From the NCBI GenBank assembly GCA_963768175.1, contig CAVYGQ010000001.1, positions 190,305 to 254,304 of the forward strand: a stretch of 64,000 nucleotides of DNA, written 5' to 3'. Positions 1 through 64,000 of this stretch are shown in pieces. Source of the DNA: Candidatus Doudnabacteria bacterium (GTDB lineage Bacteria > Patescibacteriota > Doudnabacteria > UBA920). Position 1 is the stretch's first letter. Each line of letters starts with the position of its first letter. The notes beneath the pieces are model-generated. The model did not search any database and was not told the origin of the DNA. It worked only from the letters and a program-made list of their open reading frames with translations. A program made the position numbers and the translations under genes.

Positions 1-37
1 AAAATAGGTTAAACGCTCACGTAAATATTAATATTTT

Positions 38-601
38 ATGCCAACAAAGGATACAGCAGCCAAGCACAAGACGGTGCCAAAAACACCGCGCAAACCCAAA
101 GCCACGACCGTAAAAAAGACGGAAGCAATTCATCATGTCCGCAAACATACCGAAGCTGTCCCGGCTCCAGCTGTAGAAAAAGCGATTGTCCATGAAAAGC
201 ATGCTGCGGCTGAAGGCAGGTACATTTTTGCCACTGGTCGCAGAAAAACCGCGGTCTCCAATGTCCGCCTATTTGAAGGAAAGGGCGAATCCATAGTAAA
301 CAAAATTCCAGTGGAAAAATACTTTTCCTACAGTTTTTTTATGGAAGAAATCAACCGGCCATTTCAGGTTACCGGTTTAACCGGTAAATATCACTTTACT
401 GCCCACGTTAATGGTGGCGGCCCGCATGCCCAGGCTACGGCAGTCCGTCACGGCGTAGCCATGGCTTTAAGCAAGGTTTCTGAAGATGTGCGCAAAGTCC
501 TAAAGAAAAATGGCTTTTTAACCCGCGACGACCGTAAAAAAGAGCGCAAAAAGCCTGGTCTCAAACGCGCCCGCCGTTCCCCACAGTGGGCGAAGCGTTA
601 A
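38..601 (+). CDS. rpsI: 30S ribosomal protein S9 (uS9) with ~60-aa Lys/Pro/Ala-rich N-terminal extension
   Basis: Core GRRKTAVSNVRLF...TGKYHFTAHVNGGGPHAQATAVRHGVAMAL and the C-terminal KKPGLKRARRSPQWAKR tail are S9 hallmarks; preceded by K/T/P-rich extension. Confidence 0.85.
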   Translation: MPTKDTAAKHKTVPKTPRKPKATTVKKTEAIHHVRKHTEAVPAPAVEKAIVHEKHAAAEGRYIFATGRRKTAVSNVRLFEGKGESIVNKIPVEKYFSYSFFMEEINRPFQVTGLTGKYHFTAHVNGGGPHAQATAVRHGVAMALSKVSEDVRKVLKKNGFLTRDDRKKERKKPGLKRARRSPQWAKR

Positions 602-605
602 TTTT

Positions 606-644
606 AAAAAAACCGTCCAAGCTTATCGCTGGCCGGTTTTTTTG
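606..644 (+). terminator. putative rho-independent terminator after rpsI (A-tract / GC hairpin / T-tract)
   Basis: aaaaaaaccgtccaagc...gctggccggtttttttg directly after stop codon. Confidence 0.4.
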
Positions 645-953
645 TTTGATAGATTGCCCACCCTAAGCTTGCCGAATGGGTGGGCCAAGAGATAAAAATG
701 TTACAAACACCCTGTTTTTGCAGGGTGTTTTAGTATTTAGCTAGGTTAACGTAATAAAATTATCTATTTTTTTGTGTGTCAAAGACTATTTATCCACAGG
801 CATTTACGCCTTTATACTTGCGGGCACATTTAAAATGGTGTACAATTATGAAAAATGTATGAAGGGTATAATATGGGGCAAGTTTAGAAATTTATCATCT
901 ATCCAAAAACCACATAATTATAAGAAACATAATAAATAACAAAACAAAAAATT

Positions 954-1421
954 ATGAATGTAAAGACGATTAGCCTTAAAGGTTTTACTTTAATTGAGCT
1001 TTTAGTGGTCATTTCTATTATTGCGCTCTTAGCTTCCATAGTTTTAGTGGCATTAAATAACGCCAGGATGAAGTCCCGCGATGCCGCAAGAGTCGCAAAT
1101 ATGAACCAATTAGCCAAGGCTTTTGAGCTATATTATAACGATAAGTTCAGCTATCCTACAAGCGGTGCCGGGTCTTTGTCTACCAGTGCAATTCCGGGCC
1201 TTTTAATCCCCAACTATTTAAGCAAGATGCCCCTTACTATTAACCCCGCTGATGGAAGTTGCAGTTCAGTAGCTGGGGTAAACGGTTCAAATGATTATTA
1301 TATCTACAATAACGCCGCTACTAGTGTAACAAACTCTTACGCTATTACTTTTTGTTTAGGTTCCTCAGTCGGGGCGGTTCCCGCCGGGCCGCATACGCTT
1401 ACCCCGGCTGGTATTCAATGA
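954..1421 (+). CDS. type IV pilin / pseudopilin (prepilin-type N-terminal methylation motif)
   Basis: N-terminus KGFTLIELLVVISIIALLASIVL is the class III signal/N-methylation motif; C-terminal TFCLGSSVGAVPAGPHTLTPAGIQ tail. Confidence 0.85.
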   Translation: MNVKTISLKGFTLIELLVVISIIALLASIVLVALNNARMKSRDAARVANMNQLAKAFELYYNDKFSYPTSGAGSLSTSAIPGLLIPNYLSKMPLTINPADGSCSSVAGVNGSNDYYIYNNAATSVTNSYAITFCLGSSVGAVPAGPHTLTPAGIQ

Positions 1422-1511
1422 TTTGATTTTAGATATTTAAACAAGAAACTGATAACGTCTGGGACGAAACCCTTGCGACTGTAGTTATATATAAAGTATT
1501 TAAAAAACAAA

Positions 1512-2606
1512 TTGGACATAGCGAATTTTTTTAGAGCAATAAATCATTTTAGAAGTTGGCCGTCTTTACCAGTTCCTTACCAAAGGATTTGGAGGTTTTT
1601 TAGCGCCGCCATTGTTATAGTTTTGGCGTTATTTTGTGATTTGCGTTTCCCAATTTTTCACGGATTCCCCAGCATATTGTTGTTCGCGGCTGTTATTTTT
1701 TCGACTTGGTACGCCGGTTTTTGGCCCGGATTAATGTGTATTATTATTGCCGTGCTGTCGCTGGATTATTATTTTACCAAACCCCTTGATACCCTTAGTT
1801 TTGGCCCAAGCTCAATTGCTCAAACAATCGTATTTGTTTTTGCGGCCATATTGATAAGCTCTTTGGTTGAATCCCAGCATCGGGCAGAACAGACGGTTGG
1901 CATGTTGGCTAACAAACAAAAACGTTTTATCGCTGACGCTTCTCATGAATTATTTACACCGCTGTCGGTAATTAGGGCCCAAAGCGAGGTTGTATTACGG
2001 AGTCCTGCTTCTAATCTTGTGGATTACCAAGAAATGACCTCCGATACTATCGCGGAGGTTGACCGGATGTCTAAAATCGTGGAAAATCTTTTGGAATTAT
2101 CGCGTAATGAATACAAAACCAAGGCGGAATTAACCAAGCCAGTGGAATTAAGCGAACTTGCCCAGGGCGTGCTGGATAAAATAAAAATTTTAGCAGACAA
2201 ACAGAATATTATTTTGATTATGACCGGGAAAGATAGGGGGAAAATTAATGGCGACGCCACAGCATTGACTCATATGATTATTAACCTTTTGCAGAACGCT
2301 ATCCAATATACACCGGCGGAAGGTAAAATTAGTGTTGGGGTGTTTGCTAAAGATAAAACTATGCAGCTTATAATTCAAGATACCGGCATGGGGATTGCCC
2401 CGGAGCATTTGCCGTATATTTTTGACCCTTTTTATAAAACTGATGAGGCCAGAAAAAGGCGTCAAAGCGGCGCTGGGCTAGGGCTTACTATAGTAAAAGA
2501 GGTGGTGGATTTTCATAAAGGCAAAATAGATATTAAGAGTAAGGTTAATCATGGTACAATAATAACAATTGAATTTCCCAAAGCCGAATTTTTAGATGGA
2601 ATTTAA
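1512..2606 (+). CDS. sensor histidine kinase (membrane sensor + HisKA + HATPase_c)
   Basis: H-box FIADASHELFTPLSV; G-boxes DTGMGIAPEHLPYIFDPFY and GAGLGLTIVKEVV; N-terminal TM segments. Confidence 0.85.
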   Translation: MDIANFFRAINHFRSWPSLPVPYQRIWRFFSAAIVIVLALFCDLRFPIFHGFPSILLFAAVIFSTWYAGFWPGLMCIIIAVLSLDYYFTKPLDTLSFGPSSIAQTIVFVFAAILISSLVESQHRAEQTVGMLANKQKRFIADASHELFTPLSVIRAQSEVVLRSPASNLVDYQEMTSDTIAEVDRMSKIVENLLELSRNEYKTKAELTKPVELSELAQGVLDKIKILADKQNIILIMTGKDRGKINGDATALTHMIINLLQNAIQYTPAEGKISVGVFAKDKTMQLIIQDTGMGIAPEHLPYIFDPFYKTDEARKRRQSGAGLGLTIVKEVVDFHKGKIDIKSKVNHGTIITIEFPKAEFLDGI

Positions 2607-2611
2607 AATTT

Positions 2612-3289
2612 ATGAAAATTTGCATTATTGAAGACGAAGAACTTCTGGCAAAAGCCTTATGTAAAGGTTTGAATAATTTGGGTTATCAGGCAGAATATTT
2701 TTTGGATGGAGCGGAAGGGTGTAAAAGTTTGGAACTTGGCCACGAAGATTATGATTTGGCGATGGTTGATTTAATGCTTCCCAAAAAAAGTGGTTTGGAA
2801 ATTTGCCGAAGTTTGCGCGAGAAAAAAATTACTTTGCCAATTTTAATCCTAAGTGCCCGTGATAGCGTGGTCGATAAAACCAAACTGCTGCAAAACGGAG
2901 CGGACGATTATTTGACTAAGCCATTTTCTTTTGAAGAGCTGGCCGCTCGCATACAGGCTTTGCTGAGACGGCCCAGAGCTTCTTTACTGATTGAATTAAA
3001 GGTAGGAAGTTTGAGCTTGGAGACAATTAATCATAAGGTTTGCTATAAAAATAACGAAATTCCTTTGTCTTTAAAAGAGTTTGATTTATTGGAATATTTT
3101 GTCAGGCACCCTAAACAAACCATTACTAGGGAACAGCTTTTAAAAGATCTTTGGGATTTTGATTCAGCCAGTAACATTATAGAAGTTCATATTAAAAATT
3201 TGAGAAAAAAAATAAAAAAGCATACCAACGAAGAAATTTTGCAAACAGTCTGGGGCAGCGGTTACAGGCTGAACGGTGATTTTAAATAG
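2612..3289 (+). CDS. OmpR-family response regulator (receiver + winged-helix)
   Basis: MKICIIEDEE...DLMLP receiver motifs; C-terminal EVHIKNLRKKI...GSGYRL trans_reg_C; 5-nt gap to kinase. Confidence 0.85.
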   Translation: MKICIIEDEELLAKALCKGLNNLGYQAEYFLDGAEGCKSLELGHEDYDLAMVDLMLPKKSGLEICRSLREKKITLPILILSARDSVVDKTKLLQNGADDYLTKPFSFEELAARIQALLRRPRASLLIELKVGSLSLETINHKVCYKNNEIPLSLKEFDLLEYFVRHPKQTITREQLLKDLWDFDSASNIIEVHIKNLRKKIKKHTNEEILQTVWGSGYRLNGDFK

Positions 3290-3386
3290 ATAAAAAACGA
3301 GGATCCCCAGATGGCTAGCTTTGTAGTTTTGTTTTACTAATTTAAATGGTATAATAGTTTGGATCAAACAATTAAGTAAAACATGT

Positions 3387-4178
3387 ATGGAAAACATCTT
3401 GCCAAAATGGCTGGTTAACGGCCTGGGAGGATTGCTAATAGCTTTTGTAGCGCTTTTGGTAGTCCAACAAATCTACAATTTTAACCAAGTTGTAAAGAAC
3501 CAAAAGCCGGTCAATACGATTTCCGTTTCGGCGGACGGCAAGGTTACTGCCACGCCTGACCTGGCTACCGTTGACCTTGGAGTAATGACCCAGGCTTCCA
3601 CAGCCACGGGTGCCAAAAATCAAAACGACCAAAAGGTAAACCAAGTTATTGCGTTTGTAAAACAGCAGGGGATAGCTGCTGCAGACATCCAAACTCAGCA
3701 GCTTAATTTGTACCCTCAGCAAAGCTACGATGGAGTAATGATCCCGGGCGGCGTTTCAAGCACTCCCAAAATAACGGGGTATCAGGCCAATCAAACCGTG
3801 GAAATAAAGATCCACGGGGTAGATAAAGACCAGGCGGTTTTGGAAAAAATTTTGGACGGTTCGGTTAACAACGGTGCTAACGAAGTGGACGGAGTAAATT
3901 TTAGCTTTAATAACCCCGACAGCTTGCAGCAGAAAGCCCAGGAGCAAGCCATTGCCAATGCCAAGGTAAAGGCCCAGGCTTTGGCCCAGGCCGCGGGTTT
4001 AAGCTTAGGTAAAGTTGTCAGTATCTCAGAAATTTCCAGCAACCTGCCCGTGCCAGTCCCTTATGCCCTTAATTCGGCTTTGGGCACGCCTGCCACCGCA
4101 AAATCCGTTGCTCCCAACATCCAGCCCGGCAGTCAAGATATTACGGAAAGTATGAGCGTGACTTTCGAGATCAAATAA
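3387..4178 (+). CDS. SIMPL/DUF541 (YggE-like) periplasmic protein
   Basis: N-terminal TM anchor then SIMPL-like repeats (ISVSADGKVTATPDLATVDLGV..., QQKAQEQAIANAKVKAQALAQAAG). Confidence 0.6.
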   Translation: MENILPKWLVNGLGGLLIAFVALLVVQQIYNFNQVVKNQKPVNTISVSADGKVTATPDLATVDLGVMTQASTATGAKNQNDQKVNQVIAFVKQQGIAAADIQTQQLNLYPQQSYDGVMIPGGVSSTPKITGYQANQTVEIKIHGVDKDQAVLEKILDGSVNNGANEVDGVNFSFNNPDSLQQKAQEQAIANAKVKAQALAQAAGLSLGKVVSISEISSNLPVPVPYALNSALGTPATAKSVAPNIQPGSQDITESMSVTFEIK

Positions 4179-4260
4179 TTTAATTTTGATAGACTGAAGT
4201 CCGCCGTAGCCTTGGCGAAAGCGGAGAGGTCAAATAAATCAAGCTAATTAATACAAAATA

Positions 4261-4290
4261 AAAGCCGCCACCCATAGGGTGGCGGCTTTT
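4261..4290. terminator. bidirectional hairpin terminator (SIMPL gene on +, rnpB on -)
   Basis: aaagccgccaccc-atag-ggtggcggctttt perfect 13-bp stem flanked by A/T runs. Confidence 0.6.
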
Positions 4291-4292
4291 AT

Positions 4293-4707
4293 GCCCTAAG
4301 CAAACTCGTAAGCCGAATTCTGTTTAACACCCTGTTAAATAATTTGCCGAAGGCAAATTGCCGCATAGCGGCATTTAATAGGGTAAATAATCATCTATCT
4401 TGTCCAAGTATTGCTACATGGATCTAGCAGCCTACCAAATTTGGCTTTGCACTCAAGTAAGGATTTAGCCGTTTCATCCCTCGACTTCGCTCGGGACCTT
4501 ACGGCCCCGGCTTATACGAAAGTTAATCCAAAATTGGATTCTTGATTCCTTTCGGTCACAAGCGTCTCTGTTCGCACCTCGCGCCTTGCGGCGGACGGGA
4601 GTTACCCGCTACCATTGCTGATGGGCTCTATAGGGGACCATCAACTAAGTGTTCGGACTTTCCTATCTCTGGATTGACCAAAGATTGATTATTCGGTTTG
4701 CTTAGAG
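4293..4707 (-). ncRNA. rnpB: RNase P RNA (bacterial type A-like)
   Basis: Minus-strand reading gives P4 5' strand AGGAAAGTCCGAACAC, GAGGGATGAAACGG (P10-12 region), P4 3' strand ACAGAATTCGGCTTACGAG, and a P1 helix CTAAGCAAAC/GTTTGCTTAG joining the ends; no ORF in this 600-bp gap. Confidence 0.8.
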
Positions 4708-4799
4708 CCTACATAGTTTATCAGAATTTGAAAATTTTGTCAATCTATGGTTAACCAGCTATTTTTTATAACCAAAAATAATGGTATAATAATAGCAAC

Positions 4800-6236
4800 A
4801 TGAAGAAAACCGAACTTATTTTTAATATTGTTTCCATACCCGTTGATGCGATTATGCTGCTGCTTGCCGGCATAGTTTCTTTTTATTTTAGGGGCCATTT
4901 TACCGGCATAGTCGGGCCGATTATTTACCAGCTTAACTTAAGCCAATTTTTGACCGTTATTGAGAAAATTATTCCGGCTTTGATTATAATTTTCGCGTTT
5001 TTAGGGCTCTACAACCTGCGTGGCACCAGAAAGTTTTTGCAGGAATTCAGCAAGATTGTTATCGGTGAATCGCTGGGTTTGCTTTTGGTTATACTATTGT
5101 TCTTTTTTAATCAAAGCATTTTTCCGTCACGTTTTATTATTTTAGCCACTTGGGCGATGGGGATAATTTTTGTATTTGTGGGACGAACGGTTTTAAGGCA
5201 GCTACAAAAAACGCTGTTTTCGAAAAATATTGGTTTGCATAAACTGGTAATAATTAGCGGTGAGGGCGGCGAAGTTCCGATAATCGAGCAGGTTTATAAA
5301 AATAAAAGGTACGGGTACGAAATTAGTGGGGAACTAAAATACGGCCAAAACATTTTTGATAATCTAGAAAAGCTTTACGGCGAAAATAAAATCGATGAAA
5401 TTTTACAGGCAAATCCAGCCTTGGACGATGAATCAAACTTGAAGCTGGTACAATTTGCCAGGAATAACGGTTTGAGTTTTTCTTTTGTGCCTAACTTGTT
5501 TGAAGTCCAGCGCAATGCCGTAGAAATGTCCGAACTCAAAGGCATACCGGTTATTGCTTTAAAAAACACACCGCTGGATGGCTGGGGGCAGGTTATTAAG
5601 CGCGTTACGGATATAATTTTATCCGCGCTCTGTTTAATTGTTACTTCGCCAATATTTTTGATTATCGCCGTAGCTATAAAAATTGACAGCAGGGGCAAAA
5701 TTATTTATTCGGCCAAGCGCGGGGGCAAAGACAGGGACTTTACTTTTTATAAATTCCGGACTATGTATAGCCACCTCTCCGTAGGCGAGGAATACGGCGG
5801 GGTACAGGCGGAAGCAATCCGCAGGGAGCTGTGGAAAAAAAATAACCGAGGTGGCGAAATTGGCCCATTTTTAAAAGTTAAACACGACCCGAGAGTCACT
5901 CGTGTCGGCAGGTTTTTGCGCAAGACCAAACTTGATGAAATTCCGCAATTTTGGAACGTATTGTTAGGCGACATGAGCATGGTCGGGCCCAGGGCTCACG
6001 TGCTGGACGAGGTTGGCCGCTATCGAAACCGTTATAGGCGGATGTTCTCTATAAAACCCGGAGCCTTTGGTATGGCGCAAATCGCCCAAGTTTCCTGGCC
6101 GGATTTGCCGTTTGAGGAAGAAATCAAGTTAAATACCTATTATATTGAAAACTGGTCGCTGTGGTTGGATATAAAAATTTTGGCAAAAAGTTTTTGGCTG
6201 TTGTGTTTTGGAGCAAAGTCCAAGGAAGACTATTAA
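4800..6236 (+). CDS. polyprenyl-phosphate sugar phosphotransferase (WbaP/bacterial sugar transferase family), priming glycosyltransferase
   Basis: N-terminal TM helices; C-terminal bac_transf motifs [16 protein letters not shown]...FYKFRTM...[21 protein letters not shown]. Confidence 0.85.
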
Positions 6237-6316
6237 ACTGATACCAATCCACGAATGGGATACGAATGGCATGAATTCGTAACATTCGTAGGAATTTGTA
6301 TATTAGTATCGCTTAA

Positions 6317-7417
6317 ATGAAAATTGCCATTGCGCACGATTCGTTTACCCAACTTGGCGGCGCGGAAAGAGTCGTAGATGCCTTACACGAGCTTTTCCCG
6401 AACGCGCCCGTGTTTACTTTGGTGTATGATCCAAAGTTTAAAGCAAAGTATAAAAATTGGGATATCCACACTTCGGGTCTCCAGACTTTGTTTTTGAGCC
6501 TGGGCAAGCTTCAGTATCTTTTGCCACTAATACCTTGGGCCGTAGACAATTTGGACTTCAGCGGTTTTGATCTGGTAATATCTTCCAGTTCCGGTTTTGC
6601 AAAAAATATCCGCGTCCCCAAGAATTGTGTCCACTTAAATTATTGTCATACTCCAACCAGATTTTTATGGACAGAGCCGGATTATGTAAACCGTGAAGTC
6701 CCTGTTTTAATTCGCCCCTTAGTTAAGCCGCTTTTAGGGCACATGAAAAAATGGGATTATAATGGTGCCCAGCGGGTAAACAAATTTATTGCCAATTCAA
6801 AAGAAGTTCAAGCGCGAATAAAGAAATATTACACCCGTGACAGTACCATAATTTATCCGTTTATCAATACCGAATTCTGGAATCCCGTAGTGCAACCTCC
6901 CGGGGTGCCTATAAAACGGGATTATTTTCTCCTTGCCGGTCGCTTACAAGTTTACAAGAACAACGAATTTATGATCGGAATTTTCAACGATATCGGTTTG
7001 CCGCTTCACGTTGTAGGTACCGGCAGACAGGAAAATTATTTGCGGTCAATTGCCAAACCTAACATTAAATTTTTTGGTTATGTAAGCAATGAGCGTTTGC
7101 GGGATGAATACAGCGGTGCTAAAGGGTTTATTTTCCCCCAGCTGGAAGACTTTGGCCTAATGCCCCTGGAAGCCGCGGCCTGCGGCACGGCAACATTGGC
7201 CTATGGTAAAGGGGGCTCGCTGGAAACGATTATCCCGGGAGTGACAGGAGAATTTTTTGACAGCTATGATAAAGAAAAAATCAAGCAACTCATTTTATCC
7301 TGGGACCCTCAAAAATATACAGCCGATAATTTGCGCCAACAAGCCGAAAAATTCAGCAAAGAAATATTTAAAGAAAATATAAAAAGGGAGGTTTCTAAAC
7401 TAAAGGAATTTTTATGA
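6317..7417 (+). CDS. glycosyltransferase family 4
   Basis: EDFGLMPLEAAACGTATLAYGKGGSLETI (GT4 E-x7-E region). Confidence 0.75.
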   Translation: MKIAIAHDSFTQLGGAERVVDALHELFPNAPVFTLVYDPKFKAKYKNWDIHTSGLQTLFLSLGKLQYLLPLIPWAVDNLDFSGFDLVISSSSGFAKNIRVPKNCVHLNYCHTPTRFLWTEPDYVNREVPVLIRPLVKPLLGHMKKWDYNGAQRVNKFIANSKEVQARIKKYYTRDSTIIYPFINTEFWNPVVQPPGVPIKRDYFLLAGRLQVYKNNEFMIGIFNDIGLPLHVVGTGRQENYLRSIAKPNIKFFGYVSNERLRDEYSGAKGFIFPQLEDFGLMPLEAAACGTATLAYGKGGSLETIIPGVTGEFFDSYDKEKIKQLILSWDPQKYTADNLRQQAEKFSKEIFKENIKREVSKLKEFL

Positions 7418-8058
7418 ACGAAGGAAATAGGGAAGGTCAATTAGAGTCAGCGGTTAATAGGAAGCCTATTATTGTAGAAATAGGCCCGGCGGGGCAATAT
7501 GGTTCCGGTACGCCCGCCTCTCATTTTTCGAGGCGGGTTAGAGATAATATTGACCAAGGAGCATTGTATATCGGAGTTGATTCTAAAGAAGAAGACTTGA
7601 AAAAATTTATGCAGTCTCAGACTTTAGAATATGATGTCCAACAAGCATTAGTTGGCGATATGGCGCATTTACCTCTAGCAGATGAGAGCGCCGATGAGGT
7701 TTGGCTGATTAATGTATTTGGCAATCTAGACATACGTCCTGAAGTAACAGCAGATGGAACAAGAACTTGGAGAATAAATATGCAGCAGTTTTACAGAGAA
7801 TTAGCCAGGGTATTGAAAAGACAAGGAGAGATAATAATAGGGGAGTTAGGGCACCCTGTGGGTGGAATTGGAGCCACTGATTACTTAAAAAATGTAGATT
7901 TTGAGCAGTTTGGTTTAGAAAAACATTTATATATAGGAGAAAACCTTGTTGAGGCTTGTAAGAAACTTGGGATAACGGAAAAATTAAGGGAAATAATAAA
8001 GGAAGGCCGGCATTCTGATAATTTGGAGCCTTTCTTTATTCTTCTAAACAAACGGTAA
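7414..8058 (+). CDS. class I SAM-dependent methyltransferase-like protein (atypical codon usage)
   Basis: Motif I VEIGPAGQ, post-I YIGVDSKEED, motif II DMAHLPLADESADEVWLINVFG, motif III RVLKRQGEIIIGE; purine-rich AGA/AGG/GGA codons unlike neighbours; ATGA overlaps at both ends. Confidence 0.5.
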   Translation: MNEGNREGQLESAVNRKPIIVEIGPAGQYGSGTPASHFSRRVRDNIDQGALYIGVDSKEEDLKKFMQSQTLEYDVQQALVGDMAHLPLADESADEVWLINVFGNLDIRPEVTADGTRTWRINMQQFYRELARVLKRQGEIIIGELGHPVGGIGATDYLKNVDFEQFGLEKHLYIGENLVEACKKLGITEKLREIIKEGRHSDNLEPFFILLNKR

Positions 8059-9176
8059 TGAAAATCGCCATAGACCTTAGAAGCCTGTCCAGCGGCACGG
8101 TGAGCGGGGTGGAGAATTACTGCATGAATTTGGTGGAAAGCTTGCTGCTGCTTGACAGGCAAAACCAGTATTTATTGTTTTATAATTCCATACGGGCAAA
8201 GCAATTGCCCGATTTTCACTATGTTAATTCCACAATAAAGCAAAGCCGCATTCCGAGTAAAATTTTAAATTTGGCTTTTAAATTTAATTTGACACAAATT
8301 GAAAAGTTTACAGGTGAGTGTGATTGGTTATTTATGCCCAACTTAAACCAGTTCAACATCGGCCCAAATACAAAACTAGCGATTACCGTTCACGACTTAT
8401 CACCGGTAGTGACTCCGGAATTTTACAATTTGAAAAGAAAGATCTGGCATAAATTTTTAAATTATAAAAAGGCTTTTGAGCGCGCCAATACACTGTTTGC
8501 GGTTTCTGAATACACCAAAGATGATCTGATTAGAATTTTCAATATAAGCGCAAAAAAAATTAAAGTTGTCTCTCCAGGAATAAACCGCGCAGCGTTTAAC
8601 CAGGGTATCTTAATAAACAATCAGAGGCTGGTTAGGAATCTTTATGGCCTGCCGGGTGATTTTATTTTGTTTTTAAATACCATAGAGCCGAGAAAAAATC
8701 TAGCGGGGGTAATCAGCGCTTTTGAAAAAATTAAATCCCCGGCTTCTTTAGTCATTGCAGGCCGCTTAGGATGGAAATACAAAAAAGACTTCAAGCTCAT
8801 AGAAAGCAGCAAAAAGTCTGCTAAAATAAAATATATAGGCTACGTTTCAGAAGAACATAAGCCGGCCTTAATTAAAATGGCTAAAATTTTGGTTTACCCA
8901 AGTTTTTATGAAGGCTTTGGTTTCCAGCCGCTTGAAGCCATGGCCGTAGGCACGCCTGTAGTAGTTAGTTACTTAACTTCTTTGCCGGAAATGGCCGGGG
9001 GTGCCGGGCTTTTGGTTGACCCATATAATTCAAATAGTCTAGCAAGTGCCATTGATCAGATTTTAACTAATGAAAAATTAAGGGAGTCGTTAATTCAAAA
9101 GGGTTTTGCCCAAGCGGAAAAATTTAATTGGCAAAAGACAGCGGAAGAAGTATTAGATTCTTTTAAAGTATTATGA
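8058..9176 (+). CDS. glycosyltransferase family 4
   Basis: EGFGFQPLEAMAVGTPVVVS motif. Confidence 0.75.
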   Translation: MKIAIDLRSLSSGTVSGVENYCMNLVESLLLLDRQNQYLLFYNSIRAKQLPDFHYVNSTIKQSRIPSKILNLAFKFNLTQIEKFTGECDWLFMPNLNQFNIGPNTKLAITVHDLSPVVTPEFYNLKRKIWHKFLNYKKAFERANTLFAVSEYTKDDLIRIFNISAKKIKVVSPGINRAAFNQGILINNQRLVRNLYGLPGDFILFLNTIEPRKNLAGVISAFEKIKSPASLVIAGRLGWKYKKDFKLIESSKKSAKIKYIGYVSEEHKPALIKMAKILVYPSFYEGFGFQPLEAMAVGTPVVVSYLTSLPEMAGGAGLLVDPYNSNSLASAIDQILTNEKLRESLIQKGFAQAEKFNWQKTAEEVLDSFKVL

Positions 9177-10411
9177 ACATCGGATTAGATTTAAGGCTTT
9201 TTGGCTACCAACACGGCGGGATTGGCCGCTATTCTAGGGAGCTTTTCCCCAGGGTTTTGGAATTGGACGGGCAAAATATAGGTCCTTCTGAGGAGGGCAC
9301 TGAGCCTATATTAGCTCCTCGGCTCGGAAACTTATCCGCCGAAGACGGAAAGTTTCGCTCGCCCTACGTCGCGAATAAATATTTTTTGTTTGTAAACCAA
9401 AGGGCCGCTTTAGAGGGAGACTTGGAGGTTTTTAAAGCTTTTGGTAACGCGGAAATTGTAACAACTAAAATCCGCCATTATTCCTTAGGCGAACAGTTGG
9501 GTTTTTACAAAGTTTTGAACAAATATAATTTAGACCTTGTCCATTTCCCCAATTTTAACGTGCCGATTTTGTATAAAAAGCCTTTTGTGGTAACTATTCA
9601 CGATATGGTACACCACAAGATTGGCGGCGCAAAAAAAAGCCATTTTTTGCATTTTGTGGCTTACAAAAAAGTTATCAAAAATGCCGCCCAAAAAGCGCAA
9701 AAAATCATTACGGTTTCCCAGGCCTCAAAAAAAGATATCGCCCGTTTTTTGCAAATCAGCTTCGATAAAATACAGGTCATATATGAAGGCAACTCACTTA
9801 ATCCCGAGATCAGCGGAAGTTTGGCAGAAAAAGTCAAAAAGAGTTATTTGATAACCAGGCCTTACTTTTTATTTGTTGGAATTTTGGAGCGCAAGAAAAA
9901 CTTGGTAAATTTAACCCGTGGGTTTGACTATTTTTTGCAAAAATATAAAGCCGGCATGGATATGGTTGTTGTGGGTAAAAGTGATTCACATTACCCCGAG
10001 ATAAAACACAAAGCTTTAGACATAAAACACTCTGGGCGTTTGGTATTTACCGGAGCCGTAGATGATTGGGAATTGCGGGCTTTGTATAAGGGTGCCTATG
10101 CTTTTGTTTCGGCTTCCCTACACGAGGGTTTTGGCTTACCCGGTGTGGAGGCTTTGGGTTTTGGCTTACCGCTTTTAGTATCAAACATTCCGGTATTCAA
10201 CGAAATTTACGATAACGCGGCAATTTATTTTAACCCATTGGATCCCGAGGACATTGGAGAAAAGATGCACCTGCTAGTGCGCGATCGCCAATTTTATCAA
10301 CAGCTCCAGCAAAAGAGCTTTGAAAGATCATTATTGTTTGATTGGGGAAAAGCGGCATCGGAAACGCTGGAGGTTTACCGCAGATGTTTAAATGCTAAAA
10401 TGTTAATATGA
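9173..10411 (+). CDS. glycosyltransferase family 4
   Basis: HEGFGLPGVEALGFGLPLLVSNIPVFNEIY motif. Confidence 0.75.
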   Translation: MNIGLDLRLFGYQHGGIGRYSRELFPRVLELDGQNIGPSEEGTEPILAPRLGNLSAEDGKFRSPYVANKYFLFVNQRAALEGDLEVFKAFGNAEIVTTKIRHYSLGEQLGFYKVLNKYNLDLVHFPNFNVPILYKKPFVVTIHDMVHHKIGGAKKSHFLHFVAYKKVIKNAAQKAQKIITVSQASKKDIARFLQISFDKIQVIYEGNSLNPEISGSLAEKVKKSYLITRPYFLFVGILERKKNLVNLTRGFDYFLQKYKAGMDMVVVGKSDSHYPEIKHKALDIKHSGRLVFTGAVDDWELRALYKGAYAFVSASLHEGFGLPGVEALGFGLPLLVSNIPVFNEIYDNAAIYFNPLDPEDIGEKMHLLVRDRQFYQQLQQKSFERSLLFDWGKAASETLEVYRRCLNAKMLI

Positions 10412-11502
10412 AGATTTTATTAACCGGCGGTGGTACCGGAGGTACCGTATCACCCCTGCTGGCCATCGCGCAACATATTTTAAAAACTCATCCAAAGGCG
10501 GAGTTTTTGTTGGTAGGCACGAAAAACGGGCCTGAAAAAATGATGGCCAAAAACGCAGGGATAAATTTTATTGCCATAACTTCAGGCAAATGGCGCCGAT
10601 ATTTTTCCTGGAAGAATTTTGCCGCTCCGTTTCAAACGCTTGCGGGGTTTTCCCAAAGCTTTAAGGTTTTAAGGTCATTTCGGCCCGATTGTGTTTTTGG
10701 TACAGGCAGCTTTATCCAGGTGCCGGTTGTTTGGGCGGCCTGGTTTTTAAAAATTCCCGCGGTTTTACATCAACAGGATCTTGCTCCAAGCCTGGCCAAT
10801 AAGCTCTGCGAACTTTGCGCTTCAAAAATTACCGTAACTTTCCCCGAAAGCGCTAAAAATTTTTCCACTGGTTTAGGCATATTTTATAAAAGGCGCTCGG
10901 GCGATAAAATAACGGTAACCGGTAACCCGTTCCGCGAAGAGTTAAGGGCATACGATAAGGCGGCCGCGCAAAAATTTTTTCATCTTAAGGCGGATTTGCC
11001 GACTTTGCTGGTTTTGGGCGGTGGCACCGGCGCGGAATTCCTAAATAATTTAATTTTAGATAGCTTGCCCAACTTGTCCAAAGTAGTCCAGATTATCCAT
11101 TCTACGGGCAAAGAAAAATTTAAGGCTAAAACCGCAGAAAATTACTGTCCTTATGGGTTCATCCAAAACATGGCCCTAGCTTACGCCGCCGCTGATATTG
11201 TCCTTGCCCGCGCTGGACTGTCCACCCTTACGGAATTGTCAAATTTAAAAAAATTAAGTATAATTGTCCCCATGCCGCAAAGCCACCAAGAACTTAACGG
11301 CCTTTTACTAATGCGCCTAGAAGCCGCCATAGTCGTCAGCCAAAAACGGATGACTCCGGAAGGTTTGGTGGGACTTATTAGGAAACTTTTGTTTGCACAA
11401 GAGGCGCAAGATATTTTAAAGCACAATATAGGCAAAATAATGCCCCACGAAGCTAATGAAAAAATCAGCGAGATAATCCTTAAACTGACGGAGAAACCTT
11501 GA
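10408..11502 (+). CDS. murG: undecaprenyldiphospho-muramoylpentapeptide beta-N-acetylglucosaminyltransferase
   Basis: MKILLTGGGTGGTVSPLLAIA G-loop and GT28 C-terminal domain. Confidence 0.85.
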   Translation: MKILLTGGGTGGTVSPLLAIAQHILKTHPKAEFLLVGTKNGPEKMMAKNAGINFIAITSGKWRRYFSWKNFAAPFQTLAGFSQSFKVLRSFRPDCVFGTGSFIQVPVVWAAWFLKIPAVLHQQDLAPSLANKLCELCASKITVTFPESAKNFSTGLGIFYKRRSGDKITVTGNPFREELRAYDKAAAQKFFHLKADLPTLLVLGGGTGAEFLNNLILDSLPNLSKVVQIIHSTGKEKFKAKTAENYCPYGFIQNMALAYAAADIVLARAGLSTLTELSNLKKLSIIVPMPQSHQELNGLLLMRLEAAIVVSQKRMTPEGLVGLIRKLLFAQEAQDILKHNIGKIMPHEANEKISEIILKLTEKP

Positions 11503-12431
11503 TGGAAAAATCAATTAATCCAACTTTAGGTTTGGCATTCAGCGGCAGCGGCAACCGCACTACTTTTTATATCGGATTCTTGGAAGTTTTAAACGAAGCC
11601 GGGATTAAAGTTGATTATATTTCTGCCTGTAGCGGCGGGTCATTGGTTGCCGCCGCTTACGCCTGCGGCGTTTTGCCGGAGATGAAAAAAATGGTTTTGG
11701 AAATGAACTTTAAAGATTTTAAGGCCATAATGACTAAAGATAAGGGCAAGGGTGGGCTGTATAAATTGGATTATTTGGAAGACATCCTAAATGAGAAATT
11801 TACCAAAGGCCGGCGCTTTGATGAAGTTAGGCCGATAATGGTGTTTACGGCGGTGGATATTGAAAACGGGGAGCTGGTGGATTTATGTATGGGTGACATT
11901 GCCCGCGCCGCGAGGATTTCCTGCACCACCCCGGGACTTTTTGAATCTGTAAAATGGGGAAACAGGGTTTTGGTGGACGGCGGAGTTTTATCCGTTGTGC
12001 CGGTACTGAGCTTAAAGAAATTTTCACCTGATATCAGCATAAGCCTGAATTTGGCGCTGACACGAAATATTTTTACTGGCGCGCAAATGAACGCAAAAAA
12101 AATGGTGAATACTTTTAAGAAGTTTCTACTATTTCATGAAATTTCAGAACTGTTAAAAAACTTATGGCCGGAAGGCTACGGGGACAGCTTTGAGCAAAGC
12201 CCAAAGTTATTCAGTGTGCTGGGTAAAAGTTTAGACCTGGCAATTTACGCCAATAAACGTTATCTGGACGATGATGGTTGCGATTTAAAAATAACCCCGG
12301 ATTTTAAAAATTTTAATCGCTTTGATTTAAGCTCAGAAATTATGCAAAAATATTACGAAATCGGCAGGCAGGTCGCGGAAGAAAATTTGCCGAAAATAGA
12401 AGACCTGATAAGAGCGAAATTGTATGCTTAA
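11499..12431 (+). CDS. patatin-like phospholipase
   Basis: GLAFSGSGNRTTFYIGFL oxyanion region, ACSGGS (GxSxG) and VDGGVLS (DGG) catalytic dyad motifs. Confidence 0.8.
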   Translation: MMEKSINPTLGLAFSGSGNRTTFYIGFLEVLNEAGIKVDYISACSGGSLVAAAYACGVLPEMKKMVLEMNFKDFKAIMTKDKGKGGLYKLDYLEDILNEKFTKGRRFDEVRPIMVFTAVDIENGELVDLCMGDIARAARISCTTPGLFESVKWGNRVLVDGGVLSVVPVLSLKKFSPDISISLNLALTRNIFTGAQMNAKKMVNTFKKFLLFHEISELLKNLWPEGYGDSFEQSPKLFSVLGKSLDLAIYANKRYLDDDGCDLKITPDFKNFNRFDLSSEIMQKYYEIGRQVAEENLPKIEDLIRAKLYA

Positions 12432-13884
12432 CGATTTAAAAAATATCTTAAAACCAAACGCCAGCCTTTATTTTGTCGGCATAGGCGGCATTGCCATGTC
12501 CGCAGTTGCCAGTATTGCCAAAAAATCCGGTTTTGAAGTCACTGGGAGCGACAGCAAGGGAGTTTATTCTCCGGCCAAGGATGTTTTGGACAAATCCAAA
12601 ATAAAATATTTTTTGGGCTACAGCCAAGAGCAGGTAAAAGCATCCTACGCGGATTTATTTATATTGTCCGCCGGAGAAACTTTGGAAAATCCGGAAGTTA
12701 AATATATTTACGATAAAGGTTTACCCCATGTCGGTTTCGCCGAGCTGCTTTACCATCTAGCCAAAGGAAAATTGCGGGTGGTTGTGGCCGGTACACACGG
12801 GAAATCCACCACCGCGGGGCTCTTAGGGCATTTATTTAAGAACCAAGACGATAGTTCCTTTATGGTTGGCGCGGTTTTGCAAAATTACCAAACAAATTTT
12901 TATTTAGGCCACGGGCATTATTTTGTTTTTGAAGGCGATGAATACAAAGAAGAATTCGACGACCCCGCACCCAAGTTCCAGTATTACCACCCCGATATTT
13001 TGGTTTTAACAAATTTGGAATACGACCACCCGGATTTATTTCCGGATTTTGAATCATTGGAACAGGAATTTCGCCTTTTAATAGAAAAAATGCCGGAAGA
13101 CGGACTGATTGTTTATAATGCCGACGACGCCGCGCTAACTCGTCTGGTTCTCAAATCAAATATTAGCTCCGTAGGTTATGGTATGGAGAATGGAGCTGTT
13201 TTTAAAGCAGAGCAAATCCAATACGGCGACTTTACGACAATCGAGGTTTTAAATAAATTTTCCAAAAATATTTCCAGCAGCCCGCTTGGCCGAACCGAGC
13301 AATATAAAATCCAATTGCCAGGGGAAATTAACGTTTATAATGCTCTTGCGGCCATAGCCGCTTTGCGATGTTTAGGCTTCACTCAGGAACAAATCGCGCT
13401 GGATTTATTAACTTATCAAGGCGTAAAACGGCGTTTCGAGCTTGTGGGTATAAAAAAGGGCATTACCATAATTGACGATTACGCCCACCATCCGACCGCT
13501 GTTAGGGAAACCTTAGATGCTGCCCGTTTGCGCTTTCCTAAAGCCAAAATTTGGGCTGTATTTGAGCCACATACCTTTAGCCGTACCCAAGCTACTTTGC
13601 CAGAACTTGCCAAATCTTTTGATGCCGCCGCCGAGGTTTTAATATCTGAGATTTATCCCGCCCGCGAAAGCGCCAAGGAAGCAACAATTAATTCACAGAA
13701 AGTGATTAAGGCAATTAAAAACCATAACTCCAAATTCCAAATTCATAATTCAATAAAATTGGTTCAGAATAAAGAACAGGCCTTAAAAATATTGAAAAAT
13801 AATTTAAAAGCAACAGACGTAGTTATAATAATGGCCGTGGGCAGCTTTAACCGTTTAGCCTATGAATTAAAAGAGTCTCTGTGA
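12424..13884 (+). CDS. murC: Mur ligase, MurC/Mpl type (UDP-N-acetylmuramate--L-alanine or tripeptide ligase)
   Basis: YFVGIGGIAMSAVA...VTGSD N-terminal domain; VVAGTHGKSTT P-loop; FEGDEYKEEFDD...LTNLEYDHPDLF is closer to Mpl-type spacing. Confidence 0.75.
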   Translation: MLNDLKNILKPNASLYFVGIGGIAMSAVASIAKKSGFEVTGSDSKGVYSPAKDVLDKSKIKYFLGYSQEQVKASYADLFILSAGETLENPEVKYIYDKGLPHVGFAELLYHLAKGKLRVVVAGTHGKSTTAGLLGHLFKNQDDSSFMVGAVLQNYQTNFYLGHGHYFVFEGDEYKEEFDDPAPKFQYYHPDILVLTNLEYDHPDLFPDFESLEQEFRLLIEKMPEDGLIVYNADDAALTRLVLKSNISSVGYGMENGAVFKAEQIQYGDFTTIEVLNKFSKNISSSPLGRTEQYKIQLPGEINVYNALAAIAALRCLGFTQEQIALDLLTYQGVKRRFELVGIKKGITIIDDYAHHPTAVRETLDAARLRFPKAKIWAVFEPHTFSRTQATLPELAKSFDAAAEVLISEIYPARESAKEATINSQKVIKAIKNHNSKFQIHNSIKLVQNKEQALKILKNNLKATDVVIIMAVGSFNRLAYELKESL

Positions 13885-13885
13885 T

Positions 13886-14941
13886 ATGCAAATTAAGGAA
13901 AATGAACTATTAGCCCCATATACCACATTTAAAATTGGCGGGCCGGCCAGGTGGTTTTGTGTTGCAAAAAATCAATCTGACGTTTTGCAAGCTTTTGAAT
14001 TTGCCAAAGAAAAAGGGATTAAGACTTTTGTTTTGGGGGGTGGCAGCAATATTTTGGTTAGTGATGAAGGATTTGACGGGTTGGTAATAAAGATTGTAAA
14101 CAAAGGCATGGAAATTTTATTGCAAGATAGAAACCAAATATTAATTAAAGTCGCTTCCGGCGAAGTTTGGGACGAAGTAGTAAAATTTGTCGTGGAAAAT
14201 AATTGGTGGGGGATAGAGAATTTGTCCCATATTCCCGGCTCAACCGGTGCTATTGCCGTGCAAAACGTGGGCGCTTACGGACAGGAGGCCAGCCGGGTTA
14301 TTGAATCAGTTATGGCTTTTGACAAAGAAACCCAAAACATCGAAAATTTTAAAAATAGCGGTTGCGGCTTTGGTTATCGGCAAAGCATTTTTAATTCCTC
14401 GAGAAAGGAGAAATATATAATTTTTAATATTACTTTTAGATTGTCTAAGACTGGAAATCCAAATTTAGAATACCGCGATCTGAAAGCAAAATTTGACGGC
14501 AAAAACCCGTCGCTTGGTGAAATTAGACGGGCGATAATTGAAATTCGGGATAAAAAGTTTCCTTTTCCTGTTGAGGCAAAAAACGGCAATGCCGGATCAT
14601 TTTTCAAAAATCCGGTTTTAAATCCTGATGGATATCGGCAGCTGCATGCTAAAGTTACTGCCGAGTTTGGCAAGCGGGCGTCAGATGGCTTGGATAAATG
14701 GAAGTTTGACGATAAAAGACAGGTCAAAGTACCAGCCGCCTATTTAATAGAATTATGCGGCTTAAAGGATATGCAAAGCGGGGGTGCGGCAATAAATAAA
14801 AACCAGCCTTTGGTAATAATCAATCAAACCGGAAAGGCCACCGCCCAAGATGTTTTAAATTTAGCCGACCAAGTCAGGCAAACGGTATTAACAAAGACCG
14901 GAATTGAACTTAGGTTTGAGCCTGAATTGGTTGGGTTTTAG
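13886..14941 (+). CDS. murB: UDP-N-acetylenolpyruvoylglucosamine reductase
   Basis: FKIGGPARWF...FVLGGGSNILVSDEGFDGLVI FAD-binding domain; C-terminal MurB domain. Confidence 0.85.
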   Translation: MQIKENELLAPYTTFKIGGPARWFCVAKNQSDVLQAFEFAKEKGIKTFVLGGGSNILVSDEGFDGLVIKIVNKGMEILLQDRNQILIKVASGEVWDEVVKFVVENNWWGIENLSHIPGSTGAIAVQNVGAYGQEASRVIESVMAFDKETQNIENFKNSGCGFGYRQSIFNSSRKEKYIIFNITFRLSKTGNPNLEYRDLKAKFDGKNPSLGEIRRAIIEIRDKKFPFPVEAKNGNAGSFFKNPVLNPDGYRQLHAKVTAEFGKRASDGLDKWKFDDKRQVKVPAAYLIELCGLKDMQSGGAAINKNQPLVIINQTGKATAQDVLNLADQVRQTVLTKTGIELRFEPELVGF

Positions 14942-14980
14942 AGAGTGGCCTAAAAAATATGATATAATTTAGAAGTAAAA

Positions 14981-15023
14981 GATCTGCGTTTATCCGCGTA
15001 GCAGATCCGCGAGAATATCCGCG
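14981..15023 (+). promoter_or_regulatory. inverted repeat GATCTGC/GCAGATC plus three direct ATCCGCG repeats (12-13 bp spacing) immediately upstream of hpf
   Basis: gatctgcgtttATCCGCGtagcagATCCGCGagaatATCCGCGtttc ATG. Confidence 0.3.
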
Positions 15024-15027
15024 TTTC

Positions 15028-15348
15028 ATGAATATCAATATCAAAGCTACTAACACAACCCTTACGCCTTCAATAAAGAGTTACATTGAAGAAAAATTAG
15101 ATGCGATCGCAAAATTTATCCGGCCGGAAGACAAAATCCGTATAGAGATAGAGGTTGATAAAAAACGCGCCAAGGAGCCGCATTTTAGAGCGGAAATAGA
15201 TATCCAGCCGCGCGGGCATTATGCCCAAGCGCGGGGATTAGATGTTTACGCCGCACTTGACTTGGTAATCCCGAAAATTAAGGAGCAACTAACTCGCCAA
15301 AAAGACAAACAGGTTAGTTTAAGGCGCAGGCGGACCAAGATACATTAA
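15028..15348 (+). CDS. hpf: ribosome hibernation-promoting factor (RaiA/HPF short form)
   Basis: [31 protein letters not shown]... typical HPF N-terminus, ~106 aa. Confidence 0.8.
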
Positions 15349-15396
15349 GTTATAATGACCTCCTCCCGGGGCTAAAGCCAGGGGGGTCCTCCTAAA

Positions 15397-15436
15397 CAAA
15401 AAGGGGCATCCTTTTGTAAAAGGATGCCCCTTTTTT
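15397..15436. terminator. bidirectional rho-independent terminator between hpf (+) and trpR-like (-)
   Basis: aaaaaggggcatcc-ttttgtaa-aaggatgcccctttttt. Confidence 0.7.
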
Positions 15437-15449
15437 GCTTTATAATAAC

Positions 15450-15737
15450 CTATTTTGAATAATACTTTTTGAGAACTTTAGCGAATCCGCCGTTTTTATT
15501 CATCATTTCTCTTGAACCCCGCGTTACCGTGGATACGCTGACTTTTAAATTTTTGGCAATATCCCTGTGCGGCACGCCTTTTTGCAGTTGCTTGACTATT
15601 TGCCATCTCACAGCCAGGTCTTTATATTCGGCGGGGGAGAGTAGGTCAAACAACAATTCGTGCATTAAGCCTTTGCTTTTTGCTGATTTTTTAAGCAAAC
15701 CCTCAAGCTCAACGCCGTATTTATGAATATATCGCAT
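15450..15737 (-). CDS. TrpR-like DNA-binding protein (YerC/YecD family)
   Basis: LLSPAEYKDLAVRWQIVKQLQKGVPHRDIAKNLKVSVSTVTRGSREM matches the TrpR/YerC HTH; ~95 aa. Confidence 0.75.
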   Translation of the reverse strand: MRYIHKYGVELEGLLKKSAKSKGLMHELLFDLLSPAEYKDLAVRWQIVKQLQKGVPHRDIAKNLKVSVSTVTRGSREMMNKNGGFAKVLKKYYSK

Positions 15738-15747
15738 AATCGTAGCA

Positions 15748-15767
15748 TTAATGTACTAGTACATTAA
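15748..15767. promoter_or_regulatory. perfect 20-bp palindrome TTAATGTACTAGTACATTAA, TrpR-type operator (GTACTAGTAC core) overlapping the predicted -10 of the trpR-like gene
   Basis: Perfect dyad; core matches the E. coli trp operator half-site arrangement centred on ACTAGT. Confidence 0.55.
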
Positions 15768-15843
15768 CACGTTACAAATTTTGTTTCAAGAGGTTGTGGA
15801 TAACCTAGAATATGATAAAAGTCGCCAAAAAATCAGTGTATTA

Positions 15844-15857
15844 GTGTACTAGTACGC
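15844..15857. promoter_or_regulatory. second TrpR-type operator GTGTACTAGTACGC (13/14 palindromic) abutting the -35 of a plus-strand promoter
   Basis: Same GTACTAGTAC core; 3 bp upstream of TTGACA. Confidence 0.5.
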
Positions 15858-15860
15858 TAG

Positions 15861-15889
15861 TTGACAAAAGATTGGTTTAGGTGTATCAT
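15861..15889 (+). promoter_or_regulatory. sigma-70-like promoter TTGACA-17 bp-TATCAT
   Basis: Consensus -35, 17-bp spacer, near-consensus -10; ATG of leader ORF 7 nt downstream of -10. Confidence 0.5.
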
Positions 15890-15895
15890 TGGGCT

Positions 15896-15952
15896 ATGAA
15901 AGATATAAAGAATCAATTAGACAATGTTTCCTGGTGGAAGGTATTGCCCTAA
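15896..15952 (+). CDS. 18-aa leader-like peptide MKDIKNQLDNVSWWKVLP with tandem Trp codons, followed by overlapping hairpins and a T-tract (attenuator-like)
   Basis: TGG TGG at codons 13-14; downstream gtgcgcctatacgcac and cacctaagg..ccgaaggtg tttttt alternative hairpins. Confidence 0.35.
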   Translation: MKDIKNQLDNVSWWKVLP

Positions 15953-16118
15953 AGCAAAGCCCTAGTTCAGTGCGCCTATACGCACCTAAGGCTTTGCCGA
16001 AGGTGTTTTTTATTTGCACTGACACCGCTTCCTTTGGGCTTGGGCCGCTTTGCCAGCGCAAATACAAAAGGCGGACGGCAAGAGCGCTTGGGTACTCGTC
16101 CGCGAGAAAGAAGGGAAA

Positions 16119-16457
16119 ATGGTACAAGAAACTTTTTTCAGGCTTTTGCTAGAACTCCTTAGCAAATTTCTGAAACAGATCAGGTATAACCAGGAAAGGT
16201 CCAGGTCTGGATGCACAGGTGAAAATACCGCAACAAACTTCGTCGCGGCTCTGGAAAGGCTTGCGGCCGATCATCAGGTGACAGGGATAACTGTATGTGT
16301 AGCGACTGGAGACGGGCAGATTCAGTTTGCAGTTAATCCATACGCTTTCGACCCATTTTGCATACAGGTAGATGCCTGTGGTCTTGCTTTCGCCCAAATC
16401 TTTGACAAGTGCGATGCCCATGTAAGAATGAGAGAAAACAGATCAAGCCTGTTTTGA
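16119..16457 (+). CDS. hypothetical 112-aa protein in GC-rich island (same frame as the next ORF; possible gene fragment)
   Basis: SD gaagggaaa before ATG; GC-rich codon usage unlike host; followed by the palindrome ggcggcggaaatatataaatttccgccgcc. Confidence 0.25.
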   Translation: MVQETFFRLLLELLSKFLKQIRYNQERSRSGCTGENTATNFVAALERLAADHQVTGITVCVATGDGQIQFAVNPYAFDPFCIQVDACGLAFAQIFDKCDAHVRMRENRSSLF

Positions 16458-16640
16458 AATGGCAAGGTCTTGGCGGCGGAAATATATAAATTTCCGCCGC
16501 CAGAAAATAATTTAATTAGCTTTGTTCTGGTGATTGTTTGTTGATAAAAAATGCGGCCGCATTTTATACTAACAGCCACCAGCACAAATTCCAAGTTGGG
16601 GTACAAGCGGCTGGGCTTGCCCAAACAGACCGGAGGGTCT

Positions 16641-16907
16641 ATGTCAACACAATCGTGGTTTCATGCGACTTTTAGCGTTAGAGAAAAACTCGGCCCCGCC
16701 CCAGAAGGGGCAGATGGCTGGGTCAGCAATATCGTGGACGGGGTTCTGCATCTGGTATTGAGCTACCAAGGTGGAAACGTAGGCACAAGGCACTTTGGCC
16801 GGATCCTAGCGACTCAAGCGGACAAGTTTCTTGATCGTAACGGCCAATCCGACAACGACCCCTTCCTTCCCGCTGGAGGCGGTTTTCAGCCTCAGGGGGG
16901 ATTCTGA
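16641..16907 (+). CDS. hypothetical 88-aa protein in GC-rich island
   Basis: SD ggaggg 4 nt before ATG; followed by the hairpin ggaggcgaaatacattttcgcctcc. Confidence 0.25.
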   Translation: MSTQSWFHATFSVREKLGPAPEGADGWVSNIVDGVLHLVLSYQGGNVGTRHFGRILATQADKFLDRNGQSDNDPFLPAGGGFQPQGGF

Positions 16908-17272
16908 AACACCGTTGGCCGGCTGTCGCAAAACCATGGCAGTGGCTTTTCCGCCCACAACGGGCAGCGTTGCCACCTGCCACAACCCGGGAGGCGAAAT
17001 ACATTTTCGCCTCCTCCCACCTACTTGACAATCTTTATCAATTTGCTAAAATAATATAAATGATTAAATTAACACAAAATTTCTGGTTTTATTTTACGCC
17101 GGGCGTTGAGCTTGGAAATTTTGAGTTGATTAACGATGATTTAAAACCTTAAAGTACTTGGATACATATCAACTTAAGACTCCCGATCTCGACGCGAGAC
17201 GGGATTTTTTGTTTGTCCACGCGAGTGTTTGCGGACAAACCGGCATCAATATCTGATAGGGGGATATCATAA

Positions 17273-17467
17273 ATGGCAAACTGCAAATGCGGAGCCGAAC
17301 GTGAACCAAGTGGGGTCTGCTCAGACCCCAAATGTTATCTGGATTGCCCACCTTTCCCTCTGGCTGAAACTTTGAGGCCGAAGGAGGCGGGGTTCAGAGT
17401 CACAGACGAAACCATGCTTGCTGCTTGGCTTGCCGCAACAAAAGAGAATCAAGTCTGGCCAAAATAG
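17273..17467 (+). CDS. hypothetical 64-aa Cys-rich protein (CKCG...GVCSDPKCYLDCPP)
   Basis: Strong SD tagggggatatcataa-ATG; six Cys in the first 26 residues; preceded by hairpin + T-tract at 17172-17205. Confidence 0.3.
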   Translation: MANCKCGAEREPSGVCSDPKCYLDCPPFPLAETLRPKEAGFRVTDETMLAAWLAATKENQVWPK

Positions 17468-17651
17468 AGCATCGGCGGGGAGAAAGGTACGAAAGACATC
17501 AACCCTCATACCACTCCCCGCAACAACCCTATTTTTCGTCCAAAAAGGGCTTTTTTATTTTGCCTAACTCTGTTATAATAAATACTAATGACAAAAATTT
17601 AAAAAATAATAAAAATGACAAAAATATTGAATCCGCCATTTTTGTTCAATT

Positions 17652-20444
17652 TTGTCATTCATGTCATTTTTGCTCATTAACCTTATGTCTTTTTTAACAA
17701 ACTTTTTTAGCGGCGACAAAAATCCTTTGGAAAAATATTCCAAACAGCTGGATTTGGTCAATCAATATAAAGATGAAGTTGCGGGGCTCTCCCAAGAAGC
17801 GATGAAAGAAGAGATCGCAAATTTTAGGACGGAAATTGCCAAACTGGAAACTGATAAAGAAATTTTCGCCCGGCTTAAAGAAATCGCGCCGAGGGTTTTT
17901 GCGCTAGTACGAGAAGCCGCGAAAAGATCCATCTCCCAATTCCACTACGACGTTCAGGTAGCCGGCGGTTTTGCGCTGGCTGAGGGAAAAATCGCGGAAA
18001 TGAAGACCGGTGAAGGTAAGACTTTAGCCGCGACTTTGCCACTAGTGCTTTACGCTTTGGCAGGCAAAGGCTCGCATTTAGTTACAGTTAACGACTATTT
18101 GGCCCGTTGGCAGGCCAGCTTAATGGGGCAGATTTATCATTATTTGGGACTTTCTGTTGCTTCCATTCAGCACGAGGCGTCATTTTTATACGATCCCGAA
18201 TATAAACCCGAGCAGGAAGAAATAGATAAGTTGCAAGGTGAAACCCAAGGTTTGGTTTTAGATGTTAAGCACATGCGGCCAATTTCCAGAAGAGAAGCTT
18301 ACGCGGCGGATATTACCTACGGCACCAATAACGAATTCGGTTTTGATTATTTGCGCGATAATATGGTGCAAAACATCAACCAGCTTGTCCAGCGGGATTT
18401 ATTTTACGCGATTGTGGACGAGGTGGACTCAATTCTTATTGATGAAGCGCGCACGCCTTTAATCATCAGCATGCCGGATACCGAGCCGACCAGCCAATAT
18501 TACGATTTTGCCCGCATGGTTGACCGTTTGGAAGAAGAAAAAGATTACACCGTGGATGAAAAGCATAAAGCCGCAAGCTTGACGGACGAAGGCATAAACA
18601 AAATAGAGGCCGTTTTAAAAATTCCGAATATTTACGACACGTCCAAAGGTGTAACCACCATCCACCATATTGAGCAGGCTGTGCGCGCCCGTGGCCTGTT
18701 TAAGAAAGACCGCGATTATGTGGTGCGCGAAGGGGAAATTATTATTGTGGACGAATTCACCGGGCGGTTAATGTTTGGCCGCCGATACAGTGAGGGCTTG
18801 CATCAGGCCATTGAAGCCAAGGAAGGCGTAAAAATCCAGGCAGAAAGCAAGACCTTGGCCACCATCACTTTCCAGAATTTGTTTAGATTGTATAAAAAAC
18901 TTTCCGGTATGACCGGTACGGCCAAAACCGAGGAAGAAGAATTTTTCAAAATTTACCAGCTTACCGTTGAACAAATCCCTACCAACAAGCCGATGATCCG
19001 GGAAGACAGTCCGGATGTGGTTTATAAAACCGAAACCGCCAAGTTTAACGCTATTGCCCGGGAAATAAAAGAGAGGCACAAAAAAGGGCAGCCGATACTA
19101 ATAGGCACAGTAAGCATCGCCAAAAACGAAATGCTGGCCGAGGTGCTAAAAAAAGAGGGCTTGCAGTTTGAACTCTTAAACGCCAAAAACCACGAACGCG
19201 AAGCGCACATTATTTCCCAGGCCGGCCGCTTGGGGCAAATTACCTTGGCAACCAATATTGCCGGGCGCGGCGTAGACATTATTTTGGGCGGCAACCCTCC
19301 GGACCTTGAGGAACAGAAGGCCGTAATCCAGGCCGGAGGACTTCACATTTTGGGCACGGAACGGCACGAATCCCGCCGCATAGACAACCAGTTAAGGGGC
19401 CGCAGTGGGCGCCAGGGCGACCCGGGTTCTTCCCAATTTTTTGTTTCTATGGAAGATGATTTAATGCGCCTGTTCGGCGGCGAACGGATGAAATCGCTAA
19501 TGACGACTTTGGGCTTACCAGATGAACAGCCTATAGAAGCCAAAATGGTTTCGCGCAGTATTGAATCTGCCCAAAAGAAAATAGAAGGCCTAAACTTTGA
19601 TACCAGAAAACACGTTTTGGAATTTGACGACGTTTTAAACCACCAGCGCAACCATATTTACAAAAAGCGACGTGTATATTTAGGAATTGAATCGATTAAG
19701 CAGCTGGAAAAGAAAACCGATGATAACGAAGGTGAATCGGAAGAAATTAAAGACAAACAAATTGACCTTAAAACCGAAATTCTTGGCTTAGTTCGTAACG
19801 AACTTACCGAATTAGTAGAGTTTAATTTAAATGTAGTGGATGAAAACGGCAACGAACAACGAGATTGGAATAATTTGTTTAAAGCGGCAAATACTATAAT
19901 TCCAGTAACGCCGGAGTTGCAAAAAAGGGCCAAAGCGGAATACGAAAACGCCGCGGACCAGGATTTTGCCGTGGCTGACACGTTCTATAAATCCGCCGTG
20001 GATATGTGGGAAGCCAAAGAAAAGGAGCTTGGTAAAGAAATTTTTGAAGGCGCCCAGCGTTTTGTTGCCCTGCAGGCTTTGGATAATTTATGGATGGAGC
20101 ATTTGGATACCATGGACCATTTGCGCGATTCGGTCAGATTACGCGGTTACGGCCAGCGCGACCCGTTGGTGGAGTACAAAAAAGAAGGTTACCAAATGTT
20201 CCAGACTTTGCTAAAAGAAATTAACAAGCAAATTGTTAACAGCATTTTCCATATTTCGGTAAACGTCCAGCCGCAGCAGCAAAATCAGAATTTGCCAAAT
20301 AATATGATAACTAATTTATCCGATGGCTCATCAGCACCAGGCAAATCATCGTCTGACTCCAAGTACGCTAACGTCGGCCGTAACGACCGCTGTCCTTGCG
20401 GCAGCGGAAAAAAATTCAAGAAGTGCCATGGGAAAAACGTATAG
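17652..20444 (+). CDS. secA: preprotein translocase ATPase SecA (true start possibly at the ATG at 17685)
   Basis: Walker A MKTGEGKT, DEAD-like motor, C-terminal zinc finger CPCGSGKKFKKCHG. Confidence 0.95.
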   Translation: MSFMSFLLINLMSFLTNFFSGDKNPLEKYSKQLDLVNQYKDEVAGLSQEAMKEEIANFRTEIAKLETDKEIFARLKEIAPRVFALVREAAKRSISQFHYDVQVAGGFALAEGKIAEMKTGEGKTLAATLPLVLYALAGKGSHLVTVNDYLARWQASLMGQIYHYLGLSVASIQHEASFLYDPEYKPEQEEIDKLQGETQGLVLDVKHMRPISRREAYAADITYGTNNEFGFDYLRDNMVQNINQLVQRDLFYAIVDEVDSILIDEARTPLIISMPDTEPTSQYYDFARMVDRLEEEKDYTVDEKHKAASLTDEGINKIEAVLKIPNIYDTSKGVTTIHHIEQAVRARGLFKKDRDYVVREGEIIIVDEFTGRLMFGRRYSEGLHQAIEAKEGVKIQAESKTLATITFQNLFRLYKKLSGMTGTAKTEEEEFFKIYQLTVEQIPTNKPMIREDSPDVVYKTETAKFNAIAREIKERHKKGQPILIGTVSIAKNEMLAEVLKKEGLQFELLNAKNHEREAHIISQAGRLGQITLATNIAGRGVDIILGGNPPDLEEQKAVIQAGGLHILGTERHESRRIDNQLRGRSGRQGDPGSSQFFVSMEDDLMRLFGGERMKSLMTTLGLPDEQPIEAKMVSRSIESAQKKIEGLNFDTRKHVLEFDDVLNHQRNHIYKKRRVYLGIESIKQLEKKTDDNEGESEEIKDKQIDLKTEILGLVRNELTELVEFNLNVVDENGNEQRDWNNLFKAANTIIPVTPELQKRAKAEYENAADQDFAVADTFYKSAVDMWEAKEKELGKEIFEGAQRFVALQALDNLWMEHLDTMDHLRDSVRLRGYGQRDPLVEYKKEGYQMFQTLLKEINKQIVNSIFHISVNVQPQQQNQNLPNNMITNLSDGSSAPGKSSSDSKYANVGRNDRCPCGSGKKFKKCHGKNV

Positions 20445-20880
20445 TTTTTTAAAGACTGAATTTCTGTTACCGACGCTCCTGTTTATTTTGTTTGAAACGC
20501 TTGATAGTTATATCACAATTATAGGCACACAGGGAGGCAACCAGAATTTTGAAGGTGATTTTATAGTGATATGGTTATGGCAGAGGCTGGGACAATATTA
20601 TTGGACATTGACCTTTATTTGGGTTCCTGTGGCGATTTTTATCGGACTGGCATTTTTTAGATTTATTGACAGGAAAATAGCTCTTATGTGGATGTATTCA
20701 GTTGGTTTTTCACACTTGCTTGGTTTTCTAACATGGACCCATTACGATATAATTAACCGGTTTACCGCAAGTCTAACCAATAACCAGTCGGTGGGGGTAC
20801 TATTTTTCGCAGCGTTTTTGTTAGGCGTATCCGCGACTTTTATCCACATAAAAATTAAGCCAAAATTAATTATTCATTAG
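20428..20880 (+). CDS. hypothetical membrane protein (4 predicted TM helices)
   Basis: ATG overlapping the secA stop; hydrophobic segments LLPTLLFILF, VPVAIFIGLAFF, GFLTW, VGVLFFAAFLLGV. Confidence 0.5.
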   Translation: MGKTYSFLKTEFLLPTLLFILFETLDSYITIIGTQGGNQNFEGDFIVIWLWQRLGQYYWTLTFIWVPVAIFIGLAFFRFIDRKIALMWMYSVGFSHLLGFLTWTHYDIINRFTASLTNNQSVGVLFFAAFLLGVSATFIHIKIKPKLIIH

Positions 20881-20888
20881 GAGAAATA

Positions 20889-21155
20889 ATGCCCAACGAT
20901 TATCTGAAAAAAGAACCGTCTAAAACCGAAAAATTTATGTATGAACTGGCGGTACACCAGCAGCAGCTGGAAAACCAGACTTTTTCCAATTCCATGACCG
21001 TTTTAGCGGTGGCTTTGGCTTTGGGGGCGGACGCGCAAAAAATTGCCAAGTTCTTAACAACCGATGAAGAAAAAATCAAGGAATTTGGTAAAAGCATAAA
21101 TGAAGCCATAGCCAAGTTCAAACCCGCAAAAGAAGAAACGAAAAAGGCAGAATAA
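20889..21155 (+). CDS. hypothetical small protein
   Basis: ORF with SD ggag 6 nt upstream; no recognisable domain. Confidence 0.45.
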   Translation: MPNDYLKKEPSKTEKFMYELAVHQQQLENQTFSNSMTVLAVALALGADAQKIAKFLTTDEEKIKEFGKSINEAIAKFKPAKEETKKAE

Positions 21156-21166
21156 TTTTGCTTTGA

Positions 21167-21220
21167 AACAATGGGCACCATTGGATTAAGGCATTGTTCA
21201 GACCAATGGTGCCCATTGTT
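21167..21220. repeat. palindromic repeat element, 18-bp perfect arms AACAATGGGCACCATTGG / CCAATGGTGCCCATTGTT (copy 1 of 2)
   Basis: Same arms found at 54373-54424. Confidence 0.8.
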
Positions 21221-21239
21221 AGCCCTAACTCAAAAAAGT

Positions 21240-21791
21240 ATGTTAAAGTTTATTACCGGCAATAGAACAAAGTTTAAAGAAGTGGCTGTGGTGCTGGCGC
21301 CTGTTAAAATTAGGCAGGTTAACATTGATTTAACTGAAATCCAGGAGCTGGATCCGCGAAAAATCATTGAACATAAATTGCGGGAGGCACTTAAGCACCA
21401 AAAGGGCGAGTTTATTATTGACGACAGCTCTTTATATCTAAAATGTTTTGGCTACAAATTGCCGGGACCACTGGTAAAATGGTTTAACGATACAATCGAA
21501 AGCAACGGCTACGCGGAATTAGTAAAATCTATGGGGGAGAACCGGGCTAAAGCCAAAACGATTATCGGTTACGCTAAAAACTCCAAATCTATTTTGTTTT
21601 TTGAAGGTAGTTTAAGCGGTAAAATTGTTGCGCCAAGGGGAAAATATAATTTTGGCTACGATCCGATTTTTGTGCCTTACGGAAAACGCGAAACTTTATC
21701 GGTAATCAAAGCTAAGGGTAATTTTGCATCCAGCCCGAGAGGAATCGCGGTTTTGAAGTTAAAAAAATACTTGAAAAGCAAATCACATTAG
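21240..21791 (+). CDS. rdgB: non-canonical purine NTP pyrophosphatase (Ham1/RdgB/ITPase family)
   Basis: MLKFITGNRTKFKEV N-terminus and FGYDPIFVP C-terminal motif; the ORF-track start at 21171 would read through the repeat element, so the ATG at 21240 is preferred. Confidence 0.75.
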   Translation: MLKFITGNRTKFKEVAVVLAPVKIRQVNIDLTEIQELDPRKIIEHKLREALKHQKGEFIIDDSSLYLKCFGYKLPGPLVKWFNDTIESNGYAELVKSMGENRAKAKTIIGYAKNSKSILFFEGSLSGKIVAPRGKYNFGYDPIFVPYGKRETLSVIKAKGNFASSPRGIAVLKLKKYLKSKSH

Positions 21792-21839
21792 TTAACGGCC
21801 GTAATTTAATGTGATTAAACTGTTTTCAGGAATAGACCT

Positions 21840-24401
21840 ATGAAAAATGTCAGATTGCAAACGCACGTCAAGCCGGAAAGATATCAGCTTACCATAAAAC
21901 CCGACTTGAAAGGGTTTGTTTTTGAAGGTGAAGAGGTTATAAATTTGTCTTTAGGGAAACCAGTGCGCGAAATAACCCTTCACGCCAAGGAGTTAAGTAT
22001 AACTAATGTAAAATTCCAAATTTCTAATTTCAAATTTCCAATAAAAAGCATCAAATACAACCAGAAAGCCGAAACGGCTACTTTTAGCTTCGGGCAAACT
22101 TTGCCTAAAGGCAAGGGGGAACTAAGATTGAAGTTTAAGGGAATTCTAAATGATAAAATGCGCGGGTTTTACAGAAGCAAGTATACACACAACGGCAAGG
22201 AAAAACATATTGCCACGACGCAATTTGAGGCCACAGATGCCCGCATGGCCTTCCCTTGCTTTGACGAACCAGCGCACAAAGCGGTATTTGACATAACGCT
22301 GATAGTGCCAAAAGGTTTGGCGGCGATTTCCAATACAATTGAGTCGGAGATTATAGAACATGAAAGCGGCTACAACATAGTAAAATTCCAACCCACGCCA
22401 AAAATGTCAACTTATTTGGTGGCTTTTATAATCGGAGATTTTGAATTTATACAAGGCAAAACCAAAGACGGCGTTTTGGTTAGAGTTTTCGTCACGCCGG
22501 GCAAAAAACATCAGGCCAAATTCGCTTTAAATACCGCTATCCGCTGTTTGGAATTCTACAACGAATATTTTGGGATTTCTTATCCTTTGCCGGCCTTGGA
22601 CTTGATTGCCATCCCGGATTTCAGCCACGGCGCCATGGAAAACTGGGGCGCGGTCACTTACCGTGAATCCGCTTTACTGACAGATCCGGAAAACTCGTCG
22701 GCCTCAAATAAGCAGTGGGTGGCTTTGGTTATCGCCCACGAACTGGCGCACCAGTGGTTCGGCAATCTGGTGACTATGCAGTGGTGGACACATTTGTGGT
22801 TGAACGAAGGCTTTGCCTCTTACATTGAATACTTAGCCATAGACCATATTTTTCCCAAATGGGATGTCTGGACGCAATTTGCCTATAACGATTTGAGTCC
22901 GGCCTTGGAGCTGGACGGCTTAAAAAACACGCACCCAATAGAAGTGGAAGTCCATCACCCGGACGAGATCGGAGAAATTTTTGATGAGATAAGCTACAGC
23001 AAAGGCTCAAGCGTCATAAGAATGCTGGCGGGCTTTCTGGGAGAAAAAGATTTTCGTGATGGACTAAGGTATTATTTAAAAAAACATTCCTATCAAAATG
23101 CCTCAACCGTGCATCTTTGGAGAGCGTTTGAAAAAATTTCCAAAAAGCCGGTGGCTAAAATAATGCAAAATTGGACGGGCAAAGGCGGATACCCGATAGT
23201 GAAAATTGAGACGCTGAAAGACGACAAAAAAAGCTTGGTTGTAAACACAATGCAACAAAGGTTTTTTTCCAGCCCGCTTTCTAAAACCCAGGACAAAACT
23301 TTGTGGCAAATCCCAATAAGCAATCTTTCATCTGCGAATAAAAATCGCGGCTCCCATTTTTTGGCTTCAAAAAGGCAAAAGTTTTTTAGCCCCTGCGTCA
23401 AGTGGCTTAAAATTAACGCCGGCGAAACGGGTTTTTTCCGTACGCAATACGATGGAAATTTGCTGACAAAATTATCCGGGCCAGTTTTTTCCCAAAAACT
23501 CCCGCCAATAGACCGGCTGGGCATAATCCGCGATTTGTTGGCTCTGTCTGAAGCCGGAGAGATGCCTTCCGTAAGGGCACTGGAATTTATGGGCAATTAC
23601 AAAAATGAAACCGACTATACAGTTTGGGTTGAATTGGCCTCGGGCTTGTCCGATTTAAAAAATTTGCTCTATGGGCAAAAATGCTACGGAGAATTTGAAA
23701 AGTTTGCGCGAGAAATATTTACCGGCATTGGCAAAAAATTGGGATGGAAAACCAAAGCCGGAGAGGGTCATACCCGAGGATTGCTCCGAAGTTTGGTTTT
23801 AAACCAGTTAATCGGTTATAATTATCAGCCAGCGATAAAGTCGGGAGTGAAAATTTACAAATCGGCAAAAAATATTCCGGCCGATATTAGGGCCGCGGTT
23901 TATCATGCTAGGGCCGTAACCGGGACGCAAAACGATTATCGGAAATTTATTAAAAGATACCGAAAAGAAAGCTTAAGCGAAGAAAAAAACAGAATTGGCC
24001 GCGCGCTCGGCCAGTTTACTGATATAAAATTGTTAAAAAAATCTTTGAAATTCGCTTTGTCTAGAAATGTGCGCATTCAGGATACGGCGGGAATTTTTGC
24101 CGCAGTTTGGGCAAATCCTAAAGGAAAAAAAATTGCCTGGGAGTTTACAAAAAGGAATTGGGCCACCCTGGTTAAACGTTACCCGCCTTCCAGCCACATT
24201 TTAAACAGGTTTGTCAAAATGACCGCGGGCCTTACAAACACCCAAGAGGCCAAAGAAGTGTCAACGTTCTTTAAACAGCACAAAGCCCCGGGAGCGAAGC
24301 GCGTTATTTTACAGGTTTTGGAAAAAATCTATTCCAATGGCGCGTGGCTCAAGCGCGATTTAAAACATATCGAAACTTGGTTAAATGTTCAAAAACTTTG
24401 A
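21840..24401 (+). CDS. pepN: aminopeptidase N (M1 family zinc metallopeptidase)
   Basis: GAMENWG exopeptidase motif; HELAHQWFGNLVTMQWWTHLWLNEGFASY zinc-binding HExxH-x18-E. Confidence 0.9.
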   Translation: MKNVRLQTHVKPERYQLTIKPDLKGFVFEGEEVINLSLGKPVREITLHAKELSITNVKFQISNFKFPIKSIKYNQKAETATFSFGQTLPKGKGELRLKFKGILNDKMRGFYRSKYTHNGKEKHIATTQFEATDARMAFPCFDEPAHKAVFDITLIVPKGLAAISNTIESEIIEHESGYNIVKFQPTPKMSTYLVAFIIGDFEFIQGKTKDGVLVRVFVTPGKKHQAKFALNTAIRCLEFYNEYFGISYPLPALDLIAIPDFSHGAMENWGAVTYRESALLTDPENSSASNKQWVALVIAHELAHQWFGNLVTMQWWTHLWLNEGFASYIEYLAIDHIFPKWDVWTQFAYNDLSPALELDGLKNTHPIEVEVHHPDEIGEIFDEISYSKGSSVIRMLAGFLGEKDFRDGLRYYLKKHSYQNASTVHLWRAFEKISKKPVAKIMQNWTGKGGYPIVKIETLKDDKKSLVVNTMQQRFFSSPLSKTQDKTLWQIPISNLSSANKNRGSHFLASKRQKFFSPCVKWLKINAGETGFFRTQYDGNLLTKLSGPVFSQKLPPIDRLGIIRDLLALSEAGEMPSVRALEFMGNYKNETDYTVWVELASGLSDLKNLLYGQKCYGEFEKFAREIFTGIGKKLGWKTKAGEGHTRGLLRSLVLNQLIGYNYQPAIKSGVKIYKSAKNIPADIRAAVYHARAVTGTQNDYRKFIKRYRKESLSEEKNRIGRALGQFTDIKLLKKSLKFALSRNVRIQDTAGIFAAVWANPKGKKIAWEFTKRNWATLVKRYPPSSHILNRFVKMTAGLTNTQEAKEVSTFFKQHKAPGAKRVILQVLEKIYSNGAWLKRDLKHIETWLNVQKL

Positions 24402-25083
24402 CGATTTTACAAACTTAAAATACGGAATATCGAAAAAATCCGACGGCGCGATGGAATTGGCGGTCGGAGATTTATCGAAAGCAAATAATCGCCGGGTCTA
24501 TTTTAACCGTCAAGGGGTAAATGTTTTAAATACAGTTAATGCCGGGATTGTTCATTCTGCCACGGTCCACAAAGTTGGCGGGGACCATCACGGTAAAACA
24601 ATTTCGGAGACAGACGCTTTGGTAACCGGTGATCATAATTTGTTTCTAACCGTAACCGTAGCCGATTGTTTTCCTGTCTATTTTTACAATCCCGCCTTAA
24701 ACATCATAGGCCTTGCGCACTCCGGCTGGCGAGGGACTGCGGGCAATATAGTCGGACAGGCAGTCCAAACTATTTCCAATAATCCGACAAATTTATTAGC
24801 CGGCATCGGCCCAGGCATCGGCCCTTGCCATTTTGAAATTAAAGATGACGTTTTGAAAAAATTTGCAAGCTATCCGGAAGCCGTAATAAATCGGGGCAAC
24901 AAACTTTTTGTGGATTTACCGATGATTATCAAAAAACAGCTGGTTGTTGCCGGCTTAAAAAGCCAAAATATTGAAAATTGCGGCAAATGCACTTTTTGCC
25001 TAAAAGAAGAGTATTTTTCTTACAGGCGGGATAAGCCAAAAAGTATTGAGACAATGATTGCGTATATCGGGCTACTGTCATAG
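24385..25083 (+). CDS. pgeF: YfiH/PgeF family (Cu-oxidase_4 / purine nucleoside phosphorylase LACC1-like)
   Basis: VADCFPVYFY...AHSGWRGTAGNIV...GIGPCHFEI conserved Cys/His motifs. Confidence 0.8.
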   Translation: MFKNFDDFTNLKYGISKKSDGAMELAVGDLSKANNRRVYFNRQGVNVLNTVNAGIVHSATVHKVGGDHHGKTISETDALVTGDHNLFLTVTVADCFPVYFYNPALNIIGLAHSGWRGTAGNIVGQAVQTISNNPTNLLAGIGPGIGPCHFEIKDDVLKKFASYPEAVINRGNKLFVDLPMIIKKQLVVAGLKSQNIENCGKCTFCLKEEYFSYRRDKPKSIETMIAYIGLLS

Positions 25084-25275
25084 AGCCATTTTAACATTTT
25101 ATCATACTACCATTTTACCAGAGGTCAAAAAAACCGAACCGCCAAGATGTTAGAATGTTAATATGCTAACATTGATAAAATTACTTGCGCTGTTGCCAAA
25201 ATCCTAAAGTTTGCTATAATATCCAAAGTTACTTAATTACCATTTTCCCCATACAAAACCGATTTTAAAAATAAC

Positions 25276-26763
25276 ATGCATCCAAAGCTTAAACTTTTTT
25301 CTTCACTTTTGGCGATACTGCTCATAGCAGCCGGTGCGGTATGGATAGTATTGCCTCAAGGCAGCAAAATCAGCCTAGAAAGTCTTAAAATACCCTATAG
25401 CCAAAACTATAAAATCCATTTGGGTCTGGATTTGCAGGGCGGTAGCCACTTGGTTTATCAGGCCGATTTTAGCGGCATTAAGCCTGCCGACCAAGCCGAC
25501 GCTTTAAACGCCATTCGCGATACTATTGAAAGGCGCGTCAACAGTTTTGGCGTCAGCGAACCTTTAGTACAGGTTTCCGGAAGCAACCAAATAGTTATAG
25601 AGCTTCCCGGCATAAAAGACATCAACGAGGCCATAAATCAAATCGGACAAACTCCGACGCTGGAATTTAAAACCCAAAATCCTAATCCCCAGCCGGTAAC
25701 CGCATCCGGTACCAGCGTGACTTTAAATGCGGGCGACCAATGGTTATCCACCGGACTTTCGGGCAAACAACTGCAAAAAGCGACTGTAGATTACCAGCAA
25801 GGGCAGACTTTGAGCAGCCAGGTTGTCGTGCGGCTTCAGTTTGACAGCGACGGGGCAAAACTTTTTTCACAAATTACTTCTGCTAATGTTGGCAAACCGC
25901 TCGCCATCTTTCTCGACGGCCAGCTGCTATCCGCTCCCACAGTGCAAAACGCCATAACTGACGGTACGGCCATAATCACCGGTAATTTTACCGTGCAGCA
26001 AGCGAAAGATTTGGCTACCAGACTTAACAGTGGGGCTTTGCCCGTACCTATAAAGCTGATTTCCCAAGAAACCGTCGGTGCGACTTTGGGCAAGGAATCA
26101 GTACAAAAATCCGTGGAAGCCGGTATTATTGGTTTAATCCTGATAGTTTTATTTATGATAATCTACTACCGTTTTCCCGGAGTCCTGGCCACTTTTGCCC
26201 TGTTGATTTATGCCGTAGTGTCGTTCGCGATTTTTAAAATCGGAATTTCGTTTACCGCCGTGGTGTTAGTCGGATTGTTTTTCTTTTTGGGATTAACGGT
26301 CAGCGCCTGGTTCGGGACTTTAGCTTTTTTAAGCTACTTACTGTTGATTTTTCTAAACGGGCTTGCCCCAGTGACCTTAACTTTAGCGGGCATCGCCGGA
26401 TTTATTTTATCCATCGGCATGGCCGTTGATGCCAATATTTTGATTTTTGAGAGGTTAAAGGAAGAAATCCGTTCTGGCAAGGAAATTCACAAAGCCGTTG
26501 AAGAAGGTTTCAAACGGGCCTGGCTTTCCATCCGCGATTCCAATGTTTCCAGCTTAATTACAACCACCATTCTTTATATATTTGGAACTCCTTCCATTAA
26601 AGGGTTTGCCGTAACTTTGGGCATCGGTATTTTAATTTCCATGTTTACTGCGATTACCGTTACTAGGACTTTTTTGCGGGTATTTGTAGGTAATAACATT
26701 GCCACGCATCCGTGGTTATTCGGAGTAAGTAAAATAAAAGAAGTTTCTAACAGTAAATCTTAA
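25276..26763 (+). CDS. secD: protein translocase subunit SecD
   Basis: LGLDLQGGSHLVYQAD periplasmic domain; C-terminal six-TM SecD/F domain. Confidence 0.9.
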   Translation: MHPKLKLFSSLLAILLIAAGAVWIVLPQGSKISLESLKIPYSQNYKIHLGLDLQGGSHLVYQADFSGIKPADQADALNAIRDTIERRVNSFGVSEPLVQVSGSNQIVIELPGIKDINEAINQIGQTPTLEFKTQNPNPQPVTASGTSVTLNAGDQWLSTGLSGKQLQKATVDYQQGQTLSSQVVVRLQFDSDGAKLFSQITSANVGKPLAIFLDGQLLSAPTVQNAITDGTAIITGNFTVQQAKDLATRLNSGALPVPIKLISQETVGATLGKESVQKSVEAGIIGLILIVLFMIIYYRFPGVLATFALLIYAVVSFAIFKIGISFTAVVLVGLFFFLGLTVSAWFGTLAFLSYLLLIFLNGLAPVTLTLAGIAGFILSIGMAVDANILIFERLKEEIRSGKEIHKAVEEGFKRAWLSIRDSNVSSLITTTILYIFGTPSIKGFAVTLGIGILISMFTAITVTRTFLRVFVGNNIATHPWLFGVSKIKEVSNSKS

Positions 26764-26774
26764 CACCAATTAAA

Positions 26775-27668
26775 ATGTTTGACATTTTAAAGTATTACAA
26801 ATTTTTCTTCTGTGTTTCAGGAATAATTTTGCTTTTCGGGATTGTCTCCCTTTCGGTTTATCATTTGAAGCTCGGCGTAGATTTTAAGGGAGGCAGCCAA
26901 GTCCAGCTGCAGTTTAACCAGCCGGTTGATATTACCAAGGTCCAAGATGCCGTAAGATCGCAGAATTTAGGGAATTTTCAGCTACAAACGGCTTCCAATA
27001 ACGGTTTGATAATTGAGACGGAAAGTTTAAACAAAGACCAGCACGACCAGCTATTGGCTAAAATTCAGTCAACAGTGGGAAATTTTACGGAAACCGAGTA
27101 TACCACCATTGGCCCGGTCATTGGCAAACAACTGACGCAAAGCGCTTTTTGGCAACTTTTATTCGTTTCTTTAGGAATTGTTTTTTACATCGGCTACGCC
27201 TTCCGCAAGGTTACCAAGCCTGTTACTTCCTGGCGATTTGGTTGGGCGGCAGTTATCGCTTTACTCCACGACCTACTTTTTGTTTTGGGAGTTTTCTCTA
27301 TTTTGGGACATTTTAAAGGCGTAGAAATAGACAGCTTATTTGTCACCGCCATGCTCACAGTCTTGGGCTTTTCTGTCCACGATACCATTGTGGTTTTCGA
27401 CCGGATTAGAGAAAACTTGAGGGTTTACGCGGGGCAAAGCATTGAGTTTGTGGTTAACCACAGCATCAGCCAAACTTTAGTCAGGTCTTTAAATACCAGC
27501 TTAACCGTTTTGTTTGTTTTGCTAAGCTTACTGCTGTTTGGCGGTGAAACCATTAAATATTTTGTCTTTGCCTTATTTATTGGGATTATTGTGGGGACCT
27601 ACTCATCTATTTTTATCGCAAGCCCTGTGCTTGTGCTTTGGCAAAGGTGGAAAACAAAACAAATATAA
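26775..27668 (+). CDS. secF: protein translocase subunit SecF
   Basis: GVDFKGGSQVQLQF; SecF TM domain. Confidence 0.9.
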   Translation: MFDILKYYKFFFCVSGIILLFGIVSLSVYHLKLGVDFKGGSQVQLQFNQPVDITKVQDAVRSQNLGNFQLQTASNNGLIIETESLNKDQHDQLLAKIQSTVGNFTETEYTTIGPVIGKQLTQSAFWQLLFVSLGIVFYIGYAFRKVTKPVTSWRFGWAAVIALLHDLLFVLGVFSILGHFKGVEIDSLFVTAMLTVLGFSVHDTIVVFDRIRENLRVYAGQSIEFVVNHSISQTLVRSLNTSLTVLFVLLSLLLFGGETIKYFVFALFIGIIVGTYSSIFIASPVLVLWQRWKTKQI

Positions 27669-27704
27669 AGGGATATTAATTAACGTTAAGATATTGAAAT
27701 ATCC

Positions 27705-27732
27705 AAAATCTTCCTTATTTAAGGAAGATTTT
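27705..27732 (+). terminator. rho-independent terminator after secF
   Basis: aaaatcttcctta-ttt-aaggaagatttt. Confidence 0.6.
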
Positions 27733-27748
27733 ATTTATCTTAAAACAT

Positions 27749-27778
27749 TTGACAATTAAGCTTATTTTATGCTATACT
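27749..27778 (+). promoter_or_regulatory. sigma-70-like promoter TTGACA-18 bp-TATACT, followed by an 11-bp perfect inverted repeat AATTCATAACT/AGTTATGAATT in the 5'UTR
   Basis: Consensus hexamers; the inverted repeat at ~27808-27850 is a candidate operator. Confidence 0.45.
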
Positions 27779-27913
27779 GATATAAATTAACAATACTTAA
27801 TAATTCATAACTAAATATCAAAAATTCTGCATAAGTTATGAATTATCTATTATAAATTATCAGTTATTTAACCCTCGACTTCTTCGCTCGGGGTAAAATT
27901 TTTAGGAAATTTT

Positions 27914-28996
27914 ATGGGAATCCTAGATACCATAATCCACACCAAGCAAAATGAATCTTTAAGCCGGTTTAAACCTTCCGACGTAGTTAAAGAAATTTTA
28001 GATTTACTCAAAGAGCGCGACAGGCGTATTTTAATCCAACGCTACGGCTTGGAAGGCTTCGAGAGCCAAACTTTGGCCGCCATCGGCAAGGAACAAAATT
28101 TAACGCGCGAAAGGGTCAGGCAAATTGAGAAGGACCTTTTAAAAAACTTAAAGAAAACCAGCCTTCAAAAAGAAAGTTTTGCTTCAGCGAAAAATTTTTT
28201 GCTTGACATTGTCGCCGAACACGGCCGCATTATTGCCGAAGAAAGCCTTTTGATGTATTTGAACATTAACGACGCCAAAGAACGGAACGCGTTAATTTTT
28301 ATTTTGCATTTAATCGAAGAGCTTGATCACTTCATCCACGAAAATTATAAAAACTCCTGGGTCTCTGTTTTATTCAAACAGGATTTGCTCTCCAGTTTTG
28401 TAACCGAAAGCAAAAAAATTATAAGTGAAAAAAATACCCCGCTCCCGGCCGCGGAATTTTTGGAACATTTCAAGCAGACACAATTTTATAAGCAAAACCA
28501 GGCCGAACTTTCCGACCGCATAATTTTAAATTATTTGGAACTCACTGTAGAGATTGAAAAAAACGTTTTTGGCCACTGGGGGCTGAGCTTGTGGAAAGAA
28601 GTTAGGCCAAAAGACGTCGGCGATAAAGCTTTCCTGGTAATGAAGCACCACAAGAGCCCGGAGCATTATTCTACGATTACCGATATGATTAATAAAGCCG
28701 GGTTTGACGAGCGCAAGGCTTACAAAGAGACCGTGCATAATGAGTTAATTAAGGACCAAAGGTTTATTTTAATCGGCCGCGGAATTTACGCGCTTTCCGA
28801 ATGGGGCTACAAGCCGGGCGTGGTGGCGGAAGTAATAGTGGAAATTTTAAAGCAATCAGACCAGCCGCTGAGCAAAGAAAAGATTATTGAAGAGGTATTA
28901 AAACGCAGGATGGTAAAAAAGAATACTATTTTAGTCGGACTTTCAAATAAAAAGCTTTTCCAGAAGGTCGGAAAAAATTCTTACGCATTAGCATAG
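27914..28996 (+). CDS. sigma-70 region-4 domain fused to a C-terminal HARE-HTH-like domain (atypical transcription factor)
   Basis: N-terminus ERDRRILIQRYGLEGFESQTLAAIGKEQNLTRERVRQIEKDLLKNL matches sigma70_r4; C-terminus ...HYSTITDMINKAGF...KDQRFILIGRGIYALSEWGY resembles the HARE-HTH of RNAP delta. Confidence 0.55.
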   Translation: MGILDTIIHTKQNESLSRFKPSDVVKEILDLLKERDRRILIQRYGLEGFESQTLAAIGKEQNLTRERVRQIEKDLLKNLKKTSLQKESFASAKNFLLDIVAEHGRIIAEESLLMYLNINDAKERNALIFILHLIEELDHFIHENYKNSWVSVLFKQDLLSSFVTESKKIISEKNTPLPAAEFLEHFKQTQFYKQNQAELSDRIILNYLELTVEIEKNVFGHWGLSLWKEVRPKDVGDKAFLVMKHHKSPEHYSTITDMINKAGFDERKAYKETVHNELIKDQRFILIGRGIYALSEWGYKPGVVAEVIVEILKQSDQPLSKEKIIEEVLKRRMVKKNTILVGLSNKKLFQKVGKNSYALA

Positions 28997-29165
28997 TAAT
29001 CGCGAACATACAAAATCAAGTAATATACAAAAAGCAAACCGGTCATTTTGGGCACCAACTAAAGCTACCGTAATTAAGATTGCTTTGCAAATTGTGGCGG
29101 TCTTATAAAAACGGTTCGTATATTAATACCAATTTGTATATTCGCGAATAGTATTTGAAACACAA

Positions 29166-30518
29166 ATGGAAGTTTTAACAAGCATATTGCCGAATTTCAG
29201 AGAAGTTTTCCATATAGCCTTTTTGGTAATAGTTACCTATTACGGATGGGTGCTTTTTGTTTTAGGGCTTGTTTATATGCTTTATTTTGAATATTTGGAA
29301 GAAATCCAGGCACAATATGTTAAAGCTACCGAGTGGGTATTCCTACATATTTTAGTGCCAAAGGAAAATACAGTAAGCACGTTGGGGGTGGAAAATATTT
29401 TTGCCCAAATGCACGCGCTTCACAGAAGCCTAACTTGGCATGAAAAGTATGTTGAGGGGAAATTCCAATTGTGGTATTCCCTGGAAATAGTCAGTTTGGG
29501 CGGTGTAGTATCTTTTATTTTAAGAGTACCGAAGCGTTCCCAGCATCTGGTTGAATCCGCTTTTTACGCCCAATACCCGAGTGCCGAAATCCATGAGGTA
29601 TCGGATTACATGGAAAACTTCAAATTGGACCCTTACAATGACGATAACCAGTACGATTTTTTCGGAACAGAATGGAAAATGGCCCAGGATAGCGTTATCC
29701 CCATAAAAACCTATAAAGAGTTTGAACATCCTTCGGCCGAAGAAAAAATTATAGACCCGCTTGCCAATCTGATTGAAACCATGGAGCGGGTTAAGCCGCA
29801 CGAATTTTTATCGTTGCAAATCCTCATCCAGCCTATCCAAAATGACGAATGGGAAGAGCGAGCCGTAAAAAAAATAAAAGAGCTGACTGGCGAGGAAATT
29901 CCGCACGAAGCTTCAATCTTAGGCTTTTTCCTAAGGCCGCTTCACTGGTTTGCCGGTTTTAATTACAAAGAAACCTTTTTTGGTTCCCATGGTGGCCACG
30001 CCGAGCAGGAAAACAAACCCAGGAATAACTGGCTGAACATGAGCGAAGGGGAAAAGGGGCGCGTGACTCTAATTGAAAATAAAATTAACAAGGCCTGTTA
30101 TAATACCAAAATAAGATTATTGTACATGGCGCCCAAGGCCGAATATGACAAAGGCAGGCGTTTTGAACTAATCGGCGCGCTTAGGCATTTTAGCCCTGGT
30201 GGCGGGGCCGGGATGCACAACACGCTTAAGGTTGACTCGCATATCTGGACAAAGGTAGATCCATACTTTTCCGAGGCTTTGGAAGCGTACTTTTTGGACA
30301 GAATTACAAAGTACAGAAAATATTGGTTTTTACGGGGCTACAAAAACCGCAGTATTTACGTCGGATCACCGAAGTTTTTACTGAGTACGGAAGAACTTGC
30401 CACGTTATTCCATTTCCCGATTACTTTTGAAACCACGGTAGCGCCAGCCCAAGTGCAGGCCATAGCCAGTAAAACCGCCAGGCCACCGGCAGACTTGCCG
30501 ATTGCCCAGACCGAGTAA
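29166..30518 (+). CDS. hypothetical membrane-anchored protein (partner of the downstream ATPase)
   Basis: Single N-terminal TM region HIAFLVIVTYYGWVLFVLGLVYMLYF; no recognisable domain. Confidence 0.5.
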   Translation: MEVLTSILPNFREVFHIAFLVIVTYYGWVLFVLGLVYMLYFEYLEEIQAQYVKATEWVFLHILVPKENTVSTLGVENIFAQMHALHRSLTWHEKYVEGKFQLWYSLEIVSLGGVVSFILRVPKRSQHLVESAFYAQYPSAEIHEVSDYMENFKLDPYNDDNQYDFFGTEWKMAQDSVIPIKTYKEFEHPSAEEKIIDPLANLIETMERVKPHEFLSLQILIQPIQNDEWEERAVKKIKELTGEEIPHEASILGFFLRPLHWFAGFNYKETFFGSHGGHAEQENKPRNNWLNMSEGEKGRVTLIENKINKACYNTKIRLLYMAPKAEYDKGRRFELIGALRHFSPGGGAGMHNTLKVDSHIWTKVDPYFSEALEAYFLDRITKYRKYWFLRGYKNRSIYVGSPKFLLSTEELATLFHFPITFETTVAPAQVQAIASKTARPPADLPIAQTE

Positions 30519-30525
30519 TTGCTTA

Positions 30526-30624
30526 AAACTTTCTTTACCAACTACTAATTTTACGAATATACCAATGTTCGTTCTCAGAAGTTAGTATATTAGTATCGAT
30601 TCGTAGTTAGTAAAGTCAGTAATT
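30526..30624 (+). repeat. ~100-bp conserved intergenic element (copy 1), ending 5 nt before the start codon
   Basis: aactttctttaccaactactaatt...agttagtatattagta..gattcgtagttagtaaagtcagtaatt, near-identical to 48459-48555. Confidence 0.8.
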
Positions 30625-30629
30625 AAAAA

Positions 30630-32444
30630 ATGGATAACGACGAAAACAGAATTACAATTTTTGCCAAAACCAACTTCCGCAACAAGGAAGTGCCTTTTGG
30701 CATTAAAACCGACGACCGCCGCCGCCATATGTATTTAATCGGGAAAACCGGCATGGGCAAAACCACGCTTATGGAAAATATGGTCATTCAGGACATCCAA
30801 AACGGTCACGGCGTGGCATTTTTGGATCCGCACGGCGATTCAGTCAAAAGAATTTTGGACTGCGTCCCATCAAACCGAATAAACGACGTAATTTATTTTA
30901 ATCCAGCAGATTTGGAATACCCCGTGGCTTTCAATATTTTGGAATCGGTTGATCCAAAATACAAACATTTGGTGGCTAGCGGGCTTATGGGCGTTTTTAC
31001 CAAAATCTGGGCTAATTTGTGGTCAGCAAGGATGGAATACATTTTGAACAATACGATTTTGGCTTTGCTGGACAGCCCGGGCAACACCCTTTTGGGAATT
31101 ACCAGGATGTATGTGGATAAAAAATACCGCAAAAAAATCGTGGATAACATTAAAGACCCCATGGTCCGCGCTTTTTGGGTAGATGAGTTTGCCAATTATA
31201 ACGAAAAATACCGCACCGAAGCCATTGCGCCAATCCAAAATAAGGTCGGGCAGTTTTTGAGCTCCGGCATTATCCGCAACATTGTCGGGCAGCCAAAAAG
31301 CACAATAGACCTGCGCGAAATCATGGACAACCGTAAAATCCTGATTATGGATTTGTCCAAGGGAAAAGTCGGCGAAGACAACTCCGCGTTGCTTGGCGCC
31401 ATGCTGGTAACCAAAATCCAGCTGGCCGCCATGTCCCGCACGGACATCGACGAAAAAGACAGAAAAGACTTTTACCTTTATGTGGACGAGTTCCAGAATT
31501 TTGCCACCGAAAGTTTCGCCACAATTTTAAGCGAAGCCCGCAAGTACCGCCTTAACTTAATTGTCGGCCACCAGTATATTGCCCAGCTGGAAGAAGACAG
31601 AAGCACCAAAGTCCGCGACGCGATTTTCGGTAACGTCGGGACGATTATTATATTCAGGATTGGCGCCGTAGACGCCGAATTTTTGGAAACTGAATTCGAG
31701 CCGATTTTTACCCCAAGCGACCTGGTTAACTTGCCCAAGTATTCAATTATTTTAAAATTAATGATTAACGGCGTGGCTTCGGACCCGTTTTCCGCGATAA
31801 CTCTCGCACCCAACCCTACCCATCTTACGGGCAACCAGGAAAAAGTTTTAAAAGTTTCCAGGGAACGTTATGCCAACCCCGCCTCTGAAGTTGAAGAAAA
31901 AATTTCCCGTTGGATGGGCGCGGAATATCACCAGGAATCGGCTTTACTGATAGGCAGCGAAGAACAGCAACCGTCGGAGTCGCCCGAACAAAACCAGCAG
32001 CCCGTTGAACGGCCAAAGCCGCAGGCCCAAGAGAAAGCTGAAGCCGAAGCTCAAAAAAATTCGGAGCCTAAAAAGCCGGCTGAATCGCCCCAAAGGCCGT
32101 TTATTGAAAAAAAGGGCCAGGTTTTCAGGCAACCGGAAAAAGCTCGCCAGCAAAAAGACCGGCCTCACAGGCAACAGCAAAACCAACAGCCAAGGCAGCA
32201 AACCAAAACCAATGTCAGCAACCGCGGCCAAGAATCAAGGACCCAGCAAAAAAGGGAAAACCCCATTTGGGATAAAGTTGCGAATTTTCAACAGGAAAAA
32301 ATTAACCAAGCAAACAAAAAAACCGGCGAGGCCGTGGCTCAAATATTAACCCAGTCTCCACAACCCGTCGTTCCAAAGCCGCAATTAGAATCGGGAACAG
32401 TAGAAAAAAAAGTTCTAAACCCAGGCGAATTGCACAAACTATAA
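30630..32444 (+). CDS. VirD4/TraD/TrwB-like FtsK-HerA-superfamily P-loop ATPase (AAA_10/TraG-D_C-like) with ~190-aa low-complexity Q/P/E/K-rich C-terminal tail
   Basis: Walker A LIGKTGMGKTT followed by AFLDPHGD (compare TrwB VDPNGD); Walker B FYLYVDEFQNF; GHQY; disordered tail QQPSESPEQNQQPVERPKPQAQEKAEAEAQ... Confidence 0.6.
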   Translation: MDNDENRITIFAKTNFRNKEVPFGIKTDDRRRHMYLIGKTGMGKTTLMENMVIQDIQNGHGVAFLDPHGDSVKRILDCVPSNRINDVIYFNPADLEYPVAFNILESVDPKYKHLVASGLMGVFTKIWANLWSARMEYILNNTILALLDSPGNTLLGITRMYVDKKYRKKIVDNIKDPMVRAFWVDEFANYNEKYRTEAIAPIQNKVGQFLSSGIIRNIVGQPKSTIDLREIMDNRKILIMDLSKGKVGEDNSALLGAMLVTKIQLAAMSRTDIDEKDRKDFYLYVDEFQNFATESFATILSEARKYRLNLIVGHQYIAQLEEDRSTKVRDAIFGNVGTIIIFRIGAVDAEFLETEFEPIFTPSDLVNLPKYSIILKLMINGVASDPFSAITLAPNPTHLTGNQEKVLKVSRERYANPASEVEEKISRWMGAEYHQESALLIGSEEQQPSESPEQNQQPVERPKPQAQEKAEAEAQKNSEPKKPAESPQRPFIEKKGQVFRQPEKARQQKDRPHRQQQNQQPRQQTKTNVSNRGQESRTQQKRENPIWDKVANFQQEKINQANKKTGEAVAQILTQSPQPVVPKPQLESGTVEKKVLNPGELHKL

Positions 32445-32478
32445 AAAAATTCCCGGTTGACCGGGAATTTTTTTATTT
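32443..32478. terminator. bidirectional terminator between the ATPase gene (+) and trxA (-)
   Basis: aaaaaaattcccggt-tga-ccgggaattttttt. Confidence 0.7.
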
Positions 32479-32479
32479 T

Positions 32480-32800
32480 TTAAATATGCTTCTTTATTTC
32501 CGCTTCCACGGTGGCTTTGGGCGCAGCTCCTATCATTTCGCCCACAAGCTTGCCATTTTTAAAAAATTTTAGCGTGGGAATGCTCATTACGCCATATTTA
32601 GATGCTAAAGCATTATTTTCGTCCACATTCACTTTGCCAACCTTAAGCCTACCTTCATAATCCTTGGCCAACTCTTCAACGATCGGGCCCAAAACCTTGC
32701 AAGGTCCGCACCACACAGCCCAAAAATCAACCATTACCGGTAATTTAGACTGCAAAACTTCTTTATCAAAATTGTTTTCGTCTATCTTTATTTCCGCCAT
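32480..32800 (-). CDS. trxA: thioredoxin
   Basis: WAVWCGPCK active site; 106 aa. Confidence 0.95.
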   Translation of the reverse strand: MAEIKIDENNFDKEVLQSKLPVMVDFWAVWCGPCKVLGPIVEELAKDYEGRLKVGKVNVDENNALASKYGVMSIPTLKFFKNGKLVGEMIGAAPKATVEAEIKKHI

Positions 32801-32962
32801 ATATGTGAGGAACTAATAACTGATAATTTATAACTGATAACGGCATTCACAGTTATTGATTACCAATTATTTGTTATTTATAAACGCCTATCTATTTTAT
32901 CCACAGATCAAACTTCTGTCAATAAGCTATAATGATTATAGAACCAGTATAATTTTTTAAAA

Positions 32963-33922
32963 TTGGACACCAAAACAAAAATTTTAAAAATGATGCCTTA
33001 TTGGTTGATTTTACTGCTGTTAATTATTTCAGCACAAACAGCGGCTTTTTTGTGTTTTCTGAATGCCCCCAAAAATGATGTTATTCTGCCAAAAATTTTA
33101 GGAGCCAGTACCGATGCGCCAAATTTTATCAGGGGCGACAGCCAAAGCACAACAAAAACCATTAGCCAAACAAGTAATCCCGACCTTTTGGGCATAAGCG
33201 CACAAAGTTTTTTGGTTTTTGATTTAAACAGCGGCCAGGAACTTTTGGGGAAAAATCCTGCCCAAAAAGTAGCCATTGCCAGTTTAACCAAACTGATGAC
33301 GGCTTTGACGGCTTATAATAATTCAAAGCTCAACCGGACATATAGAATTTCGGACAAGGACACCTTGAATATTAAACCCAATTTAGGGCTAATCCCCGGA
33401 GATGAAGTTAGCGCCCTGGACATTTTTAATTCCATGCTAATCGGTTCGTGCAATGACGCCGCTTTAGCATTGGCAGACTATTCGTCCCAGTCTTCGGGCG
33501 ATAATTTTGTTGATTTAATGAACCGGCAGGCTAAGCAGCTGGGAATGCTAAACAGCAGTTTTAGCAATCCCATGGGTTTTGACAGTAACGGAAATTACTC
33601 CACTGCCGAAGATTTAAAACTTCTTATAACAGTTACCCAGCAGTTGTCTGCTTTTACCGATTTAGGGCGCAGAACCGCTTATACGTTTGTTGGAGCTGAA
33701 GGTAAAACTTATTATACGGCTGCCACTAACACTCTTATAAAAGAACACCCCGATATTCAGGCAATCAAAACCGGTTTTACCGACGAAGCTAACGGCGCGA
33801 TGGCCACCAAAATCAGTATTTCCGGACATCAAATAATTATTTTAGTTTTAGACAGCCAAAACCGCGAAAGGGACACGCTTAAGCTTAAGTCGGCTACAGC
33901 ATCTAGTTTTGATTGGAATTGA
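32963..33922 (+). CDS. D-alanyl-D-alanine carboxypeptidase (S11 / PBP5-like)
   Basis: SxxK (ASLTKLMT), SxN (GSCND) and KTG (KTGFT) motifs; N-terminal TM anchor. Confidence 0.8.
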   Translation: MDTKTKILKMMPYWLILLLLIISAQTAAFLCFLNAPKNDVILPKILGASTDAPNFIRGDSQSTTKTISQTSNPDLLGISAQSFLVFDLNSGQELLGKNPAQKVAIASLTKLMTALTAYNNSKLNRTYRISDKDTLNIKPNLGLIPGDEVSALDIFNSMLIGSCNDAALALADYSSQSSGDNFVDLMNRQAKQLGMLNSSFSNPMGFDSNGNYSTAEDLKLLITVTQQLSAFTDLGRRTAYTFVGAEGKTYYTAATNTLIKEHPDIQAIKTGFTDEANGAMATKISISGHQIIILVLDSQNRERDTLKLKSATASSFDWN

Positions 33923-33943
33923 TAAAATCCCTTGTTTATATTG

Positions 33944-33995
33944 AGGACTGTCCTTTTACCCTGATTTTGCACGGAAAAGGACAGTCCTCTTTTCT
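33944..33995 (+). terminator. long-stem terminator after the DD-carboxypeptidase gene
   Basis: gaggactgtcctttt...aaaaggacagtcctc ttttct (15-bp stem). Confidence 0.55.
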
Positions 33996-34098
33996 GACAA
34001 TGAAGAACCATTAAAATAAACTTTTTAAAAATGTCTTTTTATGGTACAATAAATCCAGCATTTATTTATTTTGCAATTCTTTAATTTGAAATAAATAA

Positions 34099-35157
34099 GT
34101 GCTGGATAAATGCTATATGATGGGCCATTTGGTGTTGACTAAAATTTTCGCGTTGACCTCTTTAGGTTTTATCTTTGCTCTGGCGGTTACTCCGCTTTTT
34201 ACTAAATTTTTATACAAAAATAAACTTGGCAAGCAAATCCGCAACGACGGCAGCACGCCGCTGTTTACGGAAATGCACAAGCACAAGGCCGGCACGCCAA
34301 CTATGGGCGGCATCTTAGTCTGGGGCACGCTTGGCATTTTAATGCTTGTTTTTTGGTTCTTTGATAGGGTCGCGCACGTTGGTATTTTCAATAATTTTGA
34401 TTTTTATTCCCGCAGGGAAACACTTTTGCCTTTGGGAGCGCTGCTCGGGGCGTCGCTAGTCGGGCTGATAGACGACTGGCTAGATATTCACAAGCGCGGC
34501 CATAATGGCAGAGGGTTGCGTTTTAGGTTTAAACTCATTTTATATTCCGTTGTCGCGGCTATCGGCGCCTGGTGGTTTTACTTCAAACTTGGTTTCGATT
34601 ACGTCCACGTTCCTTTTGCCGGCAATTTACATCTCGGCTGGCTGTTTATTCCGTTTTTTATTTTTGTGGTTATCGCCACCAGCTTTTCCGTCAACCAGAC
34701 CGACGGGCTGGACGGACTGGCCGGCGGCAGCCTGATGATTGCTTTTTTCTCTTTTGGCCTTATCGCTTTTTTGCAGGGCAAGCACGACTTGGCGACTTTT
34801 ATCGGCGTAATCTGTGGCAGCCTGTTAGCCTTTTTGTGGTTTAATGTTTTTCCGGCAAGATTTATTATGGGAGATACCGGTTCCATGGGGCTGGGTGTTT
34901 TGCTGGCCATTGTTGCTTTTTTGACCAATTCGGTTTTGATATTGCCGATTGTGGGGTTTGTATTTTTACTGGAAGCCGTTTCCACGATTATCCAGCTATT
35001 TTCCAAAAAGTTCCTAAAAAAGAAAATCCTTTTATCCGCGCCGCTTCACCATCATTTGGAAGCTTTAGGCTGGCCGGAAGCCAAAATTACCATGCGTTTT
35101 TGGATAATCGCCGCGGTCACCAGCCTTATAGGAGTAATAATATACTTTCTTGGGTAA
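34099..35157 (+). CDS. mraY: phospho-N-acetylmuramoyl-pentapeptide transferase
   Basis: MraY/GT4 polyprenyl-phosphate family: DDWLD, NQTDGLDGLAGG, multi-TM. Confidence 0.9.
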   Translation: MLDKCYMMGHLVLTKIFALTSLGFIFALAVTPLFTKFLYKNKLGKQIRNDGSTPLFTEMHKHKAGTPTMGGILVWGTLGILMLVFWFFDRVAHVGIFNNFDFYSRRETLLPLGALLGASLVGLIDDWLDIHKRGHNGRGLRFRFKLILYSVVAAIGAWWFYFKLGFDYVHVPFAGNLHLGWLFIPFFIFVVIATSFSVNQTDGLDGLAGGSLMIAFFSFGLIAFLQGKHDLATFIGVICGSLLAFLWFNVFPARFIMGDTGSMGLGVLLAIVAFLTNSVLILPIVGFVFLLEAVSTIIQLFSKKFLKKKILLSAPLHHHLEALGWPEAKITMRFWIIAAVTSLIGVIIYFLG

Positions 35158-35314
35158 AAACTTAATTAAATCCTAAAAACTAAAACTTAAATTCTAAACA
35201 AATTACAAAAATTAAAAAATAAATTACAAACCTCGATTGTTCCCGTTTAAAATTTAATATCTATAATTTGGATTTTGTTTAGTATTTAAAGTTTAGTGTT
35301 TAGATTTTATTCAC

Positions 35315-36883
35315 ATGTATTCACTATTGATAAAAAACGCCACGGTCATTGACGGCACCGGAAAGCCGGGGCAGGTTTTGGATGTGGCCGTGCAGGGTGA
35401 CGAAATTGTAAATATTGCGCCAAAAATAGATTTGCAGGCGCAATCGGTTATTGACGCAACCGGGAAAGTTCTTAGCCCTGGCTTTGTGGATTTGCAAAAC
35501 CACAGCGACAGCTATTGGCAAATTTTTGACAACCCCCAACTACACAGTTTAATTAGCCAGGGCTACACCACGATTTTAGTGGGAAACTGCGGCGCCAGCC
35601 TGGCGCCCCTGTTAACTCACGAAGCTTTATATTCATTGCAAAAATGGCACAATCTAGAAGGGATAAATGTCAATTGGGTTTCCTACAGCGAGTTTATAGA
35701 AGAGCTTTCCAGAAAACGCTTTGCCTGCAACATAGCCAGCCTGATAGGCTACTCAACCTTGAGAAGAGCAATGGTCGGCGACCAAATTAGGAGCTTGGAA
35801 AAACAGGAACTTAATGCCCTAAAAACCGCGCTTTCAGAAAGTTTGGAAGCAGGGGCATTTGGCTTGTCCAGCGGCTTGTCTTACGCTCACGAAATAATTA
35901 TTTCCGAGCTGGAGCTTTTTGAGCTGGCAAAAATCGTAAAAAGCGCGAGTGGTTTGTTCTCAATCCACTTAAGAAGCGAAGGCGGGGAAATTATTGAAGC
36001 TTTGGACGAAGCTTTGGACATTGCCAAGGCTACGGAAGTCAATTTAAAAATTTCCCACTTAAAAGTCCGCAATCAGCAGAACTGGGACAAGTTTCCCGAA
36101 GTTTTGAGTTTAATCGATACGGCCTATATGCAAGGCACCCAGGTGCATTTTGATTTATATCCTTACGACATTATGTGGCAGCCGCTTTACAGCTACTTGC
36201 CGAAATGGGCCATAGAGGGCGGGCGGAAAATTATGTTAAAGCATTTTGCGGATCCAGTGCAAAAAAATAAAATTTTAATGTATTTGAACAACCTGGGCGT
36301 TAAATTTTCGGAAGTGCGCGTAGCGTCCACGGCCAGCAGGCTGAACTTTGCCGGAAAAACTATCGGTCAAATTGCCAAAAATTTGGAATGTTCCAGCGAG
36401 CAGGCAGTTTTGCATTTGATACAAAACGGCGGCAGCGAAGTTCTGGTTTTCGAAAAAAATTTGGACATGGAACAGGTTGAGCAATTAACCCTCCACCCTT
36501 TATCGTTTATCAGCACCGACGGCGCCGGGTTCAGCAATTTATCCGCAGGCGGCGGGCTGGTCCATCCGCGGTCTTTTGGAACCGCAACTAAATTTTTGGC
36601 CAATGTCCGGAAGACCGGAAGCCTGCCAATGGAAACAGCCATAAGAAAGTTGACCTCCGGCCCCGCAAAAAAAATGGGTTTAAAAAAACGCGGGGAAATT
36701 CAAATTGGAAATTTTGCAGACTTGGTCATCTTTGACCAGGAAAAAATTACCGACAAGGCCAGCTACGAAAACCCTTATCTATTAAGCGAGGGGATTTCTT
36801 ACGTGTTTGTTAACGGCAAGGCCGCGCTTTCGGAAGGAAAATTAACCAACCAGTTGCCCGGGTATGCCTTGAGAAAGGGTTAA
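35315..36883 (+). CDS. N-acyl-D-amino-acid deacylase (D-aminoacylase, amidohydrolase superfamily)
   Basis: LIKNATVIDGTG...SPGFVDLQNHSD metal-binding N-terminus, ~520 aa D-aminoacylase architecture. Confidence 0.75.
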   Translation: MYSLLIKNATVIDGTGKPGQVLDVAVQGDEIVNIAPKIDLQAQSVIDATGKVLSPGFVDLQNHSDSYWQIFDNPQLHSLISQGYTTILVGNCGASLAPLLTHEALYSLQKWHNLEGINVNWVSYSEFIEELSRKRFACNIASLIGYSTLRRAMVGDQIRSLEKQELNALKTALSESLEAGAFGLSSGLSYAHEIIISELELFELAKIVKSASGLFSIHLRSEGGEIIEALDEALDIAKATEVNLKISHLKVRNQQNWDKFPEVLSLIDTAYMQGTQVHFDLYPYDIMWQPLYSYLPKWAIEGGRKIMLKHFADPVQKNKILMYLNNLGVKFSEVRVASTASRLNFAGKTIGQIAKNLECSSEQAVLHLIQNGGSEVLVFEKNLDMEQVEQLTLHPLSFISTDGAGFSNLSAGGGLVHPRSFGTATKFLANVRKTGSLPMETAIRKLTSGPAKKMGLKKRGEIQIGNFADLVIFDQEKITDKASYENPYLLSEGISYVFVNGKAALSEGKLTNQLPGYALRKG

Positions 36884-37215
36884 AAGGGTGGCATTAGGAA
36901 TGTTTTTTTAACGCACGGCTTAAAATTGACGCCAAAAAACTCCTGAAGCCCAAATTCAATAGAGTTTGGCCTTCTTAAAAAGATGCCCCCAACAGAAATC
37001 AAAATAAAGCCGGAATGCTGGAGGGGAGAGAATATTTCCAGTAAGCTTTTTAGAATTACCTTCACAAAAACCGCCGCGCTTTCCGGCCTTAGGCGGGTCA
37101 GCCTCGGACTGATGCTATGCGCGGGGTTTTTGTTTTTTGGCTTTGGGCTTGCCGGTGGGCTCCGTGGTCAGTGAGCGGGTGCTCCAATAACCTTAAGGTC
37201 AAGCAGACAAACCAT

Positions 37216-40200
37216 ATGTCCCTGTACCAAAAATTAAAACAAACTTCCCTTCGACCCCCCCACTGGCACCAGTATCTTGTCCCTTATGGGGTGGCTTTGG
37301 CTTTTCTCGTGCTCTTGTCCCTGGCTTTGCTGCCAACCTTCAGCCATCCGGTTAAGGCCGCGGCTACTACTTATTATATTGATTATGCCAGCGGCAGTGA
37401 TTCTTATAACGGAACTTCAAAAGCTACACCTTGGAAACACGCGCCGGGGATGCAGGGTTTCTCTGCTTCTTACACTCATCAGGCCGGAGATGTTTTTATT
37501 TTCAAAGGCGGCGTGACCTGGGGCGAAACCAATTGGAAAATGACAGTGAACGGTGGCGGTACGAACGGCGACCCCGACTACTATGGTGTCGACAAGACTT
37601 GGTACACGGGGAGTTCGTGGGCGCGACCGATCTTCGATGCTGAAAGTGCATCAATTAGCGGTAATGGAATTATGATTCAGGTTGAAGCCGGTTATGTTAC
37701 CTTTGACAACATCGAGTTTAGGAACCTCGTGAGTGCGTCTTCTGCCGCAACGAAGTACATCGGGATAGACAGCCAGTCTAACATTCTGGTCGAGAATTGT
37801 TATTTTCATGCGTGGGACCAGGTGTACTTCAACATCTCGACGATTAGCCGAAACTCAAGTGGGGTGGTGACCGTGACAACAGCAGGGGCGAATGATTTTA
37901 CCACCGGTATGAACTTGGTCGTTTCAGGCGTCACAGACAATTCATTCAACACGTCGTGCGGCAATCACTGCGGCAGTCCTACGGGGTCCATCACGGTCAT
38001 GAGCGGGACGCAATTTATTTACACGAGTGCGAATATGACGGCAGCAAGTTCCAGCGGAGGCATTGTCAGTGACACTGATCAGGGCATGGGAGTTGTGACA
38101 TGCGGCGGAACTTGCACCTCGAATGAGGTGACAAATTGCCTGATTGAAAATACGTCTTTCTCCACCGTTCACAATTCCGGCGAGGTATTTCAAGGTATCA
38201 ACCATATCGACCACAATACGATACACGATGTTGCCTCGGTCGCTTCCGGGGTTAACGTCTTTGATGACAACCTGATCTACGACGTAAGCTACCCGACGGC
38301 CGATTTTGACGCTTCTTACCATACCGATGGTGCCTACCAGGTGTACTCTGGAGCCATATACAACAACGTCTTCTATAACTACGGCGCGAATGAGACGGCC
38401 CTCTACCCGAACCCAGAGGGCGATAACTCCACGTGTACCCCAAACACCGTAAGCATTTACAATAACGTCTACTTCCCGCTGGCAGCACCCGATACCGTGA
38501 ACATGGTGGACATCAATGACTCTTATTATACGGGAGCGGGCGGGTGCGACACGATCAACATTTACAACAATACCTTGGTGGCGAATGGCTTGGTCGATGC
38601 TGTCCGAGTGATCGGCAGGGGGTCAGGAATTGCCAACCTGAACGTTGAAAACAACCATTTTATCAATTCGACAGGTGCGGTAGAACTTTGCTTTAATATG
38701 AGTGGCTGTGGCAATGCGGCGACAGTTACCAATACTAACAACATCTGGCAGTCAACAGCGACGGCAACCGCGCAAGGCTATACGACCTCCGAGGTATATG
38801 CTTATTCCCCAGTTTCAGGCGGCGCAACGATCGGAGCGGGCGCAAATTTAACGGAGGTCTGTTCTGGGAATCTTGCAGCACTGTGCAATGACACTACTTT
38901 TGGCAATAGCCGCACAACGGTAAGTCGTCCCGCCTCCAGCGCTTGGGATGCCGGCGCTTACCAATATCAGACAGCTCCGTTAGCCAATGTCTATATTGCC
39001 CAGACCGCCCAAGGTTCAAACAACGGTACTTCCTGCGCCAATGCCAAAGCCGTCTCCTTCTTTAACACTGCCGGCAACTGGGGTACCGGCACCGGCCAGA
39101 TTGGCCCCGGCACCACGGTACACCTGTGCGGGGTGTTTTCTACCGCAACTCCGAACACTTCTATGCTCACGCTCCAAGGCAGCGGCTCATCTGGCTTACC
39201 CATCACAATTTTGTTTGAGAGTGGCGCTCAATTGAATTCTCCTGCCTGGGGAGCGAACGGCGCAATCAATCTGAACGATCAGAATTACATTACTATCGAC
39301 GGAGGCACAAACGGGCTTATTCAGAACACTGCCAACGGGACCAGTCTGACTTACCATCAGGCTTCCACGATGGTGTACCAGCCAAGCATTTCCGGGTCGG
39401 TACATGACATTGAAATTCGTAATCTTACGTTTACAAACAATTACGTGCGTGTGGCAAACACCGCGTCGGACGAGGCAGCCGCTGGTGGCAGCGGTGTCAT
39501 CGTTCTCTTGTCTGCGGGAAGCAACATCCTTATTCACAACAACACGATGACAAACTGCGGAAACGGTGGTATTGGCGTGTCTGGAAGCAACACGAATTCT
39601 ACGAATTGGCAGATATACAGCAACACTATTAGTCAGGCATCCTGGCTCATCAATGTGGCTAACGTCAATAGCCAAACCCACTATATCTTCATCCATGACA
39701 ACGATCTGTCAAACAACGATCAATACTGGGACACAACCCTAGTAAATTGCGGAGATGATTGCCCATACTTTCACAACAATGCAATTTTCCTTTATGGCAA
39801 TCCTACCGGCGGAGCCACGGGAACCTATGGCTATGCCTATATCTATAACAATTACATTCATGGTGCGCTAGGGGTCATGACGGGTTTCATATTCGCCAGT
39901 CTCACGACGGATGGCCCAATCTATGTCTTTAATAACGTGATGAAGCCGACATCAACCTACACTGGCGGTCCTAGTAACCTAGCCTGCAACGCGGATGGGT
40001 GGGTAGCGCTGCCCTGGCAGACCCTAGACGTTCACGTCTATAATAACACCTTCAATGCGAGTGCAGCCTGTGGAAATAGCTCTCCCAGCCCCTACAACTT
40101 CGGCACCAGGACCACCGTATCCAACGCGAGCACGTTGGACTGGGTGAACAATATAAACTATTATGTCTCCGGCCACGACATTGAGGATGGGGCTATTGGC

Positions 40201-43200
40201 ACCTCGGATTACAACGTCTGGTATGGAATTAGCTCGGGAGGGGAGCCCCAGCAGGCGTTCAAGTGGAACGTCTCAAACGCAGGCTGGTGGTACTACTACA
40301 ACACATCTTGCCCGAGATGGACCTATAGCGCGGCGCAGAACACGAGTTGCGGAGAATCCGGCGATCCTCGCCCATCCGCATACGATATCCACGGTGTCAC
40401 AGGAGACCCGAAGCTATCCACAACCGACCAGCTAGGTGCTGGGTCTTCGGCAATAGGGCTTGGGACGAACCTAACATCTGTCTGTAATTCAGATTCGAAT
40501 CTGGCTCCTCTGTGTCTGGACAAGTCCGGCACCGCCCGTCCCGCCTCCGGTGCCTGGGATGCCGGCGCCTACCAATACGCCACCAGCACCGACACCACCC
40601 CTCCCGCCGTGGCTTGGGTGTCTCCGGCCTTAAATGCCACGGTCTCCGGAACCGTCACCCTCACCGCCTCCTCCACCGATAACGTGGCTGTTTCCACCAC
40701 GTCCTTCTATGAGGGTAGCTTCGGCAGCAGTCTTGCCTCCAGCACCCTCATCGGCTCCACCTCCACCCCCAGCGGTACCCTATATTCCATACCCTGGAAC
40801 ACGGCCTCTCTTACGAACGGCTCCACCACCCTCTGGGCCCTCTCCACCGACACCTCCAGCAACACCACTACGGCCTCCAGCACGGTCAATGTGGAGAATC
40901 CACCTACAATCTCTGCCGTCTCCACCTCCACTGCCACCAGTACCGCCACCATCACCTGGACCACGAGCCACACCGCCTCTTCCCAGGTCAACTACGGTCT
41001 CACCTCCGGCTACGGCTCTTCCACCGCCACCTCCACCCTGGTCACCAGCCATTTAATCACCCTAACCAACCTTACGGCTAGCACCACTTACCACTACCAG
41101 ATCCTCTCCACCGACGCCCAGGGAAACCCAGCCACCACGACGGATGCGACATTTGTGACCATGGCTTTAAGCTCCCGCACCTTCTATATCGATCTCGTAT
41201 CTGGCAACGATTCCCAAGCTGGAACTAAGTTAGCCCCCTGGAAACATGCCCCCGGAATGACGGGGTTCAGCGCAACCTACAGCCATGCCGCAGGAGACCA
41301 ATTCATTTTCAAAGGTGGGCAGACGTGTGGTTCGAGCGGCACCCCCTGCTTCACATCCTGGACTATTTCTAACTCCGGGTCCGCTGGGGCGGGACATGAT
41401 TACTATGGGGTTGACCAGACATGGTATGCCGGAGCCTCATGGTCAAAACCTGTTATTGATGGCGGCCACAAGAACCCCGTGGTTGCCGACCCCTATATTG
41501 AAATCACGGGCTCCTACGTCACCATGGACAGTCTGCGCGTGCAGAACATTGGCGTAACTCCCGCAGAGAACGGTGGAACGGGACTGAATCAAGGAAATTA
41601 TGCCGTTGAGCTTACCGGAGGCAATCACGACATCTTGATTGAAAATATGGTATTGCCTGTGGAGAGCCGGATCGCCATTGCTTTTATAGAGTCTGGAACT
41701 CCGAACAATATTGAGATCAAAGGGAATGATATTTCCGCATGTTCATGGGGACTGGGCGGTGGCGGAGGCGTCGGCACGGGCTTTTCTTTCCATGACAACG
41801 TCATCCATGATTTCCACGACCAGATGGCAAGCGGGGCCCATGGAGATGGCCTGTACATTTTTGGTGACGCCACCAGCTACCTTGTAAGTCCTCTTATTTA
41901 CAATAATTGGGGCTATGGCGACTTCTCGCCGTCTGAACTCGGGCAGCGGGGCCGGGATGACCGCGTTTCTGTGGATTTCCGCCGCTTCCGGGAACCTGTA
42001 CGCGTACAACAACCATTGGACGGAGAGCGACACAACAGGAGGAACAGCACATGCGTTAAGCTTTGGCGGACCAGATGCAAGCGTACAGCCCAACGTCTAT
42101 ATCTACAACAACAGCATCCAGCAGAACGCGGTGTCGTACTACGGCATTTCGGTTGACCAAGCCGCGAGCGCGGTCGTTGAAAACAACATCGTTATCGGCG
42201 GCAGCGAGGCTCTGACCTTCGGGCAGTATCAGAACGTCAGAAGCGTAACCAGCGACTACAATGATCTCTACGGGTTCACCGCTTATGCCGCTACTGTCAA
42301 TGCCTCGGCATACGGAAGCTGGGCGAGTTTCCATTCAGCCGGATACGAAGCTCACGGCTTCAATACCGATCCCAAGTACGTAAATCCGACAGATTCCGGA
42401 AGCGGTGGCAACTTGCATTTACAATCCTCATCGCCTCTCGTTGGGCAAGGGGTCAATTTGTATTCGATATTCACCACCGACGCGGACGGCATTTCCCGTC
42501 CCGCCTCCGCCGCCTGGGACATCGGTGCTTACCAGTATGCCACCTCCACCCCCACCTACACCATCGGCGGCACCATCAGTGGCCTGACCGGCACCGTAGT
42601 GTTGCAGAATAACGGGGGAGATAACCTCACTACCTCTGCCAACGGCGCCTTTACCTTTGCCACGGCCACCACCAGCGGGGGAACGTATAATGTCACGGTC
42701 TTAAGTCAGCCCTCAAACCAGACCTGCAGTGTCAGCAACGGCAGCGGCACCGTCTCTAGCGCTAACATTACCAGTGTTACCGTGTCCTGCACCACCAATT
42801 CCTCTGGAGGTGGTGGGGGAGGCGGCGGCTCATCAGGCGGTGGCGGGGGAGGCGGTGGGGGATCAATTGCCCCTGTTTCCTCAACTCCCCAGCCCGGTGC
42901 TCCAAGTACCTCAACCTCTCCCTCGGTCTTGCGCCTGATTAACTCCTCCGGCACCCTCTATCTCATTAAGGGGGGCTACCGTTACGGTATTACCTCCCCG
43001 GGCATCCTCTACAGCTATGGTTTTGACTTTCCGGATGCCAAAGCAGCCACCACCGCTGATTTAGCCATACCCTTGGGCAGTTTGCTCCTGCCCGGCAACG
43101 GCTATCTGGTTAAATCTAACCAGGACAAGACAGTTTACCTCATTTCCAACAACCGGCGTTATGCTTTTGTCTCTGCCCAGGTCTTTACCGCCCTTGGTTT

Positions 43201-43483
43201 CTCTTTTAGCCATGTCTTTATTGTCACCAACCCGGAACTGCAGTCCTTGCCTAGAGCCGCTGACCTCAGCAACGGCCAATCGGCTCATCTGCCCGGCTTA
43301 GACATCAACAAACAAGGCACCATCTACTGGATTGGGGGGGACAGCACCCTGCACGGTTATCCGTCCTTAGCTGTTTATAACAGTTGGCACAAAGATAATG
43401 ATTTTTCACAAGTAGTTCCCGCTAATACCGCTGATATGTCTATGCCCATAGGTGGTCTGGTGGAGGCAAGGACGCTGGAGTAA
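37216..43483 (+). CDS. giant (~2,090 aa) secreted multi-module right-handed beta-helix / Ig-FN3 / poly-Gly / C-terminal triple-repeat surface protein, GC-rich, reading frame interrupted by an apparent frameshift near 41,930-41,960
   Basis: ORF-track pieces 37117..42156 and 41915..43483 overlap in different frames. Signal peptide VALAFLVLLSLALLP; three NxxxN-rich beta-helix modules each capped by RPASxAWDxGAYQY; near-duplicate module N-termini (TTYYIDYASGSDSYNGTSKATPWKHAPGMQGFSASY / TFYIDLVSGNDSQAGTKLAPWKHAPGMTGFSATY); T/S-rich FN3-like region; G8-SS-G10 linker; three ~50-aa C-terminal repeats. Confidence 0.7.
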
Positions 43484-43584
43484 GGTCGGACAAATAAAAA
43501 AATCGACCAATCTGTTTATGCCAGTTGGTTTTTATTTTGCGTAAAATATGGTAAAATAAAAAGGCTGAAAGGCAAACATTTAAA

Positions 43585-44961
43585 ATGGAAACCAAAGATT
43601 TGCAAGAAAAACTTGTTGCTGTTTTAGGGTTTGGCATGGAAGGTCGCGCGGTGACGGCGTATCTAATAAAGCACGGAGTTAAACCCGTGCTGTTTGATCA
43701 AAAGCCATGGACAAAATGGACGGAGAAAGACCGGGAATATATAAAGTCTCTTGGACTGAATTTTATTTTTGGGCCGGATGCATTTAAGGAGTTGGCAGGG
43801 TTTGATATAGCATTTAGGAGTCCAGGGGTACAATTGTCAAAAATCAAAGGTCAATTACCAAAAGTTGCGATTATAACCTCCCAAACCAAATGGTTTTTTG
43901 AACACTGCCCGGCTAAAATCATCGGGGTTGCCGGCACTAAGGGTAAAGGCACAACCGCAAGCCTAATTTTTGAGATACTTCGGGCCAACAGCCGCAGGCT
44001 AAAGGCCAAGTGCTATTTGACCGGCAACATCGGCAAAATTCAGCCGATGGATTTCTTGGACGACTTGGATGCCGAAGACTGGGTAATATACGAACTTTCA
44101 AGTTTTCAATTGCAGGATTTAACACAAAGTCCGCATATCGGAGTGGTCTTAATGGTTACTGGAGAGCACTTGGATTACCATAAAACCGTTAAAGAATACC
44201 ATGAAGCCAAAACTTCCATTGTAAAATTCCAACAAAAAGGCGATATTGCGATTATAAATCAGGATTTCCCCGCATCAAAATCCATAGGTTCGTTTGGCAA
44301 AGGCAAAAAATTGTTTTTTAGCCGCGTTAAACCACAAAAGAACGGCTGCTTTGTCCAAAATGATATGATCTTGGCGCCAATTTTTAATTTCCAGTTCCTG
44401 GCCTCTAAATTGCAATTACGGGGCAGGCACAACCTGGAGAACGTTTGCGCGGCAGTCTTGGCGTCTTTTAGCGCGAGATGCTCCGCGCAGTCAATAAAAA
44501 GCGTCTTAAAAAAATTCAAAGGGCTGGAACACAGGTTGGAATTTGTAGCCGAAAAACAGGGAATAAAGTTTTTCAACAACTCCTTTTCCACTACGCCAGA
44601 AACTTGTATCGCCGCCATAGAAAGCTTCAAAGAACCTTTAATTGTGATTTTGGGAGGCTCATCCAAAAATTCAAATTTTTCAAGGCTTGGGGAAACGCTG
44701 GGTAACACAAAAAACATTAAAGCTTTAATCCTTATTGGCCGAGAAGCGGGCAGAATTAAGGATGCCGTAAGCGGCACAAAAAAATTTGAAGGAAAATTCT
44801 TTGAGGGAGCAAAAAATATGGAGGAAATTTTTAGCCAAATCAAGGGAGTAGCTTCGGACGGAGATGTAGTGTTGCTTTCACCGGCTTGTGCCAGCTTTGA
44901 TATGTTCAGCAGTTACGTAGATCGGGGTAACCAATTCAAACAAGCCGTAAGGAATTTTTAA
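43585..44961 (+). CDS. murD: UDP-N-acetylmuramoylalanine--D-glutamate ligase
   Basis: VAVLGFGMEGRA Rossmann N-terminus; VAGTKGKGTTASL P-loop. Confidence 0.9.
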   Translation: METKDLQEKLVAVLGFGMEGRAVTAYLIKHGVKPVLFDQKPWTKWTEKDREYIKSLGLNFIFGPDAFKELAGFDIAFRSPGVQLSKIKGQLPKVAIITSQTKWFFEHCPAKIIGVAGTKGKGTTASLIFEILRANSRRLKAKCYLTGNIGKIQPMDFLDDLDAEDWVIYELSSFQLQDLTQSPHIGVVLMVTGEHLDYHKTVKEYHEAKTSIVKFQQKGDIAIINQDFPASKSIGSFGKGKKLFFSRVKPQKNGCFVQNDMILAPIFNFQFLASKLQLRGRHNLENVCAAVLASFSARCSAQSIKSVLKKFKGLEHRLEFVAEKQGIKFFNNSFSTTPETCIAAIESFKEPLIVILGGSSKNSNFSRLGETLGNTKNIKALILIGREAGRIKDAVSGTKKFEGKFFEGAKNMEEIFSQIKGVASDGDVVLLSPACASFDMFSSYVDRGNQFKQAVRNF

Positions 44962-44994
44962 ACAGACAACTGCTTTTAGCAAGTCTGGTAAAAT

Positions 44995-46113
44995 TTGATG
45001 AAAAAATCAAATTCAAAAATTGATTACACCCTTTTATTTATTACCCTTGGCCTGTTGACCTACGGTTTAGCAGTGCTTTACTCGGCTTCTACAGTACAGT
45101 CTTTTGCCAATTTCGGGAATACCAGCTACTATATTGTTCACCAAGTACTGTACGGCGCCCTTTTTGGCCTTGTTGCCATGTATCTCTGTTCTAAAATGGA
45201 CTACCATATTTGGCAAAAGTATTTGCCTTACTTAATTTTTTTGTCTTTATTTTTATTGCTGCTGGTAAAAATTCCCGGTCTGGGTTTTGCCTCAGGTGGC
45301 GCAGCCAGATGGGTGAGGTTGGGACCGGTTACCTTTCAGCCTGCGGAGTTCGCCAAATTAGTTATCATCCTGTATTTGGCCGCGTGGGTGGAAAAAAAAC
45401 GCGGGACATTGAACGATTTTTATTATGGGCTTTTACCCTCTTTGTGCATTATAGCCTTGTTTGGCGCACTAATTTTGTGGCAGCCCGATTTTGGCACAAT
45501 GCTGGTTTTATTGCTGGTGTCGTTTTTTATGCTGTTTGCCGCCGGAATAAATTGGAAATACTTTTTTTACAGCTTCATAGGAGCGGTTTTGGCGCTTTAC
45601 GCATTTATTAAAACAGAGCCTTACCGCGTAAAACGTTTGGCAACTTTTTTGAATCCTGCCTTAGACCCAAAAGGCATTAGTTATCAAATTAACCAAGCGT
45701 TGTTGGCCATTGGTTCCGGTGGCTTGTGGGGTTTTGGCTACGGGCTTTCGCGGCAAAAACACAACTATCTTCCGGCTGTTTTAAATGATTCTGTCTTTGC
45801 CGTGTTTGCCGAAGAACTGGGTTTTTTCAGGGTGCTGGCGGCTTTGGTGCTTTTCACCCTTTTTGCCCTAAAAGGTTTCAAAATTGCCAAAAACGCCCCA
45901 GATACTTTTGGTAAAATGGCGGCTTTGGGCATTACATCGTGGATTACCCTGCAGGCTTTGATAAACATTGCGGCTATTTTAAATTTGTTACCGTTAACCG
46001 GAATCCCTTTGCCTTTTTTTAGTTACGGAAGCACCGCCTTAATTACCAACTTAGCTGCTGTTGGAATCTTACTTAATATTTCCAAGTATGGGCATAAAAC
46101 AATCAGGGTTTGA
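44995..46113 (+). CDS. ftsW: SEDS-family peptidoglycan glycosyltransferase FtsW/RodA
   Basis: 10-TM SEDS signature (GGAARWVRLGPVTFQPAEFAKL..., PLPFFSYGST); directly follows murD as in dcw clusters. Confidence 0.85.
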   Translation: MMKKSNSKIDYTLLFITLGLLTYGLAVLYSASTVQSFANFGNTSYYIVHQVLYGALFGLVAMYLCSKMDYHIWQKYLPYLIFLSLFLLLLVKIPGLGFASGGAARWVRLGPVTFQPAEFAKLVIILYLAAWVEKKRGTLNDFYYGLLPSLCIIALFGALILWQPDFGTMLVLLLVSFFMLFAAGINWKYFFYSFIGAVLALYAFIKTEPYRVKRLATFLNPALDPKGISYQINQALLAIGSGGLWGFGYGLSRQKHNYLPAVLNDSVFAVFAEELGFFRVLAALVLFTLFALKGFKIAKNAPDTFGKMAALGITSWITLQALINIAAILNLLPLTGIPLPFFSYGSTALITNLAAVGILLNISKYGHKTIRV

Positions 46114-46230
46114 TGGGAGTCTTCTTACTGCAAAATCAGTTAGTCTATTTTTGTTGGTTTGGCGTTAAATTAAATGCAGTTTTATTAACAACAACGAAGA
46201 CTCCCATCAACTTGTTAGCTTAAATCCAAA

Positions 46231-48453
46231 ATGAAAAAAACCACCAAATTTACACTGTATACCCATCACCGAAGGTTTTTAACGTTGGGGACAAAAAGCA
46301 AGCCCTGGCACAGTTTTTTTGCCAAACTAGCCGGCATAATTTTTGGCATTTTTTATTTTATCGGAATGGCAATTTTGGCAATATTTAATTTTTTAAAAAA
46401 AATTATACTCACCCTTTGCTACAACATCGGTAATATATTGGTTACCCAGCCCCTCAAAGCTTATAAAGCATTAAAACAAGATATAAAAAATACCGGGAAC
46501 ATTTTTCCTAAACGCTTAAAGCTTTTGTTCCAGAAAAAATTTGCGAGGGCTTTACTGATATTTTTATGCTTTTCTGCCATAGGTTACGGCGGTATTATTT
46601 TTTTGCATTTAGTAGCAACCGGCCTTGAACTAAAAAACGAAATAATACAAACGGCCGCCTTGGGCGATGCTTATTTATCGCAAGCCAAAGACGCTTTGGC
46701 TTCCCAAGATTTCTCTACTGCCGATAATCGTTTTGCTCTGGCTTTCCAGACATTCAACCAAGGGGAAAACGAGCTGTCCTCATCAGGCCAACTTTTAAGC
46801 CAGCTGATGTCTGTTTTGCCTCAAAAGCAAACGGCGGCTGGTTTGCTTGAAGCCGCGGCTTTGGTTTCTTCTGCCGGACAGGATTTCATTTCATTGCAAA
46901 GCCAAATTAAATCGTTGCAAATTGGCCAGGGCGGCATAAGCTCCAACAATGGAACCACCAAGGATACTTTAGAAGCAATTAACTCCCAAATAAACGCAAT
47001 TTCAGATAAAATTTCCAGTGCAAACAGCCTCATCGACAACATTAATCAGAACTTTTTACCTGCCGCAAACCAGGAAAATTTTGCCAACTTAAAAACTGAA
47101 TTACAAATTGCCCAATTCGCCCTAAATAATTTTACTTCGGTTTTTGGTTTTATAAAAAATTTGCTGGAGGGAGATAAAAACGTTTTGGTACTTTTTGAAA
47201 ATAACAACGAACTTCGGGCCGGTGGTGGGTTTATTGGGACTTACGGGATTTTAAAAATTAGCGACGGACAAATTAGTAAAATTAACGTCAGCAGTATTTA
47301 CGACTTGGATAATCAGCTAACACAAAACATCCAGCCACCGACCCCCTTGTTAAAAGTCGGCGCCAACTGGTATATGAGGGACGCCAATTGGTTTACGGAC
47401 TTTCCACTGTCGGCGGCAAAAGTTAGTAATTTTTACGAGATGGAAGGAGGCGAAACCCCTGATTTGGTTATTGCTATGACGCCAAACCTAATTGTTGATT
47501 GGCTAAAAATTACCGGGCCTATCGCTCTTCCTAACTTCGGCGTAACTTTGACTGCCGACAATTTTGTGGAAGAAACCCAAGTAGTAACCACTATAAGCAA
47601 CAATTTGCCCACCAATTCTCCCAAACAGATTTTGGCCGATTTGGTTCCCATACTTTTACAAAAAATCAGCCAGAGCCCGTCTTCTGAATGGCCTCAAATT
47701 ATCCAAAGCCTGCAGGATAATTTAAACAACAAACAAATTGTTATTTACTCGCGCGACAGCGGTCTGGAAAGCCAACTTAAACAATTTAACTGGACGGGTT
47801 CGGTAAATAATACCGACCGTGACTATCTATCCGTAGTTTCCAGCAACCTTGGGGCTACAAAGACCGATCTTTACGTGGACCAGCAGATTAACTTAACCAG
47901 CGTTGTGCTGGACGACGGCTCTATAATTAATGAACTAAATATTACTCGGACCAATAAGCTTCCGAACTTGCCGGATACCTTTAACAACAGCTTCTTAAGG
48001 ATTTATGTGCCTTTGGGAAGCAAACTTATTAGCAATCTTGGGTTTGACTATGTAACTTTGGATTATCCCTCGGGAAAAAATTACCAAATTGATCCAGATA
48101 TTTATAACTGGGAGAAAAATTCCGTAAAAGACGTGGTCAGCGGAACTTATATTGGCCAGGAGAGCGGCAAAACTTTTTTCGGCAATTGGCTAAATCTTGA
48201 CGGTGGGCAAACCCGAACGGTTAAGCTCGTCTATCAGCTGCCTTTTAAATTAAGCGGCACGGACAAATACAGCCTGCTTTTGCAAAAACAAATCGGCAGC
48301 ACAAATGACGACTTCAACTGGACTTTTAATTTTGCGAGCCGGAAAATTGTCTGGAAAAATTTTGACGCGCAAACCCTTAACACAGACAACCTGAATTCTG
48401 ATATAATACTGGGCAAGGATTACTTTTTTGGGATGGTATTACAAAAGAGATAG
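46231..48453 (+). CDS. large membrane-anchored extracytoplasmic protein (possibly DUF4012-like)
   Basis: N-terminal TM helices; conserved ENNNELRAGGGFIGTYGIL motif; otherwise no catalytic signature recognised. Confidence 0.4.
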   Translation: MKKTTKFTLYTHHRRFLTLGTKSKPWHSFFAKLAGIIFGIFYFIGMAILAIFNFLKKIILTLCYNIGNILVTQPLKAYKALKQDIKNTGNIFPKRLKLLFQKKFARALLIFLCFSAIGYGGIIFLHLVATGLELKNEIIQTAALGDAYLSQAKDALASQDFSTADNRFALAFQTFNQGENELSSSGQLLSQLMSVLPQKQTAAGLLEAAALVSSAGQDFISLQSQIKSLQIGQGGISSNNGTTKDTLEAINSQINAISDKISSANSLIDNINQNFLPAANQENFANLKTELQIAQFALNNFTSVFGFIKNLLEGDKNVLVLFENNNELRAGGGFIGTYGILKISDGQISKINVSSIYDLDNQLTQNIQPPTPLLKVGANWYMRDANWFTDFPLSAAKVSNFYEMEGGETPDLVIAMTPNLIVDWLKITGPIALPNFGVTLTADNFVEETQVVTTISNNLPTNSPKQILADLVPILLQKISQSPSSEWPQIIQSLQDNLNNKQIVIYSRDSGLESQLKQFNWTGSVNNTDRDYLSVVSSNLGATKTDLYVDQQINLTSVVLDDGSIINELNITRTNKLPNLPDTFNNSFLRIYVPLGSKLISNLGFDYVTLDYPSGKNYQIDPDIYNWEKNSVKDVVSGTYIGQESGKTFFGNWLNLDGGQTRTVKLVYQLPFKLSGTDKYSLLLQKQIGSTNDDFNWTFNFASRKIVWKNFDAQTLNTDNLNSDIILGKDYFFGMVLQKR

Positions 48454-48458
48454 CCTGT

Positions 48459-48555
48459 AACTTTCTTTACTAACTACTAATTCATACTAATATACTAATG
48501 CACAAATCCAAAGTTAGTATATTAGTAAAGATTCGTAATTAGTAAAGCCAGTAAA
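48459..48555 (+). repeat. ~100-bp conserved intergenic element (copy 2), ending at the murJ start codon
   Basis: aactttctttactaactactaatt...agttagtatattagtaaagattcgtaattagtaaagccagtaaa; homologous to 30526-30624. Confidence 0.8.
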
Positions 48556-50142
48556 ATGCTAAACAAACTCAAGAACCTAGAACAGAATTTTTCCGTTTCC
48601 AAAGCCGCAATTATTGTGGGCTTTTTTACGCTGCTATCCAAATTGGTCGGATTAATCCGCGATCCGCTGCTGGCCGGAAAAATCGGGGTAGGCGACAGCT
48701 TGGATATCTATTACGCGGCTTTTCGCATCCCAGATTTTATTTTTAATTTGCTGGTATTGGGAACTTTGTCGGTCGCGTTAATCCCCGTTTTTACCGAATG
48801 GCTATTAAAAGACAAAGATAAAGCCAACCGCATTTCCAGTTCCGTTTTAAATATTTCCGTATCCGGCATGGCGGCAATCTGTTTAATTTTACTTATTTTC
48901 TCCGCTCCGCTGACAAAAGCTTTGGTTCCGGGGTTTTCGGGGGACAAACTTGCTCACACCATCCAGTTAATGAGATTGTTTTTACTGTCGCCGATTATTT
49001 TTACCGCTTCCAACGTTTTTACAAGTTTTCTGACTGCGAGCAAAAAATTCCTGGTGTTGAGCATCGCCCCCATTATGTATAATTTGGGCATTATTTTTGG
49101 CCTGTTCTTTTTTTACCCGCATTTTGGCTTAATGGGTTTGGGCTACGGCGTAATTTTAGGCGCGCTTTGCCACCTGCTAGTGCAAATCCCGGAAGCCGTG
49201 CGTTTTGGCTGGCGTTTTAAAGCGGTGATAGATTGGCACGAGCCCACGCTGAAAAAAATCGCCAAACTGTTTATACCCAGGATAATCGGAGTGGATATTT
49301 CCCAAATTAGTTTGATTGTCGGCACCACCGTTGGTTCCATTTTAGCCGCCGGTTCCGTTACCATTTTTAACCTTGCCAACAACTTACAGGCTGCGCCATT
49401 GGGAATTTTTGCGCTTTCCATATCGGCTGCCTCATTTCCGCTGCTTTCCGAGCATTACTCCAAAGGCGATAACAAGGCTTTTTTAAAAACTTTGGCCGAC
49501 AACGTCATAATGGTCCTGTTTTTTATTATCCCGATTACAATCTTAATGCTAATCTTCCGCGCCTATATTGTGCGCATTATTTACGGCCACGGAAAATTTA
49601 ACTGGAACGACACGGTTTTGATGTTCACGACTTTCGGCATCTTAACTTTTTCCCTTATCGGGCAAAGCCTTTCGCCGCTGTTTTCACGCAGCTTTTACTC
49701 CCGCCAAAACACGATTATCCCGGTTATGGTCAATATTTGCTCCATAATTGTAGATATAATTTTGGCTTACGTCTTGGGAAAACAATTCGGTTTGGTAGGC
49801 ATTGCCGGCGGTTTTGTTATTGCCTGCACACTGGACGCGCTGGTAATGTTTTTATTTTTGCGCTGGTATTTGCATAAAAGCGATATCTCGTTTACGGATT
49901 TTGACAGCGAAGTAGGGCACTTTCTGGTTAAACTTTTGTTCTCCAGCATTGTAATGGGCCTTGTCGGTTATGGCGGAATTTATGCTTTTGCGCCTTTAGT
50001 CAACACCCGCACAACTTTGGGAATAATCATCCAATCCGGCCTGGCCGTTACCATTGCCCTGTTGGCATTTTTAGTTGTGTCCTATAAAATAGGCATACAG
50101 CAAACTAAAAGGGTTTTGGGGATCATAAGAAAAGTGTTCTAA
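48556..50142 (+). CDS. murJ: lipid II flippase MurJ (MviN)
   Basis: 14-TM MOP-family protein; N-terminus SKAAIIVGFFTLLSKLVGLIRDPLLAGKIGVG typical of MurJ. Confidence 0.85.
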   Translation: MLNKLKNLEQNFSVSKAAIIVGFFTLLSKLVGLIRDPLLAGKIGVGDSLDIYYAAFRIPDFIFNLLVLGTLSVALIPVFTEWLLKDKDKANRISSSVLNISVSGMAAICLILLIFSAPLTKALVPGFSGDKLAHTIQLMRLFLLSPIIFTASNVFTSFLTASKKFLVLSIAPIMYNLGIIFGLFFFYPHFGLMGLGYGVILGALCHLLVQIPEAVRFGWRFKAVIDWHEPTLKKIAKLFIPRIIGVDISQISLIVGTTVGSILAAGSVTIFNLANNLQAAPLGIFALSISAASFPLLSEHYSKGDNKAFLKTLADNVIMVLFFIIPITILMLIFRAYIVRIIYGHGKFNWNDTVLMFTTFGILTFSLIGQSLSPLFSRSFYSRQNTIIPVMVNICSIIVDIILAYVLGKQFGLVGIAGGFVIACTLDALVMFLFLRWYLHKSDISFTDFDSEVGHFLVKLLFSSIVMGLVGYGGIYAFAPLVNTRTTLGIIIQSGLAVTIALLAFLVVSYKIGIQQTKRVLGIIRKVF

Positions 50143-50167
50143 TCCATTTTTTTGATTCGATATATTT

Positions 50168-52402
50168 ATGTTCCAGAACAACATCAGAAATTTCTGCATC
50201 ATCGCTCATATTGACCACGGTAAGTCCACGCTGGCTGACCGGCTTTTGGAAATTACCCACACAGTCAGCAAGCGTGACATGAAGGACCAGCTGCTTGACC
50301 AAATGGATTTGGAACGGGAAAGGGGAATTACAATCAAGCTGCAACCTGTCAGAATGCAATATACGCTGACTAACACGGACAGTAAACGGACTAACGCGGA
50401 AGGCAATTTGTTATACGAGGATTTAACTTACAAGATAAGAGGGGCTGTATTTGAAGTCCGCAGGCAAATCGGCCCGGGCCATAAAGAAAGTGTTTACCAG
50501 AACGCCTTGGCTTTAGAGTTCAAAAAACGAAATATACCTTTTGAAAAGGAAAAACGCATTGATGTCTTGTATTACGATAAAAAAGTCGGCGTTTACCAAC
50601 CAGATTTTTTAATAGATAATAAAGTATTACTGGAAACCAAAGCTTTGTCATTTATTGGAAAGAATGAAGAGAGACAGGTTTGGCATTATTTAAAAGGTAC
50701 TCCATATAAACTCGCTCTATTAGTCAACTTCTCTTCTGCCGGCGCCGATATCAAACGGATTATTAATACTCCGTTACAGTCCATTTCCGAAAAGTCCGTT
50801 CCTAGTCCATCACCGTCAGTGTACACATTGAATTTAATTGATACGCCAGGGCATGTGGACTTTAGTTACGAAGTTTCGCGATCCCTTGCCTGCTGTGAAG
50901 GCGCAATTTTAGTCGTGGACAGCACGCAAGGCATAGAAGCCCAAACCTTGGCCAACGTCCACTTGGCACAGGAGCATAATTTGGTTTTAATCCCGGTGGT
51001 CAATAAAATAGATTTGCCAAACTCCGACCGTAAACAAACCGCGGAAGAACTAAAAACCGTTTTTGGCTTCACGGACAATGAAATACTTTACGCCTCGGGG
51101 AAGACCGGCGAAGGCGTGGAGGATATTTTAAAAGCGGTAATCAAAAAAGTTCCTCCTCCGGTCGGCGACGAACAAAAGCCGTTCCGCGGCCTGATTTTTG
51201 ACTCCATGTACGACATCCACCGCGGCGTGGTAATTTTTGTCCGCTGTTTTGACGGAGAATTAAAAAACCGAGAAAAAGTCTTTACCATCGGCAGCCAAAC
51301 CCAGTTTGAAAGTTTGGAGGTCGGATATTTCCATCCAAAAATGGAAAAGTCCGATGGAATAAAAACCGGCGAAGTCGGCTATATAGTCACCGGTTTGCGC
51401 GACGTCAGCAAGGCCCGCGTGGGCGACACTGTCACGCTGTATGATCGAAAAACCGATGTAAAACAACTGCCCGGCTACAAACACGTAAAGCCGATGGTTT
51501 ATGCCACCATTTTCCCGGTCAGCGGGGATGACTATCCGCTTTTGCGCGATGCCATGAACAAATTAAAGCTTTCCGATGCCGCGCTGGAATTTGAGCCGAT
51601 AAATATTCCTTCCATCGGCTTTGGTTTCCGCACAGGGTTTTTGGGGCTGCTTCATATGGACATTGTACAGGAGCGCCTGACCCGCGAATACAATTTGGAT
51701 TTAATTTTAACCGCGCCTTCGGTGGCTTACCATGTCGTGACAAGCAGCGGAAAAGATTTATACATCCACAACCCGGCGGAGTTTCCCGATCCGTCCATCA
51801 TAAAAGAGCTTTACGAGCCGTGGATGTCCGTAAATATTTTGGTGCCGCAAACTTACATTGGCCCGATTATGGAAATCGCCACCCAGCGCCGCGCCATTTC
51901 CAAAGACATAAAATATTTGGGCAAAAATCGCGTGGAAATGAATTTTGAAATGCCGCTGGCCAATATTATTTCCGATTTTTACGATAAGCTTAAATCCGTG
52001 TCCAGCGGTTATGCCAGTTTGAATTATGATTTAATTGAAGAGCGGGTAGGGGATTTGGTTAAAGTGGATATCTTGGTCGCCGGCGAGCCGGTAGTCGCGC
52101 TGTCGGCAATTATGCACCGTTTTACCGCTACCGCCGAAGGCAAGCAATTAGTGGAAAAACTTAAAACCTTAATTCCCAAACACCAGTTTGAGGTTGCCAT
52201 TCAGGCCGCAATTGGCGGTAAAATAATCGCCCGCGAAACCATCTCCGCCCTGCGCAAAGACGTTACCGGCTACCTTTATGGCGGCGACGTCACCCGCAAA
52301 ATGAAACTTTTAAATAAACAAAAACGCGGCAAAAAACGGATGAAGAGAATAGGTAAGGTGGATATTCCTCAGGAGGCATTCCTTGCTGTACTTAAAAAAT
52401 AA
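50168..52402 (+). CDS. lepA: elongation factor 4 (LepA) carrying an in-frame ~150-aa GxxExxY / PD-(D/E)xK-family domain insertion between switch I and the DTPGH G3 motif
   Basis: [22 protein letters not shown], then insertion ([35 protein letters not shown]...[16 protein letters not shown]...[19 protein letters not shown]), then [24 protein letters not shown] and the complete LepA C-terminus. Confidence 0.85.
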   Translation: [744 protein letters not shown]

Positions 52403-52411
52403 TGTTATAAT

Positions 52412-52654
52412 TTGTTCATGCTAGAAAGTGAATTTCAATATTATAAAGACCACCAAAAGGAACTCGTCGATAAATTTGAAGGTAAGTTTATCGTTATTAA
52501 AGGCGCCAAGGTGATCGGTGTATATGATACAGAAATTGAGGCCTATGAAGAAACCAAAAAAATTGAAGAACTTGGCACTTTTCTTATTCAGCAAGTTTTA
52601 CCGGGAACAGAAAGTTATACCCAAACTTTTCATTCCAGAGTTAGCGTAATATAA
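52412..52654 (+). CDS. small DUF5678-like protein (putative partner of the downstream aspartyl protease)
   Basis: 80 aa, ...KFEGKFIVIKGAKVIGVYDTEIEAYEETKK... pattern; 7-nt gap to the next gene. Confidence 0.4.
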   Translation: MFMLESEFQYYKDHQKELVDKFEGKFIVIKGAKVIGVYDTEIEAYEETKKIEELGTFLIQQVLPGTESYTQTFHSRVSVI

Positions 52655-52661
52655 TAAAATC

Positions 52662-53180
52662 ATGCCGGAAGCGCTTACCTTAAAAGCTAACGGAATTGCT
52701 AGAGTTTTAGTTTCCGAAGTTGGAGTATCAGAACCTTTAGGTAATCTTCAGCCAAATCAAACAATTCAAATAAAAAATTTCAGAGGGATTTGGGACACTG
52801 GGGCCACGGGATGTGTGATAACAAATAAAGTAGTATCGGATCTGGGTCTAAAGCCAATCGGTATGAGAGAAGTACATACCGCAAATGGAAAAGCAAACCA
52901 ACAGACTTACCTTGTTGACATTTATTTACCAAATAAGGTTCGCATTGTAAATTTAACCGTAACTGAGGCCTCGTTGCCTCAAAATACCGACTGCTTAATT
53001 GGAATGGATGTTATTACTTTGGGTGATTTTTGTATTACGAATTTGAATGGAAAAACGGTAATGTCTTTTAGAACTCCTTCTAGTGCCTGCATTGATTTTG
53101 TAGAGGAGTTAAAACTTAACGACCCGAATAGAATGAGCAGGCAGCAAAGAAGAGCGATGTTGAGAAAAAAAGGATTTTAA
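52662..53180 (+). CDS. retropepsin-like (clan AA) aspartyl protease
   Basis: Hydrophobic-hydrophobic-DTGA active-site motif IWDTGATGCVIT; ~170 aa single-lobe size. Confidence 0.6.
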   Translation: MPEALTLKANGIARVLVSEVGVSEPLGNLQPNQTIQIKNFRGIWDTGATGCVITNKVVSDLGLKPIGMREVHTANGKANQQTYLVDIYLPNKVRIVNLTVTEASLPQNTDCLIGMDVITLGDFCITNLNGKTVMSFRTPSSACIDFVEELKLNDPNRMSRQQRRAMLRKKGF

Positions 53181-53206
53181 AAATCGGCAAAAGGCCGATT
53201 TTTTGA
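53179..53206 (+). terminator. rho-independent terminator
   Basis: aaaatcggc-aaaa-ggccgattttttg. Confidence 0.6.
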
Positions 53207-53326
53207 TATTATGCCGAGTGCTTATTCGCACGAATTAGCACTCGAACAAGCAAATACAATCAAAAAGCCCTATTTTCCGCGGCAACTTGATCTCCCGAAA
53301 AAGGTGTATACTATAGGTGGAAAGGG

Positions 53327-53590
53327 GTGAGTTATATGCCCAAGGAAGAGCTTGTGGGAGAAGTCTTCCGATATTACGAAGACAAAGGGACTGCCTGTAT
53401 TAAGCTTTCGGGCAGGCTCGTAGTCGGCCAAACCTTGCACTTTAAGGACCCTAACGGCGATTATTTCCAAACTATCGGCGAAATGGAAGTCGCCAACGAA
53501 ACGGCACGTTTTGCCTACCGTGGTGACTATGTGGGAATCAAAGTCGGGCGAAAGCTGCATGAACACGACCAGGTTTTTGTGCAGGATTAG
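53327..53590 (+). CDS. hypothetical 87-aa protein (beta-barrel-like, EF-Tu domain-2-like pattern)
   Basis: Strong SD aaagggg 8 nt before ATG; GEVFRYYEDKGTACIKLSGRLVVGQTLHF pattern. Confidence 0.5.
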   Translation: MSYMPKEELVGEVFRYYEDKGTACIKLSGRLVVGQTLHFKDPNGDYFQTIGEMEVANETARFAYRGDYVGIKVGRKLHEHDQVFVQD

Positions 53591-53713
53591 ATTTTTCATA
53601 AAAAATGTTTCAATCTAACAAATTGAGATGCGGTTTTTTGGGATATTTTTAAATTTTGATTTTTTAAAAAGATTTTATATAATGATTCCAAGTAAAAATT
53701 AACAAACAAACCT

Positions 53714-54343
53714 ATGCAAAAGAAAGTAATTTTTATGGCAGTTGCCATAACTTTAGTAGCCGCCGGGTGCGGCAAGAAGCAGCCTCCTGCACCGGTCAAT
53801 CCCTTGCAGGGCAATGCCAAGACAAATACCCAGGCAAGCGGACAGCTAATGACATTGAATGATTTATTGGCAGCGGGCAAATCCCAAAAGTGCACAGTCA
53901 GCTACGTAGTTAACAATACACAAAATCAAGGGACAGTCTATATTGACGGAAGCAACGTTCGGATGGATACAACTTACCAGCTTAACGGCGCCGAAAAAAA
54001 CTTCAGCGTAATTAGCAACGGCCAGTATGCATACCTTTGGACTAGCGATTCGACATTGGGATTTAAAGCCCCGGTTCAAAAAACTAGTACCTCTAGCCAA
54101 CCGTTCGGCGCAAGCAAACTGCGCCAAGACTTAGACCCAAACCATCCATACCAATATGACTGTTCCGGCTGGACGGCTGATTCGTCTGAATTCACCCCTC
54201 CTTCTTCCATAAATTTTAGCGACATGGGGAAGCTGCAAAGCCAAACCCCAGTGGCACCGGGTAGTAATGCCCAAGCTTGTGCCGCTTGCAACTACGCAGG
54301 CAGCGGAAAAGCCAAATGTTTGGCCGATTTAGGGTGCAAGTAA
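53714..54343 (+). CDS. lipoprotein of unknown function (Cys-rich C-terminus)
   Basis: Signal peptide + lipobox LVAAGC; C-terminal CAACNYAGSGKAKCLADLGCK. Confidence 0.6.
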   Translation: MQKKVIFMAVAITLVAAGCGKKQPPAPVNPLQGNAKTNTQASGQLMTLNDLLAAGKSQKCTVSYVVNNTQNQGTVYIDGSNVRMDTTYQLNGAEKNFSVISNGQYAYLWTSDSTLGFKAPVQKTSTSSQPFGASKLRQDLDPNHPYQYDCSGWTADSSEFTPPSSINFSDMGKLQSQTPVAPGSNAQACAACNYAGSGKAKCLADLGCK

Positions 54344-54372
54344 AACTGTACAACATAGCTATCAACACAAAC

Positions 54373-54424
54373 ACAATGGGCACCATTGGCCAAAGCCAAC
54401 TTTTATTCCAATGGTGCCCATTGT
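54373..54424. repeat. palindromic repeat element ACAATGGGCACCATTGG / CCAATGGTGCCCATTGT (copy 2 of 2)
   Basis: Same arms as 21167-21220; followed immediately by a terminator. Confidence 0.8.
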
Positions 54425-54430
54425 CGCGCT

Positions 54431-54468
54431 AAAAACCCCGCCGAACTGGCGCGGGGTTTTTATTTTTG
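54431..54468 (+). terminator. rho-independent terminator
   Basis: aaaaaccccgcc-gaactggc-gcggggtttttatttttg. Confidence 0.7.
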
Positions 54469-54599
54469 CCTAAAATATGGTAGAATAAATCCAGCGCTAC
54501 TTTTTGATTATCACTATTAAAAGATAAGATTTAAAGTCAATTTTACCCCAGCCTTAAACAGTAAAAGTTTAAAAAAAGTGGTGCTGGATAAAGGTACCT

Positions 54600-54710
54600 A
54601 TGTTTAAAAATCGCAAACACCTAAACAAAATAATGGCCATAATAATGGTTATAGTCGTCCTTAGCATGGTTGGGGCGCTATTTGCTGGCGCATTTATCGG
54701 CAACAAGTAA
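54600..54710 (+). CDS. putative 36-aa single-TM small protein (MFKNRKHLNKIMAIIMVIVVLSMVGALFAGAFIGNK)
   Basis: SD aaagg 6 nt upstream; hydrophobic core; below the ORF-track size cutoff. Confidence 0.3.
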   Translation: MFKNRKHLNKIMAIIMVIVVLSMVGALFAGAFIGNK

Positions 54711-54722
54711 GCGAAATTTTCC

Positions 54723-55265
54723 ATGTTCAAATTTGATTTGCTGGAAAACGAAAAAGTCATCAATATTTATCGGCAAACCGAGGCGGTGCTATTTAAACCG
54801 GTACTCATTATTTTTGTGTTAATATTTTCCCCCTGGTATTTTTTAATCAAATACGAATTAGTTTCCGGCCATGAGCGCCTGCTACTGTTTTGGACTTTCT
54901 TGGTTTTTTTGTATGGCGTCCGCACTTATCTTATTTGGCTCCTTAACGCTTATATTGTTACCGATATGCGCTTAATAAATGTCTCCCACAAAAGCCTGCT
55001 TAATAAAAAAGTGGTGGAGACCCCGCTGGAGCGGATTTTAAATGTCAGTTTCCAAATAAAAGGTTTTTGGCAGTCCCTATTCAGATTCGGCACGGTAGAA
55101 GTCCAGGCGGCAGGCCTTGTTGATCCTTTGGCTTTAAAAAACGTTAGCCAGCCCGATAAGCTTAAGGATTTCTTATGGAAAATCCATAACCAGCATTCGG
55201 GAGGAGGGATTTTAACGCAAAATTTGGAAATTAAACACCCGTCTTTACCTAGGCAGGTAAAATGA
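54723..55265 (+). CDS. membrane protein with bacterial PH-like (YdbS/YdbT-type) domain
   Basis: Two TM helices followed by a ~100-aa soluble domain; generic. Confidence 0.4.
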   Translation: MFKFDLLENEKVINIYRQTEAVLFKPVLIIFVLIFSPWYFLIKYELVSGHERLLLFWTFLVFLYGVRTYLIWLLNAYIVTDMRLINVSHKSLLNKKVVETPLERILNVSFQIKGFWQSLFRFGTVEVQAAGLVDPLALKNVSQPDKLKDFLWKIHNQHSGGGILTQNLEIKHPSLPRQVK

Positions 55266-55627
55266 TAAACAAACAAGCCCTGTCATCTAAAATAACTATC
55301 GTAGGCCTGTTAATTTTACTGGCCTTCTTGTCGGATTGGAAATACAAACAGTGGTCCAGTGAAAAATTAATCCAGAAACAAAAACAAGATTTACAACAGC
55401 AGGCCGACGCTTTACAAAAAAAGAACAACGAATTAAGCCAGTCCTTGCAGGATTTTAATTCTCTCAGCTTTAAGGAAAGTGTGGCCAGACGGCAGCTGAA
55501 TTTAAAAAAACAGGGTGAGCAGGTTTACACTTTTATGGATGCCGCGGCAGCCGGCCAAATGCAGAATCAAAATTCCCAAGGCCGGGGTAATGCTAAAAAA
55601 TGGCTTGATTATTTTTTTGCGAACTAA
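55262..55627 (+). CDS. septum formation initiator family protein (FtsB/DivIC-like)
   Basis: Single TM + coiled-coil (QKQKQDLQQQADALQKKNNELSQSLQD), ~120 aa. Confidence 0.6.
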   Translation: MINKQALSSKITIVGLLILLAFLSDWKYKQWSSEKLIQKQKQDLQQQADALQKKNNELSQSLQDFNSLSFKESVARRQLNLKKQGEQVYTFMDAAAAGQMQNQNSQGRGNAKKWLDYFFAN

Positions 55628-55630
55628 AAA

Positions 55631-56494
55631 ATGCCCAGCAAACATCGCAAAATTTTAAAATATGTTTGTTGGCTAACGGCAATTATTCTGGTCTTAATAA
55701 TCTCGACCGCCTTATGGCTGTATACGGGTACGCTCACGCAGGACAAAATAAAAATTTTCCAAATCGTGCCTCTGCCCATGGCCTTGGTAAACGGGCATCC
55801 TCTTCCCATAAAGGATTTTTTGATAAGGTTTGGCGTTGCCCAAAAAGTTTTGACGCAAAATAACGAGCAACAGGCAAAATTCGCCATTGCCCAGCAGCTG
55901 ATTTTGGAAGACGAAATTTCCCAACTAGCGGCACAAAGTGATGTCTCGGTAAACCAAAAACAAATTGACCAAGAATACTCAATTTTATCGGCTCAAACAA
56001 ATTTGCAGGGGCAGCCTAATTTTGAAAAATTTTTGCAAAGTCAAAATTTAAATGAAAGCATCTTAAAAAACAGCGTGATAAAGCCAGAACTGCTTTTGGA
56101 CCAGCTGCGAATTTGGTTTAACTCCCAGCCCAATTTAAATCTTCGGGCCTACGGTTTGGCAAACAACCTGCTGACACAAATAAACGAGGGGAGCGACATG
56201 GCTGCTTTAGCCGTTCACTTTTCGGAAGACCCGACGGGAAAAAGTTCCGAAGGGGATATGGGTTTTGTGCAAATAACCGATCTCTCTTTAGAACTTAGGG
56301 AAAGCGTAAGCAACCTAAAGCCCGGCGAAACCAAAATTATCCCCGGCCTTAAGGGATTGTATATTATCCGCTTGGAGGAGCAAACCAATAACCGCTTGCA
56401 TTTGAGGGAAATATTTTTAAATACGGACGATTTTAACGCTTGGCTCAACGCCCAAACAAAAAATTTTAAAGTCATTAATTTATTAAAAATCTGA
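55631..56494 (+). CDS. parvulin-type peptidyl-prolyl cis-trans isomerase (PrsA/SurA-like), membrane anchored
   Basis: C-terminal PpiC-like domain ...SEGDMGFVQITDLSLELRESVSNLKPGETKIIPGLKGLYIIRLEE. Confidence 0.6.
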   Translation: MPSKHRKILKYVCWLTAIILVLIISTALWLYTGTLTQDKIKIFQIVPLPMALVNGHPLPIKDFLIRFGVAQKVLTQNNEQQAKFAIAQQLILEDEISQLAAQSDVSVNQKQIDQEYSILSAQTNLQGQPNFEKFLQSQNLNESILKNSVIKPELLLDQLRIWFNSQPNLNLRAYGLANNLLTQINEGSDMAALAVHFSEDPTGKSSEGDMGFVQITDLSLELRESVSNLKPGETKIIPGLKGLYIIRLEEQTNNRLHLREIFLNTDDFNAWLNAQTKNFKVINLLKI

Positions 56495-56596
56495 CAAGTA
56501 TAAAGTTATAGGTTGTGGAAACCGGTGTAGTCATAAGCAATAGGTTATAGGGTACTTATAACCATACACTTATTACTAAACCGGCATCTATAACTT

Positions 56597-58678
56597 ATGA
56601 CTATTAACCAAAACATTATGGACCAAGAAATTGTCGACTACATTTTACAGGCCCAAAAACACGGGCTGGTCGATTTAGAAATTAAACAAAACTTGCTTGA
56701 CGCCGGCTGGGATGCCAACATGGTTGAGCAAAGCTTTATTTTTGCAAAAGCAGTTGATACGCACTCGGGCGCTAACGATGTGCCACAGGTACCGGCTGGC
56801 TACCGAGCCTCCCAAAGACCCGATTTAAGCCGGCAACCAGCGGCTTTCCAAAATACCCACACCACCGTTGCCATTAGCGAAGAACAATTTCGAAAAGCTT
56901 CCGAGCCTCAAAAACACGGTTTTTTTAAGAAACCAGCACTTTGGATAGCCGTTGCGGTTCTAATGTTGCTGGCGGTCGGAACCTATGCCTATTACAGTTT
57001 AGTTTTAGCCAACCCGGCAAGAATTTGGCAAAAATTTACCCAAGCAGGCCAGCAGGCTACTTACCAGACAAAGTTCAATTTTTCTTATTCCGATCCCGGC
57101 CAATATGACAGCGGCACAAGCAGCCTTGTTAGCTTCCAATTTAAAAATATTAAACTCCAGTTAAGCGGCAGCGGTTATGTTAACGACCAAAATAAGGACA
57201 ATCCGGAATCTACTTCCAAAATCCAATACACTTTCAGCAGCGGCAATACCAGTTTTTCCACCGGTTTAGAATACATATTGCAAAATAAAATTTTATACTT
57301 AAATGTCGGCAGCAACCCAATTTTAGATTTTATCAGCCAGGAGGCCAACAACGGGCAAAAAATTGACTGGATAAAAATTGATTTAAGCCAATTAAGCAAT
57401 CAGGCTTCCGGTACTCCGGATACGGCTAAATTTTATCAACAGTTTGCCAACCCCGATTTTAAAAACGAACTCCAAAAAATTTGGGAAAACACTACCATAA
57501 TAAAGGAAGGTTCGTATGTCGGTCGGGAAAAAATTAACGGCGTTACGACTTTACATTTTAAAAATTCCGTAGATAAACAAGCCCTTAAAGGTTTAATAAA
57601 CCAGTATGTCCAGGAACTGACCAAAGCCCTTAAAGGCAGCGGCTCGGAGCTTTCCGACAGCGACGCCCAAACCATTAACCAAATCGCCGGCCAGCTCATT
57701 GATAAAGTCCAAATTCAAGATTTTGAAACCTGGGTCGGAATGACCGACTTTAAGCTTTACCGGGTACATTTGGCTGTTAATGCCCCTTCGTTAATATCTT
57801 TGGCAAAAAATGCGGGAAGCTTCATAGAGCCCTCTTCCGACGACGATAAAAGGATATTAGATGTAAGGCGTACGGCATCCGCTCTGGAACTTTATTATAA
57901 CGCGCACCACGGCTATCCCGATGCCTTAAACGGCCAACCAGTTGATTTAGTACCTGCGTATATGACTTCGTTCCCAACCGCTCCCCAGACTGCCGGCAAT
58001 TGCAGTGATTTTTTTAACACCTATTGGTACCAACCTATGGGACAAAAAACTATATATCAAGGCAAAACGGTTTATTCCTCTTATCAAATGACTTTTTGTC
58101 TTGGATCGTCTGCGGACGGTTATCAGGCCGGCATCGGGAAACTCACACCTTCGGGCATAACGGCCAACATAACTTGCCCGGGAACCCCGGAGCACTGCGC
58201 CAAATCGGCGGATGCAATTGACCCCAACATAGCTATAAAACAACAAATAACAGATTTCATTAGCAAGCTTGATTTTAGCGCCCAAGTCCAGGCCGATGCA
58301 GATTATACCGATTACGGCAAAACAATTCCTGTTACTCCTCCGGCAAGCTCGTTTGATCTTGTGCAAAAGTACCAAGCGACCCAAAGTCTGGCGGACGATG
58401 CCAAAAGGCTGGCTGACATAAGACAGATGTCCAGCGCTTTAGAGCTTTACTATAACGATAAAGGCTCTTACCCCCAAAGCCTAAATGCCTTGTCGCCGAC
58501 ATACATTGGAATCGTTCCTATTCCGCCCGCAGCTTCGGGGACTTGTTCCGAACAGGATAATGCCTATACCTATACAAAAATTGCTCCCGGAAAATTCCAG
58601 TTAACTTTTTGCTTAGGGCAGGCAACCGGAGGATATGCACCGGGCAGGCATACTTTATCGGAAACGGGGATTCAATAA
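56597..58678 (+). CDS. membrane protein with two tandem pilin-like globular domains lacking the prepilin N-terminal helix
   Basis: Two blocks, (ALELYYNAHHGYPD...YQMTFCLGSSADGYQAGIGKLTPSGI) and (ALELYYNDKGSYPQ...FQLTFCLGQATGGYAPGRHTLSETGIQ), parallel the pilin at 954-1421 (FELYYNDKFSYPT...ITFCLGSSVGAVPAGPHTLTPAGIQ). Confidence 0.6.
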   Translation: MTINQNIMDQEIVDYILQAQKHGLVDLEIKQNLLDAGWDANMVEQSFIFAKAVDTHSGANDVPQVPAGYRASQRPDLSRQPAAFQNTHTTVAISEEQFRKASEPQKHGFFKKPALWIAVAVLMLLAVGTYAYYSLVLANPARIWQKFTQAGQQATYQTKFNFSYSDPGQYDSGTSSLVSFQFKNIKLQLSGSGYVNDQNKDNPESTSKIQYTFSSGNTSFSTGLEYILQNKILYLNVGSNPILDFISQEANNGQKIDWIKIDLSQLSNQASGTPDTAKFYQQFANPDFKNELQKIWENTTIIKEGSYVGREKINGVTTLHFKNSVDKQALKGLINQYVQELTKALKGSGSELSDSDAQTINQIAGQLIDKVQIQDFETWVGMTDFKLYRVHLAVNAPSLISLAKNAGSFIEPSSDDDKRILDVRRTASALELYYNAHHGYPDALNGQPVDLVPAYMTSFPTAPQTAGNCSDFFNTYWYQPMGQKTIYQGKTVYSSYQMTFCLGSSADGYQAGIGKLTPSGITANITCPGTPEHCAKSADAIDPNIAIKQQITDFISKLDFSAQVQADADYTDYGKTIPVTPPASSFDLVQKYQATQSLADDAKRLADIRQMSSALELYYNDKGSYPQSLNALSPTYIGIVPIPPAASGTCSEQDNAYTYTKIAPGKFQLTFCLGQATGGYAPGRHTLSETGIQ

Positions 58679-58725
58679 ATCTAAAAGGCCTTTTAAATTC
58701 GCCGGCATTGCTATATAATTAAACT

Positions 58726-59526
58726 ATGAAAATTGGCATTTTTGATTCCGGCCTTGGCGGTTTGGTAATCGCCAAGGCTATTTTAAAAAAGCTCCCCGGG
58801 TATGATTACATATACCTTGGCGACACCAAGCGTGTGCCTTACGGAAACCGGCAAAAAAACGAAGTATATAAATTGACACTTGGGGCTGTTAAATACCTTT
58901 TTGAACATGACTGCCAATTGGTTATTTTAGCCTGTAATACCGCCTCGGCTTTGGCTTTGCGAAAAATCCAGCGGAAATTTTTACCCAAATTTTATCCGGA
59001 CAGGCGCGTGCTGGGAGTGGTTATCCCTACTTTGGAAGAAGCCAATAAAAACCATACCAGAAAAATTGTCGGCGTCTTGGGGACCACGGCAACTGTTAGC
59101 TCACACATTTATAAAAAAGAATTGATGAAAATCGACCGTAAAGCCAAAATTTTTGAAATAGCAGCGCCAAAACTGGTCATGTTAATTGAGCAAAATTCTT
59201 TACAAAAAGCCAAAAAAGTCTTAAAATCATACATGAAACCGCTTTTGAAGCACGATATTGAAGCGCTGATTTTGGGTTGTACCCATTATCCGTTGTTAAA
59301 GGACGAAATTGGCAAGCTGGCGGGGAATAAAATAAAGATGGTTTCCCAAACCGATTTTTTGCCAGGAAAGTTGAAAGATTATTTAAAGCGGCACAAAGAA
59401 ATTGATAGCAAACTGTCTAAAAATGGTAAGTGCGAATTTTTGGTTACGGCTTTCAACAAGGATTTTGGCGAAGTAGCAAAGAGGTTATTTGGGAAAAAGT
59501 TGAAGTTTAAAGTTGTTAGTTTGTAG
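58726..59526 (+). CDS. murI: glutamate racemase
   Basis: IGIFDSGLGGL, ILACNTASA and GCTHYPLL catalytic Cys motifs. Confidence 0.9.
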   Translation: MKIGIFDSGLGGLVIAKAILKKLPGYDYIYLGDTKRVPYGNRQKNEVYKLTLGAVKYLFEHDCQLVILACNTASALALRKIQRKFLPKFYPDRRVLGVVIPTLEEANKNHTRKIVGVLGTTATVSSHIYKKELMKIDRKAKIFEIAAPKLVMLIEQNSLQKAKKVLKSYMKPLLKHDIEALILGCTHYPLLKDEIGKLAGNKIKMVSQTDFLPGKLKDYLKRHKEIDSKLSKNGKCEFLVTAFNKDFGEVAKRLFGKKLKFKVVSL

Positions 59527-59593
59527 CGCGCCGATTCATCGGCTGCAGCACATAAATGGGCACGCTACATTACGCCGAGATAGCTCAATCTTG

Positions 59594-59691
59594 CCCCGCA
59601 CCAATTCCCATAAACTAGACTGCCAATAATGTTATCTTTGCTGCAAAAATTACTTTTTTAAAATTTATGCATTAGGGGAATTGGTGCGGGG
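59594..59691. repeat. large stem-loop element (16-bp perfect arms CCCCGCACCAATTCCC / GGGAATTGGTGCGGGG, ~66-nt loop) upstream of the tRNA; preceded by a 15-nt partial copy of the tRNA 5' end
   Basis: ccgagatagctcaat at 59575-59589 versus the tRNA 5' gccaagatagctcaattgg. Confidence 0.5.
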
Positions 59692-59728
59692 GTGAAGCAG
59701 AGCAACGGCTCGGCCCGTTAAATAATTT

Positions 59729-59804
59729 GCCAAGATAGCTCAATTGGTAGAGCAATGGTATCGTAAACCATAGGTTGTGGGTTCAAGCCCCACTCTTGGC
59801 TCCA
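59729..59804 (+). tRNA. tRNA-Thr (anticodon CGU), CCA encoded
   Basis: Cloverleaf: acceptor GCCAAGA/TCTTGGC, D-arm GCTC..GAGC, anticodon stem ATGGT/ACCAT with loop ATCGTAA, T-arm GTGGG-TTCAAGC-CCCAC, discriminator T + CCA. Confidence 0.9.
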
Positions 59805-60030
59805 TATTTAACGGGCTGAATAAACCGCGGGTTGGAGGTTTAGTTCCTCTTCTCGGCTCCACCTGCTGCGCCCCTGATAAATCGGGGCTACGCAGTGCAA
59901 GCAGCGCATTTGTGAGGCTTTGCTCGCACTTTCGCAACTTTAGCGAAGAAGTGTCAAGAGCTCCCAAAATCGCCACCCTTGCCAAATCAGCCGTTTTTTG
60001 TTAATCTTATCGCGTTCACATTGAAGAATC

Positions 60031-60324
60031 ATGGATAATCCTGAAAAAGAAAAGGAACAAGAGATTAAGGCTCGCCCTGAACCATCGGAGAGGTACAGGG
60101 CAAGTAAAGCGGCCATTTGGTCTCAGCTAATGGAAATTGGTTTGGATTTTGCCCTTTATCTTGCAATTCCCTTGTTTGCTTTTATTTATGCCGGAAAGTG
60201 GCTGGATGCCAAATACAATCATAAATTTTTCGTCATAATCGGCATCTTTTTAGCTTTAGGTTTAAGCTCCTATCTGATATATAAAAAAGTCAAGTCGGTT
60301 AAGGATTTGATGGATAAAAAATAA
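60031..60324 (+). CDS. small two-TM protein upstream of atpB (AtpZ/AtpI-like)
   Basis: 97 aa, two hydrophobic helices, position immediately 5' of the F0 a-subunit gene. Confidence 0.45.
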   Translation: MDNPEKEKEQEIKARPEPSERYRASKAAIWSQLMEIGLDFALYLAIPLFAFIYAGKWLDAKYNHKFFVIIGIFLALGLSSYLIYKKVKSVKDLMDKK

Positions 60325-60334
60325 ATAAGTAGCC

Positions 60335-60433
60335 GGCGTCATCCTGACGCTGAGTGCATCCGAAGCGGAAGGATCTCATCAAAGATTAAAAGATTCTTGG
60401 TCCCTCAGATGCATTCGGGACTCAGAATGACGC
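60335..60433. repeat. palindromic intergenic element (family GTCATYC...GRATGAC), copy A
   Basis: ggcgtcatcctgacgctgagtgcatccgaag...atctcatcaaagattaaaagatt...ctcagatgcattcgggactcagaatgacgcc. Confidence 0.7.
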
Positions 60434-60445
60434 CAGAAGAAAACC

Positions 60446-61306
60446 ATGCTTTCACTTCCACCTTTAGCCGCAGAACCCATATTCCACATCGGAGCTTTCC
60501 CCATCACCAACGCTTACATTAATTCCACGTTGGGCGTATTGGCTTTTGCGGTTTTTGCTTTCTTTTTAAACAAGAGCGCCAAAAAATACTACGCGCAAGG
60601 CGCGCCGCGCGGCATAGTTAATTTTTTTGAATCGTTGTTGGAATTTGTCCTGGGCTATATTGACGGCGTTACCAAAGACCGGCGAAAAACCATAAAATTT
60701 TTGCCGATTGTCGGAGGAATGTTCTTTTTTATTCTATTTTCCAATTGGATAGGGCTGCTTCCGGGTACCGGCAGTTTTGGCATTTTTCGCGGCAGCGAGT
60801 TTTTCCCCATTTTGCGGCCCGCCACCTCGGATCTGAATTTAACTCTGGCCATGGCCGTGTTTGCGGTTGTTACCAGCCATATTTTGGGCATTTTTACCAT
60901 CGGCTTTTTTAAGTACGCCAACAAGTTCATTAAGCTTGGCGACATTTGGCAGGCAATAAAAAGCCTAAGCCCGATTAAAATAATGGTCGCTTGTATTGAA
61001 TTTTTTGTCGGATTTATCGAAATTTTTTCCGAAGCCGCCAAAATGGTTTCTTTGTCTTTGCGGTTATTCGGCAATATTTTTGCCGGCGAAGTCCTGCTGA
61101 CGGTTTTAGCGTCGCTCATTGCCGGCTACGGGGCGTTTTTAATCCCGATCCCGTTTATGCTTTTAGAATTAATAGTAGGGATTGTACAGGCTACGGTTTT
61201 TGCCATGTTAACGCTGGTTTATTTAAGCGTTGCCACGGCAGAAATCCAGGAGCATACCGAAATTGACCATAAAGAAATTGAAGTCAGCGAGGTGGAGACG
61301 ATATAG
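60446..61306 (+). CDS. atpB: F0F1 ATP synthase subunit a
   Basis: SLRLFGNIFAGEVLL arginine-containing TM helix; 5-6 TM helices. Confidence 0.9.
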   Translation: MLSLPPLAAEPIFHIGAFPITNAYINSTLGVLAFAVFAFFLNKSAKKYYAQGAPRGIVNFFESLLEFVLGYIDGVTKDRRKTIKFLPIVGGMFFFILFSNWIGLLPGTGSFGIFRGSEFFPILRPATSDLNLTLAMAVFAVVTSHILGIFTIGFFKYANKFIKLGDIWQAIKSLSPIKIMVACIEFFVGFIEIFSEAAKMVSLSLRLFGNIFAGEVLLTVLASLIAGYGAFLIPIPFMLLELIVGIVQATVFAMLTLVYLSVATAEIQEHTEIDHKEIEVSEVETI

Positions 61307-61502
61307 CGTTTTAAGGTTTACGGCAGCGCGGCGCGTTTCGGTAAACGTTAAGGGCAGGTGCGGAGCTCCGCACGTCGCCGCCGTACAAACGATACGCGCG
61401 GCGCCGACGATTAACGATTAACAATAAATTATTAACCCTCACAAAAGGCGACATTAAACAATAAATATAAATTGTCGACCAAATGTGAAAGAAGGAAAAA
61501 CT

Positions 61503-61721
61503 ATGGAGACCCAAACAATGACGGTATTGGCCAAAGCCTTCGCAATTGCCGTTGGAGGCTTTGCCCCGGCGCTGGCCATTGGCCGAATTGCAGGCAAAGC
61601 CATGGAGTTTATCGGCAGAAACCCGGAAAGCACGGATAAAATTTTCGTGCCGCTTCTGCTCGGCATGGCTTTTGCCGAAGCTATTGCGATTTACGCTTTG
61701 GTGGTTACGTTTACTTTATAG
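61503..61721 (+). CDS. atpE: F0F1 ATP synthase subunit c
   Basis: Hairpin proteolipid with GRNPE loop and FAEAIAIYALVV (conserved carboxylate helix); SD aaggaa before the ATG at 61503. Confidence 0.9.
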   Translation: METQTMTVLAKAFAIAVGGFAPALAIGRIAGKAMEFIGRNPESTDKIFVPLLLGMAFAEAIAIYALVVTFTL

Positions 61722-61729
61722 GTTTTAAA

Positions 61730-61861
61730 CCTGATGATGGTCCAAGGACAATCATCAGGATTTACAACTTAACACATTCGGCGTCATTCTGAGGCCGAAG
61801 TAGCAAACGAGGCCGAAGAATCTCTTTATTTGAGATCCTTCACTTCGCTCAGGATGACGCC
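61730..61861. repeat. palindromic intergenic element, copy B (inverted orientation, plus an adjacent CCTGATGAT/ATCATCAGG hairpin)
   Basis: gcgtcattctgaggccgaag...gaatctctttatttgagatcc...cttcacttcgctcaggatgacgc. Confidence 0.7.
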
Positions 61862-61867
61862 AAAAAT

Positions 61868-62431
61868 ATGATTCTTGATCTTCACACTTTTATCAATTTT
61901 TTAATTCCCGTCGCCCACGCGCAGGAAACTGCCAGCTCCGGCGGCATTGCTGTTTTAGGCTTAAACGTCAAGTTCTTTATTGCCCAGTTAATCAATTTTG
62001 GCATTTTACTCTTGATTTTTTGGAAGTGGATATTGCCCGGCGTTACCAAAGCAATGCAAGCCCGCACCGAGCGCATCCAAAAATCCCTGGCTGATGCCGA
62101 CCGCATAGAAAAAGAAAAAAAGGAATTTGAGGCTTGGAGACAGACGGAAATGGGCAAAGCCAGGCAGGAAGCTTCGTCGATTGTTACATCGGCACAAACT
62201 GAAGCGGGCAAGGCTAAACAATTGATTATCGACCAAACCAAGCAAGACCAGCAAAAATTGGTAGACCAGGCCAAAGCGCAAATTGAATCGGAAAAAAACA
62301 AGTCTATTTTGGAAGCAAAATCGGAATTGGCGGATTTGGTAACCAACGCTACGGAAAAGATATTAAGAAAAAAATTGGATGCAAAGACAGACCAAGAGCT
62401 CGTTAAAGAATCGTTAGCGAACATAAAATAA
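61868..62431 (+). CDS. atpF: F0F1 ATP synthase subunit b
   Basis: N-terminal TM helix followed by a long charged coiled coil (EKEKKEFEAWRQTEMGKARQEA...). Confidence 0.8.
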   Translation: MILDLHTFINFLIPVAHAQETASSGGIAVLGLNVKFFIAQLINFGILLLIFWKWILPGVTKAMQARTERIQKSLADADRIEKEKKEFEAWRQTEMGKARQEASSIVTSAQTEAGKAKQLIIDQTKQDQQKLVDQAKAQIESEKNKSILEAKSELADLVTNATEKILRKKLDAKTDQELVKESLANIK

Positions 62432-62438
62432 GTATAGT

Positions 62439-62527
62439 GTCATTGCGAGGAGCCCCGAGTGCATCCGAGGGGCGACGCGGCAATCTTATCAAAGAAAAGA
62501 TTGCTTCGACTGCACTCGCAATGACAA
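62439..62527. repeat. palindromic intergenic element, copy C
   Basis: gtcattgcgaggagccccgagtgcatccgagg...caatcttatcaaagaaaagattg...ctcgactgcactcgcaatgac. Confidence 0.7.
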
Positions 62528-62536
62528 GGAATCACT

Positions 62537-62929
62537 ATGAAATTAACTTCGCAACAATACGCCCAGGCCCTATTTGAAGCAATCAGCGAGACCGCACCCC
62601 ACGACCACGACAAAGTCCTGGATAATTTTGTAAAAGTTTTGGCGCAAAACGGGGATTTAGGGAAATACGAAGAAATAGACGCCGAATTCCGTAAGTTGAA
62701 GCTGCTATCGCAAGGCATAAAAGAAGCCGAGGTTACCATCGCCAAAGAAGTGGAAATGAATACCGCGTTGATCCACTCACTAAACGAAATAGTCGGAAGT
62801 AAAGTGGAAATAAAGAAACGGATAGACGAATCCATAATCGGCGGTGTAGTAATAAGGGTAGACGACACATTAATAGACGCCAGCGTAAAAAACCAGCTTA
62901 ATAATTTGAATAAGAGTTTAAAGAATTAA
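62537..62929 (+). CDS. atpH: F0F1 ATP synthase subunit delta (OSCP), short form
   Basis: MKLTSQQYAQALFEA N-terminus and ...IIGGVVIRVDDTLIDASVKNQLNNL C-terminus typical of delta/OSCP. Confidence 0.75.
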   Translation: MKLTSQQYAQALFEAISETAPHDHDKVLDNFVKVLAQNGDLGKYEEIDAEFRKLKLLSQGIKEAEVTIAKEVEMNTALIHSLNEIVGSKVEIKKRIDESIIGGVVIRVDDTLIDASVKNQLNNLNKSLKN

Positions 62930-63334
62930 ATGAAAAATAAACTTTGGACAGCTAAAATAATTTTTCAGACTTTATTAGTCTTAGCGGTAGTTTCGTCCGT
63001 TATCTTTGATGCATTTTTATTTCGTGGACAAAGTAACGAAGGTATGGCCGGTTTAGCTGACATGATGGTAATTATACCCGAAGCACTTTGCATAATTGTT
63101 CTAGCTTTTGTTACTGCAGTAATAGTTGCAGTGCAAAAAAGATTGCCAAAAAATTCTTCTTTAGCAGATCAGCCTACACAAAAACATAAATATATGATTG
63201 TTTCAATAATTATATCCTTGTTAGCACTTTTTATCCTTTTTCAGTTATTTGTCGCATATGACAGCAGCAAAATTTTTAATCCAAATGACCCAAATCAAAA
63301 TATAATAGTTCGGCACCCAAAAATAGTTAAATAA
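62930..63334 (+). CDS. hypothetical membrane protein
   Basis: 3-4 TM helices; starts at the atpH stop codon. Confidence 0.45.
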   Translation: MKNKLWTAKIIFQTLLVLAVVSSVIFDAFLFRGQSNEGMAGLADMMVIIPEALCIIVLAFVTAVIVAVQKRLPKNSSLADQPTQKHKYMIVSIIISLLALFILFQLFVAYDSSKIFNPNDPNQNIIVRHPKIVK

Positions 63335-63426
63335 TTTCAATATTCCCATTTGTTAACATTAAACTTATATGGCCTCAACAAATATTGTAGAACAACTGAC
63401 AAACTAATAATTAAAATTAATTTAGC

Positions 63427-63546
63427 TGTCATCCCAGAATTTTTCAGCCTAAGGACAATCGTGGTCTGAAAAATATCCGGGATCCAGACCTAGAAATCAG
63501 ATTCCGGATAAATTTAATAGCAATATAAATTTTCCGGAATGACAAA
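63427..63546. repeat. palindromic intergenic element, copy D
   Basis: tgtcatcccagaatttttcagcctaaggacaatcgtggtctgaaaaat...ttttccggaatgacaa. Confidence 0.6.
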
Positions 63547-63597
63547 GGAAATACATGGCACAAACTAATATAGTCGAACAACCAACTTAAACAATAA

Positions 63598-63993
63598 ATG
63601 GATACGCAGCAAAACAATTCAACGCGATTGTTGGAGATACCTATCCTAGTGACAGTGGCGCTCACCGAAACATTTATATTAAGCATTTTTATTATAATGT
63701 TTATAGGGCGCCTGTTCCCTAATCCCGAATTACAAGGATGGAATGGCGTCCAATATATACCAATATTATTTCTATTGTCAATCTGTTCAATTGTCGGAAT
63801 TTTAGTTTCAATTATTTTAATTTCAACAAGTGCTCTAAAGAAACGAAAACTTCTTGCAGATAATGAGGACATCCTCCCAATCAATAACGGTTCATTCAAA
63901 AAATTTCTGGTAACAATTTTAAAATCCCTCGCTTTTCTCATTTTTCTTTCTATTTTATTTTTTATACTAATAATAAATTTTAGTCCAAATTAA
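63598..63993 (+). CDS. hypothetical membrane protein
   Basis: Three hydrophobic helices; no domain recognised. Confidence 0.4.
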   Translation: MDTQQNNSTRLLEIPILVTVALTETFILSIFIIMFIGRLFPNPELQGWNGVQYIPILFLLSICSIVGILVSIILISTSALKKRKLLADNEDILPINNGSFKKFLVTILKSLAFLIFLSILFFILIINFSPN

Positions 63994-64000
63994 TGTATGC

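Follow-up and report, generated by a model that had tools for sequence, protein, structure and literature searches.

Why would a bacterium with a small genome keep a complete tryptophan-responsive control region ahead of genes with no recognizable part in tryptophan metabolism? The question arises from a 64-kb stretch of DNA (the window) out of the ~949-kb genome of a CPR, Doudnabacteria-like bacterium. The first-pass annotation proposed here a complete Trp-responsive module of repressor, operators and attenuator that is not followed by Trp-biosynthesis genes, and the features collected in Table 1 bear out both halves of that proposal. The island between trpR and secA probably carries a two-layer Trp switch (repressor plus attenuator 1) followed by a separate Phe/Tyr/Trp switch, with ribosome-mediated attenuation in each and small proteins as the cargo.

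Table 1. Coordinates of trpR, of the control elements and of the short ORFs lying between trpR and secA in the window
Feature	Position	Strand	Details
trpR, TrpR-family repressor	15450..15737	-	95 aa; Pfam PF01371
Predicted operator O1	15748..15767	.	perfect 20-bp palindrome TTAATGTACTAGTACATTAA; core GTACTAGTAC at 15753-15762
Candidate trpR promoter	15789-15784 (TTGAAA), 15766-15761 (TAATGT)	-	17-nt spacer; found by eye, below promoter-scan threshold
DnaA-box-like 9-mer TTATCCACA	15795..15803	-	5 nt upstream of inferred trpR -35
Predicted operator O2	15841..15860	.	core GTACTAGTAC at 15846-15855; TTAG and CTAG flanks, 8-bp spacing
Promoter P1	15861..15889	+	TTGACA-17-TATCAT; promoter scan, 11/12 matches
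Leader ORF 1 (trpL-like)	15896..15952	+	18 codons, MKDIKNQLDNVSWWKVLP; TGG TGG at 15932-15937
Attenuator 1	15940..16011	+	region 1 15940-15947; region 2 15954-15965; region 3 15986-15997
Attenuator 1 terminator	15982-16006	+	U-tract 16006-16011 (TTTTTT)
Pseudoknot-like motif, copy 1	16050..16118	+	S1 16053-59 with 16084-91; S2 16071-77 with 16097-16103; then SD
orf112, orphan small ORF (cassette 1)	16119..16457	+	
Strong hairpin after orf112	16472..16501	+	-25.1 kcal/mol, z -6.7; without U-tract
Conserved block	16521..16575	+	promoter-like TTGATA-18-TATACT (16541-16570) around small hairpin AAAATGCGGCCGCATTTT
Pseudoknot-like motif, copy 2	16576..16640	+	S1 16579-83 with 16610-14; S2 16596-16600 with 16620-24
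orf88, small conserved protein (cassette 2)	16641..16907	+	
Hairpin after orf88	16990..17014	+	-18.8 kcal/mol, z -6.0; without U-tract
Promoter P2	17025..17052	+	TTGACA-16-TAAAAT with TG extension; promoter scan, 11/12
Leader ORF 2	17060..17152	+	MIKLTQNFWFYFTPGVELGNFELINDDLKP; Phe-Trp-Phe-Tyr-Phe run at 17081-17095
Attenuator 2	17071..17210	+	region 1 17071-17086; region 2 17112-17127
Attenuator 2 antiterminator arms	17103-17130 and 17167-17194	+	
Attenuator 2 terminator	17182-17203	+	U-tract 17205-17210
orf64, Cys-rich orphan ORF	17273..17467	+	downstream of attenuator 2
Conserved block ahead of secA	17475..17579	+	hairpin GCGGGGAG..CTCCCCGC (17475-17521), T-rich stretch, extended -10 TGTTATAAT (17571-17579) for secA; z -5.1

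The TrpR-family repressor and the divergent control region

The trpR product matched the Pfam profile PF01371 with 65.3 bits (cut-off 27; E 5.4e-18) and the NCBIfam equivalog TIGR01321 with 48.3 bits. Because the latter score falls under its cut-off of 67.25, we regard the protein as a member of the TrpR family, not as a proven equivalog. The gene had been described as TrpR/YerC-like; the TrpR part of that description stands, and a YerC/YecD identity was rejected on the lower score for TIGR02531 (20.8 bits; cut-off 42.2). The protein can be aligned by phmmer with E. coli TrpR structures (1TRO, 1TRR and others), its segments RWQIV and STVTRGS lying opposite RVRIV and ATITRGS, and differs from E. 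coli TrpR by substitutions such as T44 to S and S88 to E. It retains the equivalents of E. coli R54, T81, T83, R84, G85 and S86, the residues through which E. coli TrpR binds its corepressor and touches DNA, and these positions are invariant among 30 relatives. Homologues (n = 103) come chiefly from Doudnabacteria and other Patescibacteria.

The perfect palindrome O1 and the near-palindrome GTGTACTAGTACGC (15844-15857, inside O2) lie exactly where the first reading of the sequence had placed them. Their common core occurs without mismatch nowhere else in the 64 kb; with one mismatch or fewer there are three sites against 0.36 expected, a count that none of 100 shuffles reached. The O1/O2 pairing is also seen in 13 related loci, and operators recur across the -10 of the trpR-adjacent promoter in other Patescibacteria. 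Furthermore, O2 has the 9-mer CTAGTACGC in common with the E. coli trp operator, the sequence of which was verified. Judging by its position, O1 would overlap the -10 and start region of the predicted trpR promoter. O2 abuts the -35 of P1, the promoter that had been noted beside it and that the scan recovered; P1 is kept in all related loci. The ATG of leader ORF 1 lies 6-9 nt past the P1 -10 in 15 loci, from which we infer that the P1 mRNA is leaderless. The DnaA-box-like 9-mer is present in five copies in the window (0.54 expected) and occupies the equivalent trpR-adjacent position in most of 48 loci.

Two leader regions with alternative RNA helices

The search for the Trp leader in related genomes found the window's layout in 14 other loci, where operators, promoter, tandem-Trp leader and helices all recur. 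Among the 15 loci, window included, leader ORF 1 contains WW in 11, W-x-W in two and a single Trp codon in two. The 13 pairs fall in frame at codons 11-15, and the remaining peptide is not conserved. The earlier worry that two adjacent Trp codons might be accidental in an 18-aa peptide (chance ~0.003 at a genome Trp usage of 1.25%) is therefore removed.

The two hairpins described after this ORF, GTGCG..CGCAC (15970-15985) and CACCTAAGG..CCGAAGGTG (15983-16005), do overlap and end in the T run, and folding the leader with successive masks switches it from antiterminator to terminator. The alternative helices and the U-tract are kept among the related loci, with mean energies over 15 loci of -11.5 (1:2), -9.5 (2:3) and -14.8 kcal/mol (3:4). 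The 2:3 pairing is stronger than non-cognate (-7.9 kcal/mol; p 0.005) and shuffled combinations (-5.8 kcal/mol; p 4e-7). In L006 the three regions covary: regions 1 and 3 read GGACTTTGC and region 2 reads AAAGTCC, the corresponding sequences of other loci being GGCTTTGC and GCAAAGCC. The whole leader has a folding z-score of -2.8. Terminator 1 of the window, interrupted by an internal mismatch of 2 nt, is weaker than its counterparts in relatives. When region 1 is masked, 7 of 14 folded loci still favour the terminator thermodynamically; therefore, switching has to rely on kinetics during transcription. Leader 1 has the make-up of a trpL-type attenuator, with clustered Trp codons in a predicted short ORF conserved in relatives, mutually exclusive helices, a U-tract and a region 1 that a stalled ribosome could mask.

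A second attenuator unit (17025-17212), comprising a separate promoter and a 30-codon leaderless ORF, had escaped the first-pass annotation. It accounts for one hairpin that had been misplaced: hairpins do follow the first two short ORFs, and the third (17182-17203) lies upstream of the 64-aa ORF and is the terminator of attenuator 2. P2 is kept in 10 related loci. The frame of leader ORF 2 is held across 11 loci, in which in-frame indels of 6 or 12 nt are confined to the F/Y/W run. Five consecutive aromatic residues have a chance probability of ~3e-4 in a 30-mer; among the loci the run extends over 5-9 codons and in most of them includes Trp. The antiterminator is paired in 87.6% of cells (27-47% in slid controls) and the 1:2 helix in 90.9%. 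Compensatory changes affect seven antiterminator pairs, and none of 500 shuffles matched the observed score. The folding z-score is -4.3, and no other DNA in the island is as well conserved as the block at 17025-17223. A conserved-frame aromatic leader joined to covarying alternative structures is the arrangement of aroR/pheL-type attenuators.

Small ORFs, a shared 5'-UTR motif and the cargo of relatives

The three short ORFs reported earlier, the first two in one frame, are all present, and the public gene call of the island contains only orf64 and one antisense ORF. orf112 has no homologue among 5.8 billion proteins and no Pfam, NCBIfam, PADLOC or PHROG match; its in-frame hexamer score of 0.151 falls among those of real genes, and the other frames score clearly worse. 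orf88 has four homologues, intact and with conserved motifs, and is predicted to form an SH3-like barrel. orf64 returned only itself from the database search, and its hexamer coding score (-0.20) is not convincing. The same position in relatives is taken by unrelated small ORFs that follow a Shine-Dalgarno sequence (SD) and contain 3-5 Cys, or by DAHP synthase.

Each of the first two cassettes begins with a pseudoknot-like motif that was also missed initially. A covariance model (R1) scored copy 1 at 55.8 bits (E 1.4e-13) and copy 2 at 49.2 bits (E 1.3e-11). All of the ~19 confident instances (E < 1e-4) are within a trpR-secA gap, 5-15 nt ahead of an SD and ATG. In a hand-built alignment of 17 instances, helix S2 varies and stays complementary (-11.2 kcal/mol for cognate and -8.4 kcal/mol for non-cognate pairs; p 1e-4). 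Folded as a single sequence, the motif does not stand out (z ~ -0.6); it may be a riboswitch or another structured cis-regulatory element. The Rfam scan that had been recommended, run over 15900-17600, gave no match at gathering score and only spurious hairpin matches at E up to 10; the motif itself matched no Rfam family. The block between the cassettes is conserved in three related loci (L002, L013 and L072), and transcription from its promoter-like site is predicted to start where motif copy 2 begins. This site could uncouple orf88 from attenuator 1. Five loci (L002, L003, L005, L006 and L018) keep the block after orf64 immediately ahead of secA, so it marks the end of the island.

The cargo of sister loci ties the module to tryptophan. 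In L007, L008 and L011, attenuator 1 precedes genes for a SerK-like kinase (NF053625, 6.7e-12) and TrpB2 (NF009057, 2.7e-214), a pair that makes tryptophan from indole and O-phosphoserine. Attenuator 2 precedes DAHP synthase (NF006421, 2.2e-147) in L006 and L018. In other Patescibacteria and other phyla, trpR is itself part of a trpR-trpB2-serK or trpR-trpB operon. The window has no gene for Trp synthesis, uptake or charging behind attenuator 1, only orf112 and orf88, and no aromatic-pathway gene behind attenuator 2, only orf64. Queries with the relatives' TrpB2, SerK-like and DAHP synthase proteins found no remnant in the island (tblastn, best E ~1). The window covers 64 kb, and trpB2 or DAHP synthase may sit elsewhere in the ~949-kb genome. 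The loci share the gene order murB-hpf-trpR-[gap]-secA, and the regulatory blocks of the gap are syntenic. The cargo is wholly different between genomes whose SecA proteins are 92% identical. An ORF preceded by an SD comes next after both terminators in nearly every locus. Furthermore, in L004, L012 and L017 the predicted TrpR-controlled promoter leads directly to a small ORF without an attenuator, so the small proteins look like genuine TrpR targets.

Could the attenuators be kept for something other than these ORFs? The small ORFs might be secondary, and the attenuators might work chiefly in trans, through the leader peptide or the leader RNA released by termination. The retention of both leaders, their helices and promoters after the biosynthetic cargo had gone would fit this idea, as would the exceptional conservation of the attenuator 2 block, and trans-acting attenuator RNAs have a published precedent (PMC6614838). 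However, the cis helices and regulatory codons fully explain the conserved positions, and the SD-preceded ORFs follow both terminators. We consider this alternative unlikely as the main explanation; it is compatible with the two-switch reading as an added function.

It is just as doubtful that the modules are leftovers from the loss of serK-trpB2 and DAHP synthase, kept for trpR autoregulation through O1 with the small ORFs as filler. The orphan status of orf112 and orf64, the lack of a coding signal in orf64, the turnover of cargo at 92% SecA identity and the loss of one of the two Trp codons of leader 1 in L002 and L013 all agree with such decay. But 10 of the 12 loci without trpB2 at the locus retain the Trp codon pair and all three helices, and the most conserved block is attenuator 2, which plays no part in trpR autoregulation. 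The intact homologues of orf88, the motif-SD-ATG design of every cassette and the gene-like hexamer score of orf112 also speak against it.

It is highly improbable that the island arose by decay or as foreign DNA, be it as pseudogenized trpB2, serK or DAHP synthase, as a cassette from a phage or defence system, or as a long non-coding RNA. The density of called genes is low and the GC content slightly raised, but the tblastn, PADLOC, PHROG and Rfam searches were negative and the gap is syntenic. Nor is the island conspicuously GC-rich, as first described: its GC content of 0.483 compares with a mean of 0.433 over the whole window, and 11% of 1.5-kb windows equal or exceed it. Of the cargo types first suggested, a cassette of small proteins held up; a decayed operon and a non-coding RNA gained no support, the searches having given neither gene remnants nor an Rfam match. 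Hardly credible is the view that the WW ORF is fortuitous and the hairpins merely terminate a short TrpR-controlled transcript without ribosome sensing, for although the peptide has just 18 aa and no SD, its Trp codons are conserved in an otherwise variable sequence (prior probability ~0.003), its ATG always keeps its distance from the -10, region 1 never begins more than a few nt from the Trp codons, and region 2 pairs with either region 1 or region 3.

The proposed two-switch scheme and its closest known systems

Under the two-switch reading, homology and site position suggest that Trp-bound TrpR would sit on O1 and O2 and repress both divergent promoters, since O1 overlaps the presumed promoter of trpR itself and the 8-bp-spaced NTAG repeats of O2 extend into the -35 of P1. 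The P1 mRNA would begin at, or 0-3 nt from, the ATG of leader ORF 1. When charged tRNA-Trp is scarce, a ribosome stalled at the two Trp codons would cover region 1, leaving region 2 free to pair with region 3 in a helix capped by the GTGCG/CGCAC hairpin, and terminator 1 would be blocked. When Trp is plentiful, a ribosome at the stop codon (15950) would cover region 2, and the 3:4 terminator and U-tract would end transcription at ~16011. Read-through would lead into the orf112 and orf88 cassettes, each with its pseudoknot-like motif, SD and closing hairpin. P2 would produce a second leaderless leader mRNA, whose Phe-Trp-Phe-Tyr-Phe run would sense in the same way and gate orf64. The switches that control a SerK-like kinase, TrpB2 and DAHP synthase in sister genomes appear here to have come to control lineage-specific small proteins, which we take to be starvation-induced effectors or regulators. 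Where sister genomes have enzyme cargo, the tryptophan and aromatic switches of this locus would drive only fast-changing small genes.

The mechanism is classical; the cargo and the pseudoknot-like motif are without known counterpart. Close to it in design is E. coli trp control, which likewise combines a TrpR-family repressor with operators built from GTACTAGT / CTAG, in which CTAG-like repeats are spaced 8 bp apart. It also has a pair of adjacent Trp codons in its leader ORF, together with 1:2, 2:3 and 3:4 helices and a U-tract, and repression and attenuation act in series. In contrast to E. coli, the window's leader mRNA is apparently leaderless and without SD, O2 reaches into the -35 from upstream instead of covering the -10, and trpR is encoded divergently next to the control region that it shares. 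Furthermore, the host is a CPR bacterium, and the cargo is small ORFs (serK-trpB2 in relatives), not trpEDCBA.

For the Cys-rich cargo, an analogue is anti-TRAP (rtpA) of Bacillus subtilis, a small Cys-rich zinc-binding protein induced by uncharged tRNA-Trp via the Trp-codon leader rtpLP. The SD-preceded ORFs with 3-5 Cys after attenuator 2 are analogously positioned. However, anti-TRAP is controlled by a T-box and translational coupling and acts on TRAP, which is absent here, and the sequences are not similar.

The patescibacterial trpR-trpB2-serK and trpR-trpB operons are organized like trpRBA of Chlamydia trachomatis, another reduced, host-dependent genome in which TrpR is tied to a Trp-salvage beta subunit and not to a full pathway (PMC7755916). 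There, TrpR controls indole salvage by TrpBA, with an extra iron-dependent intergenic repressor (PMC7755916). The relatives described here instead use TrpB2 and a SerK-like kinase together with classical ribosome-type attenuation, and the window locus has no enzyme genes.

Mixed aromatic leader codons are known from Corynebacterium glutamicum, where the Phe-Tyr-Phe leader aroR lies upstream of aroF and mediates ribosome-dependent attenuation of DAHP synthase (Neshat et al. 2014, summarised in PMC11802643). Attenuator 2 of L006 and L018 likewise precedes DAHP synthase. The run is longer here (5-9 aromatic codons), with Trp in most loci, and the cargo in the window is a 64-aa Cys-rich orphan. 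In Sinorhizobium meliloti, the products of a Trp attenuator (rnTrpL and peTrpL) can matter beyond the adjacent downstream gene (PMC6614838). Unlike the attenuators of the window, rnTrpL still precedes trpE(G); it nevertheless offers a precedent for keeping an 'orphan' attenuator.

TrpR and its candidate operators

The trpR-secA interval (the island) lies in the gene order murC, murB, hpf, trpR, about 1.9 kb, secA, in which trpR is on the minus strand; nearly all other genes of the window are on the plus strand. The first-pass annotation had described a TrpR-like repressor here, and every sequence feature that it named was recovered in place. The ORF matches the Pfam family Trp_repressor at 65.3 bits (cut-off 27), scores higher as TrpR than as the YerC/YecD alternative, and keeps the RVRIV and ATITRGS segments when aligned to sequences from crystal structures of E. 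coli TrpR. Those TrpR homologues that are named belong to Candidatus Doudnabacteria, which puts the host, a CPR bacterium, near this group. Scanning the TrpR alignment against one genome per species returned 70 related loci, of which 16 retain the murB-hpf-trpR-gap-secA order (gap 0.3-4.6 kb). BLASTN of the island against these ordered loci restricted conservation to the blocks listed in the table; the ORF bodies between them gave no alignment, even against genomes with a SecA 92% identical. The earlier description of the island as conspicuously GC-rich proved weak (GC 0.483 versus 0.433 in the window, with 11% of 1.5-kb windows equally high).

Coordinates of features in the window
Feature	Position (strand)	Basis
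Terminator-like hairpin, hpf/trpR	15398-15435	
trpR	15450-15737 (-)	Pfam
Conserved block, control region and leader	15740-16075	BLASTN
O1, candidate TrpR operator	15748-15767	
O2, candidate TrpR operator	15841-15860	
P1, promoter	15861-15889 (+)	
Attenuator 1	15940-16011 (+)	
Pseudoknot-like motif, copy 1	16050-16118 (+)	
orf112	16119-16457 (+)	
Conserved block, short	16521-16590	BLASTN
Promoter-like site	16541-16570	
Pseudoknot-like motif, copy 2	16576-16640 (+)	
orf88	16641-16907 (+)	
Conserved block, strong	17025-17223	BLASTN
P2, promoter	17025-17052 (+)	
Attenuator 2	17071-17210 (+)	
orf64	17273-17467 (+)	
Conserved block, directly upstream of secA	17470-17579	BLASTN
Hairpin upstream of secA	17475-17521	
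AT-rich stretch with repeats	17585-17675	
DnaA-box 9-mer TTATCCACA	790 (+), 15795 (-), 20840 (+), 31112 (-), 32897 (+)	

The operator word GTACTAGTAC has two exact copies in the 64 kb, both upstream of trpR, and three sites with one mismatch allowed (0.36 expected). In Nomurabacteria/Paceibacterota-type loci (L021, L023, L028, L029, L034, L041, L050 and L058), trpR is followed downstream, at about 6290-6380, by the operator ATGTACTAGTACAT, which overlaps the -10 (TACTAT or TATCAT) of the promoter of the next gene. Conservation of the predicted TrpR site therefore extends far outside Doudnabacteria. In O2, three relatives (L006, L007 and L018) have GCACTAGTGC instead of GTACTAGTAC; the two flanks of the CTAG core differ symmetrically, which may reflect a shifted TrpR specificity, and O1 is unrecognisable in the same loci. 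Additional exact copies of GTACTAGTAC occur deeper in the islands of L009, L011 and L014 (positions 748, 654 and 1097), in L011 directly upstream of the serK-like gene, a hint of further TrpR-controlled promoters within the islands.

Other elements were identified around these sites. The window has five copies of the perfect DnaA-box 9-mer TTATCCACA (0.54 expected), and 48 of 73 loci contain it as well. With few exceptions, a hexamer resembling a -35 begins a few nucleotides downstream of the 9-mer, which stands either ahead of trpR or immediately behind this gene, where it precedes the next promoter. The 9-mer thus resembles a promoter-proximal element common to Patescibacteria. A GC-rich segment, ctcctcccggggctaaagccaggggggtcctcc, follows hpf within 15353-15440, and next comes a 17-bp bidirectional terminator-like hairpin, shared with the convergent trpR. 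In L002, about 270 nt bounded by terminal inverted repeats (TTAGAACCTATTTTAAAAAT...) are inserted between trpR and O1 (gap positions 1-300); the insert looks like a miniature transposable element.

Two predicted attenuators

Side-by-side comparison of the gaps in relatives revealed O1, O2 and a TTGACA promoter, followed by an ATG 6-9 nt past the -10. This spacing leaves no room for a Shine-Dalgarno sequence, from which we infer that the leader 1 mRNA is leaderless. In the window, the promoter P1 (TTGACA-17-TATCAT) scores 11/12. The leader ORF varies from 16 to 33 codons across loci, and its peptide drifts freely apart from Trp at codons 11-15. The proposed tandem Trp codons (WW) recur at these positions in 11 of 15 loci; two loci have W-x-W, and the remaining two have a single W. 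The Trp codons are directly followed by GGCTTTGC (region 1) and then GCAAAGCC (region 2); further downstream, GGCTTTGC returns as region 3 in the 5' arm and loop of terminator 1, behind which lies a U-tract. Region 2 therefore has two alternative partners, regions 1 and 3. In L006 the three regions have changed jointly, to GGACTTTGC, AAAGTCC and GGACTTTGC.

Folding with an imposed ribosome footprint reproduced the expected switch in the window. A stall at the second Trp codon yielded the 2:3 antiterminator, with a GTGCG/CGCAC hairpin at its tip, and a ribosome at the stop codon yielded the 3:4 terminator. Attenuator 1 aligned too raggedly in MAFFT for pairs to be counted by column, so energies were tested per sequence. 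Mean helix energies in the 15 loci were -11.5 (1:2), -14.8 (3:4) and -9.5 (2:3) kcal/mol, and cognate 2:3 pairing was better than non-cognate (p 0.005) and shuffled (p 4e-7) pairing. In seven loci the equilibrium fold retains terminator 1 despite masking of region 1, so the decision must be kinetic. The attenuation decision in E. coli is likewise kinetic.

The strong conserved block contains a second attenuator, which the first-pass annotation overlooked; the hairpin cccgatctcgacgcgagacggg and T-tract that it had assigned to a short ORF are in fact the terminator of this element. The block starts with the promoter P2 (score 11/12, with a TG extension), and seven nucleotides past the -10 is the ATG of a 30-codon leader ORF, MIKLTQNFWFYFTPGVELGNFELINDDLKP. 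Its frame is kept in 11 loci, where every length change is of 6 or 12 nt and falls inside the aromatic run (FWFYF, FSFYFYF, FWNFFYFYF, FWYFFYFF and others). The 1:2 helix pairs CAAAATTTCTGG (codons Q-N-F-W) with CCAGAAATTTTG over 16 bp, with 90.9% of cells paired. Alternatively, the CCAGAAATTTTG strand and its flanks can pair with the terminator's 5' arm to form a long antiterminator, for which 87.6% of cells are paired versus 27-47% for slid controls. This antiterminator has seven pairs with compensatory changes, such as GTTGAG/CTCAAC to GCTGAG/CTCAGC, and its score was reached by none of 500 shuffles. Furthermore, footprint-masked folds gave the expected switch in nearly all loci, and the z-score of the complete leader is -4.3.

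The reading of leader 2 as a SecM-like arrest peptide for secA was rejected: the peptide is too short to exit the ribosome tunnel, the terminator and antiterminator covary, DAHP synthase is the next gene in two genomes, and secA has its own promoter past a hairpin. Several loci have, ahead of secA, this hairpin (z -5.1), then a T-rich stretch and an extended -10 (TGTTATAAT), which places secA outside the attenuated unit. The AT-rich stretch upstream of secA carries two direct copies of ATGACAAAAAT plus the inverted TTTTGTCAT and ATGTCATTTTT; these repeats may be a binding site for a regulator of secA.

Genes and RNA motif behind the switches

The first-pass annotation had noted that no tryptophan genes follow the module and had offered a decayed operon, a cassette of small proteins or an ncRNA as cargo. 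The absence stands, as tblastn with the SerK-like protein, TrpB2 and DAHP synthase of relatives detected no remnant in the window, and the decayed operon was dropped on this result. The cassette proposal agrees with the small ORFs in the island. For orf88 there are four homologues, which share a conserved DPFLPxAGG tail; its predicted fold, an SH3/Tudor/KOW-like barrel, is uninformative on function. Homology searches found no homologue of orf112; its hexamer score resembles that of genes, though only in the correct frame. orf64, behind attenuator 2, returned only itself in homology searches and no coding signal in hexamer analysis; at its position, relatives have other small ORFs preceded by Shine-Dalgarno sequences, with 3-5 Cys. 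The three ORFs and three antisense ORFs matched nothing in Pfam, NCBIfam, PADLOC or PHROGs, and profile-profile comparison of the cassette proteins gave weak links (best 73% probability, between two families). The hairpins after orf112 and orf88 lack U-tracts, and a promoter-like site precedes orf88; both features blur the transcript boundaries inside the island. The public gene call for an identical Logan contig misses orf88, orf112 and both leader ORFs and places a 93-aa minus-strand ORF over orf88 (16723 to about 17004-17031). We rejected this antisense ORF as a gene because it has a hexamer score of -0.47 and overlaps orf88, which has homologues.

We also identified a motif of about 65 nt upstream of orf112 and orf88, comprised of CCAGCRC, AAAnnnACA, a variable strand of 4-8 nt, CAAG, GYGCTGG, CTTG and the complement of the variable strand, with a Shine-Dalgarno sequence and ATG 5-15 nt downstream. 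A covariance model detected these two copies and about 17 more in relatives; across the rest of the window and the 12-kb flanks of 63 loci it gave no further hit. Seventeen instances in total were inspected manually. Helix 1 is nearly invariant, and helix 2 varies in sequence with complementarity kept. From these sequences, the two helices are predicted to form a pseudoknot, or a hairpin with a loop that pairs upstream. The stability of the motif alone is not unusual. Rfam scans of the whole window (gathering score) and of 15300-17700 (E up to 10) revealed no known RNA in the island; matches in the window were tRNA elsewhere and spurious hairpins, leaving the motif without an Rfam counterpart. 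A metagenome scan used too loose a pseudoknot pattern, and none of its 80 returned loci matched the covariance model.

Relatives carry enzymes behind the same switches. In L007, L008 and L011, the first gene behind attenuator 1 encodes a ParB-fold protein of 133 aa that matches the ADP-dependent serine kinase SerK (6.7e-12), and the next one a TrpB2-type enzyme (NF009057, 711 bits). In L006 and L018, attenuator 2 precedes a DAHP synthase with a ferredoxin-like regulatory domain (490 bits). TrpB2 enzymes use O-phosphoserine, which fits a serine kinase partner. The short ParB-fold protein matching archaeal SerK always adjoins TrpB2 (2913-3311 and 1607-2899 in L007; also L011, L008, L024, L025, L056 and L065), and this suggests a two-gene route from serine and indole to tryptophan via O-phosphoserine. 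Magasanikbacteria and other groups have trpR-trpB2-serK as a single same-strand operon, and further groups have a canonical trpB after trpR. These neighbours, together with the ATGTACTAGTACAT operators, link TrpR to tryptophan salvage across the superphylum and thus settle how the window's module is to be read. In L004, L012 and L017, a small ORF lies directly behind the apparent TrpR-controlled promoter with no attenuator, which argues that the small proteins are real repressor targets.

Putative sensors after loss of the enzymes from the locus, and comparison with known systems

Paired Trp codons and all helices are retained in 10 of the 12 loci without trpB2, suggesting that the sensors are still in use. 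The retained sensors may either control the small genes or act in trans through their RNAs. A more ambitious combination, which we consider unlikely as a whole, is that the biosynthetic genes were lost and TrpR and the two attenuators were re-used as a starvation sensor to drive a family of small proteins with fast turnover, with a new RNA class and a Cys-rich effector of the circuit. In this combination, the pseudoknot would represent a novel cis-regulatory RNA class that adds a layer of control, perhaps a riboswitch, perhaps a 5' element with a protein-binding or stabilising role. The Cys-rich ORF behind attenuator 2, possibly zinc-binding, would act on the circuit itself, for example as an anti-repressor by analogy with anti-TRAP. 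In Bacillus, anti-TRAP acts on the regulatory circuit.

The CPR (Patescibacteria) are usually portrayed with minimal regulation and no amino-acid biosynthesis. Here, one CPR lineage has the full E. coli logic of a repressor and a ribosome-sensed attenuator, with near-identical operator words, as well as a multivalent aromatic attenuator; we found neither described for these phyla, and the literature search returned nothing on TrpR or attenuators in the CPR. Sister genomes provide a natural series, with the switches on genes for indole-to-tryptophan salvage (SerK-like and TrpB2) and DAHP synthase in some and on orphan small proteins only in others. The locus, with the enzymes absent from it in the 64-kb window, is a clean case for the fate of sensors after pathway loss. 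Furthermore, it puts forward a small set of proteins and one RNA motif as candidates for the response of episymbiotic bacteria to amino-acid starvation. A practical point is that gene callers overlook the leader ORFs and orf112, and that one public call sets an antisense ORF over orf88.

Both switches are mechanistically textbook. Attenuator 1 and TrpR correspond to E. coli TrpR and trpL, and the verified E. coli trp operator has CTAGTACGC in common with O2. Attenuator 2 is of the type of the C. glutamicum aroR leader upstream of aroF (PMC11802643). The arrangement around the salvage enzyme resembles Chlamydia trpRBA (PMC7755916), and action in trans has been shown for the attenuator RNA rnTrpL (PMC6614838). 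The module is unlike the known systems in its phylum, in its apparently leaderless leaders and, above all, in its cargo.

Follow-up and report, generated by a model that had tools for sequence, protein, structure and literature searches.

Adjacent genes in a Doudnabacteria genome probably encode a split DUF8128-T4CP-type ATPase with a possible role in type IV secretion

Two adjacent plus-strand open reading frames in the 64-kb stretch of Candidatus Doudnabacteria DNA analysed here (the window), which encode proteins of 450 amino acids (29166-30518) and 604 amino acids (30630-32444), very probably constitute a split DUF8128-T4CP-type ATPase, and comparison with fused relatives indicates that the two genes represent one protein divided in its interdomain linker. 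Its likeliest role, we infer, is that of the coupling or translocation ATPase of a chromosomal, relaxase-less Patescibacteria type IV secretion system (T4SS), encoded away from the virB4 cluster. We put the proposition that the ATPase works with a T4SS slightly short of an even chance, while the split ATPase and the T4SS role taken together are, as a compromise, judged somewhat probable. The features of the locus are as follows.

27749..27778, plus strand: promoter-like site, TTGACA-18-TATACT with TG (consensus scan only)
27914..28996, plus strand: sigma-70 region 4 and HARE-HTH protein, 360 aa (Pfam Sigma70_r4 5e-12, HARE-HTH 5e-11)
29166..30518, plus strand: gene of the 450-aa DUF8128 protein (open reading frame, PF26449 annotation, AF2 model)
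29202..29288, plus strand: hydrophobic N-terminal anchor of the 450-aa protein, residues ~13-41 (Kyte-Doolittle, model helices)
30518..30629, no strand: ~110-nt AT-rich imperfect palindrome, dispersed repeat (second copy, fold z-score)
30630..31940, plus strand: ATPase core, residues 1-437, TrwB/VirD4-type with helical insert (Pfam, PDB matches)
30735..30767, plus strand: Walker A, LIGKTGMGKTT, residues 36-46 (sequence; aligned to the TrwB P-loop)
31473..31502, plus strand: Walker B, YLYVDEFQNF, residues 282-291 (sequence; aligned to TrwB LWLFIDE)
31938..32441, plus strand: disordered Q/E/K/P-rich tail, residues 437-604 (composition, column identity)
32250..32282, plus strand: tail motif K(K/R)ENPIW(N/D)xVA, residues 541-551 (conservation in homologs)
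32441..32476, no strand: strong terminator-like hairpin, 16 pairs and a T-run (consensus scan)

Both halves are present in collinear order in 102 of the 120 fused proteins from Patescibacteria, and gp156 of Bacillus phage G, an 825-aa protein (PHROG 5156), likewise carries DUF8128 and ATPase parts fused and collinear, with 26% identity to the window proteins in its N-terminal part and 28% in its C-terminal part. On the 824 positions of PHROG 5156 the 450-aa protein is placed at 49-286 and the ATPase at 395-814, and aligning the family alignment of the 450-aa protein to gp156 residues 31-310 with hhalign gave a probability of 97.3% (E 1.9e-11). In the fused homolog P0425, residues 34-386 correspond to residues 48-449 of the 450-aa protein and residues 391-808 to residues 7-428 of the ATPase, the latter at 62% identity. 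The model of P0425 (pLDDT 90.8, pTM 0.82) aligned end to end with TrwK, a VirB4 protein, over ~900 columns (E 1e-14), and its C-terminal half gave a TM-score of 0.58-0.65 to TrwB, normalised to TrwB. The gene is likewise divided in numerous genomes of Doudnabacteria and of the ABY1 and Parcubacteria types. An earlier suggestion, made from the sequence alone, that the upstream protein supplies the transmembrane anchor is borne out, the two proteins being halves of what many relatives encode as one fused protein.

An identical sequence (P0001) and nearly all of the listed homologs of the 450-aa protein carry a precomputed PF26449 (DUF8128) annotation. Our local Pfam scan returned no match for this protein, and fused homologs bearing the precomputed annotation also gave no DUF8128 match; the DUF8128 model therefore seems to be absent from the local Pfam copy. 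Residues ~13-41 of the protein form its one strongly hydrophobic stretch (Kyte-Doolittle maximum of 2.28 at residues 17-35), and its AF2 model (pLDDT 75.6, pTM 0.73) has helices at residues 11-25 and 27-54, so that the anchor is predicted to be a single long or kinked transmembrane helix. A Foldseek search of the PDB with this model revealed that the best 13 chains were all TrwK/VirB4 (E 3e-6 to 4.5e-4), the only significant structure matches there, and the matches in BFVD were phage G gp156 and the VirB4-like gp155. TM-scores to the N-terminal domain of VirB4 were low (0.30-0.37) with an rmsd of ~10 A, rigid-body superposition on VirB4 was poor (rmsd 10-17 A), and profile comparisons of DUF8128 with TrsD, TrsE and a TraC-like protein showed no sequence similarity. 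The model thus points to a membrane anchor followed by a cytoplasmic domain similar to the N-terminal domain of VirB4, a likeness that is structural only. Where the sequence-only reading had seen an anchor, the protein would also have this VirB4-like fold.

The motifs previously quoted for the 604-aa protein are all present, with LIGKTGMGKTT at residues 36-46, FLDPHGD at 64-70 and YLYVDEFQNF at 282-291, and GHQYIAQL at 313-320, after Walker B, aligns to TrwB GLQSTSQL; Walker A, Walker B and the GxQ motif are intact. Pfam matches above cut-off were obtained for TrwB_AAD_bind (56.6 bits against a cut-off of 20.5, 2.7e-15, residues 26-344), TraG-D_C (32.7 bits against 22, 8e-8) and DUF87 (36.2 bits, 8.7e-9), while AAA_10, P-loop_TraG and CagE_TrbE_VirB gave no Pfam match at E <= 0.1; of the families proposed as a check on the earlier reading, TrwB_AAD_bind and DUF87 were therefore recovered and AAA_10 was not. 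NCBIfam TraD and VirD4-like (CD1115) models gave partial matches far under their cut-offs, and VirB4_plasma matched the P-loop region only (E 1.2e-3). A sequence search of the PDB returned TrwB and DotL as sole matches, with the P-loop, DE and GxQ motifs aligned. No 19-residue window of the ATPase exceeded the Kyte-Doolittle threshold of 1.6, in keeping with the proposed lack of N-terminal transmembrane helices. The assignment to the TrwB/VirD4/TraD type is upheld by the Pfam scores, by the PDB matches and by the fit to TrwB of the P0425 model, in which a seven-helix insert (P0425 residues 493-603) lies between Walker A and Walker B.

C-terminal to the core is the low-complexity tail, which is real and rich in Q (18%), E (11%), K (11%) and P (11%), and which spans ~165 aa (residues ~437-604) rather than the ~190 initially proposed. 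Column identity in the tail is 0.13-0.20 outside motifs. The motif reads in full KKENPIW(N/D)TVA, with P and W conserved in 116 of 120 homologs and N in 110 of 120, and a semi-conserved VLxPGExHK is found C-terminally. The two proteins would associate at the membrane and thereby restore a protomer with two domains like that of VirB4, the restored protomers may oligomerise in the manner of TrwB and VirB4, ATP hydrolysis would serve to recruit or push a substrate, and the KKENPIWxTVA motif might recruit a partner in the way that T4CP C-terminal tails do.

With VirD4, TrwB, TraD and DotL the window ATPase shares the P-loop domain, Walker A and B and GxQxxxQL motifs aligned to TrwB, TrwB_AAD_bind and TraG-D_C matches above cut-off, the helical insert and a C-terminal half with a TM-score of ~0.6 to TrwB (both as seen in the P0425 model), and a variable C-terminal tail. 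Unlike these T4CPs, its polypeptide has no transmembrane segment, the anchor residing on the separate 450-aa protein, and it is associated with a ~370-aa VirB4-N-terminal-domain-like DUF8128 domain that is either fused or, as in the window, separate and membrane-anchored. The window pair further differs in its chromosomal, housekeeping-like conservation and in the absence of relaxase and mating-pair-formation genes nearby, linkage to such genes being seen only in fused relatives elsewhere and in phage G. The succession of an N-terminal domain and a RecA-like ATPase appears to be shared with VirB4 (TrwK of R388; TrsE with TrsD, or VirB4 with a TraC-like protein, in monoderm-type T4SS). TrwK can be aligned with the fused homolog over its full length and the DUF8128 model finds only VirB4 in the PDB, but the window ATPase domain fits VirD4-type and not VirB4-type sequence families. 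The VirB4-like ATPase gene of Patescibacteria T4SS loci has a small TraC-like gene immediately 5' of it, and PMC12102498 describes TrsD homologs, remote relatives of the N-terminal part of VirB4, that adjoin VirB4; both parallel the split in the window. Phage G gp156 differs from the window pair in that it lacks an N-terminal membrane anchor, is encoded by a jumbo phage beside VirB4-like gp155 and TrbL-like gp153, and falls outside the two Patescibacteria clades in a midpoint-rooted NJ tree. The Patescibacteria T4CP homologues described by Quinonero-Coronel et al. 2025 (PMC12102498) resemble the window ATPase in their VirD4-type matches and their distance from virB4. The Saccharibacteria proteins SEML1_0293 and SEML1_0142 (Wang et al. 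2023, PMC10633639) each consist of one chain of ~920-1020 aa, in contrast to the split gene of the window. The searched portions of PMC12102498 and PMC10633639 do not mention the DUF8128 domain, the VirB4-like fold or the split form, and no publication on PF26449 or DUF8128 turned up in a literature search.

Across 78 loci the conserved order is secDF, the sigma-like gene, the DUF8128 gene, the ATPase gene, thioredoxin and cell-wall genes, and the sigma-like/HARE-HTH gene lies immediately 5' of the DUF8128 gene in most of them. In ~12 related loci no ATPase gene follows the DUF8128 gene, which counts against our preferred reading, and the loci with the sigma-like gene immediately 5' include ones that lack an adjacent ATPase gene. 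A terminator-like hairpin at 27705-27732, after secF, is 5' of the predicted promoter (consensus scan), which may mark the start of a three-gene unit; the hairpin at 32441..32476, common to the ATPase gene and the convergent thioredoxin gene, may mark its end. Cell-wall and division neighbours in the window are MraY, a Mur ligase, FtsW and MurJ. A Pfam scan of the 40 open reading frames of the window found no VirB4, VirB6, PrgI, relaxase or com genes, consistent with the earlier statement that relaxase, VirB4 and pilus genes are absent nearby; the sole pilus-related match, to N_methyl, comes from a small type IV pilin-like protein encoded at 954-1421, at a distance of 28 kb. The ATPase core is 83-98% identical across 120 clusters, and median identity is 86.7% for the core, 72.6% for SecD, 70.6% for SecF and 69.1% for MraY; the core is conserved above these three and above thioredoxin.

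A T4SS coupling motor is regarded as the likeliest role because fused relatives adjoin T4SS clusters and gp156 adjoins VirB4-like and VirB6-like genes. Specifically, fused relatives with 50-53% identity, in the same NJ clade, are encoded next to, and divergently from, PrgI, TraC-like, VirB4-like, peptidase M23 and pilin genes at three independent loci, and gp156 adjoins gp155 and the TrbL/VirB6-like gp153; the description of the module as stand-alone is thus true of the window only, T4SS genes being neighbours of close fused relatives. Among 3,035 Patescibacteria genomes, 2,918 carry VirD4-type homologs, 5,713 in all, of which just 148 are near virB4, and VirB4 itself is present in 2,417 genomes (PMC12102498); because VirB4 is thus less widespread than T4CP homologs, some genomes may use the latter without a T4SS. 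The Patescibacteria T4SS is essential in the single species tested (PMC10633639, PMC11665869), and the essential cluster of S. epibionticum has no recognisable coupling protein (PMC10633639). SEML1_0293 of this species is probably the Saccharibacteria counterpart of the window ATPase, assigned from the same three Pfam domains, which begin at residue ~402, and from the sigma-like gene upstream, as in the window; SEML1_0293 is non-essential in Tn-seq where the T4SS genes are essential, while the upstream SEML1_0294, annotated as 'RpoS', is essential (PMC10633639). The dispensability of SEML1_0293 and the lack of a T4SS gene in the 64-kb window are counter-evidence to the T4SS role. Both favour the alternative that the DUF8128-ATPase module was exapted as a T4SS-independent translocase with its own membrane partner, serving another envelope or nucleic-acid task such as DNA export or import, chromosome- or RNA-polymerase-linked DNA handling with the sigma-r4/HARE-HTH protein, or a secretion aid beside SecDF. 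This alternative, which we consider possible although rather unlikely, is further favoured by the deeply conserved linkage to secD-secF and the sigma-like/HARE-HTH gene instead of virB4 and by the excess of T4CP homologs over VirB4, and exaptation is left possible by the authors of PMC12102498 themselves. Against it, T4SS loci contain the closest fused relatives, the phage G homolog is beside VirB4-like and VirB6-like genes, no alternative channel partner was identified, and conserved order is weak evidence of common function in slowly rearranging, streamlined genomes. The DNA-uptake role raised by the sequence-only reading was neither favoured nor contradicted by the results.

Other explanations are far less probable. 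The ATPase belongs to the same superfamily as FtsK/SpoIIIE and has MraY, a Mur ligase, FtsW and MurJ as neighbours, but a chromosome-segregation pump at the septum is improbable given that there is no FtsK_SpoIIIE Pfam match, no four-helix membrane domain, gamma domain or transmembrane segment in the ATPase, and that the best matches are TrwB, VirB4 and DotL. An anti-phage defence ATPase, either Mad8-like (MADS, methylation-associated defence system) or a HerA-type motor, would account for the PADLOC mad8 match (3e-17, residues 26-372) and the weak HerA matches; this we consider very improbable, as Mad8 likeness is expected of any TrwB/HerA-type P-loop domain, the family is near-universal in the phylum, and the pair sits in an invariant housekeeping order and not a variable island, with no adjacent defence genes. 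We rejected membership in MADS, as the mad8 match stands among sec, sigma-like, thioredoxin and cell-wall neighbours, and in HerA-NurA, for which there is a DUF87 match only, HerA ranking under VirB4 and TrwB in the fold search and no nuclease gene being adjacent. Least credible of all is the conjugation remnant raised by the sequence-only reading, in which ATPase and partner would be left over from a decaying conjugative element without current function. The T4CP-type domains and the absence of relaxase and mating-pair-formation genes nearby fit such a remnant, but it is contradicted by the housekeeping context, with the chromosomal position unchanged in dozens of divergent genomes, by the intact catalytic motifs, and by a core that outranks SecD, SecF, MraY and thioredoxin, comes first among eight genes for conservation at every locus compared (31 of 31), and shows identities of 81-95% against 64-90% for SecD. 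GC content at the locus is also ordinary for the window and no integrase or transposase was found near the pair.

A large part of bacterial diversity falls within the ultra-small Patescibacteria, which live on other cells. The locus offers a candidate motor with a defined architecture, namely a membrane-anchored VirB4-like domain and a VirD4-type ATPase, fused or split, and its natural split site is a domain boundary usable for expression and interaction studies. The conserved tail motif is a possible bait for partners, the link with an essential sigma-like/HARE-HTH gene, which is deeply conserved, is now available for study, and the Pfam family DUF8128 gains structural and functional context. 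We tentatively suggest, with doubts outweighing confidence, that DUF8128-linked ATPases form a third lineage among the ATPases of type IV secretion, distinct and spread throughout the phylum, in which an N-terminal domain of VirB4 type is joined to a motor of VirD4 type; they would be core and vertically inherited in Patescibacteria, and could be the missing substrate motor of the essential T4SS of epibionts. The architecture is the one expected of a VirB4/VirD4 intermediate, and the locus may shed light on the divergence between VirD4 and VirB4. A paralog, SEML1_0142, is essential in S. epibionticum (PMC10633639).

Between the two genes lies the element that had been described as a ~100-nt sequence in front of the pair; it is present, at ~110 nt (30518-30629), and its position places it ahead of the ATPase gene alone, not of the pair. 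The element folds as a long imperfect palindrome (-26.1 kcal/mol, z -4.4; RNA fold), for which neither compensatory base-pair changes nor an Rfam match were found. The window has a second copy with 85-91% identity at 48450-48561, preceding a MurJ gene (fold z -6.4), and a partial copy at 6285-6314, and related copies are found in other Doudnabacteria loci (L016, L006, L008); the element is a member of a dispersed palindromic repeat family.

An open reading frame scan and motif search of the window confirmed the two ORFs, and the motifs in the second of them, that a sequence-only reading had picked out:

29166-30518, same strand as the ATPase ORF: 450-aa ORF (DUF8128 protein)
30630-32444, same strand as the 450-aa ORF: 604-aa ORF (ATPase)
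ATPase residues 36-46: LIGKTGMGKTT
ATPase residues 64-70: FLDPHGD
ATPase residues 282-291: YLYVDEFQNF

The catalytic motifs of the type IV coupling protein (T4CP)-type motor are intact, and three Pfam families matched the ATPase above their curated cut-offs, TrwB_AAD_bind (56.6 bits, residues 26-344), DUF87 (36.2 bits), and TraG-D_C (32.7 bits), so that the earlier TrwB/VirD4-type family call was right. AAA_10, which that reading had named alongside TrwB_AAD_bind and DUF87, was not matched in Pfam, and neither were FtsK_SpoIIIE or the other VirB4 families, P-loop_TraG and CagE. Partial NCBIfam matches to TraD and the VirD4-like CD1115 family all fell far under the models' own cut-offs. The sole solved structures matched by the ATPase sequence were TrwB and DotL, with which its P-loop, Walker B DE, and GxQxxxQL motif align. 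A PADLOC match to Mad8 reflects the common P-loop fold; the locus lacks a defence context, and a defence reading was rejected, as were FtsK and HerA readings, on context and domain content. The C-terminal tail is Q, E, K, P-rich and fast-evolving, as expected from the low-complexity tail described earlier, but spans ~165 aa instead of ~190; within it the motif K(K/R)ENPIW(N/D)xVA (residues 541-551) is retained in about 116 of 120 homologs, and VLxPGExHK at the C-terminus is semi-conserved. ATPase-only homologs such as gp27.4 of SPO1 are also encoded by SPO1-like Bacillus phages (records H3-H22: SPO1, CampHawk, CP-51, and relatives); they cover ~90% of the core at 23.5-25% identity.

As had been proposed, the ATPase has no transmembrane-like segment and the upstream 450-aa protein carries the anchor, a single strongly hydrophobic stretch at residues ~13-41. 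The latter protein gave no match to local copies of Pfam and NCBIfam, and neither a single-sequence search nor a profile search with its family alignment found anything meaningful among PDB sequences. Its homologs number in the hundreds; wherever the source name is credible they come from Doudnabacteria and other Patescibacteria, and they carry the precomputed annotation PF26449, named DUF8128 by another tool. Searched with a profile, a set of 1.84 billion cluster representatives yielded 2,416 relatives at E <= 1e-3, 775 of them at E <= 1e-30. An AlphaFold2 model built with 24 homologs as input (pLDDT 75.6, pTM 0.73) had 13 significant PDB matches by Foldseek, all of them TrwK/VirB4 chains of the R388 type IV secretion system (T4SS; E 3e-6 to 4.5e-4). 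Foldseek gives no residue ranges, and the region matched by the model is most likely the non-ATPase N-terminal domain of VirB4, because TrwB, HerA, and FtsK chains are absent among the 50 PDB matches listed. Viral models matched were two proteins of Bacillus phage G, gp156 and the VirB4-like gp155, and two from other Bacillus phages. As TM-scores were modest (0.30-0.49), and as no signal was obtained when the DUF8128 alignment was compared by hhalign with pSK41 TrsD, pSK41 TrsE (VirB4), and a TraC-like protein of Patescibacteria, single-sequence targets that have low power, we describe DUF8128 as VirB4-N-terminal-domain-like at the level of predicted fold, which falls short of proven homology.

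The relationship between the two proteins emerged from PHROG 5156, an 824-position phage profile of unknown function that matched the 450-aa protein at positions 49-286 and the ATPase at positions 395-814. A member of this family, phage G gp156 (825 aa), aligned with the DUF8128 family by hhalign (residues 31-310, probability 97.3%, E 1.9e-11), and its C-terminal half matched the ATPase by BLASTP (28% identity, E 4e-45). A tblastn search of the phage collection with the 450-aa protein found no match, and the phage link came to light only through the PHROG profile and through the ATPase. Seeding a search with gp156 brought up 182 relatives at E <= 1e-5; of the 120 listed, most are 725-1140 aa proteins with DUF8128 and T4CP-type domains, the organisms named are Patescibacteria only (Berkelbacteria, Falkowbacteria, Saccharibacteria, Gottesmanbacteria), and in 102 the N-terminal part matches the 450-aa protein and the C-terminal part the ATPase, with the two matches collinear. 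In the fused homolog P0425, residues 34-386 correspond to residues 48-449 of the 450-aa protein and residues 391-808 to ATPase residues 7-428 (62% identity); the break between the two window genes thus lies in the interdomain linker. The P0425 model was confident as a whole (pLDDT 90.8, pTM 0.82). In the PDB it matched full-length TrwK/VirB4 best (E 1e-14, with about 900 columns aligned) and TrwB next, over the C-terminal half (TM normalised to TrwB, 0.58-0.65); HerA, DotL, and Cag-beta came after these. Taken together, these results show that the 450-aa protein and the ATPase are halves of one protein, and the models suggest that the membrane-anchored partner bears an accessory domain of the motor that is VirB4-like in fold.

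The window pair lies among ordinary chromosomal genes; a Pfam scan of 40 window ORFs gave those for S9, a two-component pair, glycosyltransferases, MurG/MurC-type enzymes, SecA, peptidase M1, SecD, SecF, thioredoxin, D-Ala-D-Ala carboxypeptidase, MraY, a Mur ligase, FtsW, MurJ, LepA, and ATP synthase subunit a. The LepA (EF4) gene (50168-52402, +; 744 aa) contains a complete PD-(D/E)XK nuclease-superfamily domain (PDDEXK_3, 3e-32, residues 85-198) that interrupts its GTPase domain, leaving it in two stretches. A GC-rich block at 37117-43483 (+; 0.51-0.57 versus ~0.42 elsewhere) contains two overlapping ORFs of 1679 and 522 aa, both with internal 70-nt repeats and neither with a Pfam match, and may represent a giant surface protein with a frameshift or be of foreign origin.

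A one-genome-per-species scan recovered 78 loci, in which every credible lineage name is a Patescibacteria group; pipeline labels of some metagenome-assembled genomes, such as 'uncultured Gammaproteobacteria', were read as unreliable. In about 65 of the 78, the DUF8128 gene is followed by the ATPase gene, immediately so save in a few, and in most of these a sigma-70 region 4 and HARE-HTH gene lies directly 5' of the DUF8128 gene, giving the conserved order SecD-SecF, sigma-like gene, DUF8128 gene, ATPase gene, thioredoxin, carboxypeptidase, MraY. About a dozen loci have a DUF8128 gene with no downstream ATPase gene in the sequence covered, many of them with the sigma-like neighbour still present. 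This neighbour (27914-28996, + in the window) keeps its place in Patescibacteria that have diverged widely, even at loci where no ATPase gene adjoins. At one locus (L085, 2899-8784), two tandem DUF8128 genes (831 and 927 aa), both with a small ORF in front, are convergent with secF-secD on one contig. At the 31 loci with the full set of eight genes, identity to the window proteins had a median of 86.7% for the ATPase core, 72.6% for SecD, 70.6% for SecF, 69.8% for thioredoxin, 69.1% for MraY, 67.7% for the sigma-like protein, 49.6% for the DUF8128 protein, and 45.1% for the carboxypeptidase. The ATPase core was the most conserved of the eight in all 31 loci. The motor is under strong purifying selection, and because of this conservation the conjugation remnant put forward by the sequence-only reading is wrong and a decaying one is excluded.

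The setting of the window pair is most likely the relaxase-less T4SS of the phylum. In a rough neighbour-joining distance tree of ATPase domains, built without support values and read for grouping only, the window ATPase falls in one clade with two groups of fused proteins, P0419-P0425 (57-63% identity) and ~728-aa anchor-less fusions (50-53%). At three independent loci, a fusion of the latter group lies divergently next to a Patescibacteria T4SS cluster with PrgI/VirB3-like, TraC-like, VirB4-like, and peptidase M23 genes, and at one of them also a T4SS pilin gene; in phage G, gp156 adjoins genes for the VirB4-like gp155 and the TrbL/VirB6-like gp153. In S. epibionticum, neither a coupling protein nor a relaxase is recognisable in the essential T4SS cluster (PMC10633639). 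A serious rival is that the window pair acts independently of a T4SS. No VirB4, VirB6, PrgI, relaxase, or com gene was found among the 40 scanned ORFs, in agreement with the earlier statement that relaxase and VirB4 genes are not nearby. According to PMC12102498, 2,918 of 3,035 Patescibacteria genomes encode VirD4-type homologs, of which only 148 lie near virB4; the authors write that exaptation of these homologs 'cannot be ruled out'. At T4SS loci of Patescibacteria, the gene immediately 5' of the VirB4-like ATPase gene is a small TraC-like (PF26593) one:

L087, 2866-5464: TraC-like/VirB4-like arrangement
L088, 3002-5522: TraC-like/VirB4-like arrangement
L086, 2264-4122: TraC-like/VirB4-like arrangement, with the VirB4-like ATPase in two pieces

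Splitting of T4SS ATPases seems to recur in Patescibacteria.

The 450-aa partner would dock onto the ATPase to form a VirB4-like protomer at the membrane, and the complex would oligomerise after the manner of TrwB and VirB4. Substrate would then be recruited or driven by ATP hydrolysis, and by analogy with TraD-TraM the tail motif may bind an adaptor or the substrate. The T4CP-type ATPase class has already been reported in Patescibacteria, and the present analysis adds that the two genes are a split form of one, that the partner is a DUF8128/VirB4-like protein, that the motor is exceptionally conserved, and that some relatives lie next to T4SS genes; nothing on the two-domain architecture, the split form, or the relation to VirB4 was found in the searchable literature.

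Two proteins of the DUF8128-ATPase kind, SEML1_0293 and SEML1_0142, appear in the S. epibionticum Tn-seq table of Wang et al. (PMC10633639). SEML1_0293, with TrwB_AAD_bind, TraG-D_C, and DUF87 matches from near residue 402, is non-essential, and the upstream gene annotated 'RpoS', SEML1_0294, is essential. As direct sequence comparison was not possible, we infer from the Pfam pattern and the sigma-like neighbour that SEML1_0293 corresponds to the window pair. SEML1_0142 has a P-loop domain (residues 381-800) without Pfam matches and is essential at all three Tn-seq stages; the small ORF upstream of it, SEML1_0141, becomes essential at the second stage and stays so, and gyrase genes are nearby (PMC10633639). 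The gene context of SEML1_0142 is that of P0450, a protein of clade II, a second, paralogous clade of fused DUF8128-ATPase proteins (for example L083, 8001-10838, and L084, 8001-10487) that are always preceded by a small ORF of 114-159 aa without a significant Pfam match. The SEML1_0141/0142 pair was taken as a member of clade II.

The ~100-nt element described as preceding the pair is real but sits between the two genes, where it fills a 111-nt spacer as an AT-rich imperfect palindrome. Copies occur elsewhere in the window and, as related sequences, in further Doudnabacteria loci, L016 among them:

30518-30629: palindrome between the 450-aa and ATPase genes
48450-48561: second ~110-nt copy, before murJ
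6285-6314: partial copy
L016 (related locus), 4930-5050: related copy between the sigma-like gene and the DUF8128 gene

Members of this family lie in intergenic spacers just 5' of start codons. A structured regulatory RNA was dropped because compensatory base-pair changes were absent at every pair; Rfam gave no match near the locus, the palindrome included. Across loci, the spacer between the DUF8128 and ATPase genes is 1-20 nt or ~80-125 nt, and long spacers in other lineages mostly hold differing, lineage-specific hairpins, and no one leader is shared by all. A dedicated leader of the window pair was therefore rejected, copies of the palindrome also occurring elsewhere, and the element is a dispersed palindromic repeat settled in the spacer. 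A second repeat type, a 52-nt perfect-stem palindrome (ACAATGGGCACCATTGG...CCAATGGTGCCCATTGT), occurs in two copies, at 21168-21219 and 54373-54424, that are 81% mutually identical.

Follow-up and report, generated by a model that had tools for sequence, protein, structure and literature searches.

A lineage-specific gene for a putative wall-anchored beta-helix surface protein, interrupted by a frame change, in the cell-wall gene cluster of a Candidatus Doudnabacteria-like genome

The junction between an amidohydrolase gene and murD in a Candidatus Doudnabacteria-like (Patescibacteria) genome carries a 6.7-kb cassette. We propose, with a probability of roughly 0.6, that an accessory gene specific to this lineage has entered an insertion hot spot as this cassette, and that it encodes one modular, wall-anchored beta-helix surface protein, interrupted by a single +1 frame change in the third helix module. 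The window, that is, the whole stretch of 64,000 nucleotides that was analysed, shows the gene order PBP5, MraY, amidohydrolase, giant gene, MurD and FtsW at this locus.

A recurrent insertion point in the cell-wall gene cluster

The limits of the cassette were drawn by DNA comparison with a close relative, L001, in which a 2.0-kb DUF2207 gene occupies the cassette position. The homology between the two genomes (80-86% at the DNA level) ends at 36876 and restarts at 43595, and the sequence in between contains a single gene only. The features of the locus are as follows.

35315..36883, + strand: amidohydrolase (N-acyl-D-amino-acid deacylase-like), left flank; conserved dcw cluster member, outside the cassette
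36877..43594: variable cassette of 6.7 kb, bounded by the stop codon of the amidohydrolase gene and the start of murD
43545-43560: conserved AAATATGGTAAAATAA motif, directly upstream of murD
43585..44961, + strand: murD, right flank

We also compared the locus with 34 relatives, all of which keep the order PBP5-MraY-amidohydrolase-MurD-FtsW-DUF4012-MurJ. This synteny comparison, which the original prediction had called for, showed that the giant gene is absent from the orthologous site in every one of them (0/34). The gap between the amidohydrolase and murD is at most 250 nt in 26 of the 34, and in seven others the junction holds unrelated cargo of 1.0-2.3 kb (DUF2207, a pilin-like gene, a PIN/antitoxin pair and others). 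At 6,701 nt, the gap in the window is the largest of the genomes compared. The amidohydrolase-murD junction is a recurrent insertion hot spot holding unrelated cargo. It had been predicted that the insertion lies between mraY and murD and that the D-aminoacylase-like gene is part of a disruption of the dcw cluster. An insertion does lie in this interval; however, its actual site is the amidohydrolase/murD junction, and the amidohydrolase is no part of the disruption because it is resident between mraY and murD in all 34 relatives.

One gene in two reading frames

The cassette contains two overlapping open reading frames (ORFs) on the + strand, namely ORF A in frame 1 (37117/37216..42156) and ORF B in frame 2 (41915..43483). 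In the source annotation they are likewise two genes, P0001 and P0077, of which the first is a database protein of 1646 aa that is 100% identical to ORF A and starts at 37216. We read the gene as frame 1 from 37216 to ~41943, followed by frame 2 from ~41945 to 43483. The translations bear out what was originally described: past NNWGYGD, frame 1 turns into Arg-rich text, out of frame from ~41943 up to 42156, while frame 2 carries on with the YAYNNHW/IYNNS coils of a beta-helix. Both frames are open from 41888 to 42156, an overlap of ~270 nt, and since frame 2 is open from 41888, the shift is located between 41888 and about 41990. A homologue alignment puts the join between IYNNWGYGDFSPSEL and GSGAGMTAFLW, in which the exact junction residues are a guess.

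Fused in this way, the third beta-helix module can be aligned end to end with intact modules of six homologues (P0016, P0018, P0020, P0022, P0019 and P0024), and GC3 is equal in both frames. That intact homologues align straight across the frameshift argues for one gene. Judged from sequence, then, the two ORFs are a single gene split by a single frameshift, in agreement with the original prediction of one protein split by an indel. No independent assembly of the junction was found, as a search with 261 aa spanning it matched only the source's own downstream gene P0077; the ORF B product from the ATG at 41915 had no match in the protein collection. Elsewhere in the window, the ORF pair 17652-20444 / 20323-20880 was considered as a second frameshift and rejected, as SecA is complete there, including its SEC-C motif.

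Domain architecture of the fused product

The fused product of 2,088 aa comprises a signal peptide, three right-handed beta-helix modules, a Big_7, an FN3 and an Ig-like domain, a linker and a C-terminal triple repeat. Its parts, all on the + strand, are the following.

37216..41943: productive part of ORF A (signal peptide, modules 1 and 2, Big_7, FN3 and the first half of module 3)
37216..37365: Sec-type signal peptide, read from the translation, with a basic n-region, hydrophobic GVALAFLVLLSLALLP and an inferred cleavage site between VKA and AA
37366..38976: beta-helix module 1, starting TYYIDYASGSD...PWKHAPGM; cap GAYQY at 38953-38967
38977..40611: beta-helix module 2, of a different subtype, starting NVYIAQTAQGSNNG; cap at 40564-40578
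40612..41166: Big_7 (bacterial Ig), then an FN3 / Pur_ac_phosph_N-like domain
41167..42562: beta-helix module 3, divided between the two frames; cap at 42524-42538
41920..41960: where the +1 frame change (gacttctcgccgtctgaactcgggcagcggggccgggatga) most probably lies, judging from the overlap of the open frames and the homologue alignment
42563..42805: Ig-like / prealbumin-like beta-sandwich domain
42806..42922: flexible linker, G8-SS-G9 and then a Pro/Ser/Thr-rich stretch
42923..43483: 186-aa C-terminal module, made up of three EccB/PlyCB-like repeats of about 58, 63 and 65 aa, and the stop codon

Three beta-helix modules closed by RPAS.AWD.GAYQY caps had been predicted, and the caps are found at fused residues 613, 1150 and 1803. 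The 70 nt that encode the cap form a three-copy DNA repeat. Those of modules 2 and 3 match the choice-of-anchor Q model NF041518 with 28.3 and 35.0 bits (cut-off 25), and that of module 1 is a diverged third copy. The choice-of-anchor Q domain usually precedes a terminal sorting signal; the giant protein has three internal copies, the last of which is followed by the Ig domain, the linker and the repeat module. Module 1 is 36% identical to P0004 over 582 aa and 34% to P0005, and module 2 is 65% identical to P0003 over its N-terminal 82 aa and 30% over the rest. Modules 1 and 3, whose opening segments had been taken for an internal duplication, share 48% identity over their N-terminal 126 aa; we rejected this reading, since the same modules show 50-51% identity to the foreign homologues P0013, P0012 and P0019 and are thus no closer to each other than to these.

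The Thr/Ser-rich FN3 stretch expected between the modules was found, and so was the poly-Gly linker, at 42806-42862. Big_7 scored above its Pfam threshold (30.1 bits, cut-off 24.1), and fn3 (20.4 v 25 bits) and Pur_ac_phosph_N (27.8 v 30 bits) fell just under theirs; the whole stretch is 43-58% identical to the FN3 arrays of P0002 and P0007. The Ig-like domain resembles domains that are repeated in P0010, P0026 and P0034 (40-50% identity) and gives a weak CarboxypepD_reg match (E 0.027). About 200 scFv antibodies retrieved by a PDB sequence search with ORF B were rejected, because only the poly-Gly linker had matched.

The three-stranded coils, stacked into a right-handed helix, place the modules in the pectin-lyase-like fold. 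Neither ORF matched PF13229, PF12708 or NosD at E 0.1 or better, and a Pfam beta-helix match was seen only in the homologues P0022 and P0035, inside the aligned region; apart from Big_7, the direct Pfam and NCBIfam scans returned only weak fn3 matches and the cap domain. The AlphaFold2 (AF2) model of fused module 3, made from nine sequences, is of low confidence (pLDDT 49) and serves as a basis for the fold class only. Catalytic residues could not be assigned in the beta-helix modules, and the D..H.N motif of the homologues is missing in module 3 precisely at the position of the frameshift.

Many carbohydrate-active proteins have this fold (PF13229 / pectin-lyase), including PL6/PL9/PL31 lyases, GH110, GH87, mannuronan epimerases and phage tailspike depolymerases. 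The giant protein differs from them in having three helices per chain, no direct Pfam match, no identifiable catalytic residues and a model of low confidence. The only solved structures matched by a sequence profile were the GH136 lacto-N-biosidase LnbX and its relatives (5gqc, 24mr and 7v6i; E 7e-6 to 3e-5), with which it shares the TYY(I/V)..G.D.N.GTS...PWK N-terminal cap and the first coils. However, this similarity is mainly confined to ~170 N-terminal residues, with the catalytic region unaligned and the rest poorly matched, so that the protein is not a demonstrated GH136 member. PfbA of Streptococcus pneumoniae (3zpp, 4mr0) is a beta-helix adhesin with a single helix and an LPXTG/sortase anchor, whereas the giant protein lacks LPXTG and has a putative non-covalent repeat module instead.

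The C-terminal triple repeat

The three predicted C-terminal repeats are present, with ~60 aa each. Structure prediction, which had been suggested for this region, gave a model with a pLDDT of 97 and three EccB/PlyCB-like units. Its structural neighbours are the EccB repeats and the wall-binding domains of LysIME-EF1, Lys170 and PlyCB, and the earlier idea of a candidate surface-anchoring module agrees with this confident model. Going by the model, the module is probably a wall-binding anchor. The family had been described as unrecognised, which stands in that its about 3,700 clusters at 50% identity have no Pfam or NCBIfam model, but not for its fold, which is already known. Family members show weak sequence matches to PF05108/TIGR03919; PF05108 did not match the giant gene's own copy, and the family profile did not match EccB in the PDB by sequence. 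In nearly all cases within the family, the module forms the very C-terminal end of the protein, behind a low-complexity linker; now and then it follows the N-terminus directly. Its partner domains are interchangeable (fn3, Big_7, Laminin_G_3, beta-helix and DUF3472), and five residues of the module, E105, H122, N153, W155 and R183, are invariant.

The best structural match is to the EccB repeats (PF05108, TIGR03919; 3x3m, 4kk7 and 7nps), with which the module shares a unit of ~55 aa composed of a small beta-sheet plus two helices. In contrast to EccB, however, the giant protein lacks an N-terminal TM helix and a central core domain and is not encoded in an ESX locus, its neighbours being dcw genes, and its three units stand in tandem rather than as 2+2 around a core; TM-scores against whole EccB are 0.25-0.29. 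Thus, it shares the repeat unit alone and is not an EccB, the core component of type VII secretion. The small beta-sheet and helix fold also occurs in the wall-binding domains of PlyCB, LysIME-EF1 and Lys170 (4f87, 6ist and 7d55), whose units are separate chains in 4- or 8-mer rings, whereas three diverged units are fused in the giant protein; sequence identity to these domains is ~10%. A published study likened the repeats of EccB1 to PlyCB and suggested that they bind peptidoglycan (PMC4769845), and the cell-wall-binding domain (CBD) of LysIME-EF1 is required as a tetramer for lysis (PMC7098653).

Composition and origin

The GC content of the giant gene is 0.53-0.56, against 0.427 +/- 0.029 in 38 other ORFs, with the highest 500-nt peaks in the gene region at 0.63, and its GC3 is 0.61-0.64, against 0.458 +/- 0.054 (maximum 0.544). 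The original description of a strongly GC-rich island therefore holds for the direction of the shift, but the shift is moderate. The short spurious ORFs on both strands are present in the ORF list as described. Synonymous codons ending in C or G are favoured (gene v host: TTC 0.49 v 0.21, GAG 0.62 v 0.26, ATC 0.42 v 0.21, CTC 0.22 v 0.04), and the codon-usage distance of 450-codon chunks is 0.14-0.22, compared with a host mean of 0.111 (sd 0.016). The GC excess is partly due to amino-acid composition, with GC2 at 0.51 v 0.35 and Gly, Thr, Ser and Ala enriched.

Deviant synonymous-site composition and absence from the orthologous site in relatives are thus both seen, as in a genomic island, and the outlying GC3 and codon usage together with the absence from 34 relatives agree with the predicted acquired, non-ancestral gene; we infer that its origin was horizontal. 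A mobility signature was not seen. The repeat scan found no direct or inverted repeats flanking the cassette, no integrase or tRNA target marks it as mobile (the sole tRNA is located at 59729), and scans for repeats, promoters and terminators returned nothing above chance that would point to a mobile element or to regulation.

Alternative explanations

No other broken conserved gene was seen within the 64-kb window, which indicates a low error rate and slightly favours a real, recent lesion as the cause of the frame change. There is, however, a little less than an even chance that the change reflects a mistake in the assembly or consensus, or a minority allele, and that the organism makes an intact, anchored protein of 2,088 aa. 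The 512 downstream codons are fully open with the same GC3 as upstream, and a GC-rich outlier gene is harder to polish. Frameshifts are also abundant in the related long-contig MAGs L015 and L038, although the conserved genes of the window otherwise all look unbroken. The site lies within G-runs (cgggcagcggggccggg), but the run is no longer than 4, and the source annotation has two genes too. The strain is present in run ERR10755942, and a Logan contig of it ends at the edge of the cassette, 83 nt past the amidohydrolase stop, a hint that the region is hard to assemble or that the population is heterogeneous there. It is very improbable that the change is programmed, as a +1 ribosomal frameshift or a phase-variable switch controlling the anchored form. 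Phase variation classically targets surface proteins, rare CGG/AGG-type codons lie close to the site and the two frames overlap at length; yet the stretch 41888-41990 is free of in-frame stops, RF2-like CUU UGA motifs, slippery heptamers, long homopolymers and short tandem repeats. No conserved slippery or stop motif with a stimulator was found at the junction, and none of the aligned homologues has a frameshift at the site.

We also considered the possibility that the gene is ancestral or moved within the lineage, its odd composition resulting from amino-acid content and expression-linked codon bias; it could then even encode an S-layer or major surface protein. The raised GC2 and the above-host GC of other genes with the same C-terminal module in L012 and L046 are consistent with this. 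In L047, an FN3 gene with the same module and host-like GC adjoins the amidohydrolase; however, it is oppositely oriented, and the tail domain is all that it has in common with the giant gene. Predictions of S-layer proteins with a beta-helix, and of S-layers in Patescibacteria, have been published (bioRxiv 10.1101/2024.05.28.596244), although a frameshift would be unexpected in a major structural protein. Moreover, the site is too tight for any gene in 26 of the 34 relatives and is occupied by unrelated cargo in the remainder, synonymous codon choice deviates for many amino acids, and family members in L043, L044 and L047 show host-like or lower GC3, so that high GC3 is not a family trait. 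This explanation therefore seems decidedly improbable. It is unlikely, if less so, that the C-terminal module targets the wall of a host or prey rather than that of the producer, as an endolysin-style 'enzyme + CBD' weapon or an episymbiont attachment factor. Its nearest experimentally studied fold relatives are phage endolysin CBDs that bind a target wall, the architecture is endolysin-like in its C-terminal placement behind a flexible linker, and capsule depolymerases and tailspikes are among the beta-helix neighbours. However, no other retention signal is left once the signal peptide is cleaved, many partners (fn3, Ig, Laminin_G) are non-enzymatic, as is typical of self-anchoring modules, and the scan of viral contigs found no copy of the module.

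Proposed function and significance

Under the preferred reading, the Sec signal peptide would export a surface protein of ~2,090 aa, the outward-facing working part of which would be the three beta-helix modules spaced by Ig and FN3 domains. This part may bind, and perhaps cleave, polysaccharide. The Gly/PST linker would tether it to three covalently joined EccB/PlyCB-type units, which may retain the protein on peptidoglycan or a wall polymer by binding it at several points, as rings of four or eight units with this small fold do in phage endolysins. If the assembly is read literally, the product would be a secreted protein of 1,646 aa with two and a half modules and without the anchor.

A large beta-helix surface protein is in itself ordinary, and the noteworthy part is the tail, a widespread terminal module with a confidently predicted fold common to phage wall-binding domains and EccB. 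We tentatively suggest, at somewhat worse than even odds, that the triple repeat is a general non-covalent wall-anchoring (or host-wall targeting) module of Patescibacteria-type cells, with an EccB/PlyCB/Lys170-type fold swapped between extracellular heads, and that the amidohydrolase-murD junction is a preferred landing pad for surface genes. In this lineage, a D-aminoacylase-like gene is a fixed part of the conserved cell-wall synthesis cluster, and the recurrent insertion point within the cluster is useful in comparative and population work. The tail bears on the question of how CPR/Patescibacteria, which are believed to live attached to other cells, retain surface proteins or grip a host wall. 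The C-terminal module is small enough for direct expression and testing.

Reading frames of the giant gene

The giant gene consists of two overlapping reading frames:

37117-42156, + strand: ORF A (frame 1), with the start of the annotated protein P0001 at the ATG at 37216
41915-43483, + strand: ORF B (frame 2), open from 41888

Past ...IYNNWGYGD, frame 1 turns into Arg-rich text until its stop at 42156, and where it degenerates the coils (...NLYAYNNHWTE...VYIYNNSIQQN) continue in frame 2. A fused product was built from frame 1 up to 41943 and frame 2 from 41945; its length is 2,121 aa if counted from 37117 and 2,088 aa if the start is at 37216. Its fused third beta-helix module aligns over residues 5-461 with one unbroken module in each of at least seven foreign proteins (P0016, P0018, P0020, P0022, P0019, P0021 and P0024), and in the homologue alignment the frame junction lies inside a colinear coil (IYNNWGYGDFSPSEL|GSGAGMTAFLWISAASGNLYAYNNHW versus IHDNYFHDIPNPTDPQMHSNIM...GGLTAFNNVIHD). 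GC3 is equal on either side of the junction (0.61 and 0.635), and ORF B lacks a signal peptide of its own. Based on these three observations, the two frames belong to a single gene whose frame shifts by +1 at about 41920-41960, in agreement with the original prediction of one protein split by an indel.

Programmed frameshifting is unlikely, because there is no stop codon, slippery heptamer or long homopolymer at about 41920-41960 and the homologues are unshifted. We slightly favor a real, recent lesion, since the other conserved genes of the 64-kb window show no sign of breakage, which also speaks against the alternative of an assembly error. In favor of such an artefact, a same-strain contig from Logan (99.98% identity) stops 83 nt past the amidohydrolase stop, at the left edge of the cassette, and this suggests heterogeneity or assembly trouble there. 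The source annotation likewise has two genes, P0001 and P0077, and the searched collections held no second assembly spanning the junction. In two related MAGs of the MFD series with long contigs (L015 and L038), alignments of MurD, MurJ, LepA, FtsW and the amidohydrolase are often split; these genomes are riddled with frameshifts, and the window is not.

Insertion site in the dcw cluster

The gene order in the window is as follows:

D-Ala-D-Ala carboxypeptidase, MraY, amidohydrolase (N-acyl-D-amino-acid deacylase-like), giant gene, MurD, FtsW, DUF4012 protein, MurJ, LepA

With the amidohydrolase as a probe, we obtained 39 loci from species-representative genomes (best identity, 86%), almost all of which carry a Candidatus Doudnabacteria, Patescibacteria or 'Saccharibacteria' MAG label, and we compared the 34 non-redundant relatives that hold both the amidohydrolase and murD. 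Because the order PBP5-MraY-amidohydrolase-MurD-FtsW-DUF4012-MurJ(-LepA) is kept in these 34, the amidohydrolase is a fixed dcw member of the lineage and lies outside any insertion. The proposal that this D-aminoacylase gene takes part in the disruption between mraY and murD is therefore not supported. The window copy lies at 35315-36883, and its counterparts (loci L001-L041) are elsewhere annotated as N-acyl-D-amino-acid deacylase. The DUF4012 protein stands between ftsW and murJ in the relatives as well, and both genes appear to be lineage-specific fixed dcw members.

The amidohydrolase-murD gap is at most 14 nt in 19 of the 34 relatives and at most 250 nt in 26; it is 472 nt in one and 1.0-2.3 kb in seven, whose cargo is unrelated (DUF2207, pilin-like, a PIN/antitoxin pair, a HAD and sugar-transferase pair, and others). 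The gap in the window, 6,701 nt, is the largest. DNA identity with the closest relative (80-86%) ends at 36876 and restarts at 43595, and a shared AAATATGGTAAAATAA motif is placed just upstream of murD. Comparison of mraY-murD synteny showed the giant gene at this site in none of the 34, and no flanking repeats, integrase or tRNA were found at the cassette. As far as the libraries searched show, the amidohydrolase/murD junction as a recurrent insertion point and the fixed D-aminoacylase-like gene in this dcw cluster are both new.

Several cluster junctions are variable: a 23S_rRNA_IVP-family gene separates mraY from the amidohydrolase in the closest relative, L001 (9475-9840), which also has a Pect-lyase/Beta_helix/NosD-type protein 3' of murJ (20066-21569), in the place of lepA in the window. 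At locus L047 of one further relative (JGI 3300046687, 1-2628), a convergent FN3 gene with host-like GC, whose product carries the same C-terminal module (58% identical), adjoins the 3' end of the amidohydrolase and runs off the contig; there the amidohydrolase is in two ORFs, and a 791-aa gene separates it from mraY. Upstream of the cluster, at 29166-32444 in the window, a DUF8128-like protein and a TrwB/TraG-type coupling-protein-like ATPase (DUF87, TrwB_AAD_bind, TraG-D_C) are encoded, and this pair has the same position in L001 and L047.

We also observed two further features in the window. LepA (50168-52402, 744 aa) is interrupted in frame by 145 aa at 50378-50812, with switch I (RGITIK) on one side and the DTPGH motif on the other; the insertion forms a complete PD-(D/E)XK nuclease-like PDDEXK_3 domain (PF13366, E 3e-32) and has a GC of 0.386, versus 0.472 in the remaining gene. 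In about 30 related genomes residues 1-70 are joined directly to 216-744, and no intein or intron signature was found in the insertion at the Rfam gathering level. The 2.3 kb between hpf (15028-15348) and secA (17652-20444), at 15350-17650, contain no more than short, mutually overlapping ORFs on the + strand, along with a number of perfect hairpins (e.g., 15398-15435), with no Pfam or Rfam match, and could be a decayed gene or a non-coding region.

Composition and origin

In 2-kb windows, GC climbs from about 0.42 to 0.50-0.57 over 36.9-43.6 kb, with 500-nt peaks of 0.61-0.63; the island is thus GC-rich as described, although 'strongly' was an overstatement. The raised GC2 of the giant gene (0.51-0.53 versus 0.35) reflects richness in Gly, Thr, Ser, Ala and Asn. 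Its GC3 of 0.61-0.64 is an outlier against the 38 other ORFs (0.458 +/- 0.054, maximum 0.544), and synonymous codons are shifted for many amino acids, such as TTC (Phe; 0.49 versus 0.21), GAG (Glu; 0.62 versus 0.26), ATC (Ile; 0.42 versus 0.21) and CTC (Leu; 0.22 versus 0.04). Related genes elsewhere have no common high-GC3 habit (0.25-0.26 in L043, 0.39 in L044, 0.455 in L047). Combined with the lack of the gene in relatives, the composition speaks for its acquisition from a higher-GC genome, as originally predicted; marks of mobility were not found.

The top beta-helix homologues are just 30-36% identical per module and single out no donor. Some are in non-CPR contexts, namely P0004, whose contig encodes KdpD and AsmA, and P0003 and P0005, whose C-termini are read as T9SS tails; others, P0017 and P0035, are from Saccharimonadales and Patescibacteria. 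Among surface proteins, large ones with beta-helix and FN3 domains are common, and a strain-specific copy at a hot spot is unremarkable.

Domains of the product

The N-terminus resembles a Sec signal peptide. When the pieces of the product were compared with each other, the three predicted modules were recovered, each closed by RPAS.AWD.GAYQY (residues 613, 1150 and 1803); the DNA encoding these caps is a three-copy repeat, and the caps match NCBIfam NF041518 'choice-of-anchor Q' above the cut-off. Modules 1 and 3 share the start TYYID..G.D.N.GTS...PWK.APGM and are 48% identical over 126 aa there. Since foreign proteins are equally near (50-51%), the internal duplication claimed for them need not be assumed as a recent event. 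The module 3 family profile matches the GH136 lacto-N-biosidases 5gqc, 24mr and 7v6i (E 7e-6 to 3e-5), along with a 'parallel beta-helix repeat protein', the similarity lying mostly in the first ~170 residues, and PF13229 is present within the aligned region of homologues P0022 and P0035. Modules 2 and 3 are separated by a Big_7 Ig domain scoring over the threshold and an FN3/Pur_ac_phosph_N-like domain just under it. Module 3 is followed by an Ig-like domain common to P0010, P0026 and P0034, and then by the linker, G8-SS-G9 and a PST stretch; the poly-Gly DNA reported earlier was located at 42806-42862.

The C-terminal module

For the final 186 aa, 35 homologues were found in the database at 48-68% identity; no other part of the product has homologues nearly as close. 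In all 35 the module is at the extreme C-terminus behind a low-complexity linker, and in none does a Pfam domain cover it. An exhaustive profile search gave 3,743 cluster representatives at E <=1e-3, 1,672 at 1e-10 and 298 at 1e-30, in proteins of about 120 to 3,250 aa; the position is nearly always C-terminal, sometimes residues ~35-230, and a few proteins have 5-15 repeats. Partner domains include fn3, Big_7, Laminin_G_3, beta-helix/GH141, DUF3472 and DUF2341, and L043, from a 40% GC genome, has the identical layout of beta-helix, Big_7, Gly-linker and C-terminal module. Viral contigs yielded no copy of the module. At locus L046 (JGI 3300037086, 1-2063) it occurs (62% identity) in a protein with Ig-like repeats and FN3, on a contig that also has TrmB, GlmS and ATP-citrate-lyase-like genes, so its range may extend beyond CPR bacteria.

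The AF2 model (pLDDT 97.1) has three units, each of three strands and two helices, and the repeats align pairwise, which bears out the three repeats noticed at the C-terminus. The best 11 Foldseek matches were all EccB1, EccB3 or EccB5 (probability 0.66-1.00). In sequence, the 15-repeat member P0076 matches TIGR03919 as well as PF05108 (39 bits against a cut-off of 27); two of 36 close members match PF05108 weakly, and neither the window's own module nor the family profile does. A likeness between EccB1 repeats and PlyCB has been described, with peptidoglycan binding suggested as a putative role (PMC4769845), and the cell wall-binding domain (CBD) of LysIME-EF1 acts as a tetrameric ring needed for lysis (PMC7098653), whereas here three units are fused covalently. 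From these likenesses, we infer that the module is probably a covalent trimer of PlyCB/EccB-type units and a multivalent wall binder.

Proposed function

We propose that Sec would export the giant protein with cleavage of its signal peptide, and that the C-terminal module, via the flexible linker, would hold it on the wall. The three beta-helices, spaced by Ig/FN3 domains, would then face outward and bind, and possibly cut, a polysaccharide from the surroundings or from a partner cell. Less probably, the module targets the wall of a host and not that of the producer, or the gene encodes an S-layer-like major surface protein (bioRxiv 10.1101/2024.05.28.596244). With the frameshift as assembled, a truncated, unanchored product of 1,646 aa would be released.

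The family of the candidate anchoring module was originally called unrecognised, which holds in that neither Pfam (2025) nor NCBIfam (2026) has a model for it, but its fold is linked to EccB and endolysin CBDs. As far as these libraries show, this widespread and confidently folded module is new, as is its link to EccB repeats and endolysin wall-binding domains.
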